The notes under the pieces: generated by a model | Databases searched by the model: none | Told to the model about the DNA's origin: nothing | Seen by the model: only the letters and a program-made list of their open reading frames with translations | Assembly: GCA_964576415.1 (NCBI GenBank) | Contig: CAZNWX010000001.1 | Coordinates: forward strand, 1-48,090 | DNA from: an uncultured Magnetovibrio sp. | GTDB lineage: Bacteria > Pseudomonadota > Alphaproteobacteria > Rhodospirillales > Casp-alpha2 | DNA: 48,090 nt | Reading direction: 5' to 3' | Part shown: in pieces, positions 1-48,090 of the stretch | How the letters are laid out: each line of letters opens with the position of its first letter | Position numbering within the stretch: the stretch's first letter is position 1 | Program-made: the position numbers and the translations under genes

Positions 1-227
1 CCGAGCTTCAACGGATCATCGATAAGCGTCAATGCCGAAGTCGCCAGCGTTTGCTTCGATACTTCGCCGGTCACATCCTCGTTCAAGCGCAACGTATTTA
101 GGCGCTCGCGATTATAATCGTAGCCGAAAACAGGAAACGACTTGGCCAAAGATAAAGCCAGCGGCAGCCCAACATAGCCCAGCCCAACCACCGCAACCTT
201 GATCTGAGAAACTGCAAATGCCTTCAT
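1..227 (-). CDS. Nucleotide-sugar dehydrogenase (UDP-glucose/GDP-mannose dehydrogenase family, TviB/WbpO-like). This is an N-terminal fragment and the gene runs off the window.
   Basis: Not in the ORF track. The reverse complement of 1..227 reads MKAFAVSQIKVAVVGLGYVGLPLALSLAKSFPVFGYDYNRERLNTLRLNEDVTGEV... The 'VAVVGLGYVGLPLA' Rossmann N-terminus followed by 'GxDxNxxR' is typical of this family. The ATG is at 225..227 (minus strand) with GAGG motifs just upstream. Confidence 0.8.
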   Translation of the reverse strand, partial: MKAFAVSQIKVAVVGLGYVGLPLALSLAKSFPVFGYDYNRERLNTLRLNEDVTGEVSKQTLATSALTLIDDPLKL

Positions 228-436
228 GACCTCAACCTCGTACGAGGAGATAGCGACGGTTTTGGCATAACTGCCAAGGGTCTCATGAACAAGGGTATAG
301 CCGTTCAACTTTTAACTGACCAGAGCAACCTTGTTGATGAACGCACCGTGCGCGATAACCTCAGCTTGCACTAAAATCATTCCACTTGTATTGGCTTTAG
401 TCGAAAGTTTTACAGAAAACCCTCTTTGAAGACGTT

Positions 437-1684
437 ATGCCTGTCCCGATGTTAAAAACTCAGCCGCTTCATTCGGTTTTTGCTGTTCTTATCGGGGCGG
501 CAATACCTAGCCTTGTACTCGGGCGAGCCGTCTTCGCAGTGGTCGTTGGACTTAGTTTGCTGGCGTTACTATCGAGCGATCTCCGATCCCAGGCTTGGCG
601 CGAGGTCTTGGCCGCAAGCAAAACGACGGTAGGCTTCGCCGTGATTGCAACGCTGTTGCTTTGGGTGCTTAGTGCGCTCGGCTCAAATTTTATTATCCGG
701 TCTCTCGAGGCGGTGCTGAGAACCGGGGCTTTTGTCTGCATTGCTGTGATGGTCTTTGGCGCCCTGCGCCCCGAGCCTAGATTACAAAACCTGTGTTTGA
801 AGTCACTGGCGGTCGTCTCGCTGATTGGGGCCGGGATCGCCTTACTAGCCACAATGGTTATGCCGGAACTGTACTGGTGTCTTCGGCTTGAGGGTTGGTC
901 TTCAGTCCCCATTAATTCTGCCTATAAGGGTTACGCCGCTATTTCGGTTCTACTTGTCCCCATTCTGATCTGGATCTTTCTTGCTTTCCGCAACGTATGG
1001 CAGCTCGTCTCCCTTATGGCAGCTGCCTGCTTTCTCCTGCTGGTCTGGGAAACCTATAACCGCGCAGCAATCGCAGGTTTTATTGGAATTGTCTTCGCCT
1101 TGGCTCTAACGGTGTTTGTAAACGATGCAAGGCGTCTGGTGGCCATACTGTGTGTCGGATTGACGAGCCTGTTGACGGCCAGCGTCTTAATCTGGCTGAA
1201 GGTTACTAGGAATCATACAATAGATATTGCGCCAGAAACCTATTGGTATTTTCCTGTTTGGCTTATTGATTTCCAACGCCAGACTATATGGGATCATGCC
1301 TATCAGGTGTTTGAGACAGCCCCATGGTTTGGAGTAGGCGCTAACACTATAAACTTCACACCGGGGGCGAACCAACCACTACCTGGCAATGAGAGCCTTC
1401 ATATTATTCCTGCTCATCCGCACAATTGGACTATAGAAATAATGGCCGAAACCGGCGGACTTGGCCTTTTCGCTTTATTAGTAACGCTAGCTGTCATAGC
1501 AGTCTCCCTGATATTGAAATACCGAAAAACAGGGACCCCGCGCTATCTAATGGTGGTAGCAATGCTTGCAGGATATTGGGTCTCCGGCTTGTTTAATTTT
1601 TCCTACTGGTCAGCGTGGTGGCAAGTCTCTTTTGTTTTGGCGGTAGCTGTGGCCGCATCGCTCTCTAAAACGGGCGCAAGGTAG
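437..1684 (+). CDS. O-antigen ligase/polymerase family (Wzy_C/WaaL-like) integral membrane protein
   Basis: 415-aa multi-TM ORF. 'HIIPAHPHNWTIEIMAETGGLGLFALL' resembles the conserved His-containing periplasmic loop plus following TM helix of O-antigen ligase-type proteins. Confidence 0.75.
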   Translation: MPVPMLKTQPLHSVFAVLIGAAIPSLVLGRAVFAVVVGLSLLALLSSDLRSQAWREVLAASKTTVGFAVIATLLLWVLSALGSNFIIRSLEAVLRTGAFVCIAVMVFGALRPEPRLQNLCLKSLAVVSLIGAGIALLATMVMPELYWCLRLEGWSSVPINSAYKGYAAISVLLVPILIWIFLAFRNVWQLVSLMAAACFLLLVWETYNRAAIAGFIGIVFALALTVFVNDARRLVAILCVGLTSLLTASVLIWLKVTRNHTIDIAPETYWYFPVWLIDFQRQTIWDHAYQVFETAPWFGVGANTINFTPGANQPLPGNESLHIIPAHPHNWTIEIMAETGGLGLFALLVTLAVIAVSLILKYRKTGTPRYLMVVAMLAGYWVSGLFNFSYWSAWWQVSFVLAVAVAASLSKTGAR

Positions 1685-1876
1685 TTTCCACTATCCGAGC
1701 CAACCTTTCTTAAATGCCTAAACAAGCAGTAAATCATTTTGTTTTCATATATTTATCATTTTGCGGGTTTTAAATAATCACTTGTTAAATTTTGGCAACC
1801 GCCTAGCCAGCAAACACCTTTAACCGAACGTTCTCCAAAGGCGTGCAGGACCGCTATATCCGCCTTGATCATTTCT

Positions 1877-2011
1877 TTAATGATTTTGGAAACTGGTTTG
1901 CGAATCCCAATCCAAAATCTTCTTTGCCTTTGAATAATCGTTACACAAATCCTGTGCGAAATTAAAATGGATCAACGCGAGCCCAACGCCTGGAACCCTG
2001 GCGCAGGCAGT
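1877..2011 (-). pseudogene. Remnant of the 3' end of an SDR-type NAD-dependent sugar epimerase/dehydratase gene
   Basis: My minus-strand translation gives TACARVPGVGLALIHFNFAQDLCNDYSKAKKILDWDSQTSFQNH*. 'D.SKAKK.L.W.....SF' is the usual C-terminal signature of extended SDR sugar epimerases. There is no matching upstream body. The next residues (..KIIKEMIKA..) continue in another frame. Confidence 0.35.
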
Positions 2012-2033
2012 ACTAACCAAAATATTTTGTAGA

Positions 2034-3281
2034 TTATACGTTGCGCAATCTTTGCATCAATCGTTCGCTTGCTAAGGCCGCCGAGGCAAAAGTCACCGTC
2101 ACACCGGAAAGGGCCTGACGTCCCAATTCAGAAGCATAGCCCGTAACAGGAAGTCCAATGATAAGCGCGAGGACAAAAGCGCAAAAAACCACTATAGATG
2201 CCCGCAGGCCTCGATCAGCAACGGCAATATCCCGATTAGGCACTAACAAACCAGCAAAGGCCCCGAAACCAAAACCAATTAAAATCGGAAATATGAAAAC
2301 CGTCAAAAACAAGGCAGCAATAAATTTTGGGTCAGCAAAATTCCAAAAATCCTCAAGCTTGGTTATCTCTTCTTCGGCTCCCTGCGTGAAAATAGTGCTT
2401 CTGTATTGTTCAAATACATGAGGATGGATTTCATGGACAAGAAAAACCAAGCCGACAAACACCATGACCGAAACGACCCCCGCTACCGATAAGCGCGTCA
2501 GCGCAAGAGCCCATACCTTTCCACCAGCTCGTCGCTTCTCCAAAAACGTCCAGAGAAAAAGAGACACGCCAACAATGAAACCTAAAAATTCAAAAGTAAT
2601 TTGAGCAAAAAAAGCGAATAGGGCCACATGCCACCATTTAATGGTTTTCACGACAACAAGATAGTAGACCAGAAGATTTAGAAAAAAGATCGCCCCGATA
2701 TCGTAGGGGTTAACACGCTCTGTAAACAGATAATGAGAAATCGGCCAATCGCTTCCTATTTTCATTAGGGCAAAATAACCGTTCAATAAAATGTCGGGCC
2801 AGCCAACAAGGGAAATCAAGACTATTGCGGTGAAAAGGGCGCGTGTTTCAGTCCTGTTGTATAAAGTCAGTGCTAAAATGGGTATGATGGACAACGCAAG
2901 CAGCTTCCAAATTACGGAACTAATTATGGGCACGATCACAGTCTGTAAGTAGCCCGCTTTGAAATGCGCTCCTTGTCCCCACCCCTTGCCAGGATAGAAC
3001 GGCGCAGATGAGGGGTCATTGACGACAAAGACAGCCAGCCCGTGGACTAGACCCTCGAGAGCGAGATAGGCAAGCCCAGCGCCAATCCGCATACCGGCTG
3101 GCAAACTGGGCTCTAGCAGAGCTCCGTAATGTTCTTCCAATAGGTATTCTCCAGACTGCAAAGCCTGAATTTCGGCTGATAAATTATTAGATTTAGACAG
3201 TATAAAGAACAGGCTGAAGATCAGGAATACGGCGGTTAAAACTATGGCCGAGATCACCGACCTATTTTCGGCTGGCGCCAT
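2034..3281 (-). CDS. Polytopic integral membrane protein of unknown function; candidate Wzy-type polymerase or GT-C-like transferase
   Basis: 415-aa ORF with roughly 10-12 hydrophobic segments and no soluble domain I recognise. It sits in a glycan locus near a polyprenol-phosphate GT2. Confidence 0.65.
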   Translation of the reverse strand: MAPAENRSVISAIVLTAVFLIFSLFFILSKSNNLSAEIQALQSGEYLLEEHYGALLEPSLPAGMRIGAGLAYLALEGLVHGLAVFVVNDPSSAPFYPGKGWGQGAHFKAGYLQTVIVPIISSVIWKLLALSIIPILALTLYNRTETRALFTAIVLISLVGWPDILLNGYFALMKIGSDWPISHYLFTERVNPYDIGAIFFLNLLVYYLVVVKTIKWWHVALFAFFAQITFEFLGFIVGVSLFLWTFLEKRRAGGKVWALALTRLSVAGVVSVMVFVGLVFLVHEIHPHVFEQYRSTIFTQGAEEEITKLEDFWNFADPKFIAALFLTVFIFPILIGFGFGAFAGLLVPNRDIAVADRGLRASIVVFCAFVLALIIGLPVTGYASELGRQALSGVTVTFASAALASERLMQRLRNV

Positions 3282-3476
3282 TAAAGTGTTTCCACGAAGC
3301 CCGTTTCTAGTGTCTGAGCCAACACATCACAGCGCGTCCCGTCATGTCAAGATAACGCCTATTTATACTCTTCGATCATCAGGGCGATAGACACATCGGA
3401 TCATTGCGCTTTGACGATCATACGATTATACCATATCCGGCTAGCCACGCCCCATCCGGTTGTTTCGAGAAAACAT

Positions 3477-4670
3477 ATGTACACTGAGATCAATCAGTGC
3501 CGGTCTTGCGGCAGTCCGGAGTTACTCGACGCATTTTCTCTGGGTGAATTGGCGCTCACTAGTCGTTACCCCGTTAGCAGAGAAGAATATACGCCGACCG
3601 GACCTCTGAGCCTTATTGTTTGTAGTTCGTGCAAGCTAGTTCAATTACGGCACGATTTCGATTTAGGGCAGCTGTACGGACATGATTATGGCTATCGTTC
3701 CGGACTTAATGAATCTATGTGCGCACATCTAGCAGAAATCGTCGAGCATGTTACAGCCCGAACCCAACTCGTGGCGGGAGATACTATTCTGGATATCGGT
3801 AGCAACGACGCTACTTTGCTGAAATGTTATCAGAATGCCGGCTTAAACCGCTGGGGCATGGACCCTTCGGCCGATCAGTTTAGGGCGTTTTATCCTGATG
3901 ATATAGCAGCCCTGCCAAGTTTATTTGACGCAGATGAGTTTCTAGATGCTGCTGGTGACAGGGCAAAGATCATCACCTCCATTGCTATGTTCTATGATCT
4001 GCCCGACCCAAATCGCTTTGTCTCGGGAGTCGCCCGAAGCCTCAGGATGGACGGTATATGGTTGCTTGAGCAAAGTTATCTGCCAACGATGATCAAGCAG
4101 AATGCGTATGATACAATCTGCCATGAGCATCTGGAATATTATGGATTAGGTTCTTTGTCTGACTTGATGCAGCGGCATGGCCTTAAAGTAATTGACGTTT
4201 CATTGAACAAGACAAACGGCGGTAGCTTCCAGGTTTGCGTTTCTCATGACACTGCAGGGAAATCTGTTAACCCCGACGTAGAAAATCAAATCGCTTGGGA
4301 AAAGGCCCAAGGATTCGATACCATTGGACCAATCCACGCCTTCAAACGGCGTGCTGACGAACTACGACGCGAATTAACAAGTTTTCTCCGTGATATTCAC
4401 CGTAGCGGAAAGAGCATATTCGTCTATGGCGCCTCGACCAAGGGCAATACGCTGCTGCAATATTGCGGAATTGACCATTCTATCATAGTGGCAGCCGCTG
4501 ATCGGAACCCTGAGAAATGGGGCAGATACACACCTGGAACAAATATTCCCATTATTTCCGAGGAAGAAGCTCGGCAACAAAAGCCAGATTTTTTTCTGGT
4601 TTTACCCTGGCATTTCAAAGATAGCTTCCTTGAGCGTGAGGCGTCTTTCCTCGCAATGGCGGCCATATGA
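3477..4670 (+). CDS. NDP-hexose C-methyltransferase (TylCIII/NovU-like class I SAM methyltransferase with N-terminal zinc ribbon). The 3' end appears frameshifted.
   Basis: Has 'CRSCGS...CSSCKLVQL' Cys4 N-terminus, 'ILDIGSNDATLL' SAM motif and a C-terminal 'VYGASTKGNTLL...FFLVLPWHFK' domain. ATG 3477 is preferred over TTG 3411 because family members start just before the CxxC. The expected C-terminal 'GG..I.PLP' lies in another frame (4649..4702). Confidence 0.8.
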   Translation: MYTEINQCRSCGSPELLDAFSLGELALTSRYPVSREEYTPTGPLSLIVCSSCKLVQLRHDFDLGQLYGHDYGYRSGLNESMCAHLAEIVEHVTARTQLVAGDTILDIGSNDATLLKCYQNAGLNRWGMDPSADQFRAFYPDDIAALPSLFDADEFLDAAGDRAKIITSIAMFYDLPDPNRFVSGVARSLRMDGIWLLEQSYLPTMIKQNAYDTICHEHLEYYGLGSLSDLMQRHGLKVIDVSLNKTNGGSFQVCVSHDTAGKSVNPDVENQIAWEKAQGFDTIGPIHAFKRRADELRRELTSFLRDIHRSGKSIFVYGASTKGNTLLQYCGIDHSIIVAAADRNPEKWGRYTPGTNIPIISEEEARQQKPDFFLVLPWHFKDSFLEREASFLAMAAI

Positions 4671-4725
4671 TATTTCCCCTGCCTCAGCTGCATGTCATCT
4701 GATCCAGAGTGCCATTATATTGAAC

Positions 4726-4812
4726 AAAACCTGCCGTCTAATCATGGGCAACATGGGCCAAGACGGAGCCTGTCTGTCAGAACTTTTGGTAGAGTACGGT
4801 CACGTAGTTTAT
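4726..4812 (+). pseudogene. N-terminal remnant of a GDP-mannose 4,6-dehydratase-like (Gmd) gene
   Basis: 'KTCRLIMGNMGQDGACLSELLVEYGHVVY' aligns by eye to the E. coli Gmd N-terminus '[28 protein letters not shown]', including the GQDG motif. Similarity is lost afterwards and the frame stops at 4920. Confidence 0.4.
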
Positions 4813-5438
4813 TGTCCTGGCAAACATGGTCTAGAGCGAGCAAGCAAGGTGATCGCTCCTACCAACTTCCAGGGCTCACACGTGATTGACGCACTTAATT
4901 CACAGACCTTGTCCGGATAAAATATATTGTCTAGCGGCATAACATCATTCGTCAGAAGAGCTACGAGCCGGGGCCGTCCAGGTATTCGAAACAGCATGGA
5001 AACCCATGTCTAATATCTGACGTGGTCTCAACGCTGTAACGGGGAGCGGCGAGAAAACTAGGCCGTTTTATGCGGCTTCAAGTGTGGTTTTCAGCCGCCC
5101 GCTACAATCTCCATACAATGAACAAACGCCAATAGATACTTTGGGGCTTTCTTGGATGCCGGAGGCAGCCGGTTTCGGCATTTGTCGATATTTCCGTGAA
5201 TGCAAGAACTTGTTCGTAAGCACGGGAATACTCTACAATTATCAGTGGTCACGGTAGCCAGGTCACTTTAAAGCCCTCGACACACTCGCCCTTGAGGCCT
5301 CCGAAATTTTGACGAGATTCTTCTAAGGCCTTCCACTGGTGTGAAATAGCGGAAAACTTAAAGTCACAATTAGCCGGCGAGCATGCAGCGAACTCCGAGA
5401 GATCATCACCACAACGATAGAAGCCGAGATTAGAAAAC

Positions 5439-6182
5439 GTGGCTACAGCAAAACGGGTCGTCGTATTTTTACCCACATACAATGAAGCTCAAAACGTGCG
5501 TCTGCTATTCAGTGAAATCCGCGGATTGCTTCCGGACGCGACCATTCTGTTTATTGACGACAATTCGCCAGACGGCACTGGCTCTATTATCAATGAGATC
5601 GTCGCCGAAGACGTAATCACGAAAGTTATCCACCGTCCGGCGAAAATGGGCATCGGGAGCGCGCATGTGGACGCAATTAATTGGGCCTACGACCACAGCT
5701 TCCATATTTTGATAACTATGGATTGTGACATGGCCCATTCACCAGCATACATCATGCAATTCCTTGAAGCGGATCAGAGCTTCGCTCTAGTAACAGGCAG
5801 CCGATTCAAATCCGAAAACAGCTTAAACGAGTGGAATCTTTATCGGAAACTACTAACCCACCTTGGCCATTTTCTCACCCGCGTTTTACTCGGCATGCCC
5901 TTTGATGCAACAGGAGCATTTAGACGCTATGATCTGACTCAAATACCACGCGCTTTTCTCGGCAAAGTCTCCTCCAACGGGTATTCATTCTTTTTTGAAA
6001 GCCTGCATGTTCTTTATGTAAATGGCGTCGCAGTTTTTGAGATTCCAATAAAGCTGCCGGCTCGAACCTATGGAAGTTCAAAAATGCGCCTTTTTGATGT
6101 TTTCCGAGGGTTTGGCGATCTCTTAAAACAATGGTTCAAGGGTTATTTTAACAAAAGCAGTATCATTATTTCAGACCAATAA
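5439..6182 (+). CDS. Family 2 glycosyltransferase, polyprenol/dolichol-phosphate sugar synthase type (DPM1/GtrB/ArnC-like)
   Basis: 'VVVFLPTYNEAQNVRLLFSEI...ILFIDDNSPDGTGSII' and 'ITMDCDMAHSP' (DxD region) are typical of this family. GTG start at 5439. Confidence 0.85.
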   Translation: MATAKRVVVFLPTYNEAQNVRLLFSEIRGLLPDATILFIDDNSPDGTGSIINEIVAEDVITKVIHRPAKMGIGSAHVDAINWAYDHSFHILITMDCDMAHSPAYIMQFLEADQSFALVTGSRFKSENSLNEWNLYRKLLTHLGHFLTRVLLGMPFDATGAFRRYDLTQIPRAFLGKVSSNGYSFFFESLHVLYVNGVAVFEIPIKLPARTYGSSKMRLFDVFRGFGDLLKQWFKGYFNKSSIIISDQ

Positions 6183-6282
6183 GACAGTTCTTATAATCTA
6201 CCTAAAACATAAAGTGATGGGCAGACCATAGAGGTATGGGGAAAACCTGAAAACCGATGTAATTTGGCCGATAGGCGGAATC

Positions 6283-7050
6283 TTATCTACGGCGCGAGCC
6301 CAACCGACTAAGCACTTTGCGGAAAAGTAACTTTGCCGCGTCTCTTTTTGATATCTGATGCGCCATATTACGAGAGTTCAGTGCCTCATATCGGTAACCC
6401 TCGCCCAAAGGCAGGTGCTGCTTTTCAAATCCAAAAATACCAATTGCCTGGCCCGCGACCTGCCCCTGGTATGGCAAAGTAAAGTCAAGCACTTGGTTTT
6501 TGCGAAGAACATAGAAATAGCTGTCTTTCTCAGGCGTTGCCTCAGGTCTTTCCATTATTAAATTCGTCCCGCCCGACGACAACTGACCATCGATCACTAC
6601 GCCCGAATAAAGGACATCGAGCTTATTAAAGGCCGCCACATCCTCAAAATACTCTGATGGCACCGCCAAGTAACCGTCACCTAGACACGGATGGTGGTGG
6701 ATCAAGATAAGCCCCGGCGCACCGGTCATTCGATATACGCCTTCTATGCACCGTGCCATGGCAAAAACATGGACACTCGCTTTGTTATCTATAACCAAAT
6801 CGAATCTAGATGTCCGGTCTGTCCCAATGATTTCATCGGCGCTATTATCCAAACTGTTCTCAATGTCAAAGTTGGCAACCGAGATTTTTTCAATCGTATT
6901 AATTCCCAATTCAAGGAGCACCTTTTCGACACTGCTGGCTGGGTCTGATTCAGCATGCGGAACTGACAATAGGCCCACGCGGGCCGAAGTCTTTAAATGG
7001 CCAGTAGCCAAGAGCTCCCTCAAAGTGCCGCGTATAAAACTCTCGTCCAT
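6283..7050 (-). CDS. Hypothetical protein, methyltransferase-fold paralog of the adjacent gene with a degenerate SAM-binding motif
   Basis: 'FDLVIDNKASVHVFAMARCIEGVYRMTGAPGLILI...GDGYLAVPSEYFEDVAAFN...YFYVLRKNQVLDFTLP' aligns with 'FDLVTDYGNNEHAFHATEAYRTMHRMCAPNGLMII...TNGYYNFNPSFYEAMAYAN...IAYVFRKCDDNDFRLP' in 7061..7942. The N-terminal Gly-rich motif position reads 'RVGLLSVPHAES'. Confidence 0.6.
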   Translation of the reverse strand: MDESFIRGTLRELLATGHLKTSARVGLLSVPHAESDPASSVEKVLLELGINTIEKISVANFDIENSLDNSADEIIGTDRTSRFDLVIDNKASVHVFAMARCIEGVYRMTGAPGLILIHHHPCLGDGYLAVPSEYFEDVAAFNKLDVLYSGVVIDGQLSSGGTNLIMERPEATPEKDSYFYVLRKNQVLDFTLPYQGQVAGQAIGIFGFEKQHLPLGEGYRYEALNSRNMAHQISKRDAAKLLFRKVLSRLGSRRR

Positions 7051-7060
7051 TCTTGATCTC

Positions 7061-7942
7061 TTAGTTTCTACCCAACAAAATTTTTAGTGCGTTCCGCCCG
7101 CCAATTTCATTTGTTCCGGATGAGGATCGGGTGGATAGGTAGGCCGGATTTTCTGCTGAGGCCAATCGCATGACACCAAATGCGTCCGACGCGATCGTTG
7201 CTTTTTCTTGCGCGGTATTTGGTTGTGGTAATCTGAAATCATTGTCATCGCACTTGCGAAATACGTATGCTATCCCGACTTTTGGCCCATTTTTTGGGCT
7301 ATCATTTAATTGAAAAAATCTTTCGCCGTGGACTTCAGCAGAGAAAATTTTTTCGTAATTGTTTGCATAAGCCATGGCTTCGTAAAAAGATGGATTGAAA
7401 TTATAATAACCGTTTGTTCCTATCTGTTCTTGGAAAATAATCATCAAGCCATTTGGTGCACACATTCTGTGCATTGTTCGATAAGCCTCTGTTGCATGAA
7501 AGGCATGCTCATTATTGCCATAATCAGTCACCAAATCGAATTTTTGATCCGATATTAAACTAGGCACAGGCTCGTTAAGATCGATTGGAATGGCATTCCA
7601 ACGCATGCCTTCCGGCGTAATATTCTTCCCAGCTCCAGTAGCACCGCCACCAATATCCACACACGAATAATGCTCAACACCAAATAACTTATAAAAGTTT
7701 TCTGCGCTCATGCGATCAGCTGGGTATGTCGCTAAACGGGCAAAATTCGTCTGCTTGTAACGCTGAAGCCCACAGGCACGTGCCAAGCAGTCGAAGTCAT
7801 CTAGGTGCATGTGCAAGTCTTGAGCACCAAAGTCTAGGACAGCACGTATATTCTCATAGAACCCGCGATTAAAGAGCTCAACATTGAGCCGAGCAATTTC
7901 CAAACTCAATCCCATCTCAAGACCGTCATCCAATGTTAACAA
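7061..7942 (-). CDS. Putative class I SAM-dependent methyltransferase-like protein
   Basis: 'RAVLDFGAQDL' is motif-I-like. 'FDLVTDYGNNEHAF....YRTMHRMCAPNGLMII' resembles the post-II/III region of class I methyltransferases. Confidence 0.55.
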   Translation of the reverse strand: MLTLDDGLEMGLSLEIARLNVELFNRGFYENIRAVLDFGAQDLHMHLDDFDCLARACGLQRYKQTNFARLATYPADRMSAENFYKLFGVEHYSCVDIGGGATGAGKNITPEGMRWNAIPIDLNEPVPSLISDQKFDLVTDYGNNEHAFHATEAYRTMHRMCAPNGLMIIFQEQIGTNGYYNFNPSFYEAMAYANNYEKIFSAEVHGERFFQLNDSPKNGPKVGIAYVFRKCDDNDFRLPQPNTAQEKATIASDAFGVMRLASAENPAYLSTRSSSGTNEIGGRNALKILLGRN

Positions 7943-8056
7943 ATTTAAGCGTCGCCCAAGACCTTAATTGAGCGTCAACTTCCAGCGGGGTGTATAAGCA
8001 GTGTGCGTTAATCTGACAAGTGGAAGCAATTTGTTAGCTGGGACAAGCAGCTATAT

Positions 8057-8123
8057 TTCTTGACGTTCATGAGCTGAACGTTATCATGCATTCTTGATGT
8101 TCATGCGCTGAACGTTTCATGCG
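8057..8123 (+). promoter_or_regulatory. Tandem 34/33-bp direct repeat. Each copy carries a 7-5-7 inverted repeat that overlaps -35/-10-like hexamers. Candidate operator plus promoter of the regulator/antiterminator operon.
   Basis: Copy 1 (8057..8090) is TTCTTGACGTTCATGAGCTGAACGTTATCATGCA. Copy 2 (8091..8123) is TTCTTGATGTTCATGCGCTGAACGTTTCATGCG. Palindromes are ACGTTCA(8063..8069)-N5-TGAACGT(8075..8081) and ATGTTCA(8097..8103)-N5-TGAACGT(8109..8115). Promoter-like hexamers are TTGACG(8060..8065)-N16-TATCAT(8082..8087). Confidence 0.55.
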
Positions 8124-8176
8124 TATGAAAAGAAGGTGTTTCTAAGCTTTTCTGTGCCGGCACAAACGGCACGTCG

Positions 8177-8833
8177 ATGATACAGGTAGGGCTAGACTTG
8201 AAGAGTAACGAATCCAAAATTACGCTTGGCGTCCTGAACGTTATCCATCAGAGCCCAGAGGTTACCCAACGCTCAGTTGCGAAGGAACTTGGCATTGCGT
8301 TAGGTTTGGCCAATTCCTACCTCAAGCGTTGTATCAAAAAGGGCCTCGTAAAGGTCCGCCACGCGCCAACTAATCGTTACGCCTACTATCTAACGCCTCA
8401 GGGTTTTGCGGAAAAGACGCGGCTTACCGCAGAATACCTCTCGCAAGGCTATCATTTCTTTCGCATTACCCAGACCCAATGTAGTGAAATTTTTCGGATA
8501 TGCGAACTTCGTGGCTGGAATCGGATCGCGCTTCATGGCCTAACGGATGTAGCTGAAATTGCAGTCCTTAGCGCGAACAAACATAAAATATTGATCACTG
8601 GCATCGTTGATGAAACGACTGCGCTACCCGCTTACAATGGCGCCCCGATCGTCCGCAAGCTTTGCGATCTGGATGATTTCGACGCTTTGGTCGTTTCTGA
8701 TATTGGCAACCCTCAAGCGCGCTATGATGAAATTCGGAAAAGCGTTCCAATTGAGCGTATTCTTGTGCCGGCGATCCTTGGTGTTAATACAAATCCAAAG
8801 CATGTAGACAGAATTTATAGAGGCGCTCAATGA
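8177..8833 (+). CDS. Winged helix-turn-helix (MarR-like, EPS-associated type) transcriptional regulator with an extra C-terminal domain
   Basis: 'ITLGVLNVIHQSPEVTQRSVAKELGIALGLANSYLKRCIKKGLVKV....RYAYYLTPQGFAEK' is a wHTH with wing. About 110 further residues follow ('RIALHGLTDVAEIAV...ALVVSD', Rossmann-like). Its stop overlaps the next start (ATGA). Confidence 0.8.
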   Translation: MIQVGLDLKSNESKITLGVLNVIHQSPEVTQRSVAKELGIALGLANSYLKRCIKKGLVKVRHAPTNRYAYYLTPQGFAEKTRLTAEYLSQGYHFFRITQTQCSEIFRICELRGWNRIALHGLTDVAEIAVLSANKHKILITGIVDETTALPAYNGAPIVRKLCDLDDFDALVVSDIGNPQARYDEIRKSVPIERILVPAILGVNTNPKHVDRIYRGAQ

Positions 8834-9333
8834 ACCCCTGGTGCGTCGTCCGTTCCCATGCGCACGCAGAGGCCAAGGCCTGCAACCATCTTCAGCGCCA
8901 AGGGTTCGCGGTTTACTATCCAAAATTCCTTCGGCGTCGATCCCATGCCCGCAAGGTTGACTGGATCCCCTCGCCACTGTTCCCGCGTTATCTCTTCGTC
9001 CAAATTGACTTTGAAAAATCGCGCTGGCTAAGCATTTACTCCACCATCGGCGTAGCTAATCTGATTTGCTTCGGTGACCGGCCGCAAAGTTTGCCCGGCG
9101 AAATCGTCGCCGAGCTCCGTGCCTGCGAAGATGACAAGGGCTACGTTAATTTGCACAAACGTCAAAGCATGGAGATCGGCGAAAATGTTCGCATTCTCCA
9201 TGGCTCGTTTACCGACCACATCGCTAAGCTAGAGGGTTTGGACGATAAAGGTCGCGTGACTTTGCTGCTTCAGTTAATGGGGCAAAGTGTACGCATGAAA
9301 ACTTCCCTGAATAATTTGGTCGCCGCCGAGTAA
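8830..9333 (+). CDS. NusG paralog, RfaH-like operon-specific transcription antiterminator
   Basis: 'MNPWCVVRSHAHAEAKACNHLQRQGF...PLFPRYLFVQ.....IGVANLICFGDRPQSLPGEIV...GENVRILHGSF...GRVTLLLQLMG' has the same order of conserved blocks as E. coli RfaH ('W..........A...L.RQ...PLFPNYLFVEFD...GV..FVRFG..P..VP...G..V.I..G.F.......R..LLL.L'). Confidence 0.85.
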   Translation: MNPWCVVRSHAHAEAKACNHLQRQGFAVYYPKFLRRRSHARKVDWIPSPLFPRYLFVQIDFEKSRWLSIYSTIGVANLICFGDRPQSLPGEIVAELRACEDDKGYVNLHKRQSMEIGENVRILHGSFTDHIAKLEGLDDKGRVTLLLQLMGQSVRMKTSLNNLVAAE

Positions 9334-9390
9334 TTTGTTTCAGGGAAGATGGGCCACCACTGCTATCTGGTGAAGGCGTTTCACCTGGAC

Positions 9391-9402
9391 TGCGGTAGCG
9401 TG
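9391..9402 (+). promoter_or_regulatory. ops-like (operon polarity suppressor) element TGCGGTAGCGTG
   Basis: Matches E. coli ops GGCGGTAGCGTG at 11 of 12 positions, on the coding (non-template) strand. It lies 57 nt after the stop of the RfaH-like gene and 30 nt before ATG 9433 of the first biosynthetic gene. Confidence 0.5.
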
Positions 9403-9432
9403 GAAAAATTTTGGCACTGTGAAAAACCCAGC

Positions 9433-10452
9433 ATGACTTCTGACCAAGACTTTTCCTGGCGGGGCAAACAGATTTTTGTGACCGGCGCGGATGGTTTCAT
9501 CGGCTCTCATCTATGCGAGGCGCTGGTTGCCGCTGGCGCTGACGTAACGGCTTTGGCGCTATACAACTCATTCGACCAGCTGGGATGGCTGGACGATATT
9601 GCTGACGACGCTCGTCGTGCCATGAGATTTGTTCGCGGTGACATCCGCGACGCCGCGCAGATGGCCGCGCTCTGCCGTGGCCAGGACTATGTGTTTCATC
9701 TGGCGGCGCTGATTGCCATTCCTTATTCCTACGACGCCCCGTCAAGCTATGTGCAGACCAATGTCCAGGGCACCTTGAACATTCTACGTGGTGCTCTTGA
9801 CGCTGGTGTAAGCGGCGTCATCCACACGTCAACCAGCGAAGTCTATGGAACTGCGCAATTCACTCCCATTACCGAAGATCACCCCTTGCAGGGTCAGTCG
9901 CCCTATTCTGCCTCAAAAATCGGTGCTGATATGATGGCAGAATCTTTTGCGCGCTCTTTTGAACTGCCGGTAATCACTATGCGACCGTTCAACACCTATG
10001 GTCCTCGCCAATCGGAGCGCGCGGTCATCAGTACGATCATTCGTCAAATCATCGACGATCGCTGCGACAGCATCCACATCGGGGACACCTCGCCAACACG
10101 TGATTTCAACTATGTGGGCGATACTGCCAATGCCTTCATGAAAATCGCTCCCTTGATCCCCAAGCATGCCGGCAGCGCATTCAACGCCGGTAGCGGCCGA
10201 ATGTTTTCCATCGGAGAGATGATTGAGATGGCCGTCAAGCTTACCGACTGCTCTAAGCCCATTGTAAAGGATTCGGCGCGAATTCGCCCGGCCAAAAGTG
10301 AAGTTCTAGCATTGATGGCGGATGCTTCGCGCTTCAATGCTCTTTCTGGTTGGGCGCCGCAGACGTCTTTGGAGTCGGGCCTGGAGCTTACGGTGGAGTG
10401 GTGGCGGCAACGAATTGACGCAATCCGCTCCGACGCTGGGTATATGGTATAG
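9433..10452 (+). CDS. NAD-dependent nucleotide-sugar 4,6-dehydratase (LegB/extended SDR type)
   Basis: 'KQIFVTGADGFIGSHLCEALV' Rossmann motif, 'TSTSEVYG', and the catalytic pair in 'YSASKIGADMM'. An in-frame ATG at 9349 would add 28 Cys/His-rich residues, and the start choice is uncertain. Confidence 0.85.
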   Translation: MTSDQDFSWRGKQIFVTGADGFIGSHLCEALVAAGADVTALALYNSFDQLGWLDDIADDARRAMRFVRGDIRDAAQMAALCRGQDYVFHLAALIAIPYSYDAPSSYVQTNVQGTLNILRGALDAGVSGVIHTSTSEVYGTAQFTPITEDHPLQGQSPYSASKIGADMMAESFARSFELPVITMRPFNTYGPRQSERAVISTIIRQIIDDRCDSIHIGDTSPTRDFNYVGDTANAFMKIAPLIPKHAGSAFNAGSGRMFSIGEMIEMAVKLTDCSKPIVKDSARIRPAKSEVLALMADASRFNALSGWAPQTSLESGLELTVEWWRQRIDAIRSDAGYMV

Positions 10453-10461
10453 AGCTGACAA

Positions 10462-11622
10462 ATGATACCGCTCGCCGTCCCCAATCTTTGTGGCAATGAG
10501 GCCCGTTATTTACAGGAGTGCATCGACACGACCTTTGTGTCGACCGTCGGCAAATTCGTCGGCCGATTCGAAGAGATTGTCGCCGCCGCCGCTGGAAGTA
10601 AGAGCGCCGTGGCCCTGGCGTCAGGGACCTGCGGCCTGCATATGGCTCTACGCGCTGTCGGTGTTTGCCGGGATAATTTGGTGGTAACCCCGGACTTTAC
10701 CTTCATCGCATCAGCCAATGCTGTTGCACATTGCGGCGCGGTGCCCTGGCTAATGGATGTCGACGTCGACACTTGGAGCCTCGATGCCGGGCTTTTGGCC
10801 AAAACCTTGCGTGCCGAGACCGAGCAGCGCGCCAACGGCCTTTTTCATCGCCCGAGCGGTCGACGCGTTGCCGCCATCTTGCCGGTTTACACACTTGGTT
10901 GCCCCGCCGACATGGACTCTATTGTCTCGCTCGCCGGTGAATTTGGCCTGCCGGTGGTTGCTGACGCGGCCGCGGCGCTTGGCGCAACCTACAAAGGGCG
11001 CCCCCCCGGCGTCATGGGCGCTAACCTCTCCGTTTTCTCGTTTAACGGCAATAAAACAGTCACTGCAGGCGGTGGTGGTATTGTCGCCGGCGACGATCTG
11101 GCACTTGTGGCCAAGGTCAAACATCTTTCCACAACCGCGAGGCAAGGCGAAGACTACGAGCACGACGAGATCGGTTTTAACTATCGCATGACTAATCTGC
11201 AGGCCGCCGTCGGCGTCGCGCAGATGGAAATGCTAGATCAAATGGTAGCGGCTAAGCGCCGCATCCGCGCCCGTTACGACGCGGTATTTCAGGGCCTGCA
11301 GGGCCTTCGCATTTTCCCTGACCCTGAGTGGGCGGAGAGCGCCTGCTGGTTTTCCGGCGTTGTGTTTGAGAACCCTAAGCCGGGCTTGCTAAAGGCGATT
11401 CGCGGCGAATTGCGTCATGTCGGTATCGACGCTAGGCCTTTTTGGCAACCCATACATCGCCAGCCACCCTTCGCCGATGCGCCGACAGAGTTGACGGGGG
11501 TAAGTGAATCTCTTAAAGATGCGATCCTGACTCTACCTTGTTCGACCGGCCTAAGCGAGATCGACCAGGAAACAGTCATCCGGTCGACTTTCGATATTTT
11601 AAATAAGTCGCTCCAGTCCTAG
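10462..11622 (+). CDS. DegT/DnrJ/EryC1/StrS-family PLP-dependent sugar aminotransferase (LegC/PglE-like)
   Basis: 'MIPLAVPNLCGNEARYLQECI', 'SGTCGLHMALRA', 'FSFNGNKTVTAGGGG' (PLP lysine) and 'GFNYRMTNLQAAVGVAQ'. Confidence 0.9.
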   Translation: MIPLAVPNLCGNEARYLQECIDTTFVSTVGKFVGRFEEIVAAAAGSKSAVALASGTCGLHMALRAVGVCRDNLVVTPDFTFIASANAVAHCGAVPWLMDVDVDTWSLDAGLLAKTLRAETEQRANGLFHRPSGRRVAAILPVYTLGCPADMDSIVSLAGEFGLPVVADAAAALGATYKGRPPGVMGANLSVFSFNGNKTVTAGGGGIVAGDDLALVAKVKHLSTTARQGEDYEHDEIGFNYRMTNLQAAVGVAQMEMLDQMVAAKRRIRARYDAVFQGLQGLRIFPDPEWAESACWFSGVVFENPKPGLLKAIRGELRHVGIDARPFWQPIHRQPPFADAPTELTGVSESLKDAILTLPCSTGLSEIDQETVIRSTFDILNKSLQS

Positions 11623-11632
11623 CGTCGAGCTC

Positions 11633-12685
11633 ATGGAAAATTGGAAACAAACCCTTTTGCCCGCTGAGACCACCGTCCGCGACGCAATGGAGCGCCTTGG
11701 TCAGTCTCGCAGTCATATCCTTTTGGTAGTTGATGAGAAACAACGGTTGCTGGGCACTGTAACAGATGGGGACATCCGTCGCGGCTTGCTGGGGGGCATG
11801 GCGCTGGAGACTTCTATCGCCCAGGTCATGAACCCATCGCCTATTATTGCCACTCCGGAAATTCCCGCTTCCGAACAACTTGTGATGCTGCGGAAGTTCA
11901 GCATTATGCAATTGCCTATTGTCGACTCAGACAACTGCGTATCCGCTCTCGTTGGCATCGACGACCTGGTTACAATTCCAGAAACACTGGAAAATCCAGT
12001 CGTTATAATGGCGGGCGGGCTGGGCACCCGCCTGCGACCAATGACCGAGGACACCCCCAAACCTTTGCTGCCTGTAGGGGGGCGCCCCATCCTGGAAACC
12101 ATCATCGAGCAATTGACGGGCCATGGCCTCACCCGCATTTTCCTCTCCGTCAACTACAAGTCGGAAATGGTGCGTAAACATTTTGGTGATGGCTCTAACT
12201 TCGGCGCTGACATCCGTTATTTGGAAGAAGAAGATAGTTTGGGCACGGCAGGCCCGCTGGGCTTAATCGAGGACGTAGGCGAAGCGCCGTTGTTGGTCAT
12301 GAACGGCGATCTGCTTACAAAATTGAACTTCAAGGCGCTGCTGTCCTATCACCGGGAACTGGAGAGCCAAGTCACCGTATGCGTCCGGGACTTTGACATG
12401 CAGGTGCCATTTGGTGTTATCGAACAAGACAATAATCGTGTGCGCGCTATTGTTGAAAAACCTATTCATAAATTCCTGGTGAATGCAGGCATCTACGTCG
12501 TCGAACCGCACGTCGTGCGCGAAGTGCCAAGGGGCCAACGCCTAGATATGCCGGACCTCCTGTGTCAACTGATGGACAATGACCAAGCTGTCGCCGCGTT
12601 CCCAGTACATGAATACTGGCTTGACGTCGGGCGCATCGAGGATATCAGCCGTGCTGCTTCTGAATTCAAAAGCATTTTCGAATAA
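11633..12685 (+). CDS. CBS-domain sugar-1-phosphate nucleotidyltransferase (PtmE-like, GlcNAc-1-P guanylyltransferase type)
   Basis: Tandem CBS region ('VRDAMERL...LLVVDEKQRLLGTVTDGDIRR', 'QLPIVDSDNCVSALVGIDDL') followed by the 'VVIMAGGLGTRLRPMTEDTPKPLLPVGGRPILE' nucleotidyltransferase signature. Confidence 0.9.
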   Translation: MENWKQTLLPAETTVRDAMERLGQSRSHILLVVDEKQRLLGTVTDGDIRRGLLGGMALETSIAQVMNPSPIIATPEIPASEQLVMLRKFSIMQLPIVDSDNCVSALVGIDDLVTIPETLENPVVIMAGGLGTRLRPMTEDTPKPLLPVGGRPILETIIEQLTGHGLTRIFLSVNYKSEMVRKHFGDGSNFGADIRYLEEEDSLGTAGPLGLIEDVGEAPLLVMNGDLLTKLNFKALLSYHRELESQVTVCVRDFDMQVPFGVIEQDNNRVRAIVEKPIHKFLVNAGIYVVEPHVVREVPRGQRLDMPDLLCQLMDNDQAVAAFPVHEYWLDVGRIEDISRAASEFKSIFE

Positions 12686-12725
12686 TGTCGGTTGTTAGCC
12701 GAAATTTTCGCTTAGAGAGGGTCTG

Positions 12726-13892
12726 ATGACGCGCCAAGTGGCGGTTCTCAGTGTTGGTCGTTCCGATTTTGGCCGTTATTTGCCTGTGCTGCGTGAACTA
12801 AAGAATAATCCAAGCATTGAACTTCGGCTGATTGCGTCAGGTGGACATTTCTCTTCTCGCTCAGGAAATACTATCCACGAAGTGGAAGAGTCCGGCTTCG
12901 ATTGGGAACCTGGCTTTGCCGAGGACCTTTTAGGCGATAGCCCTGAAGACGTGGGTCAAGCCATCGGCAGGGCGGCGATTTGCTTAAGCCAAGCCTTCGC
13001 CATCCGGCGACCGGATCTTTTGGTTGTGCTTGGCGATCGCTTTGAAATGCTGTCAGGAGCCAGCGCAGCGCTTGGTTTCAATATTCCGGTGTTTCATATT
13101 TATGGGGGCTCCGTCACAGAGGGCGCCATAGACGAGCTTGTCCGCCATGCCCTAACTAAAATGAGCCACCTGCACTTTGTTTCATGTGAGCCTTATGCTC
13201 AACGTGTACGCCAGATGGGCGAAGAGGACTGGAGGGTTCATATTACCGGCGCACCGGGGCTCGACGATTTGAAGGCTATCGGCTCTCTGCCGCTCGATGA
13301 GCTCTCACAGTTTGTTGGCCTGAACCTCGAAAGACCGACTATTTTAGTCTGCTACCATCCTGTAACCCTGGAGCCTGGACAGGCAGGCCCACAGATTTCC
13401 AACCTGCTTGCCGCCATTGAGGGCCTCGACTATCAGATAATCTTGACCTATCCGAACATTGACCCCGGACACGAACCTGTGATTGACGCCATTGAAGCCT
13501 TTGCCGCGCGTCATTCTTCCCGTTCTCGGCTAATCCGGAACGCCGGCACTAGACGGTTCACCAGCCTGTTGAACTCTGTCGATGCCCTAGTTGGAAATTC
13601 GTCCAGCGGTATTGTCGAAGCCGCGACCTTCGCGCTCCCGGTGGTCAACATCGGCACCCGCCAAGATGGAAAAATCCGCGCCGCCAACATCATCGATACG
13701 GCCTACCAAACAGAAGCGATCCGAGTAGGATTGGACAAAGCGTTGAAATCGGAATTTCGCGCCGGTCTGGCGGGACTGGTCAACCCGAATGGAGATGGCC
13801 AAGCCGGCCCGCGCATTGCGCGCCTAATTGCCACGCAGAGCCTTGACGAACGGCTGTTGCGAAAAAAATTCGTCGACAGGCCCTACCTGTAA
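12726..13892 (+). CDS. Hydrolysing NDP-N-acetylhexosamine 2-epimerase (NeuC/LegG family), copy 1
   Basis: 'VLGDRFEMLSGASAA', 'HIYGGSVTEGAIDELVRHALTKMSHLHF', 'VGNSSSGIVEA' and 'NIGTRQDGK'. Confidence 0.9.
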   Translation: MTRQVAVLSVGRSDFGRYLPVLRELKNNPSIELRLIASGGHFSSRSGNTIHEVEESGFDWEPGFAEDLLGDSPEDVGQAIGRAAICLSQAFAIRRPDLLVVLGDRFEMLSGASAALGFNIPVFHIYGGSVTEGAIDELVRHALTKMSHLHFVSCEPYAQRVRQMGEEDWRVHITGAPGLDDLKAIGSLPLDELSQFVGLNLERPTILVCYHPVTLEPGQAGPQISNLLAAIEGLDYQIILTYPNIDPGHEPVIDAIEAFAARHSSRSRLIRNAGTRRFTSLLNSVDALVGNSSSGIVEAATFALPVVNIGTRQDGKIRAANIIDTAYQTEAIRVGLDKALKSEFRAGLAGLVNPNGDGQAGPRIARLIATQSLDERLLRKKFVDRPYL

Positions 13893-13927
13893 TTGCCATC
13901 AAGGCCCAAGATATTCGGAACCCAGCC

Positions 13928-14878
13928 GTGCAAAACGAAGTGACAAACCCCTTTAAGCGCATGATCCCATTGCCGATTTCTGCCCAGTCGGTCTACGATA
14001 AATTGAGCGCCAGCGACGCCTGCCTTATCGGTGACCCCGAGACGATGGCAGAGTCGGTCGCCTACTTGACAGATGGCGTACCTGGCTCGCTGGCTTTCTG
14101 GGACAAACCGGGACTGGACCCGGTGCGCCAGTCCCGTGCTGCGATCGTTTTCATCGCTGAAGAGATAAAGCCTGCGCCAGGCCGCGCGTTCATTCTTGTT
14201 GATGATCCGCGATGGTATTTCATTGAGATTGTTTCAGAGATGTTTCATGATCACGAAAAAGGAGCGCACCCTAGCGTAATTGTAGGAACAAACGTCACGT
14301 TGCCGACTTCAGTAATCGTCGGCGCCAACACCTATATCGGCGATAACGTGACGATCGGTGAGAATTCGCGGATTGGCAACAACTGCATCATTCACTCCGA
14401 TACCGTTATTGGCAGCTATTCTTGGATCAAAGATGCATGCATGATTGGCTCACACGGTCTTTCCTTCCATCGTAGTGCCAATGGCGAACTGGCTCGGTTT
14501 CCGCATCTGGGAGCAACGATCATCGAAGACTACGTCGAGCTTGGCACCGGCAGTTGCGTGGTCCGCGGCATGCTCTCCAACACTGAAATCCGCGCCCGCA
14601 CAAAAATAGGCAATTTAGTTAACATTGGTCATGGCTGTATCATCAACGAAGACTGCTGGATTTCCGGCTCCGCCTCTATCGGCGGCCACGCCGTATTAGG
14701 CAAGCGGGTATCGCTTGCAATGTCGGTGACCGTCGCCAATAGCGTCACCATCGGCCCCGATTCCCGTGTCGGAATCGGGTCAGTGGTCACCAAAACAGTT
14801 CCTGCGGACTCGAAATTATTCGGATGCCCCGCGCAACCCCTTAGGACCCTGAAACCGTTCGGCCCAACGCCTCGATAA
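13928..14878 (+). CDS. LpxD-like left-handed beta-helix N-acyltransferase (candidate acyl-ACP-dependent amino-sugar N-acyltransferase)
   Basis: Has an LpxD-type N-terminal domain ('GSLAFWDKPG....AAIVFIAEE....FILVDDPRWYF') followed by hexapeptide repeats. 'GSHGLSFHRSANGELARFPHLGATIIEDYVELGTGSCVVRG....TEIRARTKIGNLVNIGHG' parallels E. coli LpxD 'GADGFGY...[24 protein letters not shown]...IDNQCQIAHN'. The start is GTG 13928 or ATG 13961. Confidence 0.8.
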   Translation: MQNEVTNPFKRMIPLPISAQSVYDKLSASDACLIGDPETMAESVAYLTDGVPGSLAFWDKPGLDPVRQSRAAIVFIAEEIKPAPGRAFILVDDPRWYFIEIVSEMFHDHEKGAHPSVIVGTNVTLPTSVIVGANTYIGDNVTIGENSRIGNNCIIHSDTVIGSYSWIKDACMIGSHGLSFHRSANGELARFPHLGATIIEDYVELGTGSCVVRGMLSNTEIRARTKIGNLVNIGHGCIINEDCWISGSASIGGHAVLGKRVSLAMSVTVANSVTIGPDSRVGIGSVVTKTVPADSKLFGCPAQPLRTLKPFGPTPR

Positions 14879-15008
14879 ATTTATGCGGACTTTACTCGGG
14901 TATTACGACTTGAATAATCTATCTGAAGCCTTAATTACCGAGTGAGCGGCGGTTTTATCAACGGCTGTTGGCCGATCTCACAAGCACTTGCCTCTGAAAG
15001 GACCCGTC

Positions 15009-16355
15009 ATGAACGTTATCCGGCCCAAAGACAGGAACCTGATTTTCTTGGTGCACCCCGGCCACATTGCCGATGAAGAACCCTACATGCCTTACGAGTG
15101 CCTATGGCTAGCTCGCTTCCTGCTTAACAACGGCTACGAAGTCCAGATCATAGACCAGCGGCTCGAGGAACATTGGCAACAACGTATCTCAGACCGCAAA
15201 GATGAAGTGCTCTGGGTGGGTGTGACAATCATAACTGGGCCGCAAATCAAGTATGCGTTGGACACAGCTAAATTTGTTCGGTCAATCCCTCGCAACATTC
15301 CGATGGTTTGGGGCGGCTGGCACGCTACTTTCGTGGCGGGGAACACGGTCATCCATCCCCTTGTTGACTATGTCGTTGCGGGTATTGCCGAATTAAAAGT
15401 CGTCGAATTGACCGAGTATATTCGCGGAGGTGAGGTTGGCCCGCCCCCGACGACGCCTGGCATCCTGCATAAGCAAGGGAACCTGGACTATCAGGTGAAC
15501 AAAGAAGTTTATGTCGAGTCCGATTCGCTCCCTGCTTACCATCTGATAGATATCGACGCCTACCGTTCAGAAAATAACGTTGCGGGCATGATTACTTCGC
15601 GAGGCTGTCCGTTCCGCTGTAATTACTGCGTGATCCAGCAGATTCGGTTTTCTAACCGGGCGATAGACTCCGTAGTCGATGAAATAGAGTTCCTGGTTGG
15701 CGACAACGGCTTTGAAGTTATTCGCTTTGCGGATGGCCTATTTTTCGCACAAAGAGCGCGTGTGGAGAAGATTATCGGCGAGTGTCAAAAGCGTGGTTTA
15801 AAATTTAAATGGCAATCGAACGTTCGTCCAGAAACCTTCCGTCGTTGGAGCCAGGAAGGCATGGAGTGGTTGGTTGAGTCAGGTCTTGATTACGTGGCTT
15901 CGGGTGTAGAATCCGGTTCTGAATTTATGTTACAGCGTATTCAGAAGGACGCCACTGTCGACGATATTTATTTCACGACCGAAATTACCGAAAAATACGG
16001 TATTGGTCTGACCCTGAACTTTCTAAGCGGTCTGCCGCATGAAACAATTGATGATCTCAAATTCACCGCCGAAGTGATTGAGAAGTTGACGACGATGCAC
16101 TCACGGCTGCGCATTATTAATCCGCTGTACCGTCCGTTCCCAGGTGCGCCGACTTATAATGAAATGCTTAAGCTCGGCTGGACCCCGCCGCAGAGCCTAG
16201 AAGAATGGGCGGAAACCACCCAATGGAATATGGGGATTGAGAAAGTGGATCCCTTCCCTTGGATGGAAAAGAACGAATTTGACGAATATGTCAACTACTT
16301 CACCACCTCCGCGTTGGGCCGTGAACGCGAACCCGTGTTGCTAGAACGTCAGTAA
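15009..16355 (+). CDS. B12-binding-domain (class B) radical SAM enzyme
   Basis: N-terminal cobalamin-binding-like domain ('LIFLVHPG....YEVQIIDQRL....WVGVTIITGPQI') and the 'SRGCPFRCNYCVIQ' CxxxCxxC cluster motif. ATG 15009 is preceded by AAGGA. Confidence 0.85.
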   Translation: MNVIRPKDRNLIFLVHPGHIADEEPYMPYECLWLARFLLNNGYEVQIIDQRLEEHWQQRISDRKDEVLWVGVTIITGPQIKYALDTAKFVRSIPRNIPMVWGGWHATFVAGNTVIHPLVDYVVAGIAELKVVELTEYIRGGEVGPPPTTPGILHKQGNLDYQVNKEVYVESDSLPAYHLIDIDAYRSENNVAGMITSRGCPFRCNYCVIQQIRFSNRAIDSVVDEIEFLVGDNGFEVIRFADGLFFAQRARVEKIIGECQKRGLKFKWQSNVRPETFRRWSQEGMEWLVESGLDYVASGVESGSEFMLQRIQKDATVDDIYFTTEITEKYGIGLTLNFLSGLPHETIDDLKFTAEVIEKLTTMHSRLRIINPLYRPFPGAPTYNEMLKLGWTPPQSLEEWAETTQWNMGIEKVDPFPWMEKNEFDEYVNYFTTSALGREREPVLLERQ

Positions 16356-16502
16356 CATCGGCCGCTAGACACCAGCCCTCGAGTCAGGGTTTACTGATCT
16401 CTCTGCACCGCGATCGGCTGTCTTATTGCGCCACCGACTTATTTCGCCCGCCGAAGTGGTTTTCCACCAGACCGCGCTGATCTTCTCGCTTTAAAAATAG
16501 AC

Positions 16503-18020
16503 ATGGCTAAAACACCTTCAGCTTCCGAAAGCACGATCGGTGAGCTCATCCGGCACTGGGGTCGAATGTCAGCCGATAAACCTGCCATTATCTGTAACAA
16601 TGAAGCCTTTTCTTATGGTGCTTTTGTTGAGGAACTAGATGCCATCCTCCGCCACCTCGATGAAGCAGGAATTGCCAGGGGTGGGCGCGTGGTCATCGCC
16701 ATCAGTGACAAAAAGGCCTTCATCGTCGCCATGCTTGGCGTGATGTCCGCCGGCGCCGTTGCGGTTCCAGTAGTGGGCGAAAGCGCCGCCGCCATTGTGG
16801 ACATCGCTGACCATACTGACGCTGAATTAATGCTGCATGACGGCGAGGATGAAGATCTATTCGGTGACCTGCCCAGGCAGCGCTATCCGTTCACCAGCGA
16901 CACCGTGATCGGCGATGCTATGCGTCTTCATTCAGATATTGCCGATCCCGCAGTGATCTTGTTCACCTCTGGCACGCAAAGTCACCGCAAAGGCGTGGTG
17001 TTGTCTCACGCCAATCTCAACGCCACCGGCGATTACCTCAATCGCTTCCTCTATGTTGATCCAGACATCCGCGAATACGTTATCGCGCCGCCTTTCCACG
17101 CCTTTGGTTTTGGTCGGGTTCGCAGCGTGCTCATGGCCGGCGGCACGGTGGTATTTGACGCTGGCGAATTCAACGCACTAAGGGCGATCCGGGGCATTGA
17201 AACACATGCCTGCAATTCTCTTTCCTGCGTGTCCGCGACAATCATTTTGCTAGTCGAGAAATTCCGCGGGCGCACTGAGAGTTTTGCACAAAATATCCGT
17301 TGGATGGAAATCGGTAGTCAACCGATGCAGCGCGACCAAAAAAAACTAATCTGCGACACCTTTGCTAGCGCTCGAACGGCATTTAATTACGGCATGACCG
17401 AGGCCTCGCGCTCAACGTTGATAGATTTTAATCAAGAGAGAAGTCGGCTGGACTCTAGTGGCCGGGCCGCGCCAGGAACCGAGCTCCGCATATGCGATGA
17501 ACAGCGCCAACTAATGACCACCGGGAAGCTCGGTGTCATAGAAATGCGCGGGCCGCACATCGCCCTTGGCTACTGGCGCGACGATACGCTGTGGGCCAAG
17601 GCCTGTGTGGACGGATGGTTCCGCTCTGACGATGTCGGATATATGGACAACGAAGGTTACCTGTATTATGTGGGCCGTAGCGATGATCTTTTGAATGTCG
17701 GAGGTGAGATTGTCGCGCCGACAGACCTTGAATACGCTCTGCGCCAGCGCCTCGGCGATGAAGAGTTCATAATCCTGGGCGAAAGCGACCGCATCCGCGG
17801 TGAAGTGCCGGTAATCTGCTTCGAGCGTAGCGATGCCACCAATCTGGAATGGCCGGAGTTGATGAAAACGCTGATCGGCGCCGTACCGAATAAATTTCTT
17901 CCGCGCAAAGGTTACGTGGCCCCGCAATTCCCACGCACTGCAGTCGGCAAAATCAAACGCGCCCAATTACGGAACCAGATCAAATTCGGCGAGCTAACTG
18001 AAATCGAACGAACTAACTGA
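16503..18020 (+). CDS. AMP-dependent synthetase/ligase (acyl-CoA/acyl-ACP ligase, ANL superfamily)
   Basis: Core motifs 'ILFTSGTQSHRKGVVLSH', 'NYGMTEA', 'GWFRSDDVGYMDNEGYLYYVGRSDDLLNVGGEIV' and the C-terminal 'PRTAVGKIKR'. Confidence 0.9.
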   Translation: MAKTPSASESTIGELIRHWGRMSADKPAIICNNEAFSYGAFVEELDAILRHLDEAGIARGGRVVIAISDKKAFIVAMLGVMSAGAVAVPVVGESAAAIVDIADHTDAELMLHDGEDEDLFGDLPRQRYPFTSDTVIGDAMRLHSDIADPAVILFTSGTQSHRKGVVLSHANLNATGDYLNRFLYVDPDIREYVIAPPFHAFGFGRVRSVLMAGGTVVFDAGEFNALRAIRGIETHACNSLSCVSATIILLVEKFRGRTESFAQNIRWMEIGSQPMQRDQKKLICDTFASARTAFNYGMTEASRSTLIDFNQERSRLDSSGRAAPGTELRICDEQRQLMTTGKLGVIEMRGPHIALGYWRDDTLWAKACVDGWFRSDDVGYMDNEGYLYYVGRSDDLLNVGGEIVAPTDLEYALRQRLGDEEFIILGESDRIRGEVPVICFERSDATNLEWPELMKTLIGAVPNKFLPRKGYVAPQFPRTAVGKIKRAQLRNQIKFGELTEIERTN

Positions 18021-18050
18021 ACCCCGCCCTAGTTCGACTAAAAAATCAAT

Positions 18051-18290
18051 ATGAGCGTACAACCCGACAGCATAGCCCTGATCGAAGTCATCAAGCAGGC
18101 GGTTCCGCACCTCCCGTTGGTGATTGACGATCATAATAAACCCTTTGAGGCCTACGGCCTTGATTCGATCGACACCTCGGCGATCTTCATGGGCGTTGAA
18201 GAGGCTTACGACATCGCCATCAGTGACAAACAACTGGAGGATCTGGAGTGCGTTAATGACATCCTCAAGCTCTTGGCGGTTCAGTCGTGA
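18051..18290 (+). CDS. Stand-alone acyl carrier protein
   Basis: 79 aa with 'GLDSIDTSAIFMGVEEAYDIAISD', the phosphopantetheine attachment DS(I/L)D motif in helix II context. Its stop overlaps the next start (GTGA). Confidence 0.85.
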   Translation: MSVQPDSIALIEVIKQAVPHLPLVIDDHNKPFEAYGLDSIDTSAIFMGVEEAYDIAISDKQLEDLECVNDILKLLAVQS

Positions 18291-19294
18291 GCATTTACGT
18301 CATTGCGGAAATCGGCCCCAACCATAACGGTGACCTGGCGCTCGCGCGCGATATGGTGCGTCGCCTGAGTGACACCGGCGTAGATGCCGTAAAATTTCAG
18401 TTGTCTATTCCGGGGAATGTCTATTCAGCGGACGCCTACAAGGCGGACTATCAAAAGACCAATGACGGCGAAGGGTCTCCTCTGGACATGGCGCGTCGTA
18501 TCCAGCTGCCGGCGCGGGACCATCTCATCCTAGCCGAGGACTGCCGCACAGTGGGTCTGGACTACATGTGCACGGCCTTTGATATCGACAGTCTGCGTTT
18601 TCTCGATGACAATATTGAAATGCCCTATTTCAAGATTGCGTCGGGAGAAATTTTCTCCACGGACACGCTTGACTTCATGGCGCGGCGTGACCGCCCGATT
18701 TTACTGTCTACCGGCATGGCGAGCTTCAAAGATATCAAGGCTGCCCTTACTCTTTTGGAGGTCGAGGGGCCGAAGGACATAACCATACTGCATTGTGTCA
18801 GCAACTACCCGGCGCCCATCGACAGCATGAATCTGCGCGTCACCGAATCCCTGCGGGAGTGGTTCGGCAGGCCGGTCGGATTTTCCGATCATTCGCTCGG
18901 CAATGAATGCTGCCTGGCCGCTGCGGCTATGGGCGCGACGGTCTTAGAAAAGCACGTGACCGCAGATAAATCCATGAACGGCCCTGACCATAAGGCTTCT
19001 GCGACGATTGACGAAATGGCAGAATTGGTGAGGTCCGTGCGCCTGATCGAAAGTGCGCTTGGCGACGGCATAAAGGCCTTTACAGAAGCCGAGCTTGGCA
19101 TCCAACGTATGGCCCGCAAGAGCATCGTTGCGGCCGTGGACCTGCCCGAAGGCCATTTGATCGTGGCCTCGGACATTCGTTTCAAGCGACCGGGAACCGG
19201 CGTTTCGCCACTCGATGCGCATCTGGTTATTGGCAAGCGACTCCAGCGTGCCGTCACCGCCGACCGGGTGATTGATCCCGCTTGGCTGAGTTGA
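18287..19294 (+). CDS. Nonulosonic acid synthase (NeuB/LegI/PseI family), copy 1
   Basis: 'VIAEIGPNHNGDLALARDMVRRLSDTGVDAVKFQ', 'PYFKIASGEI', 'ILHCVSNYPAP' and 'GFSDHSLG', plus a C-terminal SAF-like domain ('RMARKSIVAAVDLPEGHLI'). Confidence 0.9.
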   Translation: MSIYVIAEIGPNHNGDLALARDMVRRLSDTGVDAVKFQLSIPGNVYSADAYKADYQKTNDGEGSPLDMARRIQLPARDHLILAEDCRTVGLDYMCTAFDIDSLRFLDDNIEMPYFKIASGEIFSTDTLDFMARRDRPILLSTGMASFKDIKAALTLLEVEGPKDITILHCVSNYPAPIDSMNLRVTESLREWFGRPVGFSDHSLGNECCLAAAAMGATVLEKHVTADKSMNGPDHKASATIDEMAELVRSVRLIESALGDGIKAFTEAELGIQRMARKSIVAAVDLPEGHLIVASDIRFKRPGTGVSPLDAHLVIGKRLQRAVTADRVIDPAWLS

Positions 19295-19319
19295 CTTCAG
19301 CAAGTTTCAAAATATCCTA

Positions 19320-20585
19320 ATGACTGATCTGTCTCCCTCCTCAAATACAATGCCTCAAAAGTTTATTTACGTTCTACAAACGCCCTTCACGCTGCGGGAC
19401 TATAAACGACACGGCATGGATATAATGGTGAAAAACGGCATCGAGGTTGTGGTCATTGATGCCAGTCGCGTGATTTATCCTACAATTATCTTCAACGATA
19501 GCCGCCTCAAAAGCCACGATAACATAGAGCTAGTGACCTGTTCCGACATCCTCGCCTTTCGTCGCGAGCTAAGCCGGCACGTGGATGCGGATCTGATTAT
19601 TAACCTTACGCAAAGCGGCATCTTGACCCGGTCGAATCTCTCGATTATGCGCGCCATCAGCCTTAGCACCCTTCCCTACATGATCTGGATTGGCCCGATA
19701 TTTCCTGGCTGGCGGGATAACGTGACCCGCAATCGCGTTAATCGAAGTCTGCGGAACCTAGTCTCGCTAATACACAAGAAAGATTATTTCTCGTCGATCA
19801 TCGCCAAACTGCCGATCCAATGGCTCGGTGTGCGCCATGCGAATTTCGCGCTGACAAGCGAGCCATTGCAACAACGGCCAAACAGCTTTATCGGTCCCGA
19901 GACCCGGATCATCCAGGGCAATCATCCGGATTTCAGCCTTTATCTAGATTACCTGGACGAAGACCATGAAGAAAAGGACCAGGCCGTCTTTATCGACCAA
20001 AACCTGCCATTCCACCATGACCTCCAGCATACGCGAACCAAGGGTATCGAGCCCGAACCATACTATGAGGCGCTTGAGCGATTCTTTAAGCATGTGGAGC
20101 GGACGCTTGGCCTGAAAGTCGTGGTTGCCCTGCACCCACGCGCTGATAAGGAACAAATTCAGCTCTATTTTCCCGGCCGGAAGCTGGTTCACCATGCGAC
20201 CCATCGCCTGGTCTTGGAAAGCAGGTTGGTTCTGGCCCACAGTAGCACCACTATTTCCATGGCGATCATGGCTTACAAACCGCTGATTATCATAACTACC
20301 GACGGACTTTGGAAACTGGGTGTCGAGCGAATGTTTGAGCAGGCGATTTCTAATGCCGCCGGAGTACCGTTGATTTTTGCCGACGGCATCCTGCCCGATG
20401 ACATGGCGCCTGTCATGACGATCGACCGGGAGTGCTATGACGATTACCTGGCCACTTATATCCGCAACCCCAGCACGGCGCGCCTACCGACATGGCGGAT
20501 TGGACTCGATGCGTTTCGCGAATCGTTTGGGGAGTGCAATCCAGCCCCCGCACGAAGCGTCATCACCTCGGAGGCTGCCACATGA
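19320..20585 (+). CDS. Hypothetical protein; possible GT-B-like glycosyl/nonulosonyl transferase
   Basis: 421-aa ORF with no motif I can name. The C-terminal half, 'VVVALHPRADKEQ.....LAHSSTTISMAIMAYKPLIIIT', resembles the nucleotide-sugar-binding half of GT-B/capsule-type transferases. It lies between the two nonulosonic acid modules. Confidence 0.55.
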   Translation: MTDLSPSSNTMPQKFIYVLQTPFTLRDYKRHGMDIMVKNGIEVVVIDASRVIYPTIIFNDSRLKSHDNIELVTCSDILAFRRELSRHVDADLIINLTQSGILTRSNLSIMRAISLSTLPYMIWIGPIFPGWRDNVTRNRVNRSLRNLVSLIHKKDYFSSIIAKLPIQWLGVRHANFALTSEPLQQRPNSFIGPETRIIQGNHPDFSLYLDYLDEDHEEKDQAVFIDQNLPFHHDLQHTRTKGIEPEPYYEALERFFKHVERTLGLKVVVALHPRADKEQIQLYFPGRKLVHHATHRLVLESRLVLAHSSTTISMAIMAYKPLIIITTDGLWKLGVERMFEQAISNAAGVPLIFADGILPDDMAPVMTIDRECYDDYLATYIRNPSTARLPTWRIGLDAFRESFGECNPAPARSVITSEAAT

Positions 20586-21211
20586 GCCCATTGCCTATAA
20601 TTCTCGTCGGGGCCGGTGGCCACGCGCGATCATGTATTGACGTCATCGAACAAGCCGGCAGCTATGACATCGCCGGCCTGGTCGCTGTGCCCAGCGAGGT
20701 TGGCAGCCAAACCCTGGGCTACGAAGTGCTGGGGACCGACACCGATCTGACAGGCCTATTTCAACGCTTTGACCACGCTTTGATCGCGGTCGGCCAAATT
20801 AAAACCGCAGAAACACGTATACGGTTGTTTCAGTTGCTTGAGAATATGGATTGCAGCTTGCCTACCATTATCTCCCCGCACGCCTATGTGTCGCGGCATG
20901 CGACACTCGGGGCAGGCACCATCGTCATGCATGGCGCAGTGATCAATGCCGGCGCCAACGTCGGACGAAACTGCATCGTCAACAGTCAAGCTTTGGTCGA
21001 GCATGATGCAGAAATCGCTAATCACTGCCACATTTCCACAGCCGCCGCCGTCAATAGTGGCGTCAGCGTGGGCGAGGGTACTTTCATCGGCAGCGGCGCC
21101 AGTGTCCGCCAAGGTATACGCATTGGCACACACTGCGTTATTGGCATGGGCCAGCGGGTGCTCAAAGACTACCTCGATTACAGCCAGCTGCCGCCGGTAA
21201 GAGCTGAATGA
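20582..21211 (+). CDS. neuD: NeuD/PglD-family hexapeptide sugar O/N-acetyltransferase
   Basis: 'PIILVGAGGHARSCIDVIE' Rossmann-like N-terminal domain followed by left-handed beta-helix repeats ('IVMHGAVINAGANVGRNCIVNSQALVEHDAEIANHCHIS'). ATG 20582 overlaps the upstream stop (ATGA). Confidence 0.85.
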   Translation: MSPLPIILVGAGGHARSCIDVIEQAGSYDIAGLVAVPSEVGSQTLGYEVLGTDTDLTGLFQRFDHALIAVGQIKTAETRIRLFQLLENMDCSLPTIISPHAYVSRHATLGAGTIVMHGAVINAGANVGRNCIVNSQALVEHDAEIANHCHISTAAAVNSGVSVGEGTFIGSGASVRQGIRIGTHCVIGMGQRVLKDYLDYSQLPPVRAE

Positions 21212-22218
21212 TTGAGCATACCCTGATTATCGCCGAAGCCGGGGTCAATCATAACGGCCGTCTGGATCATGCGCTTGAACTGGTTCGCCGCGCCGCCGAG
21301 GCCGGGGCCGACATGGTGAAGTTCCAGACCTTCAGCGCTGAGCGCCTTGTTACGGCAAAGGCGCGAAAAGCCGACTATCAAGCCGAGGCGCTCGGAGCGG
21401 GCGGCGGGCAGTACGACATGCTTAAGTTGCTCGAAATGAGTACGGAAATGCACGAAAAACTATTGGCGGAATGTCGGCAACGGCGAATTGGCTTTACCTT
21501 CTCCGCTTTCGATGAACAAGCCGTCGATTATGTGGCGGAACTCGGCGTTGAATGGTTCAAGGTGCCATCGGGCGAAATCACCAATATGCCCTATCTGTGC
21601 CGCGTCGGTGGGTACGCACGAAAAGTGCTGCTGTCAACGGGCATGTCAACTATGGACGAAGCCTGCGCAGCGATCTCAGTGCTTGAAGCATCCGGCACGT
21701 CGCGCCGAGATATCACCGTACTTCATTGCAACACTGAATACCCGACACCCATGACGGATGTAAACCTGCGGGCGATGAACGCGATGGCCGATGTTCTGGA
21801 CGTCGCCGTGGGCTACTCCGACCATACTTTGGGAATCGAGGTGCCCGTGGCGGCGGTGGCGCTTGGCGCCCAGGTAATCGAAAAGCACTTTACTTTGGAC
21901 CGCGATATGGATGGTCCTGACCACCGGGCCAGTCTGGAGCCCGATGAACTTGCCGCGATGGTTCACGCTATCCGCAACATAGAGCGTGCGCTCGGAAAGC
22001 CGGTTAAAGCGCCCAGCCCAAGCGAAGCTAAAAACATAACCTCTATTCGAAAGGCCCTAGTCGCACTGAGACCAATCAGGGCCGGCGAGACCTTCTCGCC
22101 CGAAAACGTAACCGCCAAACGCCCGGCGACGGGGCTATCTCCCATGCTTTGGGATTCGGTAATGGGAAAGACCGCGCTGCGGGCCTTTGACATCGACGAG
22201 CCGATTGAGGTCGGATGA
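21208..22218 (+). CDS. neuB: Nonulosonic/sialic acid synthase (NeuB family), copy 2
   Basis: 'IIAEAGVNHNGRLDHALELVRRAAEAGADMVKFQ', 'EWFKVPSGEI', 'VLHCNTEYPTP' and 'GYSDHTLG', plus a SAF-like C-terminus. Confidence 0.9.
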   Translation: MIEHTLIIAEAGVNHNGRLDHALELVRRAAEAGADMVKFQTFSAERLVTAKARKADYQAEALGAGGGQYDMLKLLEMSTEMHEKLLAECRQRRIGFTFSAFDEQAVDYVAELGVEWFKVPSGEITNMPYLCRVGGYARKVLLSTGMSTMDEACAAISVLEASGTSRRDITVLHCNTEYPTPMTDVNLRAMNAMADVLDVAVGYSDHTLGIEVPVAAVALGAQVIEKHFTLDRDMDGPDHRASLEPDELAAMVHAIRNIERALGKPVKAPSPSEAKNITSIRKALVALRPIRAGETFSPENVTAKRPATGLSPMLWDSVMGKTALRAFDIDEPIEVG

Positions 22219-23378
22219 CCCGGAAGATATGCATCATCACCGGTACACGGGCGGAATACGGCCTGTTACGTTGGGTCATCGAGGGCGTTCGGGATCATCC
22301 GGCACTGAGCCTCCAATTAGTCGTCACCGGCATGCACCTGTCGCCTAAATTCGGCGAGACTTATCGAGAAATTGAAACCGACGGCTTCACTATCGATCGT
22401 AAGGTGGATATAGACCTGAACTCGGATTTGCCGGCCGATCTGAGCCGATCCATTGGCCTGGGATTCACGGGCTTTGGGACTGTTTTTGGGGAACTGGAGC
22501 CTGATCTGGTGGTCGTCCTGGGGGACCGTTTCGAAATCCTGGCGGCGGCCGGCGCGGCAATGATGTGTCGTATTCCCATCGCGCATGTGCACGGCGGTGA
22601 AGCCACCGAGGGCCTGATTGATGAAGCCATACGTCATTCCGTTACCAAAATGGCACACCTGCATTTCGCTGCCGCTAAGCCCTACCGTGACCGTATCATT
22701 CAACTAGGCGAGCAGCCCGATCGGGTCTTTGAGGTCGGCGGACTCGGGGTCGACGGCATTCCAAGGCTTGACCTGATGGATCGGGCGGCTCTAGAAGGAT
22801 CACTCGATTTCAAGTTGGCCAAAACCAATCTTTTAATCACTTTTCATCCAGTGACCTTGGAAACAGCGAGTTCCACGGAGCAGATGACGGCGTTATTTGA
22901 GGCCCTCTCGGAGCTGGACGGCACAGGTTTGATTTTCACCATGCCCAATGCGGATATAGAAGGTGGCGTGCTATTCGATCTGATAGAGGCGTTTGTACGC
23001 CACCATCCATTCGCCAAGGCCTTCACCTCGCTGGGCCATCTGCGTTATCTTTCTTGCGTGCGGCTGGTAGACGGGGTGGTGGGAAATTCATCGAGCGGCC
23101 TGATTGAAGCGCCGAGCCTCGGCACCGGCACACTCAACATCGGAGATCGCCAGCGCGGGCGATTAAAAGCGGACAGCGTCATTGACTGCGCGCCGAGTCG
23201 GGACGCCATCACGGCCGGTCTGGCGCAACTCTTATCGACAGAATTTCGCCAAAGGCTGACCAAAATCGCCAACCCCTATGGCTCTGGAGGTGCGAGCGAC
23301 AGGATCGTCAATGCCTTGGCCCAGGCGCCGCTCGACGATCTATTAAAGAAAAAATTCTACGATCTGCCACTGCCGTGA
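22215..23378 (+). CDS. neuC: Hydrolysing UDP-GlcNAc 2-epimerase (NeuC family), copy 2
   Basis: 'ICIITGTRAEYGLL', 'VLGDRFEILAAAGAA', 'HVHGGEATEGLIDEAIRHSVTKMAHLHF' and 'VGNSSSGLIEA'. Confidence 0.9.
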   Translation: MTRKICIITGTRAEYGLLRWVIEGVRDHPALSLQLVVTGMHLSPKFGETYREIETDGFTIDRKVDIDLNSDLPADLSRSIGLGFTGFGTVFGELEPDLVVVLGDRFEILAAAGAAMMCRIPIAHVHGGEATEGLIDEAIRHSVTKMAHLHFAAAKPYRDRIIQLGEQPDRVFEVGGLGVDGIPRLDLMDRAALEGSLDFKLAKTNLLITFHPVTLETASSTEQMTALFEALSELDGTGLIFTMPNADIEGGVLFDLIEAFVRHHPFAKAFTSLGHLRYLSCVRLVDGVVGNSSSGLIEAPSLGTGTLNIGDRQRGRLKADSVIDCAPSRDAITAGLAQLLSTEFRQRLTKIANPYGSGGASDRIVNALAQAPLDDLLKKKFYDLPLP

Positions 23379-23388
23379 GTATGGCGTT

Positions 23389-24282
23389 ATGAAAATTGGC
23401 TTTGTCGGATCGGTTGCCTTTTCTGAAAACGCACTTCACCATCTGGTTGCCATTGGCCCAAAAACAAGCAGCGAGGTGGTCGGCGTCTGCGCGCTCGAAC
23501 ACGCGGCGTTCAACGCCGACCACGTGGACCTGACTGCCGCCGCAGCTGCCGCCGGCATAGCTGCCCGCTATACGCCGGACATCAACGCGCCCGAGGTGTG
23601 CGGTTGGCTCGCTGAATTGGACTGCGACGTAATTTTCTGCTTTGGCTGGTCGCGTCTTCTTGGACCCGAATTACTGAAACTGCCGCGGCTTGGCGTGGTC
23701 GGCTTTCATCCTGCGGCCTTACCCGCCAACCGCGGCCGGCACCCGATCATTTGGGCGTTGGCCTTGGGACTCGAGGAAACAGCCTCCAGTTTCTTTTTCA
23801 TGTCGGAGGGAGCAGATACAGGCGATATTCTGTCACAGGAACCCATAGCCATTACTAGCCAAGACGATGCGTCGAGTCTTTATGCTAAGATTACCGCGCG
23901 TGCGTTGAAACAGATATCCACCTTTGTTCCGCAACTGGTGGACGGTAGTTTTTCCCGCCGCTCCCAGGATACAAGCCTCGCCAACACTTGGCGGAAGCGC
24001 GGCTCCGAAGACGGGCGTATAGACTGGCGCATGTCGGCTCGAACCATCCACAATCTCGTGCGCGCCTTAACGAGACCATACGTTGGCGCACACTTCGTTC
24101 GTGACGGCGCTGAATACAAAGTCTGGAGGACCGCAGTCATCGAGACGGCGCCGGCGGATGCAGAGCCGGGAAAGGTGCTTGCGGTTTCCGCCCAGGGTGT
24201 CGATGTCAAGTGCGGTGATCAGGCTGTACGGCTTTTAGAGACAGAAGCGACTATCACCTTCACCATGGGAGACTATATTTGA
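23389..24282 (+). CDS. Formyltransferase (Fmt/ArnA-N-like) acting on an amino sugar
   Basis: 'CDVIFCFGWSRLLGPELLKLPRLGVVGFHPAALPANRGRHPIIWAL' is the formyl_trans_N catalytic segment, and a C-terminal Fmt-like beta-barrel region follows. Confidence 0.85.
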   Translation: MKIGFVGSVAFSENALHHLVAIGPKTSSEVVGVCALEHAAFNADHVDLTAAAAAAGIAARYTPDINAPEVCGWLAELDCDVIFCFGWSRLLGPELLKLPRLGVVGFHPAALPANRGRHPIIWALALGLEETASSFFFMSEGADTGDILSQEPIAITSQDDASSLYAKITARALKQISTFVPQLVDGSFSRRSQDTSLANTWRKRGSEDGRIDWRMSARTIHNLVRALTRPYVGAHFVRDGAEYKVWRTAVIETAPADAEPGKVLAVSAQGVDVKCGDQAVRLLETEATITFTMGDYI

Positions 24283-24941
24283 AAACCCTTGTTATAGCCC
24301 CGCATCCGGATGACGAGACACTAGGCTGCGGCGGCACCCTTCTCCGCCGCAAGGCCGAGGGCGCTGACACCGCCTGGCTGATGGTGACGGCGATCACTGA
24401 GGAGGGGGGCTGGCCCATTGAGCAGGTGAACCAGCGCGATACGGAGATTGATCGCGTCGCTGAACTTTACAATTTCAATTCGGTTTTTCGCCTCGATTTC
24501 CCAACCGCGCGCCTGGATAGTCTCCCCATAGCTGACATCATAGGGGGGATCGCGGAAGCCTTACAGAAATTTCAGCCTAGCGAATTGATGATCCCACACC
24601 CGGCCGACGTGCACACGGACCACCGTGTGGTATTCGACGCGGCCGCGGCCTGTAGCAAATGGTTTAGGCATAACTACGTGAAGCGTGTGCTTGCCTACGA
24701 AACGGTCTCAGAGACGGAATTTGGTTTTGGTGTCGGCAACACTTTCCAGCCGAATGTCTTTATAGATATTAGCGACCACCTGGAACGCAAGCTTGAGATC
24801 ATGAGCGTCTACGCCACCGAACTCGGGCCCTTTCCATTTCCACGGAGCCTTGAGGTTATTCGCGCCAAAGCCCAGTTACACGGCGCCACCGCAGGCTTTG
24901 CCGTTGCCGAGGCCTTCCAGCTTTTGCGTGAGCGAAACTGA
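24279..24941 (+). CDS. PIG-L/LmbE-family N-acetylsugar deacetylase
   Basis: 'LVIAPHPDDETLGCGGTL' zinc-binding motif and 'HPADVHTDH'. TTG start overlaps the upstream stop (TTGA). Confidence 0.85.
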   Translation: MKTLVIAPHPDDETLGCGGTLLRRKAEGADTAWLMVTAITEEGGWPIEQVNQRDTEIDRVAELYNFNSVFRLDFPTARLDSLPIADIIGGIAEALQKFQPSELMIPHPADVHTDHRVVFDAAAACSKWFRHNYVKRVLAYETVSETEFGFGVGNTFQPNVFIDISDHLERKLEIMSVYATELGPFPFPRSLEVIRAKAQLHGATAGFAVAEAFQLLRERN

Positions 24942-24974
24942 TTGGGCCATGCGACTCTTTAAATCACCGGCTGA

Positions 24975-26318
24975 ATGTCTAGAGAGCCTATAATAATGGA
25001 AATTATTCCCTATCCGTCAAAGATTGATTTCTCTCTCTATACTGAGGAGGCAAAGGACACCAAAACTTTCTACGGATTGCCCGAGGATGTGGCCTTCTGC
25101 AAGAACTGCGTGATTTCCAATCAGCGCCCTAACTCTACCGTGGAATATAAGCACGACAGTAGCTCCAGGAAGGAAACCATCCATTTCGATGAAAACGGTA
25201 TTTGCGATGCCTGTAATTTCACCCAAAAAAAGCACCACAGTATTGATTGGCAAGAGCGTGACCGGGAACTGCGTGACCTATGTGACCGGCATCGGCGTAC
25301 CGACGGTCGCTATGATTGCCTAGTTCCAGGATCAGGCGGCAAGGATAGTTTTTACACTTCACACATTCTTAAAACCGAATACGGCATGCACCCGCTGACG
25401 GTGACATGGGCGCCGCATATTTACACGGATTGGGGCTGGAAGAATTTCCAATCTTGGGTTCACGCTGGCCACGACAACATCCTGATGTCTCCGAACGGTC
25501 ACGTCCACAGGCTGCTAACCCGGCTGTCGACGGAAATATTATTCCATCCTTTCCAGCCGTTCTTTCTTGGCCAAAAATCCATCGCCCCTAAGATGGCTTT
25601 GCTCTATGAAATCCCGCTCGTTTTCTACGGTGAGAACGAAGCCGAATATGGCAACGCTATAAGTACTAATGAAACGCCACAGCAGGACCAAAAATATTTT
25701 TCCGGCGTCGATATCGATGAAATGAGGATTTCAGGCGTCAGCGTTGCCGATCTGGTTAATCAATTTGGCCTGGAACTCAACGAGCTTACACCCTATTTTC
25801 CGGCGGATCAGGTGCGGCTGGCAGAAAAGAAAGTCGAGTCTCACTATCTTGGATATTATTTGAAGTGGCATCCGCAAAGCTGCTTCTATTATGCAGTCAA
25901 ACACGGTGGCTTCGTTCCATCGCCGGAACGCACTCCGGGCACCTACAGTAAGTATAACAGTATCGACGACCGCATCGACGACTTCCATTTCTATACTACG
26001 GGCGTAAAGTTTGGCATTGGCCGGGCGACCTACGACGCCTCGCAAGAAATTCGCTCAGGCGACATCGAGCGCGATGAAGGAATTGCCCTGGTGCGTCGCT
26101 TCGACCACGAATTTCCGGAACGATTTGCTTCTGAAATTTTAGCCTACCTCAGCCTTCCGCCGCCGCAATTTCCGGTGGCCAGTCAAATGTTTGACCAGCC
26201 GATAATAGACCTTGAATACTTCTCCTTGCTTGCCGACCGACATCGCTCACCTCACCTCTGGAAATTTGTCAAAGGCGAATGGATGCTGCGTCACGCGGTC
26301 TGGCACGACAATCAATAG
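24975..26318 (+). CDS. N-acetyl sugar amidotransferase (WbuX/PseA-type PP-loop ATP pyrophosphatase)
   Basis: Zinc-ribbon-like 'CKNCVISNQRPNS....CDACNF', PP-loop 'CLVPGSGGKDS', then the 'APHIYTDWGWKNFQSW' region typical of this family. Confidence 0.85.
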   Translation: MSREPIIMEIIPYPSKIDFSLYTEEAKDTKTFYGLPEDVAFCKNCVISNQRPNSTVEYKHDSSSRKETIHFDENGICDACNFTQKKHHSIDWQERDRELRDLCDRHRRTDGRYDCLVPGSGGKDSFYTSHILKTEYGMHPLTVTWAPHIYTDWGWKNFQSWVHAGHDNILMSPNGHVHRLLTRLSTEILFHPFQPFFLGQKSIAPKMALLYEIPLVFYGENEAEYGNAISTNETPQQDQKYFSGVDIDEMRISGVSVADLVNQFGLELNELTPYFPADQVRLAEKKVESHYLGYYLKWHPQSCFYYAVKHGGFVPSPERTPGTYSKYNSIDDRIDDFHFYTTGVKFGIGRATYDASQEIRSGDIERDEGIALVRRFDHEFPERFASEILAYLSLPPPQFPVASQMFDQPIIDLEYFSLLADRHRSPHLWKFVKGEWMLRHAVWHDNQ

Positions 26319-26349
26319 CCCTGAACCGGGGCTCCTGGGCATACTAACA

Positions 26350-27054
26350 ATGAGTCATGAAATTATCGAAAACCGCATCGCCGACGCCGAAATATATGAC
26401 AACCTGGATTTTTTCGAGACGCCGAAGGATTACTTCCGCATGGTTCTCGACGAGATCAAGAATCGCCAGGGTGATCCGACCTCGCTTTTGGATGTGGGTT
26501 GCGCAAACGGCGCCTTCTTACATCATGCCCGCGCGTGTTTTTCAGAATGCCAACTTTCCGGTCTGGAGCCAATTGAAAATCTGGCGGCAAATGCGGCGCA
26601 CAACGTCAGGGACTCGCAGATCCACTGCGGCGCCCTAACGGATCTGCCGGAAATTCAGCCGGCCGCCGCTGTTACCATGCTGGGCGTGATGGGGATCTTC
26701 TCCGAACCCGCCATCGCAATGCGGCACTTGTTGGCGAAAACCATGGAAGGCGGCGTGGCGTATATATTTAGCCCTTTCAATGAAGAGCCCGTCGACGTGA
26801 TTTTAAATTATCGGCGCGCACCCGTCGGAAAATGGGAGTCGGGGCACAACCTGTTTAGTATGACGACCATGGAAGCCGTAGCCAACGAGGCCGGGGCACA
26901 CGCATCGTGGAGAGATTTCGCCATGCCGCAACAGATTTCCAAGTCAGACGACCCAATGCGGTCATGGACTGAGCCTTTTCGGGGGAATCCACACCATCTG
27001 TTCTACGGCACTAATATGTTCTCTACTATGAAGCTGCTGGTCCTCGAGAAGTGA
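26350..27054 (+). CDS. Class I SAM-dependent methyltransferase
   Basis: 'LLDVGCANGAFL' motif I and 'AAVTMLGVMGIFSEP'. ATG 26350 is chosen over the longer track ORF, which overlaps the upstream gene. Confidence 0.8.
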   Translation: MSHEIIENRIADAEIYDNLDFFETPKDYFRMVLDEIKNRQGDPTSLLDVGCANGAFLHHARACFSECQLSGLEPIENLAANAAHNVRDSQIHCGALTDLPEIQPAAAVTMLGVMGIFSEPAIAMRHLLAKTMEGGVAYIFSPFNEEPVDVILNYRRAPVGKWESGHNLFSMTTMEAVANEAGAHASWRDFAMPQQISKSDDPMRSWTEPFRGNPHHLFYGTNMFSTMKLLVLEK

Positions 27055-27746
27055 AGGTCTTTGCCCTAATTCCTGCACGTGGCGGTTCCAAGCGAGTTCC
27101 GGGCAAGAATATTAGGCCACTCGGACGCAAGCCACTAATCGCCTGGACGATAGAAGTAGCGGGCGGTGTGCTGGGGATCGCCGATATTCTGGTTTCCACT
27201 GATGACGCAGCTATCCGCGATGCGGCTGTTGCGGCTGGCGCCTGGGCGCCATGGCTTCGCCCGACAGCACTCTCCACCGATACGACAATGGCCATTGACG
27301 TCTGTCTGCACTCGCTCGATTGGTATGAAGCCGAAAAAGGTTCGGTTGATGGTCTTATGTTGCTCCAGCCGACCTCGCCGTTTCGCACTAGCGAAACCAT
27401 CACGCGCGGGCTTTCTCTTTTCAAGGAGCATGGATTTCGTCCCGTAATCGGCGTATCGCCTGCGCGGTCGCACCCGTATTGGTGTTACAAAGATGTTTCT
27501 AATACAATAATCCCTTTTATGGAGCGACCAGATGGAGCGCAACGTTCCCAAGATCTTCCGCCTGCTTTTGAGCTTAACGGAGCATTTTATTTGGTTTCAC
27601 CGTCGGATTTGCGCAGGAACCGCGCTTTGATCAGTGCGGATGCGGTACCGCTCATGGTCAATGATCCTCATGAAGCACTTGATATTGACACCGAGTGGGA
27701 TTGGATGATCGCCGAGGCCATTGTAAAGAATGGCATTAATGATTAA
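27051..27746 (+). CDS. neuA: CMP-nonulosonic acid synthetase (acylneuraminate cytidylyltransferase family, NeuA/LegF/PseF)
   Basis: 'VFALIPARGGSKRVPGKNIRPLGRKPLIAWTI', 'LLQPTSPFR' and 'NGAFY'. GTG start overlaps the upstream stop (GTGA). Confidence 0.9.
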   Translation: MKVFALIPARGGSKRVPGKNIRPLGRKPLIAWTIEVAGGVLGIADILVSTDDAAIRDAAVAAGAWAPWLRPTALSTDTTMAIDVCLHSLDWYEAEKGSVDGLMLLQPTSPFRTSETITRGLSLFKEHGFRPVIGVSPARSHPYWCYKDVSNTIIPFMERPDGAQRSQDLPPAFELNGAFYLVSPSDLRRNRALISADAVPLMVNDPHEALDIDTEWDWMIAEAIVKNGIND

Positions 27747-27846
27747 ATGATAAAATTCTCCGCTGAGTTTGTTGCGGTTGGCATGTTAATCTAGTCGGTA
27801 GGGATAAATACACTGGTGTTTAGCCCCAAAAATTTTGGAGAGATTT

Positions 27847-29868
27847 ATGTCTAGGTTAAGAATAGTTCTGGGAGATCTGAATTACTTCAATAAGTACTCC
27901 GAGTACATAAACACAGTACCGCTGAATATTGGATATCTTGCGTCTTACGCGAAGAATCGGTTTGAGAATGATATCGATATTTCCTTGCACAAGGACCCGG
28001 ATGCTTTTTTTCAAGACGTTTCGGATTCTCGTCCAGATATTGTTGGCTTGTCGTTCTATTATTGGAACACCGATCTTGACACAGCGATGATTTCGCAGCT
28101 CCGACAGATGTATGGCGAAGACTTAACCATCGTAATGGGAGGTCCGTCGGTAGATTCAGATTGGGGAGAGCAAGAGACGCTATTTAAGCGCCTACCAGAG
28201 GTTGATGCTTTTACTGTCAATGAAGGCGAAAATGGATTTGGCGAAGTCATCGAGCGGCGACTGTCAGGTTTGAGTTCGATGTGGGACTCGCCCATTGATG
28301 CCGCAATCTTCCATGACGGTGAACAAATAGTGCGGGGCGCGCCAACGGGGCTTTCTACCGATCTGGAGCAAATACCGTCCCCCTACCTTTCGGGTATTCT
28401 CGACCCTATGCTCAATGGTAACCTACTTCCTCTGATTCAAACCTCACGAGTATGCCCTTACAGCTGCTCTTTTTGCGCTCAAGGTCGTGATCGGGGTAAA
28501 TTGCGCGTCTTTCCAATGGCGCAAGTTCAAGATGAGATACTGTACATCGCCAAAAAGTATCGTGATAGGCCTCATTTGATGATGGATATTGTCGATGACA
28601 ATTTTGGCGTCAACAAGCGTGATCCAGAAATTGCTGAATTCGTGCGGAAATGCTCGGACGAACACAGTTACCCAGTCTCAGTCTACTATTTTAATGATAA
28701 AAAATTTAACGAGCAGACAAAAAAGATTGTAGGCAGCTTGGGCCATATGAGCAGTATGGGGCTCGCCTTCTCATTGCAGACGGAGGTTCCAGAAACGCTT
28801 GAGGCTATTCGGAGAAAAAATCTAAGTGACGAGACGCTACGAAGCGGCGTTATGTGGGCTGCAGAGCGCAATATTCCTACAACCACCGAGCTAATTTTTG
28901 GCCTGCCGCATGAAACAAAAGCCAGTTTCACCGCGGCTTTATCTGCGGCTGTTGATCGCGGCTTTGACAATATCCAATGCCATAATCTCTTCATTTTGGA
29001 TGGCACAGAGCTTAACCGTAAACGGGCTCGCGACGAGTTCTCTATCACAACCAAATATCGGCTGGTAGGCCCCAGCTATAGAAATATTTTTGACCGGTTT
29101 ATTGTGGAATCGGAAGAGGTCGTCACGAGTACTCGGGACTTCGATTATAGCGATTTCGTTGACATTCGAAAAATGAGCTTCCTTTTCTACGCCGTCTTTT
29201 CTATGAGCTTCTATAAGTGGTTCTTCCAGTACATCCGACATCTTGGGGTGCCGGTTGCCGAATTCTTTATGCATTTCATGTCTCCAGACCGCTCGAAAAT
29301 CTGGCCAGATGGTTATCTTAAATTTGTTGATGATTTTAATGCTGCTGTAGATGCGGAACTATTCGACACGCGGGAAGAATTGGTGCGGACATATGAGAAA
29401 CTCTATCGCGAACACAACCACGAGGTGCTTGAGCCCTCTCGCCTGAACATTGTTTTTGCCACCCGACTGATTTATCTCGAAAACGAATGGTTGGGTGAGG
29501 TTTTAGCCTCTCATTTAAAGACTGTACTTCCAGCCAATTGTGGCGTGAAAGAGTTGTCGCTGGCACAATTTGTTTTGCGCATTTGTGATGCTGAGCGCGT
29601 TGATCTGAAAGATCCTCATCGACGGCTTGAGGTCCAATCTGAGGTTGATCTGATCAGCTGGAGAAATGAAAAGTATCAAGTTCCTTTGCAAGAAAAATAT
29701 CAATTAGAGAAAAATATTGAGCTCTATGTGGACGACAAGATTGCTGATCAGATGGACCGCTTCGCGGACAGCCACAAGGATATGGAAAGTTTTGACTTCT
29801 ACTACTCGGCTTTAGAAATAATATACCCACGCTCCAATCTCCTTTATAGCATGAGATCTGTATCTTGA
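27847..29868 (+). CDS. B12-binding-domain (class B) radical SAM enzyme with a large C-terminal extension
   Basis: 'RIVLGDLNYF....NIGYLASYA....PDIVGLSFYYWN....TIVMGGPSV' is the cobalamin-binding-like domain. 'SRVCPYSCSFCAQG' is the CxxxCxxC motif. ATG 27847 follows GGAG (27837..27840). Confidence 0.85.
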   Translation: MSRLRIVLGDLNYFNKYSEYINTVPLNIGYLASYAKNRFENDIDISLHKDPDAFFQDVSDSRPDIVGLSFYYWNTDLDTAMISQLRQMYGEDLTIVMGGPSVDSDWGEQETLFKRLPEVDAFTVNEGENGFGEVIERRLSGLSSMWDSPIDAAIFHDGEQIVRGAPTGLSTDLEQIPSPYLSGILDPMLNGNLLPLIQTSRVCPYSCSFCAQGRDRGKLRVFPMAQVQDEILYIAKKYRDRPHLMMDIVDDNFGVNKRDPEIAEFVRKCSDEHSYPVSVYYFNDKKFNEQTKKIVGSLGHMSSMGLAFSLQTEVPETLEAIRRKNLSDETLRSGVMWAAERNIPTTTELIFGLPHETKASFTAALSAAVDRGFDNIQCHNLFILDGTELNRKRARDEFSITTKYRLVGPSYRNIFDRFIVESEEVVTSTRDFDYSDFVDIRKMSFLFYAVFSMSFYKWFFQYIRHLGVPVAEFFMHFMSPDRSKIWPDGYLKFVDDFNAAVDAELFDTREELVRTYEKLYREHNHEVLEPSRLNIVFATRLIYLENEWLGEVLASHLKTVLPANCGVKELSLAQFVLRICDAERVDLKDPHRRLEVQSEVDLISWRNEKYQVPLQEKYQLEKNIELYVDDKIADQMDRFADSHKDMESFDFYYSALEIIYPRSNLLYSMRSVS

Positions 29869-30221
29869 TAATCTATTAAGATAAGCTTCTTTCTTAAAAC
29901 TCCTTAAAGTTGGTGTTTTCTTCAGGGCTCTTGATTTTTAGCACAGGTTTCAAACATCGAGAACCCACCTCTGGGTAATAAAAAAATCAACTTGCTTAAC
30001 GCTCCATATAAGAGACTAAATGCTAAATTAAGATGTGTTATTTTAATCCCGTCTAAATGAATTTCTTGACGGTGAGCTATGAAGACACAGGCGATTTCAA
30101 CCTCTATTGCCCATCAGATAAAATGGCACCTCTATGCTTTGATATTCGAAACTAGTTCGAGCATATGTGTGCCAGATTCACCTTGGTCGCGGTTGATACG
30201 GTTTCCCGCGCTTAAAACTAA

Positions 30222-31436
30222 ATGAGAATGTCGTTGTCCATTGGCTGGCTGAGGAAAAGCATCCGTGATATTTCCTTTATTTGGAAATGTAAGAAATGTT
30301 GGATGCTACCTAAACAGGCTGAAATTCTTATATATGATGCAAATGGTCGCGAGTTCTTACTTAAATATTTATCAGCGTGGTCTGTTGAAACCCTTCATGT
30401 GCGTGGCGAATATATAAATATTCCAGTGCTTTTAGATAGCCTGCTGCGTGGGGGTAGGAGTCGAGCTGATAGTTATATTAATGCATACATAGCGCGAGTT
30501 AATCCAAAACTTATCATAACATTTGTCGACAACAACTCGCGCTTTTACCGCCTGAGCCGAGAGTTCCCTGAATCAAAAACAATTTTTCTTCAGAACGGCG
30601 GACGCGGTTACTATGCGGATATCTTTGAATGGCTCGAAAATTACTCGTCCACCGATGGCGAGCTACACGTTGATGTTATGGGGACTTTTGGCTCAGCCGT
30701 TGCCGCCAAATATTCAAGATCCATTGGCGGCCTCAGCGCGCCATTGGGGAGCCTGAAAAGTAATCAGATACAAAAATGGCCGAAAATAGAAAAAGAGGTA
30801 ATCGCTTTTATATCCCAGTACCGAACTAACAATGGGTTTACCATGGGCGGTAGATTTTTCTCGTTTAAAGAACATTTCGAGCCCGTGGACAGAATGGTGC
30901 TGGGATTTCTCGTTCAATATGCAAAAAAACGATCAAAAAAATTAAAGATTGTTCAACGTTTTTCCAATAACAGTGCCAATATGAAGTCTGAACAAGTATA
31001 TTTTTCCCGCCTTACCAACGGATTTTGCGAGTTTTATGAATCTTGCGACAACACAAGCAGTTACCACGCAATTGATAAATCCGAAGTGACAGTAGGTATA
31101 GATAGCACACTTGCTTATGAGTCGGCGGCGCGCGGAAATAAAACGGCCTTATTTCCTATTCGGACGCATTGGTTTCAACTGAAATCATGGACTTTTGGTT
31201 GGCCAGGTAATTTCCCACCAGAAGGTCCATTTTGGACTAATAACCCTGATTTGAAAAAGTTCGAGCAGATACTCGATACTTTGTTTTCTATCGACGAGTC
31301 ACAGTGGTGGAAGATGTTGGGAACAGTTGGCTATGATAAAATAATGAAATATGATCCCGGAAATTCAATCTTACAATCTCTAATAAAAGAAACGCTCAGT
31401 CCAAGGGGAAAGGGCCAAAAACAAAAACCAATCTGA
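30222..31436 (+). CDS. Hypothetical protein; possible GT-B-like surface carbohydrate transferase (AT-rich, probably foreign)
   Basis: 404-aa ORF. 'VGIDSTLAYESAARGNKTALF' resembles the C-terminal sugar-donor-binding helix region of GT-B/capsule-type transferases. G+C is far below that of neighbouring genes. Confidence 0.55.
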   Translation: MRMSLSIGWLRKSIRDISFIWKCKKCWMLPKQAEILIYDANGREFLLKYLSAWSVETLHVRGEYINIPVLLDSLLRGGRSRADSYINAYIARVNPKLIITFVDNNSRFYRLSREFPESKTIFLQNGGRGYYADIFEWLENYSSTDGELHVDVMGTFGSAVAAKYSRSIGGLSAPLGSLKSNQIQKWPKIEKEVIAFISQYRTNNGFTMGGRFFSFKEHFEPVDRMVLGFLVQYAKKRSKKLKIVQRFSNNSANMKSEQVYFSRLTNGFCEFYESCDNTSSYHAIDKSEVTVGIDSTLAYESAARGNKTALFPIRTHWFQLKSWTFGWPGNFPPEGPFWTNNPDLKKFEQILDTLFSIDESQWWKMLGTVGYDKIMKYDPGNSILQSLIKETLSPRGKGQKQKPI

Positions 31437-32187
31437 AAATGTTTATTTAGCAGATACTAATAGTATGGATCCTCAGTATGATTTCTAATACTGAATGGGA
31501 TTTCACAAATATAACGCCTATATGCAGTATGGTAATGTAAAGCCGTTATGTTGAGATAAATAAAAAAGGCTTTTTAAGGCCTCATTTTGCTGATTACGAA
31601 CTAGAAAACTAATTAGCGTATTCGTCCTCTTTTTTCAAAAAGCGTGCAAGAATCCCCCATCATGAAGCTGGTGCTGGGACGTGGGCACCCTGAGTCGTGT
31701 CTTACGCGGAGGTTTAACACATGGTTCACGTCGACAATCGGCAGACAGGTTATTTCGAAGATGGCATAAGATCGGGTCAAACTTGTGAAAGGGCTTTTCC
31801 TGCCTCAAATTGTAGACTTAAAAGTGTTGCAAGAATTGCCACTAAAAGAATTAGTTTATTTGACGAGAATGATAGAAGACTCAATCTCGGCTATCACTTC
31901 TTTTTATATCGCGAGTTGGACGCGGATCAGATGCTGGGGCCGAACACATCCGAAACAGCTTCATTTTATGTAGTTCGCCAACCTCAGGATGGTCAGAAAA
32001 TTTCATGAGTCGCTTAAGCACTATGATAGAGAAGCGTGGCCGATATTGGATATTACCAAACATTCACTAAGCGGCGCTTTGAGAGAAGGCTATTTAAAAA
32101 GAGCAAACATCACTCGTATAGCACGCATGCGCCAATTGGTGAACCCAGGTCTTTGCGACATCGGCCGCAACTAAAGGACGTTCCGAA

Positions 32188-32949
32188 GTGAAATATCCCG
32201 CACGCATTATCGCACGCCTCGAGGTCAAGGGATCGAATGTGGTTAAGGGAGTGCAGATGGAAGGGCTGCGCGTCGTCGGTGAACCCAACGCGCTTGCGCA
32301 AAATTATTACAAGCAGGGCGTCGATGAGCTGATCTTCATGGACATTGTTGCCTCACTATATGGCCGCAACCAGATTGTGCCCGTGATCGAGAGCGCCGCC
32401 AGAGACATTTTTGTCCCTATCACTGTTGGGGGCGGTATTCGTTCGATCGACGATATTACTACTGTGCTGCGAAGCGGTGCCGATAAGGTTGCCATCAACA
32501 CTGCCGCCATCGCAAACCCGGAAATTCTGTGCCGGGCGTCTGAGGCCTTCGGCAGCGAATGCATCGTGCTGTCTGTAGAAGCTAAGTTACAGGCCGACGG
32601 AAGTTGGGAGTGTTACACCGACAACGGCCGTGAGCGAACTGGCCGAAATGCCTTGGATTGGGCGGAAGAGGCGGAAGCACTTGGTGTTGGAGAAATTCTG
32701 GTGACTTCGGTTGACCGCGACGGCACGCTATCGGGATTCGACATACCACTTTGCTGTGCCATGCGTGAGCGCGTTCACGTCCCGGTTATCGCTGCGGGAG
32801 GCGCCGGCGAAAGTAGCCACGTTTCTAACCTCTTTTCTAAGACCGGAATCGACGCTGGCTGCTGCGGCGCCATTTTTCATGCTGAGGCTTGTTCCATACA
32901 GGTTTTGAAAAAAGCTTTGCATAAAGACGGTCACGTGGTGAGGCTATGA
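32188..32949 (+). CDS. Imidazole glycerol phosphate synthase cyclase-subunit paralog (HisF-like, WbuZ type)
   Basis: 'RIIARLEVKGSNVVKGVQMEGLRVVGEP', 'ELIFMDI', 'ITVGGGIRS', 'ADKVAINTAAI' and 'EILVTSVDRDGT'. GTG start preceded by AAGGA. Confidence 0.9.
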   Translation: MKYPARIIARLEVKGSNVVKGVQMEGLRVVGEPNALAQNYYKQGVDELIFMDIVASLYGRNQIVPVIESAARDIFVPITVGGGIRSIDDITTVLRSGADKVAINTAAIANPEILCRASEAFGSECIVLSVEAKLQADGSWECYTDNGRERTGRNALDWAEEAEALGVGEILVTSVDRDGTLSGFDIPLCCAMRERVHVPVIAAGGAGESSHVSNLFSKTGIDAGCCGAIFHAEACSIQVLKKALHKDGHVVRL

Positions 32950-33590
32950 TTACTATTGTTGATTATGGGCACGGTAATCTCTACAGCATAGCCCAGGCGT
33001 TGAAACATGTTGGTGCATCTGTCAAAATCAGTAGTGACCCTGTAGATTTGTCATCGGCGGAAAGCATCATCTTACCGGGAGTTGGCGCATTCGGCGCGGC
33101 AATGCGCGAATTGCGTGCCCGCGACCTGGTGAAACCTTTGCGTGATTCCGCGGCGGCCGGAAAGCCAATGCTGGGTATCTGTCTCGGCATGCAGTTGTTG
33201 GCTGATTCCAGCGAGGAATTTGGCGATCATAATGGTCTTGGCCTCATTCCGGGCAATATCATGCGACTGCCAGAAGCCGCATCTACAAACGGAGTTGGAT
33301 ACGATGGTGAGCGCATTCCCAACGTGGGGTGGCGGCCACTCAAATTTAAGGGCCCCGATGTATCTTATGAAGGTGTTGCTGATGGATCGATAGTCTATTT
33401 TGTCCATTCGTTCCGGTTTGTCGCTAGGGAAGCTACCGACGTCACGGCTACAATTTCCTTCAACGGTGACGCCATCGCTGCCTCCGTTCGGAGCGGTAAT
33501 ATCCTCGGCTTCCAGTTCCACCCGGAAAATAGCGGGTCGGTGGGGCTTAACTTGTTGCGCCGCTTCGTTAGTTTTCAGCCCGCCGTATGA
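32946..33590 (+). CDS. Glutamine amidotransferase subunit paralog (HisH-like, WbuY type)
   Basis: 'ITIVDYGHGNLYSIAQAL', 'IILPGVGAFG', 'GICLGMQLL' (catalytic Cys), 'FVHSF' and 'GFQFHPE'. ATGA overlap with the hisF-like gene. Confidence 0.9.
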   Translation: MITIVDYGHGNLYSIAQALKHVGASVKISSDPVDLSSAESIILPGVGAFGAAMRELRARDLVKPLRDSAAAGKPMLGICLGMQLLADSSEEFGDHNGLGLIPGNIMRLPEAASTNGVGYDGERIPNVGWRPLKFKGPDVSYEGVADGSIVYFVHSFRFVAREATDVTATISFNGDAIAASVRSGNILGFQFHPENSGSVGLNLLRRFVSFQPAV

Positions 33591-33620
33591 TACGACTTCA
33601 ATGAAGACTGGGAGAAATTA

Positions 33621-34652
33621 TTGGGTCTGGAAAGTTTAAAAACCTGCCTGGTCACTGGCGGTGCGGGGTTCATCGGCAGTCACCTCGTCGACCGGTTGAT
33701 TGCCGACGGGCACAAGGTTCGAGTGATCGACAACTTTGTTAATGGCCGCTCGGAAAACCTTGCCAATGCACGTTCCAGTGGACGGCTGGAAGTTGTGGCA
33801 GCTTCTGTCGCCAACAGATCAGGAATCTCGCATGCCTTCGACGGCGTTGATTGGGTATTTCATATGGCTGCTATGGCCGACATCGTGCCGTCGATTGAGA
33901 ACCCGACTATTTATCATGAGGCGAATGTGGAAGGCACACTTTGCGTGTTAGAAGAGGCGCGAAAGGCTGGTGTTGCGCGTTTTATTTATGCCGCCTCGTC
34001 CTCGTGCTACGGCATCCCGGACGTCTATCCAACGCCGGAGGCCACGCCCGCAGCTCCCACGTACCCTTATGCTTTGACCAAATATATGGGCGAGCAGTAT
34101 GTCATGCACTGGGCGAAAATTTATGGACTGGAGGCCGTCTCGCTACGGATGTTCAATGTGTTCGGCCCGCGCCATCGCACAGGTGGTACCTACGGCGCAG
34201 TATTTGGTGTGTTTTTGGCGCAAAAGCTTGCGGGCAAACCGATGACCATCGTTGGCGATGGCGAGCAAACTCGCGACTTCACTTTTGTTAGTGACGTGGT
34301 CGACGCTTTCGTAAAGGCAGCTCAGGGGGACTGCACAGGCAAAATTTACAATGTTGGCTCTGATAACACTTACAGCGTTAATTATTTAGCTGCATTGCTT
34401 GGCGGGGAGATGGTCAACATCCCTAAGCGCCCAGGTGAGCCCGACATTACGTACGCCGATATTAGCCTCATCAAGCGTGACCTAGGCTGGCGTCCCGAAG
34501 TGAGCTTTGAAGACGGTGTGCGGACAATGCTTGACAACATCGAGGGCTGGCATGGTGCCCCGGTCTGGACCGTGGACGAAATTGCGACCGCCACCGCGAA
34601 CTGGTTTAAGTATCTTGGGGCTGACGAAGATGCCAGCGGCGGAAAGGGTTAA
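33621..34652 (+). CDS. NAD-dependent sugar epimerase/dehydratase (extended SDR)
   Basis: 'CLVTGGAGFIGSHLVDRLI', 'ASSSSCYG' and 'YALTKYMGE' (YxxxK). TTG start preceded by GGAGAA. Confidence 0.85.
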   Translation: MGLESLKTCLVTGGAGFIGSHLVDRLIADGHKVRVIDNFVNGRSENLANARSSGRLEVVAASVANRSGISHAFDGVDWVFHMAAMADIVPSIENPTIYHEANVEGTLCVLEEARKAGVARFIYAASSSCYGIPDVYPTPEATPAAPTYPYALTKYMGEQYVMHWAKIYGLEAVSLRMFNVFGPRHRTGGTYGAVFGVFLAQKLAGKPMTIVGDGEQTRDFTFVSDVVDAFVKAAQGDCTGKIYNVGSDNTYSVNYLAALLGGEMVNIPKRPGEPDITYADISLIKRDLGWRPEVSFEDGVRTMLDNIEGWHGAPVWTVDEIATATANWFKYLGADEDASGGKG

Positions 34653-34659
34653 TCGGAAA

Positions 34660-36207
34660 ATGGCAGACGAAATAAACCAATCCGTATTGAAAAAAATTCA
34701 AAGTATTGAAGAGCTGGCCAAACGAACTAGGGATGCTCAGGATGCTGGTAAAACAGTGGTGCTCTGCCACGGAGTATTTGACCTGGTTCACATGGGGCAC
34801 ATTCGCCATTTTGATATAGCGCGCAAGGAAGGCGACCTTCTTATCGTTACCACGACCGCCGACGCCTTTGTCAATAAAGGCCCTGGCCGGCCGATCTTCA
34901 CTGATCAGCTGCGCGCCGAAATGCTCGCCGCCTTGCAAATGGTCGATTGGGTCGGCATTAATTATGGACCCACGGCCGAATATGTGCTCGACACCATTCG
35001 GCCAGACGTCTACGTGAAGGGATCCGACTACGAAAATCCCGAGGAAGATGTCACGGGAATGATTCTACGCGAACGCGACGTAGTCGAGAAACACGGCGGC
35101 AAAGTCGTCTTCACGAGAGACATCAACTTCAGTTCGTCCGAGTTGATAAACAAATACCTCGGCGTATACGACGCGCCGTTGCAAAACTACCTCGACAGGC
35201 TCCGCGGCACTGATACTGCCCAAAAGATCGAGGATTTGATCGAGAAGGTCCGCGACTTCAAGGTGCTGATTGTCGGTGATGCCATCATTGACGAATACCT
35301 CTACGTAGAGGCTATGGGCAAGTCGGCGAAAGAGTCGATGATTGCGACCCGCTACCAGAATTCCGAACTTTTTGCTGGTGGCGTTTTCGCGGCCGCCAAC
35401 CACGTGGCAAGCCTTTGTGCGGAAGTGGAAATCATTACTACGCTCGGCAATCTCGATAGTCACGAGAAGTTTATCCGCCGTAACCTGAAACCCAATGTCA
35501 AGTTGACGCCGGTGCATCGCGACGGCATTCCAACGACCAAGAAGTCGCGTATCGTGGAGCGTGGTTACAATCGTAAACTCTTCGAAATCTACTACTTCGA
35601 CGACACTCCTGCTCAGCCTGAAATTCAGCAGGTTATCGACGATTTAATCGCCGAACGTGCACCAGCCTTCGACTTGGTGATTGTCACCGATTTTGGCCAT
35701 GGGCTGATCACCTCCTCGACCATAGAAGCCCTGCAATATGGAGCCCGGTTCCTAGCAGTCAACACCCAGACCAACAGCGCGAACATTGGCTACAACTTGA
35801 TCACGCGCTATTCGAAGGCGGACTATATTTGCATCGACGCTCCAGAGGCCCAACTTGCCACCTCAGACCGCCGCTCCAATGTGGAAACTCTGGTCTCGCA
35901 GATCATACCGAAAAGGGTTCAGTGTCCGCGCATCACCGTTACCCATGGCAAGATGGGCTGTGTCGCGTACCAGGCTAAAAAGCCCCCGGTGCGCGTGCCG
36001 GCTTTCACCAAGACCGTCGTCGATACCGTCGGTGCGGGCGATGCTTTTTTGGCCATCACTTCACCGCTGGCCGCGGCTGGTGGCGATTATGAGCATATCG
36101 GTTTCGTGGGCAATGCCGCGGGCGCCATCAAGGTCGGCACACTGGGCCATAGGGCGCCCATCGAAAAAGTGCCGCTAATGCGGTTCATTACCACGTTGTT
36201 GAAATAA
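34660..36207 (+). CDS. Bifunctional protein: N-terminal cytidylyltransferase-family nucleotidyltransferase fused to a C-terminal PfkB-family sugar kinase (HldE/RfaE-like, inverted domain order)
   Basis: N-terminus 'VVLCHGVFDLVHMGHIRHFDIARKEGDLLIVTTTAD' is the HxGH nucleotidyltransferase motif. C-terminus 'DTVGAGDAFLA' is the PfkB signature. ATG 34660 starts 7 nt after the upstream stop, and the longer track ORF overlaps the previous gene. Confidence 0.85.
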   Translation: MADEINQSVLKKIQSIEELAKRTRDAQDAGKTVVLCHGVFDLVHMGHIRHFDIARKEGDLLIVTTTADAFVNKGPGRPIFTDQLRAEMLAALQMVDWVGINYGPTAEYVLDTIRPDVYVKGSDYENPEEDVTGMILRERDVVEKHGGKVVFTRDINFSSSELINKYLGVYDAPLQNYLDRLRGTDTAQKIEDLIEKVRDFKVLIVGDAIIDEYLYVEAMGKSAKESMIATRYQNSELFAGGVFAAANHVASLCAEVEIITTLGNLDSHEKFIRRNLKPNVKLTPVHRDGIPTTKKSRIVERGYNRKLFEIYYFDDTPAQPEIQQVIDDLIAERAPAFDLVIVTDFGHGLITSSTIEALQYGARFLAVNTQTNSANIGYNLITRYSKADYICIDAPEAQLATSDRRSNVETLVSQIIPKRVQCPRITVTHGKMGCVAYQAKKPPVRVPAFTKTVVDTVGAGDAFLAITSPLAAAGGDYEHIGFVGNAAGAIKVGTLGHRAPIEKVPLMRFITTLLK

Positions 36208-36246
36208 TGCTGACCACCAGTTGGAGAGAAAAAGGAACACGCGCGA

Positions 36247-37248
36247 ATGTCGAATAGGAAATGGCGGGTCATGGTAACCGGCGGCGCGGGCTATGTCGGC
36301 AGTGCCCTGGTGCCAGCGCTTCCCGATGCGGGCCACGAGGTCTCAGTATTGGATCTCTATCTCTACGGCGACGATATTTTTGACGAAATCAAGGGCCGGA
36401 CAGGCTTTCGCGAGACTCGGGGCGACCTGCGCGACCTGGAGACGTTGCAGCGCGCGCTGGAAGGCTGCGATGCAGTGATCCATCTGGCCTGCATCTCCAA
36501 TGATCCTTCCTACGACCTAGATCCGGACCTAGGCAAATCCATCAATTACGATGCATTCCGCCCGCTGGTTAGCGCATCCAAGGTTGCTGGGGTCAAGCGT
36601 TTCATCTATGCCTCCTCGTCGAGCGTCTATGGCGTCAAATACGAGCCCGAAGTGACTGAGGATTTAGCACTTGAGCCGCTTACTGACTACTCAAAGTTCA
36701 AGGCGCTTTGTGAAAAAGAACTCGAAGAAGAGCGCGAGCCTGGGTTTGTGACGTGCACCATTCGCCCCTCAACCGTTTGCGGGTATGCTAAACGCCAGCG
36801 CCTTGACGTGGTGGTCAACATCTTCACTAATCATGCGGTCAATAACGGCCGTATCCGGGTCTTTGGCGGCACTCAAAAACGTCCAAACATTCATATCGCC
36901 GATATGGTTCGGCTTTATCTGTTCCTACTCGACCAACCGGATGATAAAATTGACGGGAAGATTTACAACGCTGGCGACGAGAACCATACGCTCATGGAAC
37001 TTTCGGAGATCGTCAAGAAGGTGGTTGGTCCGGACCTGGAAGTGGACGTGGAGCCAACTGATGATTTGCGTTCCTACCACGTTACAGGCAAGAAAATCCG
37101 TGACGAGCTAGGTTTCGAACTCGAGCACAACGTGGAAGACGCGGTGCGTGATTTGGCCAAGGCCTTCGCTGAGGGCAAGCTGCCCCATGCTTTGGATGAT
37201 AAGCGCTATTTTAACATCAAACTGATGCAGAACAGGAAACTCAGCTAG
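36247..37248 (+). CDS. NAD-dependent sugar epimerase/dehydratase (extended SDR), second copy
   Basis: 'VMVTGGAGYVGSALV', 'ASSSSVYG' and 'YSKFKALCE' (YxxxK). Confidence 0.85.
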   Translation: MSNRKWRVMVTGGAGYVGSALVPALPDAGHEVSVLDLYLYGDDIFDEIKGRTGFRETRGDLRDLETLQRALEGCDAVIHLACISNDPSYDLDPDLGKSINYDAFRPLVSASKVAGVKRFIYASSSSVYGVKYEPEVTEDLALEPLTDYSKFKALCEKELEEEREPGFVTCTIRPSTVCGYAKRQRLDVVVNIFTNHAVNNGRIRVFGGTQKRPNIHIADMVRLYLFLLDQPDDKIDGKIYNAGDENHTLMELSEIVKKVVGPDLEVDVEPTDDLRSYHVTGKKIRDELGFELEHNVEDAVRDLAKAFAEGKLPHALDDKRYFNIKLMQNRKLS

Positions 37249-37260
37249 GCGCTTCTTCTT

Positions 37261-37881
37261 GTGTTGATTGGTATTGATTTCGATAACACCATCGCCGGTT
37301 ATGACGAAGTGTTCGCGTTGGCTGGCAAGGCGGAAGGCCTTTTGGAACCACGGTTTAGCGGGCCAAAACGTGAAATTCGTGACTACATCCGGACCCTGGA
37401 AAACGGTGAACGACTATGGATGGCGCTGCAGGGCCGAGTCTACGGTGTCCATATGGCTAAAGCCCGGCTAATTGAGGGAGTGGGGGGCTTCCTGACCCGT
37501 TGCCGTGAACGCGAGCTTGCAGTCTGTATCGTCAGCCATAAGACCCGGTTTGGCCACTTTGACCAAGACAAGGTCGACCTCCGGAACGCAGCCATGACAT
37601 GGATGGCGGCCAAGGGCTTTTTCGACCCCGCCGGTTTCGCCCTGCAGCGCGACGCGGTGCATTTTGCCGAAACCCGGAGCGAGAAGGTAGCCCGAATCGC
37701 CGCGCTTGGCTGTTCTCATTTTATTGACGACCTGAAGGAAGTGTTCCTCGAAGAGGCCTTTCCGGCTGAGACGAAGAGCTATCTCCTGTCCACCGAAAAA
37801 CCCACCCCGCAAGGGCCCTTCGCGGTGTTTCCGGCATGGAGCGGTATCACGAATGCCGTATTTCGAGATCTCGAACGATAG
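37261..37881 (+). CDS. HAD-superfamily phosphatase-like protein
   Basis: 'LIGIDFDNTIAGYD' (DxDxT nucleophile motif), 'CIVSHKT' and 'FIDDL'. GTG start. Confidence 0.6.
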   Translation: MLIGIDFDNTIAGYDEVFALAGKAEGLLEPRFSGPKREIRDYIRTLENGERLWMALQGRVYGVHMAKARLIEGVGGFLTRCRERELAVCIVSHKTRFGHFDQDKVDLRNAAMTWMAAKGFFDPAGFALQRDAVHFAETRSEKVARIAALGCSHFIDDLKEVFLEEAFPAETKSYLLSTEKPTPQGPFAVFPAWSGITNAVFRDLER

Positions 37882-38899
37882 CGTCCCCCGTGATCTGCGC
37901 TGCGCCGCCGAAAGGCTTTGTGCCCGGCCGGTGACTGGCATGGAGCGGGGGCAAGCGGGTGGCAACAACCGGATATTTAAGGTGGCAACCGTCGAGGCGG
38001 CCTATGCCTTAAAAGTTTATCCTGTTATCGCTGACGATCCGCGCGACAGGCTAGGTGTCGAATTCACCGCCCTGAGCTTCATGTCGGGTCATGGCCTCGG
38101 CAATGTGCCTGGCCCAGTCCGTCAAGACCCGACGGCCAATCTAGGTTTGTTCGAATGGATCGAAGGTGAGGCCATCGAATTCCCCACAGAGATGGATATC
38201 GATGCAGCAGTTGAATTCGCGGGCACCCTGCATCGGCTCAGCGGCCTCGACGAGGCGCGCCGGTTGCCAAACGCCTCGGAGGCCTGCTTATCGGCGGCGG
38301 AGACCTTAGATCAGGTGGCGCGCCGGTTAACGCGCTTGGACAAGGCGGCGGCTAATCATCCGGCGCTGGCTGCGTTTCTGACGCGGGATTTCCGCCCGGC
38401 TTTCGAGGCCCGACGAGACGCCACCTGGAAGCAACTTGCCACTTGGGCAGAGGACCCCGCGGATCAGTTAGACGTTGCGCGCCTGACCCTGAGCCCTTCG
38501 GATTTTGGTTTTCACAACAGCTTGCGCGTGCCGAGCGGCGAGGTGGTGTTTTTCGATTTTGAATACTTTGGCTGGGACGACCCGGTTAAACTAACCTCAG
38601 ACTTCATCTTGCATCCGGGAATGAGCCTGACGGAAGGCCAACGCCGCCGGTTCGTCGAAGGAGCGAAGACAGTCTTTTCTGGTGACAAGACTTTTGCGTC
38701 GCGGCTCGCGCTTATGTATGCCTTCTTCGGATACCGGTGGTGCATGATTATTTTGAATGAATTTTTACCGGAACGCTGGCGTCGACGCGCCTTTGCCACA
38801 GAACAAGACCGCACGGCGGCTCAGCTGCGCCAGCTAGAAAAAGCGCGGCTGCTACTAGACCGAGTTGAAGAAGCTGGAGGACTGTTTCCTTATGACTAA
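37853..38899 (+). CDS. Aminoglycoside phosphotransferase/choline-kinase-fold small-molecule kinase
   Basis: 'GGNNRIFKV....YALKVY' nucleotide-binding region, 'LSPSDFGFHNSL' (HxDxxxxN-like catalytic loop) and 'VVFFDFEYFGWDDP' (DFE metal-binding). The start is uncertain (ATG 37853 or ATG 37940). Confidence 0.75.
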   Translation: MPYFEISNDSVPRDLRCAAERLCARPVTGMERGQAGGNNRIFKVATVEAAYALKVYPVIADDPRDRLGVEFTALSFMSGHGLGNVPGPVRQDPTANLGLFEWIEGEAIEFPTEMDIDAAVEFAGTLHRLSGLDEARRLPNASEACLSAAETLDQVARRLTRLDKAAANHPALAAFLTRDFRPAFEARRDATWKQLATWAEDPADQLDVARLTLSPSDFGFHNSLRVPSGEVVFFDFEYFGWDDPVKLTSDFILHPGMSLTEGQRRRFVEGAKTVFSGDKTFASRLALMYAFFGYRWCMIILNEFLPERWRRRAFATEQDRTAAQLRQLEKARLLLDRVEEAGGLFPYD

Positions 38900-39740
38900 C
38901 CGATCTCTCTTAACCGCCAATCTGCCGTCGACACCACTTGACGACCACTCAAAAGCCCTGAGACGCATGGTTATCCAGGCACTGGACGGGGGCGGCCGCG
39001 GACATATCGGTTCTTCCATGTCTTTGATCGAAATACTGCGTGTCCTCTACGACGATGTCTTGGCCTTCCGTGCTGACGATCCTACGTGGGAAGGGCGAGA
39101 TCGTTTGATTCTCAGTAAGGGTCACGGCTGTTTGGCGCTTTACGCGATCCTGGCGAGCAAAGGCTTTTTTCCAGTCACGGAGTTAAGAGATTTCTGCCGA
39201 GCCTCTTCATTTCTGGGTGGGCATCCTGAATGGGGCGAAGTGCCGGGGGTGGAAGCTTCCACTGGAGCGCTCGGTCATGGTCTGTCCATCGCCGTTGGGA
39301 TGTCACTAGCGGCTCGTATGCGGGGCCAGAAGCACAAGATCGTCACCGTCACCGGCGATGGCGAGATCAACGAGGGTTCTATTTGGGAGGCCGCCATGTC
39401 AGCAGGGAAGCACCAGCTCGACAACCTGACTGTAATGGTCGACTACAATAAAATCCAATCCTATGGATTTACCGATGAAGTTCAGCCTTTGGAACCCCTC
39501 GTTGATAAATGGCGCGCCTTCGGCTTCAGTACCATAGATATCGATGGTCATGATGTGGCGGCGCTGCGGGCGCTCCTAACAAGTCTGCCGATGGAGCCAG
39601 GAAAGCCGTCGGCTATAGTTTGCCACACAGTTAAGGGTAAGGGAATCCCATTCGCAGAGCATGAGCCCACGTGGCATCACAAGTCGAACCTGCCCGCCGA
39701 AGATATTGCCGCCCTGTATGCGGCGCTGGAAGTTGACTGA
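38892..39740 (+). CDS. Transketolase, N-terminal (PP-binding) subunit
   Basis: 'GHIGSSMSLIEIL', 'DRLILSKGHGCLALYA', 'GALGHGLSIAVGM' and 'TGDGEINEGSIWEA'. ATG 38892 follows GGAGGA and overlaps the upstream stop by 8 nt. Confidence 0.9.
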   Translation: MTNRSLLTANLPSTPLDDHSKALRRMVIQALDGGGRGHIGSSMSLIEILRVLYDDVLAFRADDPTWEGRDRLILSKGHGCLALYAILASKGFFPVTELRDFCRASSFLGGHPEWGEVPGVEASTGALGHGLSIAVGMSLAARMRGQKHKIVTVTGDGEINEGSIWEAAMSAGKHQLDNLTVMVDYNKIQSYGFTDEVQPLEPLVDKWRAFGFSTIDIDGHDVAALRALLTSLPMEPGKPSAIVCHTVKGKGIPFAEHEPTWHHKSNLPAEDIAALYAALEVD

Positions 39741-40675
39741 TGCGCAAGACCTGCCTGAATAAAGTTTACGATCTGGCGCAACGCGACCCGCGTGTGGTGT
39801 TCATTGGTTCCGACCTCGGCCCGGGCGTGTTGTCCGAGATGAAAGCGGAAATGCCCGACCGATTTTATATGGAAGGCATTGCTGAACAAAACGTCATCGG
39901 CATGGCAGCCGGAATGGCGCTCGAAGGCTACATCCCTTACGTAAACACGATCGCTACCTTTTTGACCCGGCGCTGTTTTGAACAGGTCGCCGTTGACGTC
40001 TGTCTGCACAACCTGCCGGTTCGGTTGATCGGTAATGGTGGGGGACTTGTCTATGCGCCGCTAGGCCCGACTCACGAAGCCATTGAAGACATCGCGATTA
40101 TGCGCGCGTTGCCTAATATGACCGTTCTCAGTGTCAGCGATGCGGAGGAGATGGCGGTGATGATGGAACAGACTTTAGACTGGCCGGGCCCCATCTACAT
40201 CAGGCTGGGCAAGGGTGGCGACCCAGTCGTCTCGGATCCCGTCGATAATTTCCGTATAGGTAAGGCGATTTGCAAACGCAAAGGCACCGATACTGCGCTC
40301 GTATCAACCGGCGTGCTTGTGAAGCCATGCCTAGACGCGGCAGAAGCCCTCAAAGCGGAGGACATCTCCTGCGCGGTCGTGCATCTGCCAACCGTCAAGC
40401 CGCTCGACGTTGACGGGCTGGTTGCGGAGTTGTCCCAAGGGACGTTCATCATTTGCGTGGAGGAACACTTACGCACCGGCGGACTCGGATCTGCAGTGCT
40501 GGAAGCTCTATCGGATCGGCCGGGCGGTCTCGCCGGGTCCGTTACTCGCCACGGCCTTCCAGACGAATTCGTGCATACCTATGGCTCACAGAATATTTTG
40601 TGGGAAAAGTTTGGTCTGGACGCCGAAGGCATTGCCGAAGTGGTTCGCGCAACCTTGAAAAAGGCTGTCGCCTAA
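39740..40675 (+). CDS. Transketolase, C-terminal (Pyr-binding) subunit
   Basis: 'EGIAEQNVIGMAAGMALEGYIPYVNTIATF' and 'GPTHEAIEDIAIMRALPNMTV'. TGATG overlap with the N-terminal subunit gene. Confidence 0.9.
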   Translation: MRKTCLNKVYDLAQRDPRVVFIGSDLGPGVLSEMKAEMPDRFYMEGIAEQNVIGMAAGMALEGYIPYVNTIATFLTRRCFEQVAVDVCLHNLPVRLIGNGGGLVYAPLGPTHEAIEDIAIMRALPNMTVLSVSDAEEMAVMMEQTLDWPGPIYIRLGKGGDPVVSDPVDNFRIGKAICKRKGTDTALVSTGVLVKPCLDAAEALKAEDISCAVVHLPTVKPLDVDGLVAELSQGTFIICVEEHLRTGGLGSAVLEALSDRPGGLAGSVTRHGLPDEFVHTYGSQNILWEKFGLDAEGIAEVVRATLKKAVA

Positions 40676-40907
40676 AGGCCACGAAACGAGAAAACAAAGG
40701 ACATGGCGTTTCTACATAGCTTGTTAATATTTTTGAGCTATCACAACCTGTTAGAGAAAAGCAACCACCTAAGCTGCCTGTATTCGTAATGGTTTCGGCG
40801 CACCATTGCCCAAACCAATGCCTCGCTTATTAGAAAGACACGGCAATTCCCAAGTTTTTTGCCATCGACCCAGAGAATGGGAAATCAGTCCAATATCGTG
40901 CCCCATC

Positions 40908-41720
40908 ATGATATCCAGTTTTGAAAACCCCTCCGAAGCGTCGCTCTGCCAGGCCTTCTTGGAACATGGCCATGTAATCTTGCCGGCGGAAAGCCGAGAT
41001 GCTCTGGACGCCATCCAGAGCCGCACCGCTGAACTGGCAGCCGATTACCTGGGCGTTACCGGCGGTGGCCCGGCAAAGAATTTCCTCGATGAAATCGCCA
41101 CTCATGTGGGCACAGACAGGCTGAACGCGCTGCGGTTGGTCGTGATCCAGGGCCTCAATGCAGAACCCTGGATCCGGCCAAGCTATTTCGCGCTTGCCCG
41201 TTCGGCTCTGGAGACCGTCGTTGGCAACGAACTTGCCATGCAACTGCGGATTAATCTGAGCATCCAACTGCCCAACGATAATTCCTCGCTGCTACCGATC
41301 CACGCCGATGTTTGGTCGGGGGACTCGCCCTACGAGGTGGTGCTATGGGTGCCGCTGGTTGATTGCTTCGACACCAAATCTATGTTCTTGATGCCGCCGA
41401 CGGCCAACCGTGAGGTACAGGCGCGGCTGTCGGAGTTCCAGGGCATAAGCAGCGAGGACTTGTTCCTTTCCGTTGCCGACAAGGTAAGTTTCCTCGATAT
41501 CCCGTACGGCAATATATTGCTGTTCAGCCAAATTCAGATGCACGGTAACAGGGTAAACGAGGAGACAAATAGCCGCTGGTCCATGAACTGCCGCTTTAAG
41601 AGCGTCTTCTCGCCCTACACGGACAAAAAGCTCGGCGAGTTTTTCGAGCCCATTAACTTGCGTCCCGCCACACGGATTGCGATGGAATACCGAATACCGG
41701 ACGGGTTTGATGCGTCCTAA
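40908..41720 (+). CDS. 2-oxoglutarate/Fe(II)-dependent oxygenase (PhyH-like, carbohydrate-cluster type)
   Basis: 'LLPIHADVWSGDSPYEVVLWVPL' (HxD facial-triad motif) and a distal 'QMHGNRVN' His. The start is uncertain (ATG 40908, or earlier in-frame codons back to 40806). Confidence 0.7.
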   Translation: MISSFENPSEASLCQAFLEHGHVILPAESRDALDAIQSRTAELAADYLGVTGGGPAKNFLDEIATHVGTDRLNALRLVVIQGLNAEPWIRPSYFALARSALETVVGNELAMQLRINLSIQLPNDNSSLLPIHADVWSGDSPYEVVLWVPLVDCFDTKSMFLMPPTANREVQARLSEFQGISSEDLFLSVADKVSFLDIPYGNILLFSQIQMHGNRVNEETNSRWSMNCRFKSVFSPYTDKKLGEFFEPINLRPATRIAMEYRIPDGFDAS

Positions 41721-42120
41721 TACGGCCAATTTCAAGGGTTACATCGCTAGCCGGCCCTTCCATGGCGAGCGCGTGCCGCAGCACGTGCAAAACCTGGTGA
41801 TCCGCGACTACTGCCAACGCAAATGCTTCCGCTTTTTGCTCAGCGCAACCGAATATGCCATGCCCGGCTGCTTCATGATCCTCGATCAGTTGATTGACGA
41901 GATTGCCGAGGTGGATGGCATTGTAGCCTATTCCATGTTCATGCTGCCGGACGATCCAGCGCGGCGCGGGCGCATTTACCGCAGCATCCTTGATGCGGGC
42001 CGATCTTTGCATTTTGCGGTTGAGGGATTACGTATTAACGATGCTCCGTCGCTCTCGCGTATCGAAGATATTTGGCGGGTTCGCTTGGCACTAACCGACT
42101 GCCCTCAATCCCTGAGTTGA
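41710..42120 (+). CDS. Small conserved hypothetical protein that usually partners the 2OG oxygenase. From memory it matches the family named 'sporadic carbohydrate cluster protein, LIC12192 family'.
   Basis: 'FKGYIASRPFHGERVPQHVQNLVIRDYC....GIVAYSMFMLPDD'. ATG 41710 overlaps the oxygenase stop by 11 nt. The family assignment is recollection only and needs an HMM search. Confidence 0.55.
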   Translation: MRPNTANFKGYIASRPFHGERVPQHVQNLVIRDYCQRKCFRFLLSATEYAMPGCFMILDQLIDEIAEVDGIVAYSMFMLPDDPARRGRIYRSILDAGRSLHFAVEGLRINDAPSLSRIEDIWRVRLALTDCPQSLS

Positions 42121-42130
42121 CAAGCTAGCC

Positions 42131-42754
42131 ATGACCCAGATCGACTTCATCCAGTCTTTGCATGCCAGCACATCGCGCGATTACGTGCAGCGCGTGGTTG
42201 AGTCTGACAAAGCGGAATGCGCAGCCGTCGCCAGGGAATTTGGCGCCGATTATTGGGACGGCGAACGCCAATTTGGCTACGGCGGTTACCGCTACGACGG
42301 CCGCTGGTTGCCTGTAGCAGAACGTATGGCGACACACTATAACCTCAAGGCCGGTGACCGAATCCTTGATGTTGGCTGCGGCAAGGGCTTCCTGCTTTAC
42401 GAATTTACCCGCGCCGTTCCGGGTATTGTGGTGGCCGGGCTCGACATCTCTGAATACGGTATCGCTAACGCAAAAAAAGAAGTCCGCCCGTTTCTGCAAG
42501 TTGGCTCTGCTCAGGATTTGCCCTACGGTGACGACGAATTTGATTTCGTATTTTCCTTGGTCTCTGAGATTGAGCGCGTCGGCAAGGGCGGCGCCAAGTA
42601 TATCATGGTCGAGTCCTTCCGGAATGAACGCGAGAAAATGAACCTGCTCTATTGGCAATTGACTTGTTTGAGCTTCCATTCAGTCGACGACTGGAAATGG
42701 CTCTACGACCAGGCCGGCTACCAGGGTGATTATGGGTTCATTTATTTTGAATGA
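42131..42754 (+). CDS. Class I SAM-dependent methyltransferase
   Basis: 'ILDVGCGKGFLL' motif I, 'VAGLDISEYGI' and 'FDFVFS'. Confidence 0.85.
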   Translation: MTQIDFIQSLHASTSRDYVQRVVESDKAECAAVAREFGADYWDGERQFGYGGYRYDGRWLPVAERMATHYNLKAGDRILDVGCGKGFLLYEFTRAVPGIVVAGLDISEYGIANAKKEVRPFLQVGSAQDLPYGDDEFDFVFSLVSEIERVGKGGAKYIMVESFRNEREKMNLLYWQLTCLSFHSVDDWKWLYDQAGYQGDYGFIYFE

Positions 42755-42796
42755 GGATGGGCACGTCGGACCCGAGAGAATAAACGAGCAAATGAC

Positions 42797-43786
42797 ATGT
42801 TAAGTAAAAAAACCGAACCGGTCATCCCCGCCAATGAACAAATCCGTAACTACCTGCGGCGCCGGATTAAACCAGAAGGCACCTATGCTGAACTGCTTGA
42901 ATTTCCGTCCTATTTTGAGATTGAAACCGTAAATGCCTGCAATGCGCGCTGCCCCATGTGCACCATCGCCGAATGGACACGCAAGACGCCAACTATGCGC
43001 AATCCGCTATTTGAAAAAATCGCCGATGAGCTGATTGAAAACCGTAAATACGTCAAGCGGGTCAGCCTTTATCGCGACGGTGAGCCCCTTTTAGACAAAA
43101 AGCTTGCGGACCGAACAGCTGTGCTCAAGCAGGGCGGCATTAACGAGGTCGCCATAAGCAGCAACGTCGCTTTGCTCGACGAGCAGAAATCGCGCGATCT
43201 GTTGGAAGCGGGTCTTGATACTATCATTATGTCGATCGACAGCCTGAAAAAGGATGTTTATGAGGCAATTCGCGTTAAATGCGATTTTGAAGTTGTGATG
43301 GCAAATGCGCAACGCTTCATCGAACTTCGCAACCAAATCCGGCCCAGCTCAAAGGTTTGGGTTCGGATGATCCGCCAGGAGAGTAACTACGACGAATGGC
43401 CTGCTTTTGAGGCGTTTTGGAAAGAACGTCTTGCCGACAATGACCGGGTTAATTACCACACACTGCATAACTGGGGTTCGCAGTTGAAAGGCTTCAATGC
43501 TGTCGAAGAAAACTCGGAATATGGTATTCCCTGTGTCGCTCTGTGGTCGCTGATGGTGATCTTTGGCAACGGTGACGTGCCGCTTTGCAACGTTGATTAT
43601 AACAATATTCATCCTTGCGGTAGCGTTGCCGAGAGCTCTATTCGCGATGTCTGGCGTGCCCAGACTTTGGAACGAATCCGCCATCAGCATCTAAATGGTG
43701 AAAAAGCTAAAACCGACATTTGCGCTAACTGTAACGTTTGGAGCGAACCGCCGGACGTGAAAAAAGTGGAGCGGGATTTTCAGTGA
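42797..43786 (+). CDS. Radical SAM enzyme with C-terminal SPASM/twitch-like Cys cluster, copy A
   Basis: 'ETVNACNARCPMCTI' (CxxxCxxC), 'SLYRDGEPLLD', and C-terminal 'PCVALW....GDVPLCNVDYN....PCGSV....DICANCNVW'. Confidence 0.85.
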   Translation: MLSKKTEPVIPANEQIRNYLRRRIKPEGTYAELLEFPSYFEIETVNACNARCPMCTIAEWTRKTPTMRNPLFEKIADELIENRKYVKRVSLYRDGEPLLDKKLADRTAVLKQGGINEVAISSNVALLDEQKSRDLLEAGLDTIIMSIDSLKKDVYEAIRVKCDFEVVMANAQRFIELRNQIRPSSKVWVRMIRQESNYDEWPAFEAFWKERLADNDRVNYHTLHNWGSQLKGFNAVEENSEYGIPCVALWSLMVIFGNGDVPLCNVDYNNIHPCGSVAESSIRDVWRAQTLERIRHQHLNGEKAKTDICANCNVWSEPPDVKKVERDFQ

Positions 43787-43820
43787 CCGTTTACCAGGTA
43801 GGTACGGCAAGGCACAAGGT

Positions 43821-44696
43821 GTGATCTCTCCAGTCCTCATTATTGGCGGTGACAGCGCTATTGCAATGTGCATTAGACAAGCCATCGCAGACATGGACGG
43901 GAAGGTCTTTGCAACCAGCCGTCGCGCAGAGTTACTTAGGGCGCCTGGATGGTTTCATCTGGATCTAGCCGAGCCTGCAAGCCAGTGGCCGGAGTTGCCG
44001 GCCTGTAATTACGCGGTCATCTGTGCGGCCGTAACTTCGCTCGCGGAGTGCGAAAAACAGCCCGAATACACGCACCGGATCAACGTCGATGCGGTCGGTG
44101 TCCTAGCAGCGCGCTTCGCCACGAATGGTACCTACACGGTATTCCTCTCCACTAGTCAGGTATTCGACGGGAACAAGTCTCATCCCTCACCACATGCTAG
44201 GCCATCGCCCTCCAATATCTACGGTGCGCAAAAGGCGGCGGCGGAAGAAGCCTTTTTGAATAGCGGCGCACCTGGGGCCATCCTGCGGTTGGGGAAAGTC
44301 TTAATTCCGCCTGTCGGCCTGTTCGAGGGCTGGGCGGCTAAACTCCGCGGCAATTATGAAATCGCTGCGTTTGACGATATGTGGTTGGCGCCCGTATCCC
44401 CGGCCGCAACGGTGGAGGCTATTGTTAGATTGCTGGAGCGGCGTGCGAATGGAATTTTTCAATTGACCGCGCCGGACCAAATCAGCTACTTACGCGCTGC
44501 GCAGCAATTGGCGACTCACTTTTCGGCTTCAATCGGACGCGTGGCTGCGGGCTCCGCCCACGACGCAGGCCTTGGATATCTAGCGCCGGCAAACGTGACC
44601 CTAGATACACATTCATTAACGGCAGCGCTCAGCATTCAGCCCGCCCGGTCGCAGGTGGTCTTGGCTGAATATTTTGATACCTTCGCCACGAATTGA
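43821..44696 (+). CDS. RmlD-like (dTDP-4-dehydrorhamnose reductase family) nucleotide-sugar reductase, copy A
   Basis: 'VLIIGGDSAIAMCI' Rossmann-like N-terminus and 'YGAQKAAAEEAF' (YxxxK, compare RmlD 'YG.TKL.GE'). GTG start after AAGG. Confidence 0.65.
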   Translation: MISPVLIIGGDSAIAMCIRQAIADMDGKVFATSRRAELLRAPGWFHLDLAEPASQWPELPACNYAVICAAVTSLAECEKQPEYTHRINVDAVGVLAARFATNGTYTVFLSTSQVFDGNKSHPSPHARPSPSNIYGAQKAAAEEAFLNSGAPGAILRLGKVLIPPVGLFEGWAAKLRGNYEIAAFDDMWLAPVSPAATVEAIVRLLERRANGIFQLTAPDQISYLRAAQQLATHFSASIGRVAAGSAHDAGLGYLAPANVTLDTHSLTAALSIQPARSQVVLAEYFDTFATN

Positions 44697-44697
44697 A

Positions 44698-45624
44698 ATG
44701 GTTCCCGCCAAATCGTTTTGGCAAGTGCCAATGGAGCATAAATTGGAGTACCCTAATAAGATCCAGGTCGAGACCTTCCTTGGCTGCAACGCACGCTGCA
44801 CCATGTGCACGATCCACGATTGGGCTCGCCCTCACGGGCAGATGGCCGATGCTGTATTCGACCGAATCGTTGAACAGGCGGCGGACTTCACGGATCACCT
44901 TGCGGTTATGAGTCTCTACATGGACGGCGAACCTTTGATGGATGCGGCTATGGAAGCTCGAATCACTCAGTGCAAGGCAGCCGGTTTAGGGAATGTCGGA
45001 TTTTCGACAAACGGGTCGCTGTTGCGACCCAAGCGCGTCGCCCCTTTACTAGATGCCGGTCTCGATTGGGTGAACTTCTCGTTCGATACAATGGATCCGG
45101 AGGTCTACGAGGCGACCCGGGTTCGCCTGAAGTTTGATTCCGTCTACGACAACATCCGTACTTTCATCGAAGCGCGAAATGCTGGGGGCTATGCGACCAA
45201 GGTGATTCTCCGGTACTTGGAAACTGAAAACCCACCACCGCCGGATGGCTTCGAGATTTACAAACGGACCTGGTCTAATCTGCTGCGTCCGGAAGACGAA
45301 ATCCAATACTCGGAAGTCCACAACTGGGGCAGTGCCGAAGGCCCGTTACAGGTGGATGGCACCGTGCCCTGCGATTACGTTTTCGACAACATGATCATCT
45401 TGCGTGATGGCACAGTGCCGCTTTGCTGCGTCGACTACAACGCTGAGTACATATTCGGCAACGTCATGGAAGACGGAATACTCGACATTTGGAACAGCAA
45501 TGCTTTCTTGCAGGTGCGCGAACAGCATCGCTCTGGGCGTCGCAAAGAAATTGCGAAGTGTGCCCAGTGCAATATTCCGGACATGTACGAACAAAGTAAA
45601 CGCATCTACGGAGCTGAGACTTGA
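44698..45624 (+). CDS. Radical SAM enzyme with C-terminal SPASM/twitch-like Cys cluster, copy B (paralog of 42797..43786)
   Basis: 'ETFLGCNARCTMCTI', 'SLYMDGEPLMD', 'HNWGS' and 'PCDYVF....GTVPLCCVDYN....KCAQCNI'. ATG 44698 starts 1 nt after the upstream stop. Confidence 0.85.
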   Translation: MVPAKSFWQVPMEHKLEYPNKIQVETFLGCNARCTMCTIHDWARPHGQMADAVFDRIVEQAADFTDHLAVMSLYMDGEPLMDAAMEARITQCKAAGLGNVGFSTNGSLLRPKRVAPLLDAGLDWVNFSFDTMDPEVYEATRVRLKFDSVYDNIRTFIEARNAGGYATKVILRYLETENPPPPDGFEIYKRTWSNLLRPEDEIQYSEVHNWGSAEGPLQVDGTVPCDYVFDNMIILRDGTVPLCCVDYNAEYIFGNVMEDGILDIWNSNAFLQVREQHRSGRRKEIAKCAQCNIPDMYEQSKRIYGAET

Positions 45625-45777
45625 ATCTTGGCATCGGTGTTAAACATGCAACTTGCCGAAGAAATCTGGCTGTAAACACCCAGACGTCATGACCGCCTAG
45701 CCCGAAACGCAGTAATCCCCGTCGGGGCTGGCGCCCACTCGGCTTCCTGGCCTAACAATCTTTATAAGAGCACCGAC

Positions 45778-46929
45778 ATGCACAACAAACCGTTCCTGTC
45801 TTTCTACGAAGAAAAAAACATTATCCCCGTTCGCCAAGATATCAGTGACCGAGCTAAGCACTTTCGTCGCCGTGGCGCGTTGTTCTTACACCTTGGGATC
45901 ATTCCTGCGATGCTCGGCGGTAAAAGTGTTCTCGAGTTTGGCCCTGGAAGTGGCGACAACGCTGTGTTCACCGCATCTCTCTCACCGACACGTTATCTAC
46001 TGGTCGACGGCAACGCCGCTTCCATCTCAGCAATACAAGAAAAGCGCGCCGACGGCACGTTACCAGCAGCTACCACAGAAGTAGTCAAGAGTGAAATCTT
46101 GAAATTCGAAACGCCTGAAAAATTTGATTTTGTATTCTGCGAAGGCGTGATCCCAGGCCAAGTCAACCCGCACGACTATCTTCGCCATATTGCTTCGTTC
46201 GCGACTCCCGGGGGCTGCGTAACCATAACGACTATCTCAGCAATTTCAGCATTTGCTGATATTTGCCGGCGCATGGTCAAACCGCACCTAGTCAGCTTAT
46301 CGCCCAAGTTCGATACCGTTACCGCCTATGCAACGGAATTGTTTGGCTCGCACCTTGATACCCTGAACGGTATGAGCCGCCTACATCAGGATTGGGTGCT
46401 CGACAACATTATGAATCCATGGACCCGGCAGGGATTATTCTCGATCGGCGAGGCCATTGAGACCCTCAAGGGCGAATTCGACGTTTACGGCTCATCGCCA
46501 AAATTTCTGACCGATTGGCGTTGGTACAAATCTATCGTCGAGCCAGAAACGGGCATCAACAATATGGCGAAATTACAGTATGCCGAACTCGCCCCAGTCT
46601 TTATCAATCATCGGCTCTCACCCGAAGAATCCGGCATCGATAACCCCGCCCGCCTGGCTGAACTTTGCCAAACTGCATATGATGTTCATGTGCCGTTATG
46701 GCAGGCAGACGACAGCAATGGTGTGATGCAACAATTCATCCCCATCGTCGAAGATATCATCGCGCTGTTCGGCGCGCCCAACCATCCAACTGCAAGCGCA
46801 CTTGCCGACTATGTGGCGGCCATGAGGCGAGCCGCGGCCGGCGAGCGCTTCCCCGACATGGGGGCATTCAAATCGCTGTTTGGGCGCGGCCAGCAATATG
46901 TATCTTTTGTCCGAAAATCAGGTGCCTGA
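45778..46929 (+). CDS. Class I SAM-dependent methyltransferase with a long C-terminal extension
   Basis: 'VLEFGPGSGDNAV' motif I, 'LLVDGNAASI' and 'FDFVFCEGVI'. Confidence 0.7.
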   Translation: MHNKPFLSFYEEKNIIPVRQDISDRAKHFRRRGALFLHLGIIPAMLGGKSVLEFGPGSGDNAVFTASLSPTRYLLVDGNAASISAIQEKRADGTLPAATTEVVKSEILKFETPEKFDFVFCEGVIPGQVNPHDYLRHIASFATPGGCVTITTISAISAFADICRRMVKPHLVSLSPKFDTVTAYATELFGSHLDTLNGMSRLHQDWVLDNIMNPWTRQGLFSIGEAIETLKGEFDVYGSSPKFLTDWRWYKSIVEPETGINNMAKLQYAELAPVFINHRLSPEESGIDNPARLAELCQTAYDVHVPLWQADDSNGVMQQFIPIVEDIIALFGAPNHPTASALADYVAAMRRAAAGERFPDMGAFKSLFGRGQQYVSFVRKSGA

Positions 46930-46974
46930 GACCGCCATCGATACTATTATCTAAAATAAATCTGTCTATGGAAG

Positions 46975-47898
46975 ATGTCTTCTCCCCACGTAACGATGTC
47001 CGACGCTAAACCATATTTGGATAAGAAGGTCCTCATTTTCGGTGGGTCAAGCTTCGTCGGTGGAGAACTGTTCCGCCGTATCGGTAACAATTCGATCGCA
47101 ACCTTCAATAGCACGTCGATACCGTCCGGCGTCAAGTTTGATGCAACCACAATGTCGCTGGCAGATCTTGTTCCCGATACGCATGAATTCACGGATGCTG
47201 TCATTCTTATCGGAGATACTGAACCGGACAGCTGCTTTAAATGCCAGGCCCGTTCGCAACTTCTTAATGTCGACTCCATTGAGAAACTGATTGACCAGTT
47301 GATTGCTGCGAATATTCGTCCCGTGTTTACCTCATCGGAGTTCGTCTTCGACGGCACCAAAGGTGAATACACAGAAACGGACGCGGCGCAGCCGATATTG
47401 ATTTACGGTGAACAAAAGCTATCGGTGGAACGCTACCTCCAAGCCGCAACTGATGATTACGCCATACTGCGCTTGGCGAAGGTATTCGGCACGACGCCCG
47501 GCGACGGAACACTGTTCTCGGGCATGGTAGAACCGATTATGACTCAATCGGTAATTAGATGCGCGGCGGATCAGCGGTTTTCGTCGGTTTTCGTTGGTGA
47601 CGTTGTGGCTGCCATTGTTGCTGCGATCGAGAAACCGCTAAACGGCGTTTTTCACATCGCCGGACCGGCGGGAGGAACGCGGTTAGAATTTCTCCAGACG
47701 ATGATGGCAGAGGTTGCGAAATACACGGCAGTAACGGCAAAATCGGTTGCGTGCTCTATCCATGATTTTGATCTCCCGGAAGACCGGCCGGTTGATGTCT
47801 CGATGTCGCCGTCAAAGTATGTGAATGCGACGGGCACAACGTTGATGAGCGCTCAGGAAGCTTGCGAAATCATTTGTCGCAAATGGTTCAGTCGATAG
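46975..47898 (+). CDS. RmlD-like nucleotide-sugar reductase, copy B
   Basis: 'KVLIFGGSSFVGGELF' and 'YGEQKLSVERYL' (YxxxK), with the same overall layout as 43821..44696. Confidence 0.65.
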   Translation: MSSPHVTMSDAKPYLDKKVLIFGGSSFVGGELFRRIGNNSIATFNSTSIPSGVKFDATTMSLADLVPDTHEFTDAVILIGDTEPDSCFKCQARSQLLNVDSIEKLIDQLIAANIRPVFTSSEFVFDGTKGEYTETDAAQPILIYGEQKLSVERYLQAATDDYAILRLAKVFGTTPGDGTLFSGMVEPIMTQSVIRCAADQRFSSVFVGDVVAAIVAAIEKPLNGVFHIAGPAGGTRLEFLQTMMAEVAKYTAVTAKSVACSIHDFDLPEDRPVDVSMSPSKYVNATGTTLMSAQEACEIICRKWFSR

Positions 47899-48090
47899 AG
47901 GCGGGCACCATTTCTAAGATCTCCCAGATTTCGTTGCATTCACTAGACGGCAGCGACACGGACGCAGTCGGTGACTGCAAAGGTATTTTTTAGCAACTTT
48001 TTTACTCGCCTTCCGGCGTTATTGGCAAAAACCCAAGCCCGCCAAACACCTGGAGCCTCAATCATGAAAAGTTTTGTAACTAGCATTGCC

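Follow-up and report, generated by a model that had tools for sequence, protein, structure and literature searches.

The 48,090-nt stretch of DNA analyzed here (the window) probably carries a compact regulatory cassette in which a promoter/operator, a DNA-binding regulator, an RfaH-like factor, and a hairpin joined to an ops element stand ahead of a 38-kb array of sugar genes. The DNA comes from an uncultured Magnetovibrio sp. (GCA_964576415.1, contig CAZNWX010000001.1, positions 1 to 48,090, forward strand; GTDB lineage Bacteria; Pseudomonadota; Alphaproteobacteria; Rhodospirillales; Casp-alpha2), and the cassette recurs in many Alphaproteobacteria, including Rhodospirillales, Bradyrhizobium, Nitrobacter, Pseudolabrys, Hyphomicrobium, and others. 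Its anatomy, conservation, covariation, and spacing are matters of observation.

The ops-like element, TGCGGTAGCGTG, lies on the + strand at 9391..9402, 57 nt past the stop codon of the paralog gene as originally noted, and 31 nt ahead of the ATG of the first cargo gene. It is the sole match in the window with at most one mismatch to GGCGGTAGCGTG. The original estimate that an exact 11-mer is expected 0.02 times was reproduced; matches with at most one mismatch are expected about 0.19 times per window and at least one occurs in 18 of 100 shuffles, so an 11-of-12 match is weak on its own. The decisive evidence, drawn from sequence comparison, is conservation. The core, GCGGTAGC, is found 48-102 nt (median 67) past the rfaH-like stop codon and on the same strand in 71 of the 79 related alphaproteobacterial loci with enough sequence, and this spacing holds whatever gene comes after. 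Likewise, in the leaders of three syntenic orthologs (66-69%; an 88%-identical relative is not among them), no intergenic block is better conserved than the motif. Conservation in the leader position was thus found in relatives, and it argues that paralog and motif form a functional pair, as had been supposed, rather than a coincidence. Across 60 clade sequences, positions 2-9 never change and position 10 varies freely; T11 is retained in 54 sequences and G12 in 51. This pattern mirrors function in E. coli, where RfaH binding requires bases 3-8 and pausing requires T11/G12 (PMC5995543). The pause would be expected at U11 (9401), 12 nt past the base of the predicted hairpin. In the fold of the window leader, the ops RNA pairs with upstream sequence. 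Pairing of the kind seen in the Bacteroides "escape duplex" was rejected across loci (6.90 paired bases vs 7.11 with the upstream sequence shuffled).

The 12-mer first described is real but it is only part of the element, which as a whole consists of hairpin plus ops and spans about 40 nt. The predicted nascent-RNA hairpin (+ strand, 9366..9389) has its 5' arm at 9366..9374, a GGCGU loop at 9375..9379, and its 3' arm at 9380..9389, from which T9386 bulges out; the clade consensus for this 3' arm, TTCACCTGGA in the window, is TTCACCCGGA. The hairpin is found in both the MFE and centroid folds of the leader. Taken in full, the window leader does not exceed shuffled sequence in stability (z = -0.23). 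The distance from stem to U11 is 12 nt in the window and 11-12 nt in the clade. MAFFT leader alignments lost the register of the 5' arm because loop lengths vary, and were replaced by a 14-sequence in-register seed and Infernal alignment. In the resulting alignment of 60 distinct sequences, which was fitted to the structure, 88.3% of cells are paired vs 32-54% when slid, and double-sided changes number 33 vs 14.6 in shuffles, with 0 of 500 shuffles reaching 33. Roughly 50 of 589 stem cells are G-U, a pairing open to this strand only. Because the five inner pairs of the stem are constant, they are uninformative on pairing. Covariance model R1, built over 44 positions from the 10-bp hairpin and ops, has one match in the window (9363..9405, 40.8 bits, E = 2.5e-10). 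An Rfam search of the window site and of 8 related loci found no known RNA family, and JUMPstart (RF01707), which scored 60 bits on the E. coli control, had no match in 7900..9700 at E up to 10 or in the 8 related loci at E up to 1.

Gene 8830..9333 (+ strand) encodes a 167-aa RfaH-like NusG paralog with an NGN domain and a KOW domain, and the RfaH block order first read in it (PLFPRYLFV, GVANLICFGDRPQSLP, GENVRILHGSF...GRVTLLLQLMG) is all present in the translation. Pfam NusG (PF02357) matches residues 4-96 with 55.8 bits. HMM placement within NCBIfam ranks RfaH (TIGR01955) as the top family with 103.5 bits over the full length, followed by UpxY (60.1), NusG (44.8), and LoaP (29.8); the RfaH and NusG models align through residues 156-160. 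RfaH is also the best PDB match, and clade members carry the name RfaH in public sources. The description "RfaH-like" holds for the best family, but several defining RfaH features fail: the curated RfaH cut-offs are not reached (103.5 vs 144.5 for TIGR01955; 85.5 vs 124 for NF006534), the autoinhibition residue E48 is absent (S in the window; A, R, or S in the clade), and the gene does not stand alone, as it overlaps the regulator gene and ends 57 nt before an ops site. The equivalent of R138, the salt-bridge partner of E48 in RfaH, is kept in 115 of 116 clade sequences. In E. coli RfaH, the side chains contacting ops are K10, H20, R23, and R73 (PMC5995543). Within the corresponding patch K16, R23, Q24, T72, G74, and V75 are nearly invariant in the clade, R23 being kept in 110/116, and H20 is kept in 64/116 with N in 50. 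Two of the four contacts are replaced, K10 by H or Q and R73 by I, V, or F, and therefore ops recognition is not identical to that in E. coli.

The AF2 model of the paralog (mean pLDDT 88.2) has an NGN domain and a KOW beta-barrel C-terminal domain. Active RfaH (8phk_P) and NusG align to the full-length model, and autoinhibited RfaH only to its N-terminal domain. A beta-barrel C-terminal domain is likewise predicted for a Bradyrhizobium clade member. Since AF2 gives one state only and one alignment was used in both the window and Bradyrhizobium runs, the barrel is a prediction, not a measurement. As modeled, the beta-barrel and the missing E48 run counter to the present view, in which ops dependence goes together with fold-switching and with action in trans.

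Upstream of the paralog lie a putative promoter/operator and a regulator gene. Two 26-nt direct repeats on the + strand (8057..8082 and 8091..8116) each contain the palindrome GTTCA-N5-TGAAC (8065..8079 and 8099..8113), together with a promoter-like TTGACG (8060..8065) and TATCAT (8082..8087) separated by 16 nt. In 72/75 loci the region ahead of the regulator gene has the palindrome, and in 72-74 of 75 it has TTGACGTTCA; the three syntenic orthologs keep CTTGACGTTCA-N5-TGAAC, TATnnT, and then a second palindrome. This pattern suggests that 8057..8116 acts as a promoter. The regulator (+ strand, 8177..8833, 218 aa) is a MarR-like winged-helix protein by Pfam HTH_24 and MarR_2, its HTH spanning residues about 14-93; NCBIfam MarR_EPS (TIGR04176) gives 69.8 bits, short of the cut-off of 88, and a PDB sequence search with the C-terminal half (~120 residues) returned no match. 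Its stop overlaps the start of the rfaH-like gene (ATGA, 8830..8833), and a homolog is directly upstream of rfaH on the same strand in 75/80 loci. The interval between rfaH and LegB in the window has no promoter-like and no terminator-like site by a scan with an E. coli-type promoter consensus; a promoter that this consensus does not recognize may lie inside the 3' end of rfaH. A terminator-like hairpin separates rfaH from the ops hairpin in only 6/72 loci, which does not support a general need for a separate promoter. The window element follows two regulator genes and is probably internal to the transcript.

The first cargo gene (+ strand, 9433..10452) encodes a 339-aa LegB-like NAD-dependent 4,6-dehydratase. 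Its true start is ATG 9433, not ATG 9349: the alignment to the LegB model TIGR04180 begins only at residue 42 of ORF 9349, gene callers assign 339-341 aa in relatives, the frame is closed upstream of the start in LegB-first relatives L001, L013, and L030, and in orthologs the region around 9349 is not conserved and the 9349 extension carries frame-breaking indels. The motif is consequently non-coding, and position 9433, once given as the end coordinate of the regulatory region, was corrected to the A of the real LegB start codon. The Shine-Dalgarno sequence there is weak (-1.5 kcal/mol); many window genes are equally weak, so that a missing Shine-Dalgarno, considered as an RfaH hallmark, is uninformative here.

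Behind LegB, about 36 further co-directional glycan-biosynthesis genes fill 10462..47898 on the + strand; they include a nonulosonic-acid pathway, an RfaE-like enzyme, a split transketolase, radical-SAM enzymes, reductases, and methyltransferases. The + strand run from 8177 to 47898 noted at the outset is real, as nearly all + strand ORFs have sugar-pathway Pfam matches and the overlapping - strand ORF that was tested had none. Co-direction and short gaps (the largest being 29868..30222 and 31436..31721) suggest a single operon, and 10462..47898 is presumed to be the target of the antiterminator, which would, as proposed originally, drive read-through of more than 35 genes. Inside the cargo, intrinsic-terminator-like sites are no more frequent than expected by chance, which would leave Rho as the source of any need for antitermination; internal promoters, too, are at chance level. 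PADLOC defence models found nothing meaningful in the window, a DNA search of a plasmid collection returned distant LegB matches only, and a literature search with the motif string returned unrelated primer matches only.

The glycan genes downstream of the cassette vary between loci, those of the window forming a 38-kb nonulosonic-acid cluster, and in most loci the element lies 10-120 nt before the first polysaccharide gene. Of 68 copies of the element in metagenomes, 18 lack an rfaH gene immediately before them and stand ahead of other polysaccharide genes; at the matched site, 14 of these 18 score at least 19 bits with the hairpin and ops model. The notion of a self-contained pair of antiterminator and site fails on these copies, and the regulator and its operator also belong to the cassette. 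The stand-alone sites likely receive the factor in trans, in addition to its action at the home site.

The mechanism that best explains these findings, and that we consider likely, is proposed as follows; pausing, binding, antitermination, the transcription start site, and autoregulation are inferred parts of it. RNA polymerase would start at the cassette promoter, which is overlapped by the two GTTCA-N5-TGAAC operators, and transcribe the regulator and rfaH-like genes. It would then meet ops about 68 nt beyond the rfaH stop codon. The G2, T11, and G12 flanks of ops fit the consensus pause, which would last longer because the hairpin folds within the RNA exit channel, 12 nt behind the 3' end. 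Through its N-terminal domain the RfaH-like protein would bind the exposed non-template GCGGTAGC, and it may also contact the invariant CACCC of the upstream duplex (-20 to -16). The bound factor would then stay on the polymerase and exclude NusG and Rho, so that the long cluster is transcribed. The RfaH-like protein, and probably the regulator too, would also serve stand-alone hairpin-ops sites at other polysaccharide loci.

Recruitment through the RNA hairpin, in the manner of LoaP, is the strongest alternative and an unlikely one. The paralog would here bind GGGUGA...UCACCC, leaving the ops core mainly as a pause signal. LoaP, also a NusG paralog, uses both of its domains to bind a hairpin in the leader RNA (PMC12691694), the predicted free beta-KOW domain could take part in such binding, and the invariance of the inner five pairs exceeds what a generic pause hairpin needs. 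However, the central ops bases 3-8 are invariant though dispensable for pausing in E. coli (PMC5995543), and this points to direct reading of these bases. At each pair of the stem, conservation is higher in the 3' arm than in the 5' arm (16.2 vs 11.5 bits for the arms), and in Mesorhizobium the stem is shifted and TCACCC retained; this asymmetry and this retention fit the reading of a DNA sequence better than that of a hairpin shape. Moreover, the loop is variable in both sequence and length (4 to 9 nt across the clade), and the equivalent region in Bacteroides is read as duplex DNA, not RNA (PMC11685472).

Less probable still is that hairpin and ops work without the paralog, as a signal for pausing or attenuation, for RNA processing or stability, or as a site for NusA or the housekeeping NusG, the proximity of rfaH then reflecting shared locus ancestry. 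Diverse polymerases pause at ops in the absence of RfaH, the site being a model case of the consensus pause (PMC5995543), and the two key contact residues that differ in the clade also fit such a role. Against it, element and paralog occur together in 71/79 loci with variable cargo and tight spacing, the element is absent from three more distant paralog clades, and pausing alone leaves the conservation of bases 3-8 unexplained.

The inverted repeat GGGTGA...TCACCC adjoins a regulator gene and might be a duplex DNA operator for a dimeric regulator such as the MarR-like neighbor. This is very improbable, given that the half-sites are 4 to 9 nt apart, a DNA palindrome would be mismatched at the G-U cells, the repeat keeps one orientation with respect to the genes, and the regulator already has a palindrome of its own, with fixed spacing, ahead of the cassette. 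Finally, a chance match or a motif within the coding region of LegB can be dismissed for practical purposes, for although the expectation of 0.19 per window and the open ORF 9349..10452 would allow it, 71 loci and three orthologs conserve the motif, the frame is closed in relatives, and indels fall near 9349.

Returning to the proposed mechanism of ops-dependent loading, a further and more speculative reading, possible but rather doubtful, is that the clade represents an extant intermediate in RfaH evolution. Its members would combine a constitutive beta-type C-terminal domain and no E48-type autoinhibition with dependence on a canonical ops core, aided by a pause hairpin and an upstream CACCC, and with a gene fixed about 70 nt upstream of its home site. 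Newly made protein would be released beside the polymerase paused on its own transcript, giving co-translational loading in cis with spill-over to sites in trans. If so, sequence-specific ops recognition preceded fold-switching, and did not arise alongside it as PMC7593976 proposes, and the split between cis-acting monomorphic and trans-acting metamorphic factors (PMC13015549) would be incomplete.

According to Wang et al. 2020, E. coli is the only organism in which RfaH recruitment has been worked out. Current contrasts set the hairpin-less type-2 ops of RfaH against the hairpin-assisted opsX of Bacteroides (Saba et al. 2024, PMC11685472), and the trans-acting, fold-switching, ops-dependent RfaH against cis-acting, monomorphic, ops-independent relatives (PMC13015549). 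The clade mixes these categories, with a canonical ops, a pause hairpin, and an over-conserved arm, a gene upstream of its site and yet stand-alone sites, and a predicted beta C-terminal domain. It broadens a mechanism familiar from enteric bacteria by a new arrangement of the parts, and offers a natural test of whether ops recognition needs autoinhibition. The cassette would provide two-level control in compact form, with an initiation operator and an elongation loader, and appears portable across very different glycan clusters. Covariance model R1 is a ready tool for mapping alphaproteobacterial RfaH regulons, including those of Bradyrhizobium and Nitrobacter, two genera with surface glycans of importance to symbiosis and ecology.

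Among known systems, RfaH of E. coli and Salmonella is alike in being the best family and best PDB match, in the identical non-template core GCGGTAGC with T11 and G12 kept, and in the placement of ops in the leader of long polysaccharide operons. It differs in that position 1 of ops is T here, that rfaH is monocistronic in E. coli and here belongs to a cassette directly upstream of a site, that K10, R73, and E48 are replaced and a beta-barrel is predicted instead of the autoinhibitory alpha-hairpin, and that the TIGR01955 equivalog cut-off is not reached. JUMPstart (RF01707) shares the architecture, its E. coli stem ending 12 nt before U11 as in the window, whereas the stem here is longer and of other sequence and RF01707 is blind to the element.

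In Bacteroides, UpxY is likewise a NusG paralog encoded with its own polysaccharide operon (PMC11685472), and opsX is a multipartite signal of about 40 nt made of non-template DNA and an upstream region encoding a pause hairpin, a likeness of architecture only; the 3' arm asymmetry here fits its upstream duplex DNA reading. The window paralog scores 60.1 with the UpxY HMM (cut-off 100), its partner is a MarR-like regulator with no UpxZ, and its core is the canonical RfaH ops. The Bacteroides site lies upstream of upxY, so that the paralog is within its own target, whereas the site here is downstream of the gene; the paralog gene thus does lie upstream of its own site, as first noted, and UpxY and PrfaH have the reverse order. 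PrfaH of IncX plasmids is an RfaH-like paralog co-transcribed with its target operon and provided with an ops-like site (PMC11880322), but that site is upstream of the prfaH ATG, its crystal structure was described as RfaH-like, and its target is a type IV secretion operon (PMC11880322).

LoaP of Bacillota is also a NusG paralog adjoining a long biosynthetic operon, with a required leader hairpin and a second operon served in trans (PMC12691694); it differs by its UNCG RNA hairpin, its NusA antagonism at intrinsic terminators, and its lack of ops (PMC12691694), and the window paralog scores 29.8 against a cut-off of 125 with the LoaP model NF033641 and faces a variable loop. The monomorphic beta-RfaH proteins of Idiomarina and Pseudidiomarina, described in a preprint without mention of Alphaproteobacteria (PMC13015549), share an AF2 beta-type C-terminal domain, the loss of some ops contacts, and a position beside a long LPS-type operon. 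They are proposed to act ops-free and in cis, whereas the clade described here has a conserved ops and hairpin past the gene and stand-alone copies of the element elsewhere.

The RfaH-like gene at 8830..9333 encodes a 167-aa protein whose translation contains all of the sequence blocks quoted in the original prediction, and an ops-like motif (TGCGGTAGCGTG) is located at 9391..9402 (+), 57 nt 3' of its stop. The window by itself is no more than suggestive, because the E. coli 12-mer with at most one mismatch is expected 0.19 times per window and an exact 11-mer 0.02 times, the latter agreeing with the earlier estimate. A protein search returned 409 relatives of the RfaH-like protein, many labelled RfaH by their sources, and a scan in which each species was represented by a single genome gave at least 589 loci encoding a relative. 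The best 80 of these (42-53% identity) were retained; their labels are for the most part Rhodospirillales, Bradyrhizobium, Nitrobacter, Pseudolabrys, Xanthobacteraceae, Hyphomicrobium, and uncultured Alphaproteobacteria. Of the best 80, 79 extend far enough downstream to be scored, and 71 of these have the exact core GCGGTAGC in the same orientation, 48-102 nt (median 67, interquartile range 57-73) 3' of the rfaH-like stop; one additional locus has the core with one mismatch. Cultured carriers of the cassette include Bradyrhizobium sp. ma5 (NZ_CP170156.1) and Nitrobacter sp. TKz-YC01 (NZ_CP181167.1). Three syntenic orthologs (66-69% identity) share the order regulator, rfaH, ~97-nt gap, LegB, and the best-conserved block of their leaders is GGCGTTTCACCCGGACTGCGGTAGCGTGGAAAAATT; the proposal thereby survives the refuting condition named in the original prediction, a motif not conserved in orthologous leaders. 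The original observation is confirmed, and the core of its interpretation, a linked paralog and ops site heading a long glycan array with the gene 5' of its own site, is supported.

Among distant plasmid-borne paralogs (34-39% identity), the hairpin-ops element (hairpin plus ops core, ~40 nt) is present at that of Mesorhizobium and absent at those of Sulfitobacter, a Bradyrhizobium plasmid, and Sphingobium. Contigs binned as Udaeobacter, Acidiferrales, Hydrogenedens, and a 'Bordetella parapertussis' MAG (loci L038, L040, L067, and L075) bear the alphaproteobacterial cassette at 45-50% identity, probably through mis-binning or possibly through horizontal transfer. One Rhodospirillales genome (L003) has a tRNA gene at 3021..3092, ~300 nt 5' of the cassette regulator gene, as might be expected if the glycan locus were an island.

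Leaders anchored on the core give the consensus tTCACCCGGAcTGCGGTAGCnTGg, 5' of which (T)CCGGGTGA and TCACCCGG(A) form the two arms of a stem with a 4-9-nt loop. The MFE and centroid folds of the window leader both pair 9366..9374 with 9380..9389 (+), leaving T9386 bulged. A covariance model seeded with 14 in-register leaders has a single match in the window (9363..9405, 40.8 bits, E = 2.5e-10) and a single strong match directly 3' of rfaH in 62 of the best 80 of at least 589 loci. The sole copy in L070 is on the opposite strand (1603..1643, -), ~2.4 kb 5' of the rfaH-like gene, and a second, weaker copy lies 3' of the first in L047 (4534..4578) and L043 (5286..5331).

The covariation alignment, which had been fitted to the structure, has 88.3% of cells paired vs 32-54% with the partner slid, and 33 double-sided changes vs 14.6 in shuffles, with 0 of 500 shuffles reaching the observed number. 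Compensatory change occurs in five of the ten stem pairs, and the five inner pairs never vary. As an inverted repeat, GGGTGA...TCACCC might also be read as a duplex DNA operator; because ~50 cells of the stem alignment are G-U pairs, a pairing possible only on this strand, and because the loop is variable, the alignment argues for an RNA hairpin instead.

Within ops (n=60), positions 2-9 never vary, position 10 is unconstrained, and T11 and G12 are found in 54 and 51, respectively. This conservation matches the functional dissection of E. coli ops, in which RfaH binding requires bases 3-8 and pausing requires T11/G12 (PMC5995543). The 3' arm of the hairpin is conserved above the 5' arm at every pair (16.2 vs 11.5 bits), with CACC invariant. 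In E. coli, polymerase covers 14-15 bp and RfaH protects a further 6-7 bp of upstream duplex (PMC5995543); the invariant CACCC, at -20 to -16 relative to U11, falls within those 6-7 bp. At the Mesorhizobium plasmid locus (L205, 4040..4073; 34%-identical paralog), which reads TCACCCGGAAGTGCGGTAGC, the stem is displaced: it is formed by CTTCCGG and CCGGAAG and leaves TCAC in the loop, so that the TCACCC sequence is retained although its pairing is lost. Because of its excess conservation, its retention at this locus, and its position inside the RfaH-protected duplex, the 3' arm appears to be read as sequence besides forming the hairpin. Directly 3' of ops (9403..9420), GTGGAAAAATTyTGG is conserved in an alignment with close orthologs and weakly clade-wide (TGGnAAAnTTC).

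Translation of LegB from ATG 9349 would put the ops motif inside a coding region, and this is ruled out by reading frames closed 5' of the LegB start in the LegB-first loci L001, L013, and L030, by frame-shifting indels in the unconserved region around 9349 in the syntenic orthologs, and by LegB relatives called at 339-341 aa, equal to a start at ATG 9433. The LegB model alignment begins at residue 42 of ORF 9349, and on these comparisons the motif is non-coding and lies in the leader, as originally placed. The element is conserved although the first gene after it differs widely between loci (n=60): this gene is Polysacc_synt_2 in 19, epimerase/dehydratase in 18, and GFO/IDH/MocA in 15; AsnB-like, ABC-transporter, NeuB, and other genes are also found there.

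A MarR-like protein of 218 aa is encoded at 8177..8833 (+; HTH_24 and MarR_2 matches; MarR_EPS 69.8, below cut-off) by a gene whose stop overlaps the rfaH start in the window. In 75 of the best 80 of at least 589 loci, a homolog immediately precedes rfaH in the same orientation. No Pfam, NCBIfam, or PDB-sequence match was found for its C-terminal ~120 residues (~95-218). The whole protein, this part included, is conserved with the cassette in those 75/80 loci, and the C-terminal part may be a ligand-sensing domain setting when the cassette fires. Two 26-nt direct repeats (8057..8082 and 8091..8116) each contain the palindrome GTTCA-N5-TGAAC, and the first overlaps a promoter-like TTGACG, 16 nt, TATCAT (8060..8087), the sole good promoter-like site near the cassette. 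The palindrome is present 5' of the regulator gene in 72/75 loci, mostly as two copies 26-27 nt apart, and TTGACGTTCA in 72-74/75; the syntenic orthologs retain CTTGACGTTCA-N5-TGAAC, followed by TATnnT and a second palindrome. The original anatomy was thus correct in its paralog/ops pair and incomplete in leaving out the hairpin, the MarR-like gene, and the operator palindrome.

The rfaH-LegB interval of the window contains no promoter-like and no terminator-like site, and the corresponding stretch has a terminator-like hairpin with a T-tract in only 6 of 72 loci. The simplest reading is a single transcription unit, in which a transcript would start at the operator-controlled promoter and cross both regulator genes and the hairpin-ops into the cargo.

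The cargo comprises ~37 co-directional genes from 9433 to 47898. Nonulosonic-acid pathway genes encode LegB, a DegT aminotransferase, a CBS-NTP-transferase, two 2-epimerases, two NeuB synthases, and a CMP-sugar cytidylyltransferase. Tailoring genes encode PglD-like and other acyltransferases, a formyltransferase, a PIG-L deacetylase, two B12-radical-SAM enzymes, an AMP-binding enzyme, and a HisF/HisH-like pair; an RfaE-like kinase/cytidylyltransferase, a split transketolase, two SPASM radical-SAM enzymes, RmlD-like reductases, and methyltransferases are also present. The doubled NeuB-type synthase and UDP-GlcNAc 2-epimerase-type genes (12726..13892, 18287..19294, 21208..22218, and 22215..23378) suggest two nonulosonic-acid branches within one cluster. 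The B12-binding radical-SAM and AMP-binding genes (14988..16355, 16503..18020, and 27835..29868) lie amid the sugar pathway, and an 88%-identical relative has a small PP-binding ORF called beside the AMP-binding gene; together these suggest unusual C-methylation or N-acylation of the sugar. The RfaE-like PfkB kinase/cytidylyltransferase, transketolase pair, and SPASM genes (34507..36207, 38865..40675, and 42797..45624) make up a second module for sugar modification, located in the array's distal third.

Promoter-like and terminator-like sites within the cargo show no excess over chance level. The cargo may form one operon in need of antitermination, and any polarity in it would need to act through Rho, as polarity does in E. 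coli. The original interpretation was overstated on read-through; we infer antitermination here. A terminator-like hairpin at 31566..31583, readable on both strands and located in one of the two largest gaps (31436..31721), could mark a boundary within the array or be a barrier that the antiterminator would bypass.

Scanning metagenomes for TCACCCGRANTGCGGTAGC gave 80 loci. Sixty-eight copies have at least 650 nt upstream, with rfaH directly 5' in 50 and not in 18; at the matched site, the hairpin-ops model gives 14 of these 18 a score of 19.5-52 bits, and three resemble chance matches. Genuine stand-alone copies precede or lie within CpsB/CapC, Bac_transf, GFO/IDH/MocA, NTP_transferase, and AsnB-like polysaccharide genes. 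The operator palindrome occurs 70-200 nt 5' of 5/15 stand-alone copies, vs a chance expectation of ~0.4 over the 400 kb of sequence in these loci. At one of these loci (L094), palindromes lie 98 and 71 nt 5' of a hairpin-ops at 12038..12082 (-), as two copies 27 nt apart like those of the cassette. L087, L127, and L139 likewise have a palindrome directly 5' of a stand-alone hairpin-ops, with no regulator genes between. Because of these stand-alone copies and the palindromes accompanying 5/15, the paralog and regulator probably serve a small regulon in trans besides the home site, and to call the cassette self-contained was an overstatement.

The RfaH-like protein matches Pfam NusG PF02357 (55.8 bits). 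HMM placement among NusG paralogs gave RfaH TIGR01955 as the top NCBIfam match, full length at 103.5 bits and below the curated cut-off of 144.5, ahead of UpxY (60.1), NusG (44.8), and LoaP (29.8). The nearest solved structures are E. coli RfaH (E = 4e-10) and then NusG (E = 3e-5). At contact residues taken from the E. coli dissection (PMC5995543; E. coli numbering), K16 (R16 in E. coli), R23, Q24, T72, G74, and V75 are almost invariant among 116 clade sequences. Position 20 is H or N, K10 is replaced by H or Q, Q13 by A, G, or S, R73 by I, V, or F, the HTTT loop by R-W-R-S with W66 invariant, and the autoinhibition residue E48 by A, R, or S.

An AF2 model built with the clade alignment (mean pLDDT 88.2) has the KOW domain as a beta-barrel (strands 119-159). 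Its alignment with active RfaH (8phk_P) and with NusG spans the full length, but that with autoinhibited RfaH (5ond, 2oug) is confined to the N-terminal domain. A Bradyrhizobium member gave the same beta-barrel, from a shared alignment and so not independently. The modelled protein would be 'monomorphic' under the classification of a preprint (PMC13015549) that proposes action in cis without ops for such proteins, with Idiomarina and Pseudidiomarina as examples and Alphaproteobacteria not mentioned. Three features, the HMM score relative to its cut-off, E48, and gene organisation, place the protein outside E. coli-type RfaH, its contact residues are kept in part, and the state of its C-terminal domain is a prediction; the system would work like RfaH/ops.

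The E. coli JUMPstart control scores 60 bits with Rfam RF01707, and its 5-bp stem ends 12 nt before U11. The window has the same spacing (stem end 9389 to U11 9401, 12 nt), and the clade has 11-12 nt. Such spacing is that of hairpin-stabilised (class I, his-type) pauses. The alphaproteobacterial element is an architectural counterpart of JUMPstart and not a member of RF01707, because that model has no match in the window at E up to 10 or in eight related loci at E up to 1. The Bacteroides opsX element of ~40 nt combines non-template DNA, upstream duplex DNA, and a NusA-stabilised pause hairpin (Saba et al., PMC11685472). Alphaproteobacteria hold 18% of rfaH genes, with envelope-biogenesis neighbours noted, one cluster tied to an HTH regulator, and a recruitment mode known for E. 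coli only (Wang et al., 2020). No earlier description of an alphaproteobacterial hairpin-ops was found in open-access literature text. The tight stop-to-ops spacing is compatible, as speculation, with new protein being released beside polymerase paused on the same transcript. For UpxY and IncX PrfaH, the site lies 5' of the paralog gene and the factor thereby boosts its own transcription, whereas in the window the gene precedes the site; expression of the regulators would therefore be independent of antitermination, with the cargo alone gated.

Follow-up and report, generated by a model that had tools for sequence, protein, structure and literature searches.

What an LpxD-like acyltransferase, a B12-binding-domain radical SAM enzyme, an adenylating ligase, and a stand-alone acyl carrier protein (ACP) might be doing in the midst of a nonulosonate locus is the question raised by the DNA analysed here, a stretch of 48,090 nucleotides from an uncultured Magnetovibrio sp. 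(the window). A sequence-only reading had proposed that these four genes stand in for the simple acetyltransferase of a single legionaminic acid pathway, and that the radical SAM enzyme possibly modifies an acyl group on the ACP before it is transferred to the sugar. The genes that it named all lie on the + strand, in the positions and order it gave, and domain matches confirm their assignments. The conclusion reached here differs on both of the other points.

Organization of the nonulosonate locus

The locus is legionaminic in type, lies on the + strand at about 8.2-33.6 kb, and contains the four genes in question among the following.

8177-8833, +, MarR-type HTH regulator, operon head (Pfam HTH_24/MarR_2)
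8830-9333, +, NusG paralogue, operon head (Pfam NusG)
9349-10452, +, LegB-like 4,6-dehydratase (TIGR04180 LegB 3.7e-125, just under the curated cut-off)
10462-11622, +, LegC-like aminotransferase (TIGR04181 LegC 1.7e-120, just under the curated cut-off)
11633-12685, +, PtmE-like CBS-domain sugar-1-phosphate nucleotidyltransferase (CBS and NTP_transferase)
12726-13892, +, NeuC1, divergent hydrolysing 2-epimerase of the proposed acyl branch (TIGR03568 4.7e-113)
13928-14878, +, LpxD-like two-domain left-handed beta-helix N-acyltransferase (Hexapep 7e-18, LpxD N-domain 1.9e-6, TIGR01853 7e-63)
14988/15009-16355, +, rSAM1, B12-binding-domain radical SAM enzyme (PF02310 and PF04055)
16503-18020, +, ANL-superfamily adenylating ligase, presumed ACP loader (AMP-binding 1.9e-48)
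18051-18290, +, stand-alone carrier protein, 79 aa (PP-binding 1.5e-7, above cut-off)
18287-19294, +, NeuB1, divergent nonulosonate synthase of the proposed acyl branch (NeuB and SAF)
19320-20585, +, GT-B fold protein at the end of the block, candidate glycosyltransferase acting on the product of the branch (structure match)
20582-21211, +, PglD/PerB-type N-acetyltransferase, LegH-like (PglD_N and Hexapep, TIGR03570 1.8e-56)
21208-22218, +, NeuB2 (above equivalog cut-off)
22215-23378, +, NeuC2 (above equivalog cut-off)
23389-24282, +, formyltransferase, tailoring
24279-24941, +, PIG-L deacetylase, tailoring
24975-26318, +, WbuX-type amidotransferase, tailoring
26212-27054, +, methyltransferase, tailoring
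27051-27746, +, CMP-nonulosonate synthetase, activation
32188-33590, HisF/HisH partners of WbuX

The regulator and NusG paralogue at the head of the operon also precede the locus as a pair in a 420 kb JGI contig. The early steps are encoded once (LegB, LegC, and the PtmE-like protein), and we propose that they are common to two late branches. Among the other genes of the window are several for methyltransferases, along with heptose-type, transketolase, and SPASM radical SAM genes.

A recurrent seven-gene block

The true unit is longer than the four genes and comprises seven (12726-20585): NeuC1, the LpxD-like acyltransferase, rSAM1, the ligase, the ACP, NeuB1, and the GT-B glycosyltransferase-like protein. 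The recurrence of the insert with a NeuB gene elsewhere, which had been put forward as a check, was found, as the whole order is repeated in independent metagenome contigs (L001-L003), with identities of 84.5% for rSAM1, 69% for NeuB1, 67% for NeuC1, 66% for the acyltransferase, 52% for the ligase, 51% for the ACP, and 43% for the GT-B protein, and it is kept in the JGI contig, where the acyltransferase is 90% identical. L001 also has counterparts of LegC and the PtmE-like protein (62% identical each). Since this recurrence is accompanied by junctions that are either short gaps or 4-nt overlaps (ACP/NeuB1 and GT-B/LegH-like), the arrangement is not a product of chance.

In L001, and likewise in a more distant locus, L094 (62%), the gene immediately preceding the LpxD-like one encodes a NeuC1 orthologue. 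NeuB1 scores 356.6 bits against TIGR03569, below the cut-off of 399.65, and NeuB1/NeuB2 and NeuC1/NeuC2 are old paralogues by their divergence, at 38% identity in each case. The last gene of the block has no match in Pfam or NCBIfam, and its relatives in the protein database number just 10; its AF2 model (pLDDT 82.5, pTM 0.80) has GT-B glycosyltransferases as its top Foldseek matches (probability 1.0), and its L001 orthologue likewise comes after NeuB1.

The LpxD-like acyltransferase and its probable carrier protein

The best matches of the acyltransferase among PDB sequences and folds are LpxD in every case, and the catalytic His235 and the FPHLG motif are invariant in its family, although its TIGR01853 score of 212.5 bits is below the cut-off of 242.5. 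LpxD docks ACP through a C-terminal helical domain, and this domain is absent here: the family terminates at FGPTPR, and residues 289-316 are disordered in the model. The argument that the enzyme takes acyl-ACP as LpxD enzymes do is thus weaker than had been stated.

Gene neighborhoods favor a carrier-borne donor. In L001 and L094, the clade adjoins an epimerase of the NeuC1 type, and a carrier protein is encoded near it in three divergent contexts. Genes for supplying an acid also lie beside it, with a ligase and ACP in the window and L001, KASIII and an ACP in L095, and a phosphosulfolactate synthase (ComA) immediately downstream in L094. The acyltransferases of the last two loci are 39% and 51% identical, respectively, and that of L095 also lies beside a CTP_transf_3/GNAT fusion (CMP-nonulosonate synthetase). 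Because such distant relatives adjoin either NeuC1 and a sulfolactate synthase or KASIII-ACP and a cytidylyltransferase, ACP-dependent N-acylation on a parallel branch is supported. The ligase retains its adenylation motifs (FTSGTQSHRKG, YGMTE, GRSDD, and the A10 lysine in GKIKR) and adjoins an ACP in the window, L001, and L088 (37% identical), while the ACP has its attachment-site serine in GLDSID. With its conserved His and LpxD-like fold, the acyltransferase, like the ligase and ACP with their intact motifs, looks functional, and this part of the earlier proposal, that the enzyme acts in a nonulosonate pathway fed by a dedicated carrier-protein system, is supported by the sequences and neighborhoods.

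The B12 radical SAM enzyme

The cysteine motif of rSAM1 (C200-x3-C204-x2-C207) is invariant, and its B12-binding domain and CxxxCxxC core are shared with B12-dependent radical SAM enzymes whose substrates are sugars or small molecules (TsrM, TokK, CysS, OxsB, and the diol-dehydratase AprD4). Profile matches to AprD4 (1e-17), TsrM (3e-17), OxsB (1e-11), and TokK (5e-7) leave none of the characterized subfamilies clearly closest, and no subfamily reached the cut-off in an NCBIfam search, so that methylation, dehydration, or another reaction is possible; C-methylation is the leading guess for an enzyme with a B12 domain.

rSAM1 is the most conserved gene of the block, and within the 8.8-27.7 kb region gaps longer than 100 bp occur only on its two sides. 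Its rate of change is very different from that of its neighbors: between two near-identical loci it is 99.8% identical, compared to 90% for the acyltransferase. Orthologues (45-50% identity) are found in three pseudaminic-type loci (L089, L090, and L092) with NeuB, an ATP-grasp ligase, and PIG-L, and neither an ACP nor an LpxD-like gene was found in these; two further contexts (L091 and a second JGI contig) have no nonulosonate genes within reach. As orthologues occur in ATP-grasp-ligase loci devoid of ACP, rSAM1 is probably independent of the ACP system; its family is small and is associated with nonulosonate loci generally. Its substrate may be the sugar or an N-acyl group already attached. 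The suggestion that it acts on an ACP-borne acyl group is correspondingly weakened.

Two proposed late branches and the alternatives

The claim that the cassette takes the place of a simple acetyltransferase was not borne out. Directly after the block, and with a 4-nt overlap at every junction of the set (20582-23378), lie a LegH-like acetyltransferase, whose best PDB match is the GDP-perosamine N-acetyltransferase PerB (1.8e-24), NeuB2, and NeuC2. Because this acetyltransferase has its own NeuB/NeuC pair in the same operon, we interpret the cassette as a parallel branch and not a replacement. The ordinary branch would proceed from the LegH-like enzyme to NeuC2 and NeuB2. In the other, the ligase would adenylate a free carboxylic acid and load it onto the dedicated holo-ACP, and the LpxD-like enzyme would move the acyl group onto a sugar amine, most economically that at C4 of the LegC-made GDP-4-amino-4,6-dideoxy-GlcNAc (N7 in the finished sugar). 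NeuC1 and NeuB1, matched to the bulkier substrate, would then carry out release with 2-epimerization and condensation with PEP, respectively. The single cytidylyltransferase would activate the product, and the GT-B protein might transfer it. We consider this scheme of two branches from one early enzyme set, with the LpxD-like block as the ACP-dependent one, slightly more probable than not.

Replacement of LegH in a single pathway, with rSAM1 tailoring the acyl group on the ACP, would account for the position of rSAM1, which in L001 as in the window is encoded between the acyltransferase and ligase, for the grouping of an ACP, ligase, and rSAM1 orthologue within 7 kb in L088, and for a lipid-biosynthesis B12/radical SAM family among the top NCBIfam matches of rSAM1, all below cut-off. 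It is nevertheless unlikely given the second acetyltransferase set, the rSAM1 loci devoid of ACP and LpxD-like genes, the occurrence of ComA rather than a radical SAM gene after the LpxD-like gene in L094, and the discordant rate of rSAM1. It is highly improbable that the acyltransferase is uncoupled from the ligase and ACP and uses acyl-CoA, with the latter two serving another sugar or lipid of the surrounding locus. CoA donors do serve many beta-helix sugar N-acyltransferases, and both the missing docking helices and the heptose-type, transketolase, SPASM, and methyltransferase genes of the window fit, but the recurrent proximity of a carrier protein to the clade and the ACP/NeuB1 overlap argue against it.

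Two other possibilities concern the sugar. In lipid A synthesis, the amine that LpxD acylates is at C2 and has first been freed by the deacetylase LpxC, and the locus encodes a PIG-L deacetylase, as do the three rSAM1 orthologue loci; the LpxD-like enzyme might therefore acylate the C2 amine (the future N5) after 2-N-deacetylation, jointly with N4-acetylation by the LegH-like enzyme rather than in parallel. Natural nonulosonates often bear a group other than acetyl at N5. This idea is unlikely, as the 4-nt overlap of the PIG-L and formyltransferase genes suggests a deacetylate-then-formylate pair, the 12.4 kb block of L001 shows no deacetylase gene, and the second NeuC/NeuB pair travelling with the acyltransferase is explained no better than by two branches. 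A deacetylate-then-formylate pair has been proposed in Ca. Kuenenia (bioRxiv 10.64898/2026.04.20.719630). Alternatively, the acetyltransferase, NeuB2, and NeuC2 could form a neuraminic (sialic) acid pathway with a NeuD-like O-acetyltransferase, leaving the LpxD-like branch as the only legionaminic route, in place of LegH. NeuB2 and NeuC2 do pass equivalog cut-offs named for N-acetylneuraminate synthase and UDP-GlcNAc 2-epimerase, and TIGR03570 also covers NeuD O-acetyltransferases, but LegI/LegG and NeuB/NeuC are not told apart by these NeuB/NeuC models. The legionaminic type of NeuB2 and NeuC2 is putative. We regard this alternative as quite improbable, given that the best solved relatives of the acetyltransferase (PerB, PglB, VioB, and PglD) N-acetylate NDP-4-amino-6-deoxyhexoses, that the formyltransferase, deacetylase, and amidotransferase encoded alongside it are characteristic of diamino nonulosonates, and that the locus has only one cytidylyltransferase.

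Comparison with known systems

The acyltransferase resembles LpxD in its N-terminal alpha/beta domain, long left-handed beta-helix, and catalytic His and, in its proposed function, in the N-acylation of a nucleotide-sugar amine with what would be an acyl-ACP donor. It differs in the absent helices and sub-equivalog score, and in its place within a nonulosonate operon rather than with lpxA/fabZ/lpxB, its substrate presumably being a GDP-linked 4-amino sugar. In Vibrio cholerae O1, the rfb tetronate genes resemble the proposed acyl branch in providing a dedicated carrier protein and an AMP-ligase-like enzyme together with an acyltransferase of the hexapeptide type for N-acylation of perosamine, a GDP-linked 4-amino-6-deoxyhexose. 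That system involves a hexose rather than a nonulosonate precursor, a different acyltransferase family, and no known radical SAM enzyme.

Acinetobacter baumannii K loci carry lgaABCHIFG for Leg5Ac7RHb or psaABCGHF for Pse5Ac7RHb, and in these modules, as with Psb4/Psb5 of Shigella boydii type 7, a non-acetyl 7-N-acyl group reflects an acyltransferase swapped together with the next enzyme(s), whose substrate is thereby changed and has to be accepted (PMC9676051, PMC3628348). The pairing of a new acyltransferase with matched downstream enzymes is paralleled here by the LpxD-like enzyme with NeuC1 and NeuB1. However, in those systems the acyltransferase is a variant of the small acetyltransferase that is usual for the pathway and is not LpxD-derived, their modules lack an ACP, ligase, and radical SAM enzyme, and each locus has one module or the other, whereas the window has a dedicated ligase and ACP and holds both branches in one operon. 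In Aeromonas group II and Enterobacteriaceae, the islands for flagellin glycosylation carry fatty-acid-like genes (ACP, AMP-dependent synthetase, FabG, and LuxC/LuxE), for which acyl or lipid addition to the glycan has only been proposed (PMC7874193, PMC4875605). They share with the window a stand-alone ACP and AMP-forming ligase among nonulosonate (pse) genes, but they have LuxC/LuxE and FabG and lack the LpxD-like enzyme, the B12 radical SAM enzyme, and the duplicated NeuB/NeuC. Taken together, the sequences indicate that the seven-gene block is most likely a rare side branch of nonulosonate synthesis that would attach an unusual, non-acetate acyl group borne on a carrier protein, with the normal acetyl branch retained beside it.

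RESULTS

A conserved block of seven genes within a longer nonulosonate locus

The window carries the four genes of the acyl-ACP cassette in the flanking order that the sequence-only reading had proposed, with a LegB-like dehydratase, a LegC-like aminotransferase, a CBS-nucleotidyltransferase (PtmE-like), and a NeuC-like epimerase (NeuC1) on the 5' side and a NeuB-like synthase (NeuB1) on the 3' side.

Features of the cassette and of the genes downstream (all on the + strand)
13928-14878, +, LpxD-like hexapeptide acyltransferase
15009-16355, +, B12-binding-domain radical SAM enzyme (rSAM1; open reading frame from 14988, likely ATG at 15009)
16503-18020, +, AMP-binding (ANL) ligase
18051-18290, +, PP-binding carrier protein (ACP), 79 residues
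19320-20585, +, GT-B protein, last gene of the conserved block (no family match, fold from a model)
20582-21211, +, PglD-type N-acetyltransferase (actual start at 20582, which overlaps the stop of the gene before)
21208-22218, +, NeuB2, the second NeuB
22215-23378, +, NeuC2, the second NeuC
32.2-33.6 kb, +, HisF/HisH partners of the WbuX amidotransferase

NeuC2 is followed by genes for a formyltransferase, a PIG-L deacetylase, the WbuX amidotransferase, a methyltransferase, and the only cytidylyltransferase of the locus.

Co-occurrence of the insert with NeuB elsewhere, which the sequence-only reading had suggested looking for, was found in three metagenome contigs (L001-L003) and in a JGI contig of 420 kb (P0001). 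The order LegC, PtmE-like, NeuC1, LpxD-like, rSAM, ligase, ACP, NeuB1, and a gene of unknown function is kept in L001-L003, and the JGI contig has the full arrangement, second branch included. Given this retention of gene order, the conserved block consists of seven genes (12726-20585) with its own epimerase, synthase, and probable transferase, among which rSAM1 is the best conserved.

Identity between the window and L001
rSAM1, 84.5%
NeuB1, 69%
NeuC1, 67%
Acyltransferase, 66%
LegC, 62%
PtmE-like, 62%
Ligase, 52%
ACP, 51%
Last gene of the block (GT-B protein), 43%

The model of the last gene product is confident (pLDDT 82.5, pTM 0.80) and has the fold of a GT-B glycosyltransferase; just ten relatives of this protein are present in the protein database. 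Promoter-like and terminator-like sites are no more frequent in the window than expected from shuffled sequence, and an Rfam scan of the window gave no match, a cobalamin riboswitch included. Directly 5' of LegB lie two genes with a 4-nt overlap (8177-9333), one for a MarR-type regulator and the other for a NusG paralogue, a pair that is kept in the JGI contig and suggests operon-specific antitermination (RfaH/LoaP-like) of a very long glycan operon.

A probable acetyl branch downstream of the block

The LegB-like and LegC-like proteins have TIGR04180 and TIGR04181 as their best families by far, each scoring just under the cut-off (416.9 vs 475 and 402.2 vs 420, respectively), and the gene at 11633-12685 encodes CBS and NTP_transferase domains. 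The product of 20582-21211 has PglD_N and Hexapep domains, exceeds the TIGR03570 cut-off (190.9 vs 160.8 bits), and has its best solved relatives among the N-acetyltransferases of NDP-4-amino-6-deoxyhexoses, headed by the GDP-perosamine N-acetyltransferase PerB (1.8e-24). The ordinary acetyltransferase is therefore not missing, and the earlier view that the cassette sits where this enzyme would normally be found is not supported, as the PglD-type enzyme and the second NeuB/NeuC pair start just past the block.

NeuC1, NeuC2, and NeuB2 score above their family cut-offs and NeuB1 below (356.6 vs 399.65). Since NeuB1 and NeuB2 are just 38% identical, as are NeuC1 and NeuC2, both pairs are old paralogues and not the outcome of a recent duplication. 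The cytidylyltransferase (27051-27746) matches CTP_transf_3 and reaches 142.9 with the PseF model (cut-off 205.7). Beside NeuB2/NeuC2, the formyltransferase and PIG-L deacetylase genes (23389-24941) overlap by 4 nt, and this pair matches the deacetylase/formyltransferase legionaminic cluster to which a 2026 preprint has tied the free-amine and N-formyl nonulosonates of Ca. Kuenenia (bioRxiv 10.64898/2026.04.20.719630).

The acyltransferase and its putative acid supply

The acyltransferase scores below the equivalog cut-off of TIGR01853 (212.5 vs 242.5 bits) and below those of PRK00892 (179.8 vs 207) and PF04613 (28.1 vs 30.8). Its AF2 model has an alpha/beta N-domain (pLDDT 86-94) followed by a beta-helix, and the best 23 Foldseek matches in the PDB are all LpxD (319-355 columns, probability 0.99-1.0, TM only ~0.3). 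Both His235, the LpxD catalytic histidine of the NLVxIxH motif (here IGNLVNIGHG), and FPHLG are invariant in 12 relatives. The C-terminal helical domain of LpxD, which docks the ACP, is absent: the protein ends ~9 residues past the last position aligned with C. trachomatis LpxD, FGPTPR forms the C-terminal end across the entire clade, and residues 289-316 are predicted by AF2 to be disordered, without a helix. From sequence and model, the enzyme is best described as an LpxD-derived N-acyltransferase in predicted function, yet not an LpxD.

This clade is rare, with five protein clusters at at least 51% identity among 5.8 billion proteins, and a scan of JGI metagenomes with the clade alignment returned one locus, the already known contig (L093, the same as L002). 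Two contigs with distant relatives are informative in their gene context. In L094 (51% identical), a NeuC1 orthologue (62%) lies directly 5' of the acyltransferase and the (2R)-phospho-3-sulfolactate synthase ComA directly 3', and in L095 (39% identical) the acyltransferase occurs with an unknown gene, a ketoacyl synthase (KASIII), a stand-alone ACP, and a cytidylyltransferase/GNAT fusion. 'LpxD' relatives of 313 aa (~35% identical; P0028) have an unrelated gene context and were set aside. As a separate observation, the acyltransferases of the window and the JGI contig differ at 31 of 316 residues (90% identity), 17 of them in the N-terminal domain, in loci that are otherwise near-identical (one difference in the 448 residues of rSAM1 and six in the 411 of the GT-B protein). 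The excess in the acyltransferase could stem from local recombination or from diversifying change.

The translated ligase contains motifs A3, A5, A7, A8, and the A10 lysine (FTSGTQSHRKG, YGMTE, SDDVGY, GRSDDLLNVGGE, and PRTAVGKIKR, respectively), with an AMP-binding score of 165.6 bits, and the carrier protein matches PF00550 (32 bits, cut-off 20.8) with its attachment serine in YGLDSID (GxDS motif). With the ACP serine, the ligase motifs, the CxxxCxxC of rSAM1, and the His235 of the acyltransferase all kept, the four cassette proteins look functional. In L088, a contig with an rSAM1 orthologue, a ligase 37% identical to that of the window adjoins an ACP and precedes both a ComA/ComB fusion and an aminoglycoside-type N-acetyltransferase. 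What these loci have in common is an N-acyltransferase together with nonulosonate genes and a module that supplies the acid (ligase-ACP, KASIII-ACP, or sulfolactate synthesis), the acid itself probably differing from locus to locus. These recurring neighbourhoods support the core of the sequence-only reading, namely, dedicated carrier-protein N-acylation. The sulfolactate genes within nonulosonate loci (ComA at L094:2007-2753 and the ComA/ComB fusion at L088:2373-3803) suggest an N-sulfolactyl nonulosonate, and a literature search for sulfolactate together with pseudaminic acid gave no relevant report.

The radical SAM enzyme and its relatives

rSAM1 exceeds the cut-offs of PF02310 (38.8 vs 32.1 bits) and PF04055 (64.9 vs 29.5), and C200/C204/C207 (CxxxCxxC) are invariant in 17 orthologues. 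All 19 of its NCBIfam matches lie far below the cut-offs, which places it in no characterised methylase subfamily. Among solved structures, the AprD4 dehydratase, the TsrM methylase, and OxsB receive nearly equal ranks in a profile search. It is also the sole gene of the block with flanking gaps of more than 100 bp (130 and 147 bp), which are not conserved with L001 and contain no meaningful repeats.

The orthologous group holds together at 44-55% identity before a drop to 34%, and ~17-19 clusters (44-85% identity) occur among 5.8 billion proteins, most of the sampled ones in nonulosonate loci. Eight orthologue contexts were examined. Pseudaminic-type loci account for four of them (L088, L089, L090, and L092, with a flagellin gene in L089) and a glycan locus for one (L087). 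Two have no nonulosonate genes near the orthologue (L091 and a second contig of the same JGI sample), and the eighth is that of L001-L003, where an orthologue of 85% identity lies inside the conserved block. NeuB, an ATP-grasp ligase, PIG-L, and rSAM are common to L089, L090, and L092, with a PLP enzyme in two; no LpxD-like gene and no carrier protein were found in these three loci, and the small open reading frames beside the orthologues in L090 and L092 encode no detectable carrier protein. Methyltransferases adjoining rSAM1 orthologues are not orthologous to those of the window. A scan of genome contigs with the rSAM1 alignment gave, among the matches listed, only generic B12 radical SAM enzymes at 30% identity or less, and NeuB lies near such an enzyme in three of the 80 loci listed (L066, L072, and L075).

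Other glycan genes

The glycan region of the window encodes four radical SAM enzymes. One, of 677 aa, is a second B12 radical SAM (KedN5-like C-methyltransferase family, far below the cut-off) located, together with an LA_1612-family putative O-antigen protein, in a low-GC island (27835-31436; 0.41-0.46 vs 0.53-0.58 around it, with gaps of 353 and 751 bp) that was probably acquired separately; a 680-aa B12 radical SAM is paired with the rSAM1 orthologue in L087. A set of methyltransferase, SPASM-domain radical SAM, and RmlD-like reductase genes occurs twice at 42131-47898, starting at 42131/42797/43821 and, in a different order, at 44674/45778/46975. Between 33621 and 40675, two SDR epimerase/dehydratases, a cytidylyltransferase-PfkB kinase fusion (HldE-like), two proteins without a family match (37261-38899), and a split transketolase (38865-40675) suggest a pathway to a heptose or branched-chain sugar. 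LIC12162-family proteins (PF27859) occur in L087, L088, and L090, as does a second uncharacterised family (500-650 aa, 24-35% identity). Both families are absent from the window and may represent the glycosyltransferases of those systems.

DISCUSSION

Taken together, gene content and neighbourhoods most likely reflect a two-branch scheme, the chemical steps of which we infer as follows. LegB, LegC, and the PtmE-like enzyme would produce a GDP-4-amino intermediate, from which one branch would proceed through the LegH-like acetyltransferase, NeuC2, and NeuB2, and the other through the LpxD-like acyltransferase, whose acyl-ACP donor the ligase would load, and then NeuC1 and NeuB1. Activation of the product would fall to the single cytidylyltransferase, and its transfer possibly to the GT-B protein. 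A short 3-hydroxyacyl group is, by analogy, a reasonable guess for the substituent, and no more, since the donor of genuine LpxD is (R)-3-hydroxyacyl-ACP and L095 pairs a relative of the acyltransferase with KASIII-ACP.

Several other arrangements could be drawn from the same genes. The acyl group could be placed on the C2/N5 amine after deacetylation by PIG-L, in analogy with LpxC/LpxD; however, the 4-nt overlap between the PIG-L and formyltransferase genes suggests that these form a deacetylate-then-formylate pair, as proposed for Ca. Kuenenia. Alternatively, if the downstream set made neuraminic acid, the idea that the cassette replaces an acetyltransferase would be viable again; comparison with PDB structures did not separate legionaminic from neuraminic specificity for NeuB1 or NeuB2, and the PglD-type enzyme resembles the N-acetyltransferases of 4-amino sugars. 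Of the sequence-only interpretation, which is partly supported, we retain ACP-type N-acylation, which the neighbourhoods tie to nonulosonates, and not the replacement of the acetyltransferase, given that a PglD-type enzyme is present.

Within the two-branch scheme, the donor and the role of rSAM1 also have alternatives. The acyltransferase could use CoA donors; its use of an ACP is suggested by gene neighbourhood, with an ACP encoded at a distance of a few genes in the window, L001, and L095, and not by a docking domain. The radical SAM enzyme could act on the ACP-bound acyl group, but its orthologues in L089, L090, and L092 occur without an LpxD-like gene or a found carrier protein, which weakens the claim of an ACP-linked radical SAM. 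The rSAM1 family thus tracks nonulosonate loci with diverse ways of installing non-acetyl amides and not the ACP system as such, and we infer that its substrate is the sugar or an attached substituent. It is rather unlikely, in our estimation, that the family is a nonulosonate-specific cobalamin radical SAM that creates a C-C bond, as in C-methylation, either on the sugar skeleton or on its N-acyl group, and so serves as a C10 enzyme. If it were, rSAM1 would be the enzyme that the 'higher-carbon' (C10) CMP-ulosonic acids of Magnetospirillum still lack and, with the ACP branch, the product of the locus would be a C-branched, unusually N-acylated legionaminic acid. Those C10 acids were detected by mass spectrometry, with no enzyme named (bioRxiv 10.64898/2026.04.20.719630), and serve here as a speculative lead for the rSAM1 family, not as evidence. 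In the literature searched, 'nonulosonic' and 'radical SAM' were not found together, and the best-ranked literature on pseudaminic, legionaminic, or NeuB terms does not mention radical SAM.

The best precedent for an acyltransferase with a matched downstream enzyme is the lga/psa system of Acinetobacter baumannii, where legionaminic and pseudaminic acids bearing a 7-N-(R)-3-hydroxybutanoyl group correlate with a joint replacement of acyltransferase and following enzyme (lgaDE by lgaHI, psaDE by psaGH; Psb4/Psb5 in Shigella boydii) (PMC9676051, PMC3628348). ACP and AMP-ligase genes also occur among pse genes in flagellin glycosylation islands of Aeromonas and enterobacteria, where they have been proposed to add an acyl or lipid moiety to the glycan (PMC7874193, PMC4875605). 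In the literature searched, three papers pair 'nonulosonic' with 'acyl carrier protein', and no title or abstract among them concerns such a cassette. The cassette belongs with the alternative N-acyl nonulosonate modules, as a rare member from uncultured organisms.

Flagellins, capsules, and O-antigens carry nonulosonic acids as caps, and the N-acyl groups of these sugars determine how antibodies, phages, and the immune system recognise them. To our knowledge, the installation of non-acetyl groups is known by inference alone, even in pathogens. The locus described here is a compact system consisting of a ligase, a carrier protein, an LpxD-derived transferase, and an apparently substrate-matched epimerase and synthase, and since the operon also encodes the standard branch, an internal control is built in. 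The locus also flags a small radical SAM family tied to nonulosonate sugars. Confirmation of the model would extend the biosynthesis of sialic-acid-like sugars by an ACP-dependent route, possibly with radical chemistry, and would provide enzymes for making new nonulosonate analogues.

Follow-up and report, generated by a model that had tools for sequence, protein, structure and literature searches.

What are two radical SAM enzymes doing among the methyltransferases and reductases of a glycan operon? The question is raised by six plus-strand genes in a 48,090-nucleotide stretch of DNA (here, the window) from an uncultured Magnetovibrio sp. In order, they encode MT1, a small class I SAM methyltransferase (42131 to 42754; 207 amino acids [aa]; Pfam Methyltransf_25, Methyltransf_31, and Methyltransf_11 above cut-off); RS1, a BtrN-like radical SAM protein with a one-cluster, twitch-type C-terminal domain (42797 to 43786; 329 aa; Pfam Radical_SAM and SPASM); SDR1, an RmlD-like extended SDR and putative NAD(P)H-dependent keto-sugar reductase (43821 to 44696; 291 aa; RmlD_sub_bind, PF04321, 3e-27); RS2, a rare paralog of RS1 (44698 to 45624; 308 aa; Pfam Radical_SAM and SPASM); MT2, a class I methyltransferase with a C-terminal extension of about 220 aa (45778 to 46929; 383 aa; Pfam Methyltransf_23, Methyltransf_31, and Methyltransf_12); and SDR2, a further RmlD-like extended SDR (46975 to 47898; 307 aa; PF04321, 3e-29). 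Order, positions, and methyltransferase sizes agree with the original prediction. Its interpretation survives in outline, as sugar tailoring by a radical step followed by keto reduction; a methylating radical SAM enzyme, symmetric triads, the end of an operon, and the novelty of the pathway do not. The reading we favor, at a probability of about 45%, is that RS1 and its SDR form a widespread, conserved module and that the six genes, which lie inside a long surface-glycan operon of the RfaH type, tailor a nucleotide-activated, probably heptose-like sugar by oxidation, reduction, and methylation, RS2 being a rarer, anciently diverged variant of RS1.

The genes are co-directional and tightly spaced, with intergenic gaps of 1 to 45 bp and one exception of 153 bp. 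RS2 starts at an ATG one base past the SDR1 stop codon, while the mechanical ORF opens earlier, at a TTG at 44674. Promoter and terminator matches show no excess in the block, and no peptide-sized ORF lies between the six genes, the 153-bp gap holding just 23-aa chance ORFs. Does the operon end here, as had been proposed? The apparent distal end is just where the window stops. In contigs that are 99 to 100% identical to the window, same-strand genes run on, encoding a 408-aa unknown protein, an ABC exporter, a 495-aa unknown protein, an HpcH/HpaI aldolase, and a cytidylyltransferase.

Nor is the block a set duplicated as a unit. Compared pairwise, RS1 and RS2 are 36% identical over 283 aa (E = 1e-63), in keeping with their description as paralogs, and every motif cited for them is present (ET..CNARC.MCTI, SLY.DGEPL.D, HNWGS, and G.VPLC.VDYN), as are GG.S and YG.QK in the reductases. 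SDR1 and SDR2 are distant paralogs (26% identity, E = 1e-17). On these alignments, the paralogy of both pairs is far beyond chance, and they are old paralogs brought together, with no recent duplication. MT1 and MT2 have the fold alone in common, pairwise comparison giving no significant similarity. Two parallel triads are likewise too symmetric a picture, since the methyltransferases are unrelated, RS2-type genes elsewhere adjoin a reductase in none of five loci, and the usual partner of RS1 orthologs is resembled by SDR2, not SDR1.

The methyltransferases have their own peculiarities. MT1 is 207 aa long here versus 216 to 221 aa in relatives, and otherwise identical contigs reveal a clean 42-bp in-frame deletion that removes 14 aa (ATLHNLGLANVTHA) just past the DFVFS motif; given this loss, the protein may be inactive. 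MT1-like genes occur in 29 of the 42 loci of our neighborhood sample, which comprises RS1-ortholog loci in 42 other genomes, and in all five RS2-type loci. MT2 has no match among PDB sequences. Its full-length relatives, at 39 to 50% identity, carry generic names throughout; one sits beside an RS2-type gene (locus L009) and another, in a Dongia locus that has no RS (L095), beside HldE-like, GmhB-like, and RmlD-like genes.

Which chemistry do the radical SAM proteins suggest? In the family alignment, the invariant cysteines of RS1 are C48/C52/C55 and C246/C264/C309/C312, with no further conserved Cys. Because exactly four are conserved C-terminally, spaced C-x17-C-x44-C-x2-C, that domain is, as in RS2, of the one-cluster twitch type and not a two-cluster SPASM; the SPASM label given earlier thus holds for the Pfam matches only. 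Of all solved relatives, BtrN, the radical SAM 2-deoxy-scyllo-inosamine dehydrogenase of the butirosin pathway (PDB 4M7T), stands closest by a wide margin in both sequence profile and fold; its substrate is an aminocyclitol. Against the PDB, the family profile finds BtrN at 1e-36, spanning core and C-terminal domain, followed by MoaA (3e-16), BlsE (4e-15), DesII (6e-10), and anSME (1e-9), and the single RS1 sequence finds BtrN at 4.7e-13. The AF2 model of RS1 (pLDDT 95.3) also has BtrN (4m7t) as its top Foldseek match (E = 5.8e-15, TM 0.78 on target), with SpeY (E = 4e-7) and AbmM as weaker ones. The family is widespread and uncharacterized: the more than 800 RS1 homologs bear generic names throughout, none being a characterized member by database name, and all NCBIfam models score below their cut-offs. 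In some members the RS domain is fused to GT2, RmlC, or CTP_transf_3 (a CMP-sugar cytidylyltransferase), and the RmlC-RS fusion gene lies in an NDP-sugar cluster beside E1-type ThDP subunits.

RS2 is rare, with just about 30 proteins at 40% identity or above. Position 265 is Cys in 15 of 15 RS2-type sequences versus Asn in 53 of 56 of the RS1 type; this extra Cys (“PLCC”) adjoins the second auxiliary-cluster ligand, and another, at position 110, is found in 80% of RS2-type sequences. Because of the additional conserved Cys and the lack of an adjacent reductase elsewhere, the mechanism of RS2 may differ from that of RS1. RS2-type genes elsewhere replace RS1 in the same Tkt/HldE/MT1 cassette; the likely consequence is that this organism produces two distinct modifications, or two sugars.

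How firmly are the radical SAM enzymes tied to the reductases? Of the 42 RS1-ortholog loci, 36 have an RmlD-like gene, which is no more than 700 bp away in 23 of 34, so that comparison across genomes upholds the pairing, while none of 20 more distant RS homologs (<33% identity) co-occurs with one. The adjacency survives several gene-order rearrangements, the reductase lying upstream or downstream depending on the locus, and in about 25 loci a WbuC-family cupin sits between the two. Since the link recurs in this way, the pair can reasonably be read as a radical step and a subsequent keto reduction. In the partner reductases, the Gly-rich motif, the Ser/Thr, and YxxxK are preserved. SDR2, with up to 53% identity to those adjacent to RS1 orthologs, belongs to the clade that usually neighbors RS1 orthologs and retains GGSSFVG, SSEFVFDG, and YGEQK. 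SDR1 retains the Ser/Thr and YGAQK, with a degenerate glycine motif (GGDSAIA); its own clade (“GGDSxI[GA]”) adjoins RS homologs in loci L003, L014, L050, and L070.

Where might the sugar come from? Upstream on the same strand lies a cassette (33621 to 40675) that, by NCBIfam and Pfam matches and co-occurrence in other genomes, travels with RS1 and RS2. It encodes an SDR dehydratase/epimerase (33621 to 34652; GDP_Man_Dehyd, 2.4e-58), an HldE-like nucleotidyltransferase plus PfkB kinase (34660 to 36207), an SDR (36247 to 37248), a conserved unknown protein (37261 to 37881), an APH-like kinase (37853 to 38899), and a split transketolase (N part, 38892 to 39740; C part, 39740 to 40675). With RS1 orthologs, Tkt is found in at least 25, APH in at least 18, and HldE-like genes in at least 15 of the 42 loci, these being minimum counts, as many contigs are short. 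Directly upstream of MT1, on the same strand, follows a “sporadic carbohydrate cluster” pair, a 2OG-Fe(II) oxygenase, TIGR04324 (40908 to 41720; 7e-93; 310.7 bits, cut-off 150), and a LIC12192-family protein, TIGR04323 (41710 to 42120; 2.8e-44; 150 bits, cut-off 55), present in 13 and 11 of the 42 loci, respectively. Related loci carry GmhA-like, GmhB-like, and HldE-like genes; the window has no recognizable GmhA or GmhB, and the matches behind the heptose assignment are sub-threshold.

In the proposed mechanism, a heptose-like sugar, probably made by the transketolase, HldE-like, kinase, and SDR cassette, would be nucleotide-activated. SAM would be cleaved by the CX3CX2C cluster, and a carbinol carbon, the presumed position of attack, would lose hydrogen to the 5'-deoxyadenosyl radical. 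The second electron would pass to the single, fully Cys-ligated auxiliary cluster, yielding a keto-sugar that may be handed directly to the neighboring RmlD-like reductase; reduction of the ketone with NAD(P)H would amount to inversion of a stereocenter. Relatives in which the WbuC cupin separates reductase from RS1 would follow the order oxidation, isomerization, and reduction. MT1 and MT2 would then methylate the sugar. C-methylation by RS1 and RS2 themselves, as once suggested, is not expected, as they are not of a methylating radical SAM class; the B12-dependent radical SAM methyltransferase candidates of the window are at 14988 and 27835, outside the block. Several observations weigh against this scheme, namely, the possibly inactive MT1, the RS2-type genes that stand apart from reductases, and the absence from the window not only of a recognizable GmhA or GmhB but also of two genes that many relatives have with RS1, the WbuC cupin gene and the GLF-like gene.

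Identity to BtrN is also only about 20%, and twitch enzymes, HygY for one, also epimerize. It is possible, if less probable than oxidation, that RS1, RS2, or both catalyze a redox-neutral or eliminating reaction on the sugar. This could be diol dehydration, as by AprD4 and DesII, with the RmlD-like enzyme reducing the ketone for a net deoxygenation. The precedent is apramycin C3' deoxygenation, in which AprD4, a radical SAM diol dehydratase, is paired with the NADPH-dependent reductase AprD3, which finishes on a keto-sugar. It could equally be direct C-H epimerization, as by HygY, NeoN, and AbmJ, the last a radical SAM heptofuranose C3 epimerase (PMC9978623), and RS2-type proteins, with Cys265, Cys110, and no reductase nearby, would suit a self-contained epimerase. 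However, Cys265 adjoins a cluster ligand, and RS1-type proteins, having no conserved Cys beyond the seven ligands, offer no obvious hydrogen-atom donor. The fully Cys-ligated auxiliary cluster and the lead of BtrN over DesII favor two-electron oxidation.

Adjacency, moreover, does not prove consecutive steps. Given its GDP_Man_Dehyd match, the SDR at 33621 would need a 4-reductase, and the RmlD-like enzymes could be ordinary 4-ketoreductases ending that 4,6-dehydratase route, uncoupled from the RS proteins. The latter might act on a finished or glycan-attached sugar, as GT2-RS fusions could indicate, or in C-C formation or rearrangement with the transketolase-like ThDP enzyme; such enzymes lie near RS genes in unrelated clusters (split Tkt and the E1-type subunits mentioned above). 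The Dongia locus, holding an MT1-like gene as well, would also fit. We regard this as unlikely, because so tight an RS1-reductase adjacency outlasts rearrangement and the RmlC-RS fusion and intervening cupin point to shared keto-sugar chemistry. Could the RS proteins instead be RiPP-type or anSME-like maturases, with a small precursor peptide, a flagellin, or a sulfatase among the possible substrates? There are the Pfam SPASM matches, weak matches to NCBIfam models of peptide and metalloenzyme maturases, and flagellin genes adjoining some RS relatives. Yet the best maturase model scores 90 bits (cut-off 380), peptide and protein maturases score at least 20 orders of magnitude below BtrN (about 24 or more for all peptide maturases), a single auxiliary cluster is predicted, no precursor ORF was seen in the block, and the family showed neither an RRE domain nor a small ORF that is conserved. 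With sugar enzymes as neighbors and fusion partners, a maturase is very improbable, and the earlier preference for sugar tailoring over a RiPP role is borne out.

How, then, does the favored oxidation-reduction scheme compare with known systems? BtrN performs a two-electron alcohol oxidation with an auxiliary cluster on four Cys ligands (PMC9012708). RS1 has the same radical SAM core, truncated SPASM (“twitch”) with one predicted auxiliary [4Fe-4S] cluster, and Cys spacing, and the sugar proposed for it would, like the BtrN substrate, be a small polyhydroxylated ring and no peptide. RS1 exceeds BtrN by about 80 aa, has an N-terminal helix and insertions, and belongs to a cell-surface glycan operon rather than a 2-deoxystreptamine aminoglycoside cluster; its substrate is probably nucleotide-linked, and its partner is an RmlD-like reductase, whereas the keto product of BtrN enters the aminoglycoside pathway. 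The epimerases HygY, NeoN, and AbmJ and the twitch dehydrogenase SpeY are also radical SAM enzymes, several of them twitch, that invert or oxidize sugar carbinol centers, though on secondary-metabolite intermediates and with similarity far weaker than that to BtrN. A study of HygY ties its switch between epimerase and dehydrogenase to a single Cys; RS1-type proteins have no spare conserved Cys, and that of the RS2 type is in a different setting. The SPASM maturases (anSME, PqqE, SuiB, and sactisynthases) share the Radical_SAM and PF13186 matches and overall fold but have two auxiliary clusters, seven to eight Cys, and peptide or protein substrates.

AprD4/AprD3 resembles the block in pairing a radical SAM enzyme with a reductase and represents the deoxygenation option raised earlier, but AprD4 is not a BtrN-like twitch enzyme, and the best 25 NCBIfam matches of RS1 and RS2 include no notable match to its model. 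From RmlB/RmlC/RmlD of dTDP-L-rhamnose synthesis, SDR1 and SDR2 share the RmlD substrate-binding domain, catalytic Ser/Thr, and YxxxK, and one RS family member is the RmlC fusion; their TIGR01214 (RmlD equivalog) scores of 108 and 99 bits, respectively, are below the cut-off of 224, and the six-gene block has no RmlA, RmlB, or RmlC, with a radical SAM enzyme where the keto-generating enzyme is expected. To say that no described pathway is comparable is, given BtrN, AprD4/AprD3, and one further case, too strong. In Campylobacter jejuni GDP-heptose modification, the C4-dehydrogenase Cj1427, a C3/C5 epimerase, and a C4-reductase establish the order oxidize, epimerize, reduce, with an NAD-dependent dehydrogenase (PMC10680097). 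There the oxidant is an SDR recycled with alpha-ketoglutarate, whereas here it would be a radical SAM enzyme; the HldE-like bifunctional activator has the reversed domain order here, and the split transketolase and APH-like kinase have no C. jejuni counterpart. What the two systems would share is the logic of oxidation, optional cupin epimerization, and NADPH-dependent SDR reduction of a nucleotide-heptose destined for a surface polysaccharide.

The six genes of the block all lie on the plus strand, and ORF coordinates, Pfam matches, and the sequences themselves bear out the order, the domain identities, and every motif that the original prediction had given for them. They encode, in turn, MT1 (42131-42754), with a class I methyltransferase domain; RS1 (42797-43786), with Radical_SAM and SPASM domains; SDR1 (43821-44696), with an RmlD_sub_bind domain; RS2 (44698-45624), again Radical_SAM plus SPASM; MT2 (45778-46929), another class I methyltransferase; and SDR2 (46975-47898), another RmlD_sub_bind protein. 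The spacers measure 1 to 45 bp, save one of 153 bp in which a search for a credible small ORF found none. Since the spacing is tight and promoter- and terminator-like matches across the block show no excess over shuffled expectation, the six genes are most simply read as co-transcribed. They do not form the distal end of the operon, as had been thought: the metagenomic contigs L004-L006, 99-100% identical to the window, carry on along the same strand with an uncharacterized 408-aa protein, an ABC exporter (ABC_membrane plus ABC_tran), an uncharacterized 495-aa protein, an HpcH/HpaI aldolase, and a cytidylyltransferase.

Does the block represent a duplicated set of three genes, as was also proposed? 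RS1 and RS2 plainly are paralogs: over 283 residues they are 36% identical (E=1e-63). SDR1 and SDR2 are paralogs as well (E=1e-17), but distant ones, with 26% identity. A recent tandem duplication is rejected on three counts: RS1 shares 36% identity with RS2 yet 56-69% with orthologs from other orders, SDR2 reaches up to 53% identity with foreign partner reductases and 26% with SDR1, and no significant pairwise similarity links MT1 to MT2. More than 100 RS1 orthologs at 56-69% identity occur in other lineages; relatives of RS2 at 40% identity or above number only about 30.

What kind of radical SAM proteins are RS1 and RS2? The CX3CX2C motif (C48, C52, and C55 in RS1 numbering) is invariant in 91 sequences of the RS family, that is, RS1/RS2 and their homologs, and PF04055 scores 62.3 and 64.5 bits on the two (cut-off, 29.5). 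The label "SPASM" fares less well. PF13186 does match both proteins, but it also covers twitch domains, for example, that of BtrN, the radical SAM 2-deoxy-scyllo-inosamine dehydrogenase of the butirosin pathway. A SPASM domain proper has 7 or 8 conserved C-terminal cysteines, including a CX2CX5CX3C block, and two auxiliary clusters. In alignments of 26 and 91 sequences, the RS family lacks the CX5CX3C block, and its only conserved cysteines beyond the radical SAM triad are the C-terminal C246, C264, C309, and C312. Four are enough for one auxiliary cluster, so the proteins are assigned a twitch domain, whose cluster content is predicted. Twitch denotes a shortened SPASM domain that has Cys ligands for one auxiliary [4Fe-4S] cluster; BtrN belongs to this type, with four such ligands, and carries out a two-electron oxidation that turns a ring carbinol into a ketone (PMC9012708). 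The ligand spacing of RS1, C-x17-C-x44-C-x2-C, is identical to BtrN's.

Similarity searches lead to BtrN as well. Compared alone with solved structures, the C-terminal domain of RS1 is significantly similar to BtrN only (4.7e-13). The 91-member family profile matches BtrN in the PDB at 1e-36 over core and C-terminal domain, and its C-terminal domain matches the BtrN twitch domain at 4e-18; next come MoaA (3e-16), BlsE (4e-15), DesII (6e-10), and anSME (1e-9). An AlphaFold model of RS1 from the 91-member alignment (mean pLDDT 95.3, pTM 0.92) gives a predicted fold that Foldseek, too, places nearest to BtrN among PDB entries (4m7t, E=5.8e-15, TM 0.78 on target). No NCBIfam model comes near its cut-off on RS1 or RS2 (best, 90 bits versus 380), and the database names of their homologs are generic throughout. 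Judged by sequence, the two are BtrN-like twitch radical SAM carbohydrate enzymes in a distant variant with a shifted context. A cluster fully ligated by Cys, with no spare Cys, would be consistent with a BtrN-like, SAM-dependent oxidation of an alcohol to a ketone by RS1-type proteins.

Might they instead mature a peptide or a protein? The name "radical SAM/SPASM" invites that reading and anSME is among the profile matches, but at 1e-9 versus 1e-36 for BtrN. A two-cluster SPASM maturase is ruled out by the Cys pattern together with BtrN as nearest profile match. As for a RiPP maturase, an ORF search of the block and its surroundings agreed with the original prediction in finding no precursor-peptide ORF, and RS1 and RS2 carry no RRE or other extra Pfam domain. 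The earlier doubt about a RiPP role was therefore well placed, and we consider maturation of any peptide or protein very unlikely. In one related locus (L011, 10993-11181), a 62-aa ORF lies directly 3' of an RS2-type gene; it encodes an N-terminal SDR Rossmann fragment (MKILVTAAGGFTGTHL...) and appears to be a decayed reductase gene, not a precursor peptide. C-methylation, one of the reactions first suggested for RS1 and RS2, is rejected because both lack a B12 domain and the window's class B candidates sit elsewhere.

The RS family is large, comprising 456 clusters at 50% identity in an exhaustive search (E<=1e-30), and some of its cluster representatives are fused to sugar enzymes: three times to a GT2 glycosyltransferase and once each to an RmlC-type dTDP-4-dehydrorhamnose 3,5-epimerase and a CMP-sugar-type cytidylyltransferase. 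The RmlC-RS fusion is part of an NDP-sugar cluster, where its neighbors are a nucleotidyltransferase-GmhB fusion, several SDRs, an aminotransferase, O-methyltransferases, and an E1-type ThDP enzyme. The fusions, this context, and the lack of a precursor ORF place the family in nucleotide-sugar chemistry, and RS1 and RS2 very probably tailor sugars, with a nucleotide sugar or a glycan as substrate. Among the carriers are Rhodospirillales, Magnetospirillum, Skermanella stibiiresistens SB22, Pelagibacteraceae, Prochlorococcus, Elusimicrobia, Omnitrophota, Planctomycetota, and some archaea, and the contexts include flagellar gene neighborhoods and NeuB, NeuC, and cytidylyltransferase genes.

Which genes accompany the family? 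Loci were sampled by a one-genome-per-species scan (80 loci) and from further contigs, searched with the window proteins, and were classed as having an RS1 ortholog (at least 50% identity; 42 loci), an RS2-type gene (5 loci), or a distant homolog (below 33%; 22 loci). Since many contigs are short, all neighbor counts are lower bounds. An RmlD-like gene lies in the flank of 36 of the 42 RS1-ortholog loci, and within 700 bp in 23 of the 34 with enough flank; an MT1-like gene is present in 29 and a split transketolase in 25. All five RS2-type loci have an MT1-like gene and three the split transketolase, but none has an RmlD-like gene within 700 bp; the search detected no RmlD-like gene in their flanks, although one locus, L009, has one 2.4 kb off. 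Among distant loci, none of 20 has an RmlD-like gene within 700 bp; no RmlD-like gene was detected in any flank, nor any MT1-like gene or split transketolase in the 22, two of which have a TktC-like gene alone.

The RS1-ortholog loci also hold an APH-like kinase, a conserved uncharacterized gene, a second SDR, and an HldE-like gene (15 to 18 loci each) and the TIGR04324/TIGR04323 pair (11 to 13). A WbuC-family cupin (TIGR04366; 91-119 bits, cut-off 42) occurs in about 25 loci and, where there is an RS1 ortholog, lies between the reductase and RS1. A UDP-galactopyranose-mutase-like flavoprotein follows 3' of RS1 in about 14 RS1-ortholog loci, and a further radical SAM gene comes next in about 9, all but one of which have the flavoprotein too. 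The window has neither the cupin, nor the flavoprotein, nor that further radical SAM gene. Among L019 (8553-13291) and about 25 other loci, many share a conserved order of MT1, RmlD-like, WbuC cupin, RS1, mutase-like flavoprotein, and a third radical SAM/SPASM gene, sometimes with an added B12 radical SAM, giving up to four radical SAM genes per sugar cassette. RS2-type genes elsewhere take the place of RS1 within the same transketolase/HldE/MT1 cassette; in L009, the order is RS2-type, uncharacterized, MT2-like, and RmlD-like.

The partner proteins are themselves informative. SDR1 and SDR2 score 95.8 and 102.4 bits with PF04321 (cut-off, 27) and have the features of RmlD-like extended SDRs: STSQVFDG, YGAQK, and a degenerate glycine motif, GGDSAIA, in SDR1; SSEFVFDG, YGEQK, and an intact GGSSFVG in SDR2. 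Neither is an RmlD proper, scoring 108.1 and 99.1 bits against an equivalog cut-off of 224 (TIGR01214, dTDP-4-dehydrorhamnose reductase). Because the Gly-rich motif, the catalytic Ser/Thr, and YxxxK are all kept across genomes, the partners are read, from their motifs, as putatively active NAD(P)H reductases. They fall into two clades: SDR2-type (G[AG]S[SG][FY]VG) is the usual neighbor of RS1 orthologs, and SDR1-type (GGDSxI[GA]) adjoins RS homologs in magnetotactic and related alphaproteobacteria. Among PDB matches of SDR1, MAT2-beta (MAT2B, the methionine adenosyltransferase regulatory subunit) is level with archaeal RmlD at about 5e-11. The SDR1 clade may be a non-catalytic, SAM-related partner in the manner of that regulator, but the catalytic residues retained in the partner reductases speak against it.

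Both methyltransferases match class I Pfam models above cut-off and have a motif of the SAM-binding GxGxG kind (VGCGKG in MT1, EFGPGSG in MT2). MT1 of the window is 207 aa long versus 216-221 aa in all relatives. Compared with the otherwise identical L004-L006, it has a clean, in-frame, 42-bp deletion at 42558-42561 that removes 14 core residues (ATLHNLGLANVTHA) directly after the DFVFS motif; only GG is common to both sides of the junction. This could be an inactivating strain variant or an assembly artifact, and with those residues missing, the activity of MT1 here is uncertain. The family of MT2 is sizeable and made up of full-length proteins, about 380 aa long and without informative names, that occur with RS2-type genes and also without any RS gene in heterogeneous neighborhoods, such as a Dongia locus where it lies beside GmhB-like, HldE-like, MT1-like, and RmlD-like genes.

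The block sits inside a long plus-strand array, 3' of a MarR-type regulator and an RfaH-like antiterminator (8177-9333), which are themselves preceded by a Wzy_C/O-antigen-ligase-like protein, a TylC3-type C-methyltransferase, and a GT2. The TylC3-type NDP-hexose C-methyltransferase (3411-4670; Methyltransf_13/14) is outside the main operon; such genes adjoin the RS/RmlD-like pair in L001, L007, and L009, another sign of keto-sugar intermediates in such clusters. Two separate nonulosonic-acid (legionaminic/neuraminic-type) gene sets lie in one operon (9349-27746). One comprises LegB, LegC, a CBS-nucleotidyltransferase, NeuC, an LpxD-like N-acyltransferase, a B12 radical SAM, an acyl-CoA ligase, and NeuB; the other comprises NeuD, NeuB, NeuC, a formyltransferase, a PIG-L deacetylase, the amidotransferase WbuX, accompanied by HisH/HisF amidino-transfer genes, and a PseF-like cytidylyltransferase. 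Together they suggest unusually acylated or amidinated Leg-type sugars. At about 28000-32000, G+C falls to 0.41-0.45 versus about 0.52-0.57 on the flanks, over a KedN5-like B12 radical SAM C-methyltransferase (677 aa, 27835-29868; B12-binding radical SAM enzymes number two in the window) and an LA_1612-family Leptospira-type O-antigen protein (30222-31436, 4.7e-96); the stretch has the look of an insert gained by horizontal transfer.

Immediately 5' of the block is a cassette of an SDR dehydratase/epimerase, an HldE-like bifunctional enzyme (34660-36207, plus strand) with the nucleotidyltransferase before the PfkB kinase, a reversed order, a second SDR, a conserved 206-aa protein without Pfam or NCBIfam match (37261-37881, plus strand), an APH-like kinase, a split transketolase (38892-40675, plus strand), and, at the end, the TIGR04324 and TIGR04323 "sporadic carbohydrate cluster" pair. 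Across phyla, the split transketolase keeps company with the RS family, together with the kinase and the 206-aa protein. The NDP-heptose pathway is defined by GmhA, HldE or HddA-HddC, and GmhB, each at its equivalog model. The HldE-like protein scores 172 bits, below the cut-off of 521, and the window has no recognizable GmhA or GmhB; GmhA-like (88 versus 209 bits) and GmhB-like (170 versus 178) proteins of related loci are below cut-off as well. As an aside, the kinase and transketolase might, by analogy with the 7-deoxysedoheptulose route, salvage 5-deoxyribose from 5'-deoxyadenosine.

How could these components work together? The cassette would make a nucleotide-activated, probably heptose-like sugar: the transketolase can supply a ketose phosphate, which the HldE-like enzyme would phosphorylate and nucleotidylate, and some relatives add GmhA-like and GmhB-like genes. 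RS1, like BtrN, would then use the 5'-deoxyadenosyl radical to abstract a hydrogen from a carbinol and pass the second electron to its auxiliary cluster, leaving a keto-sugar that the adjoining RmlD-like reductase would reduce from the other face, for a net epimerization. In relatives with a WbuC cupin, the cupin may isomerize the keto intermediate before reduction. Methylation by MT1 and MT2 would come last. RS2 may differ. RS1-type proteins have exactly seven conserved Cys and, in 53 of 56, Asn265; RS2-type proteins have an invariant extra Cys265 (15 of 15, "PLCC") adjoining the second auxiliary-cluster ligand and, in 80%, a further Cys at position 110. In this small sample, Cys265 correlates with the absence of a reductase within 700 bp (0 of 5 loci elsewhere). 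By its title, a paper on HygY reportedly has a single Cys set the epimerase versus dehydrogenase outcome in a twitch enzyme. By that analogy, together with Cys265 and the missing reductase, RS2 could act as a self-contained epimerase, and RS1 as a dehydrogenase, provided that residue 265, next to a cluster ligand, reaches the active site.

The original idea of sugar tailoring followed by keto reduction was thus broadly right, given the sugar-enzyme fusions and the recurring RmlD-like partner, but that partner would also suit other chemistry. AprD4 and AprD3 perform a radical dehydration and then a reduction, amounting to deoxygenation, and an RS enzyme with its reductase might do likewise; alternatively, epimerization might be redox neutral, as RS2-type loci with no reductase close by would allow. 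The two proteins might also be uncoupled, with the RmlD-like proteins completing an ordinary 4,6-dehydratase route and the RS enzymes acting elsewhere, possibly with a ThDP enzyme. The cassette does hold an SDR dehydratase/epimerase and a transketolase; the reductase adjoins most RS1 orthologs. We put a specific coupling of an RS dehydrogenase to an RmlD-like reductase at slightly short of even odds.

The fullest reading, to which we give a probability of about 0.3, is that RS1 and RS2 represent a large family of radical SAM nucleotide-sugar oxidases/epimerases served by an RmlD-like reductase of their own and often by a WbuC cupin, replacing the NAD-dependent 4-dehydrogenase/dehydratase entry to keto-sugars. 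An Asn/Cys265 switch would separate dehydrogenases (RS1-type) from self-contained epimerases (RS2-type), and abundant environmental bacteria, SAR11, Prochlorococcus, magnetospirilla, and Elusimicrobia among them, would bear on their surfaces or flagella (heptose-like) sugars not described so far. Marine and freshwater bacteria that are very abundant carry the family, with its recurring reductase, in their gene clusters for cell-surface and flagellar glycans. If oxidation and then reduction is the true course, a radical route to keto-sugars would be added for primary surface glycans, helping to account for unidentified sugars of the carriers, and a functional annotation would be gained for hundreds of "radical SAM/SPASM" genes that may at present be misread as peptide maturases. 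Since some carriers can be cultured (Skermanella stibiiresistens SB22, Magnetospirillum moscoviense BB-1, and Magnetospirillum sp. LM-5), the model is directly testable.

To our knowledge, radical SAM enzymes that act on sugars belong almost only to antibiotic pathways (BtrN, DesII, AprD4, HygY, and NeoN), and full-text literature searches turned up no characterized RS-family member and nothing on the cassette; nor was a curated family model found. With about 20% identity to BtrN and no aminoglycoside genes around them in the window, RS1 and RS2 are, by sequence, its homologs and not its orthologs; an ortholog of BtrN would be expected in a butirosin/2-deoxystreptamine context, and RS1 and RS2 have nonulosonic-acid, heptose-like, and O-antigen genes as neighbors. 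The logic of oxidizing, epimerizing, and reducing has been shown biochemically for the GDP-heptoses of C. jejuni, where the oxidant is an NAD-dependent C4-dehydrogenase with alpha-ketoglutarate recycling (PMC10680097); here, a radical SAM enzyme is proposed in that role.
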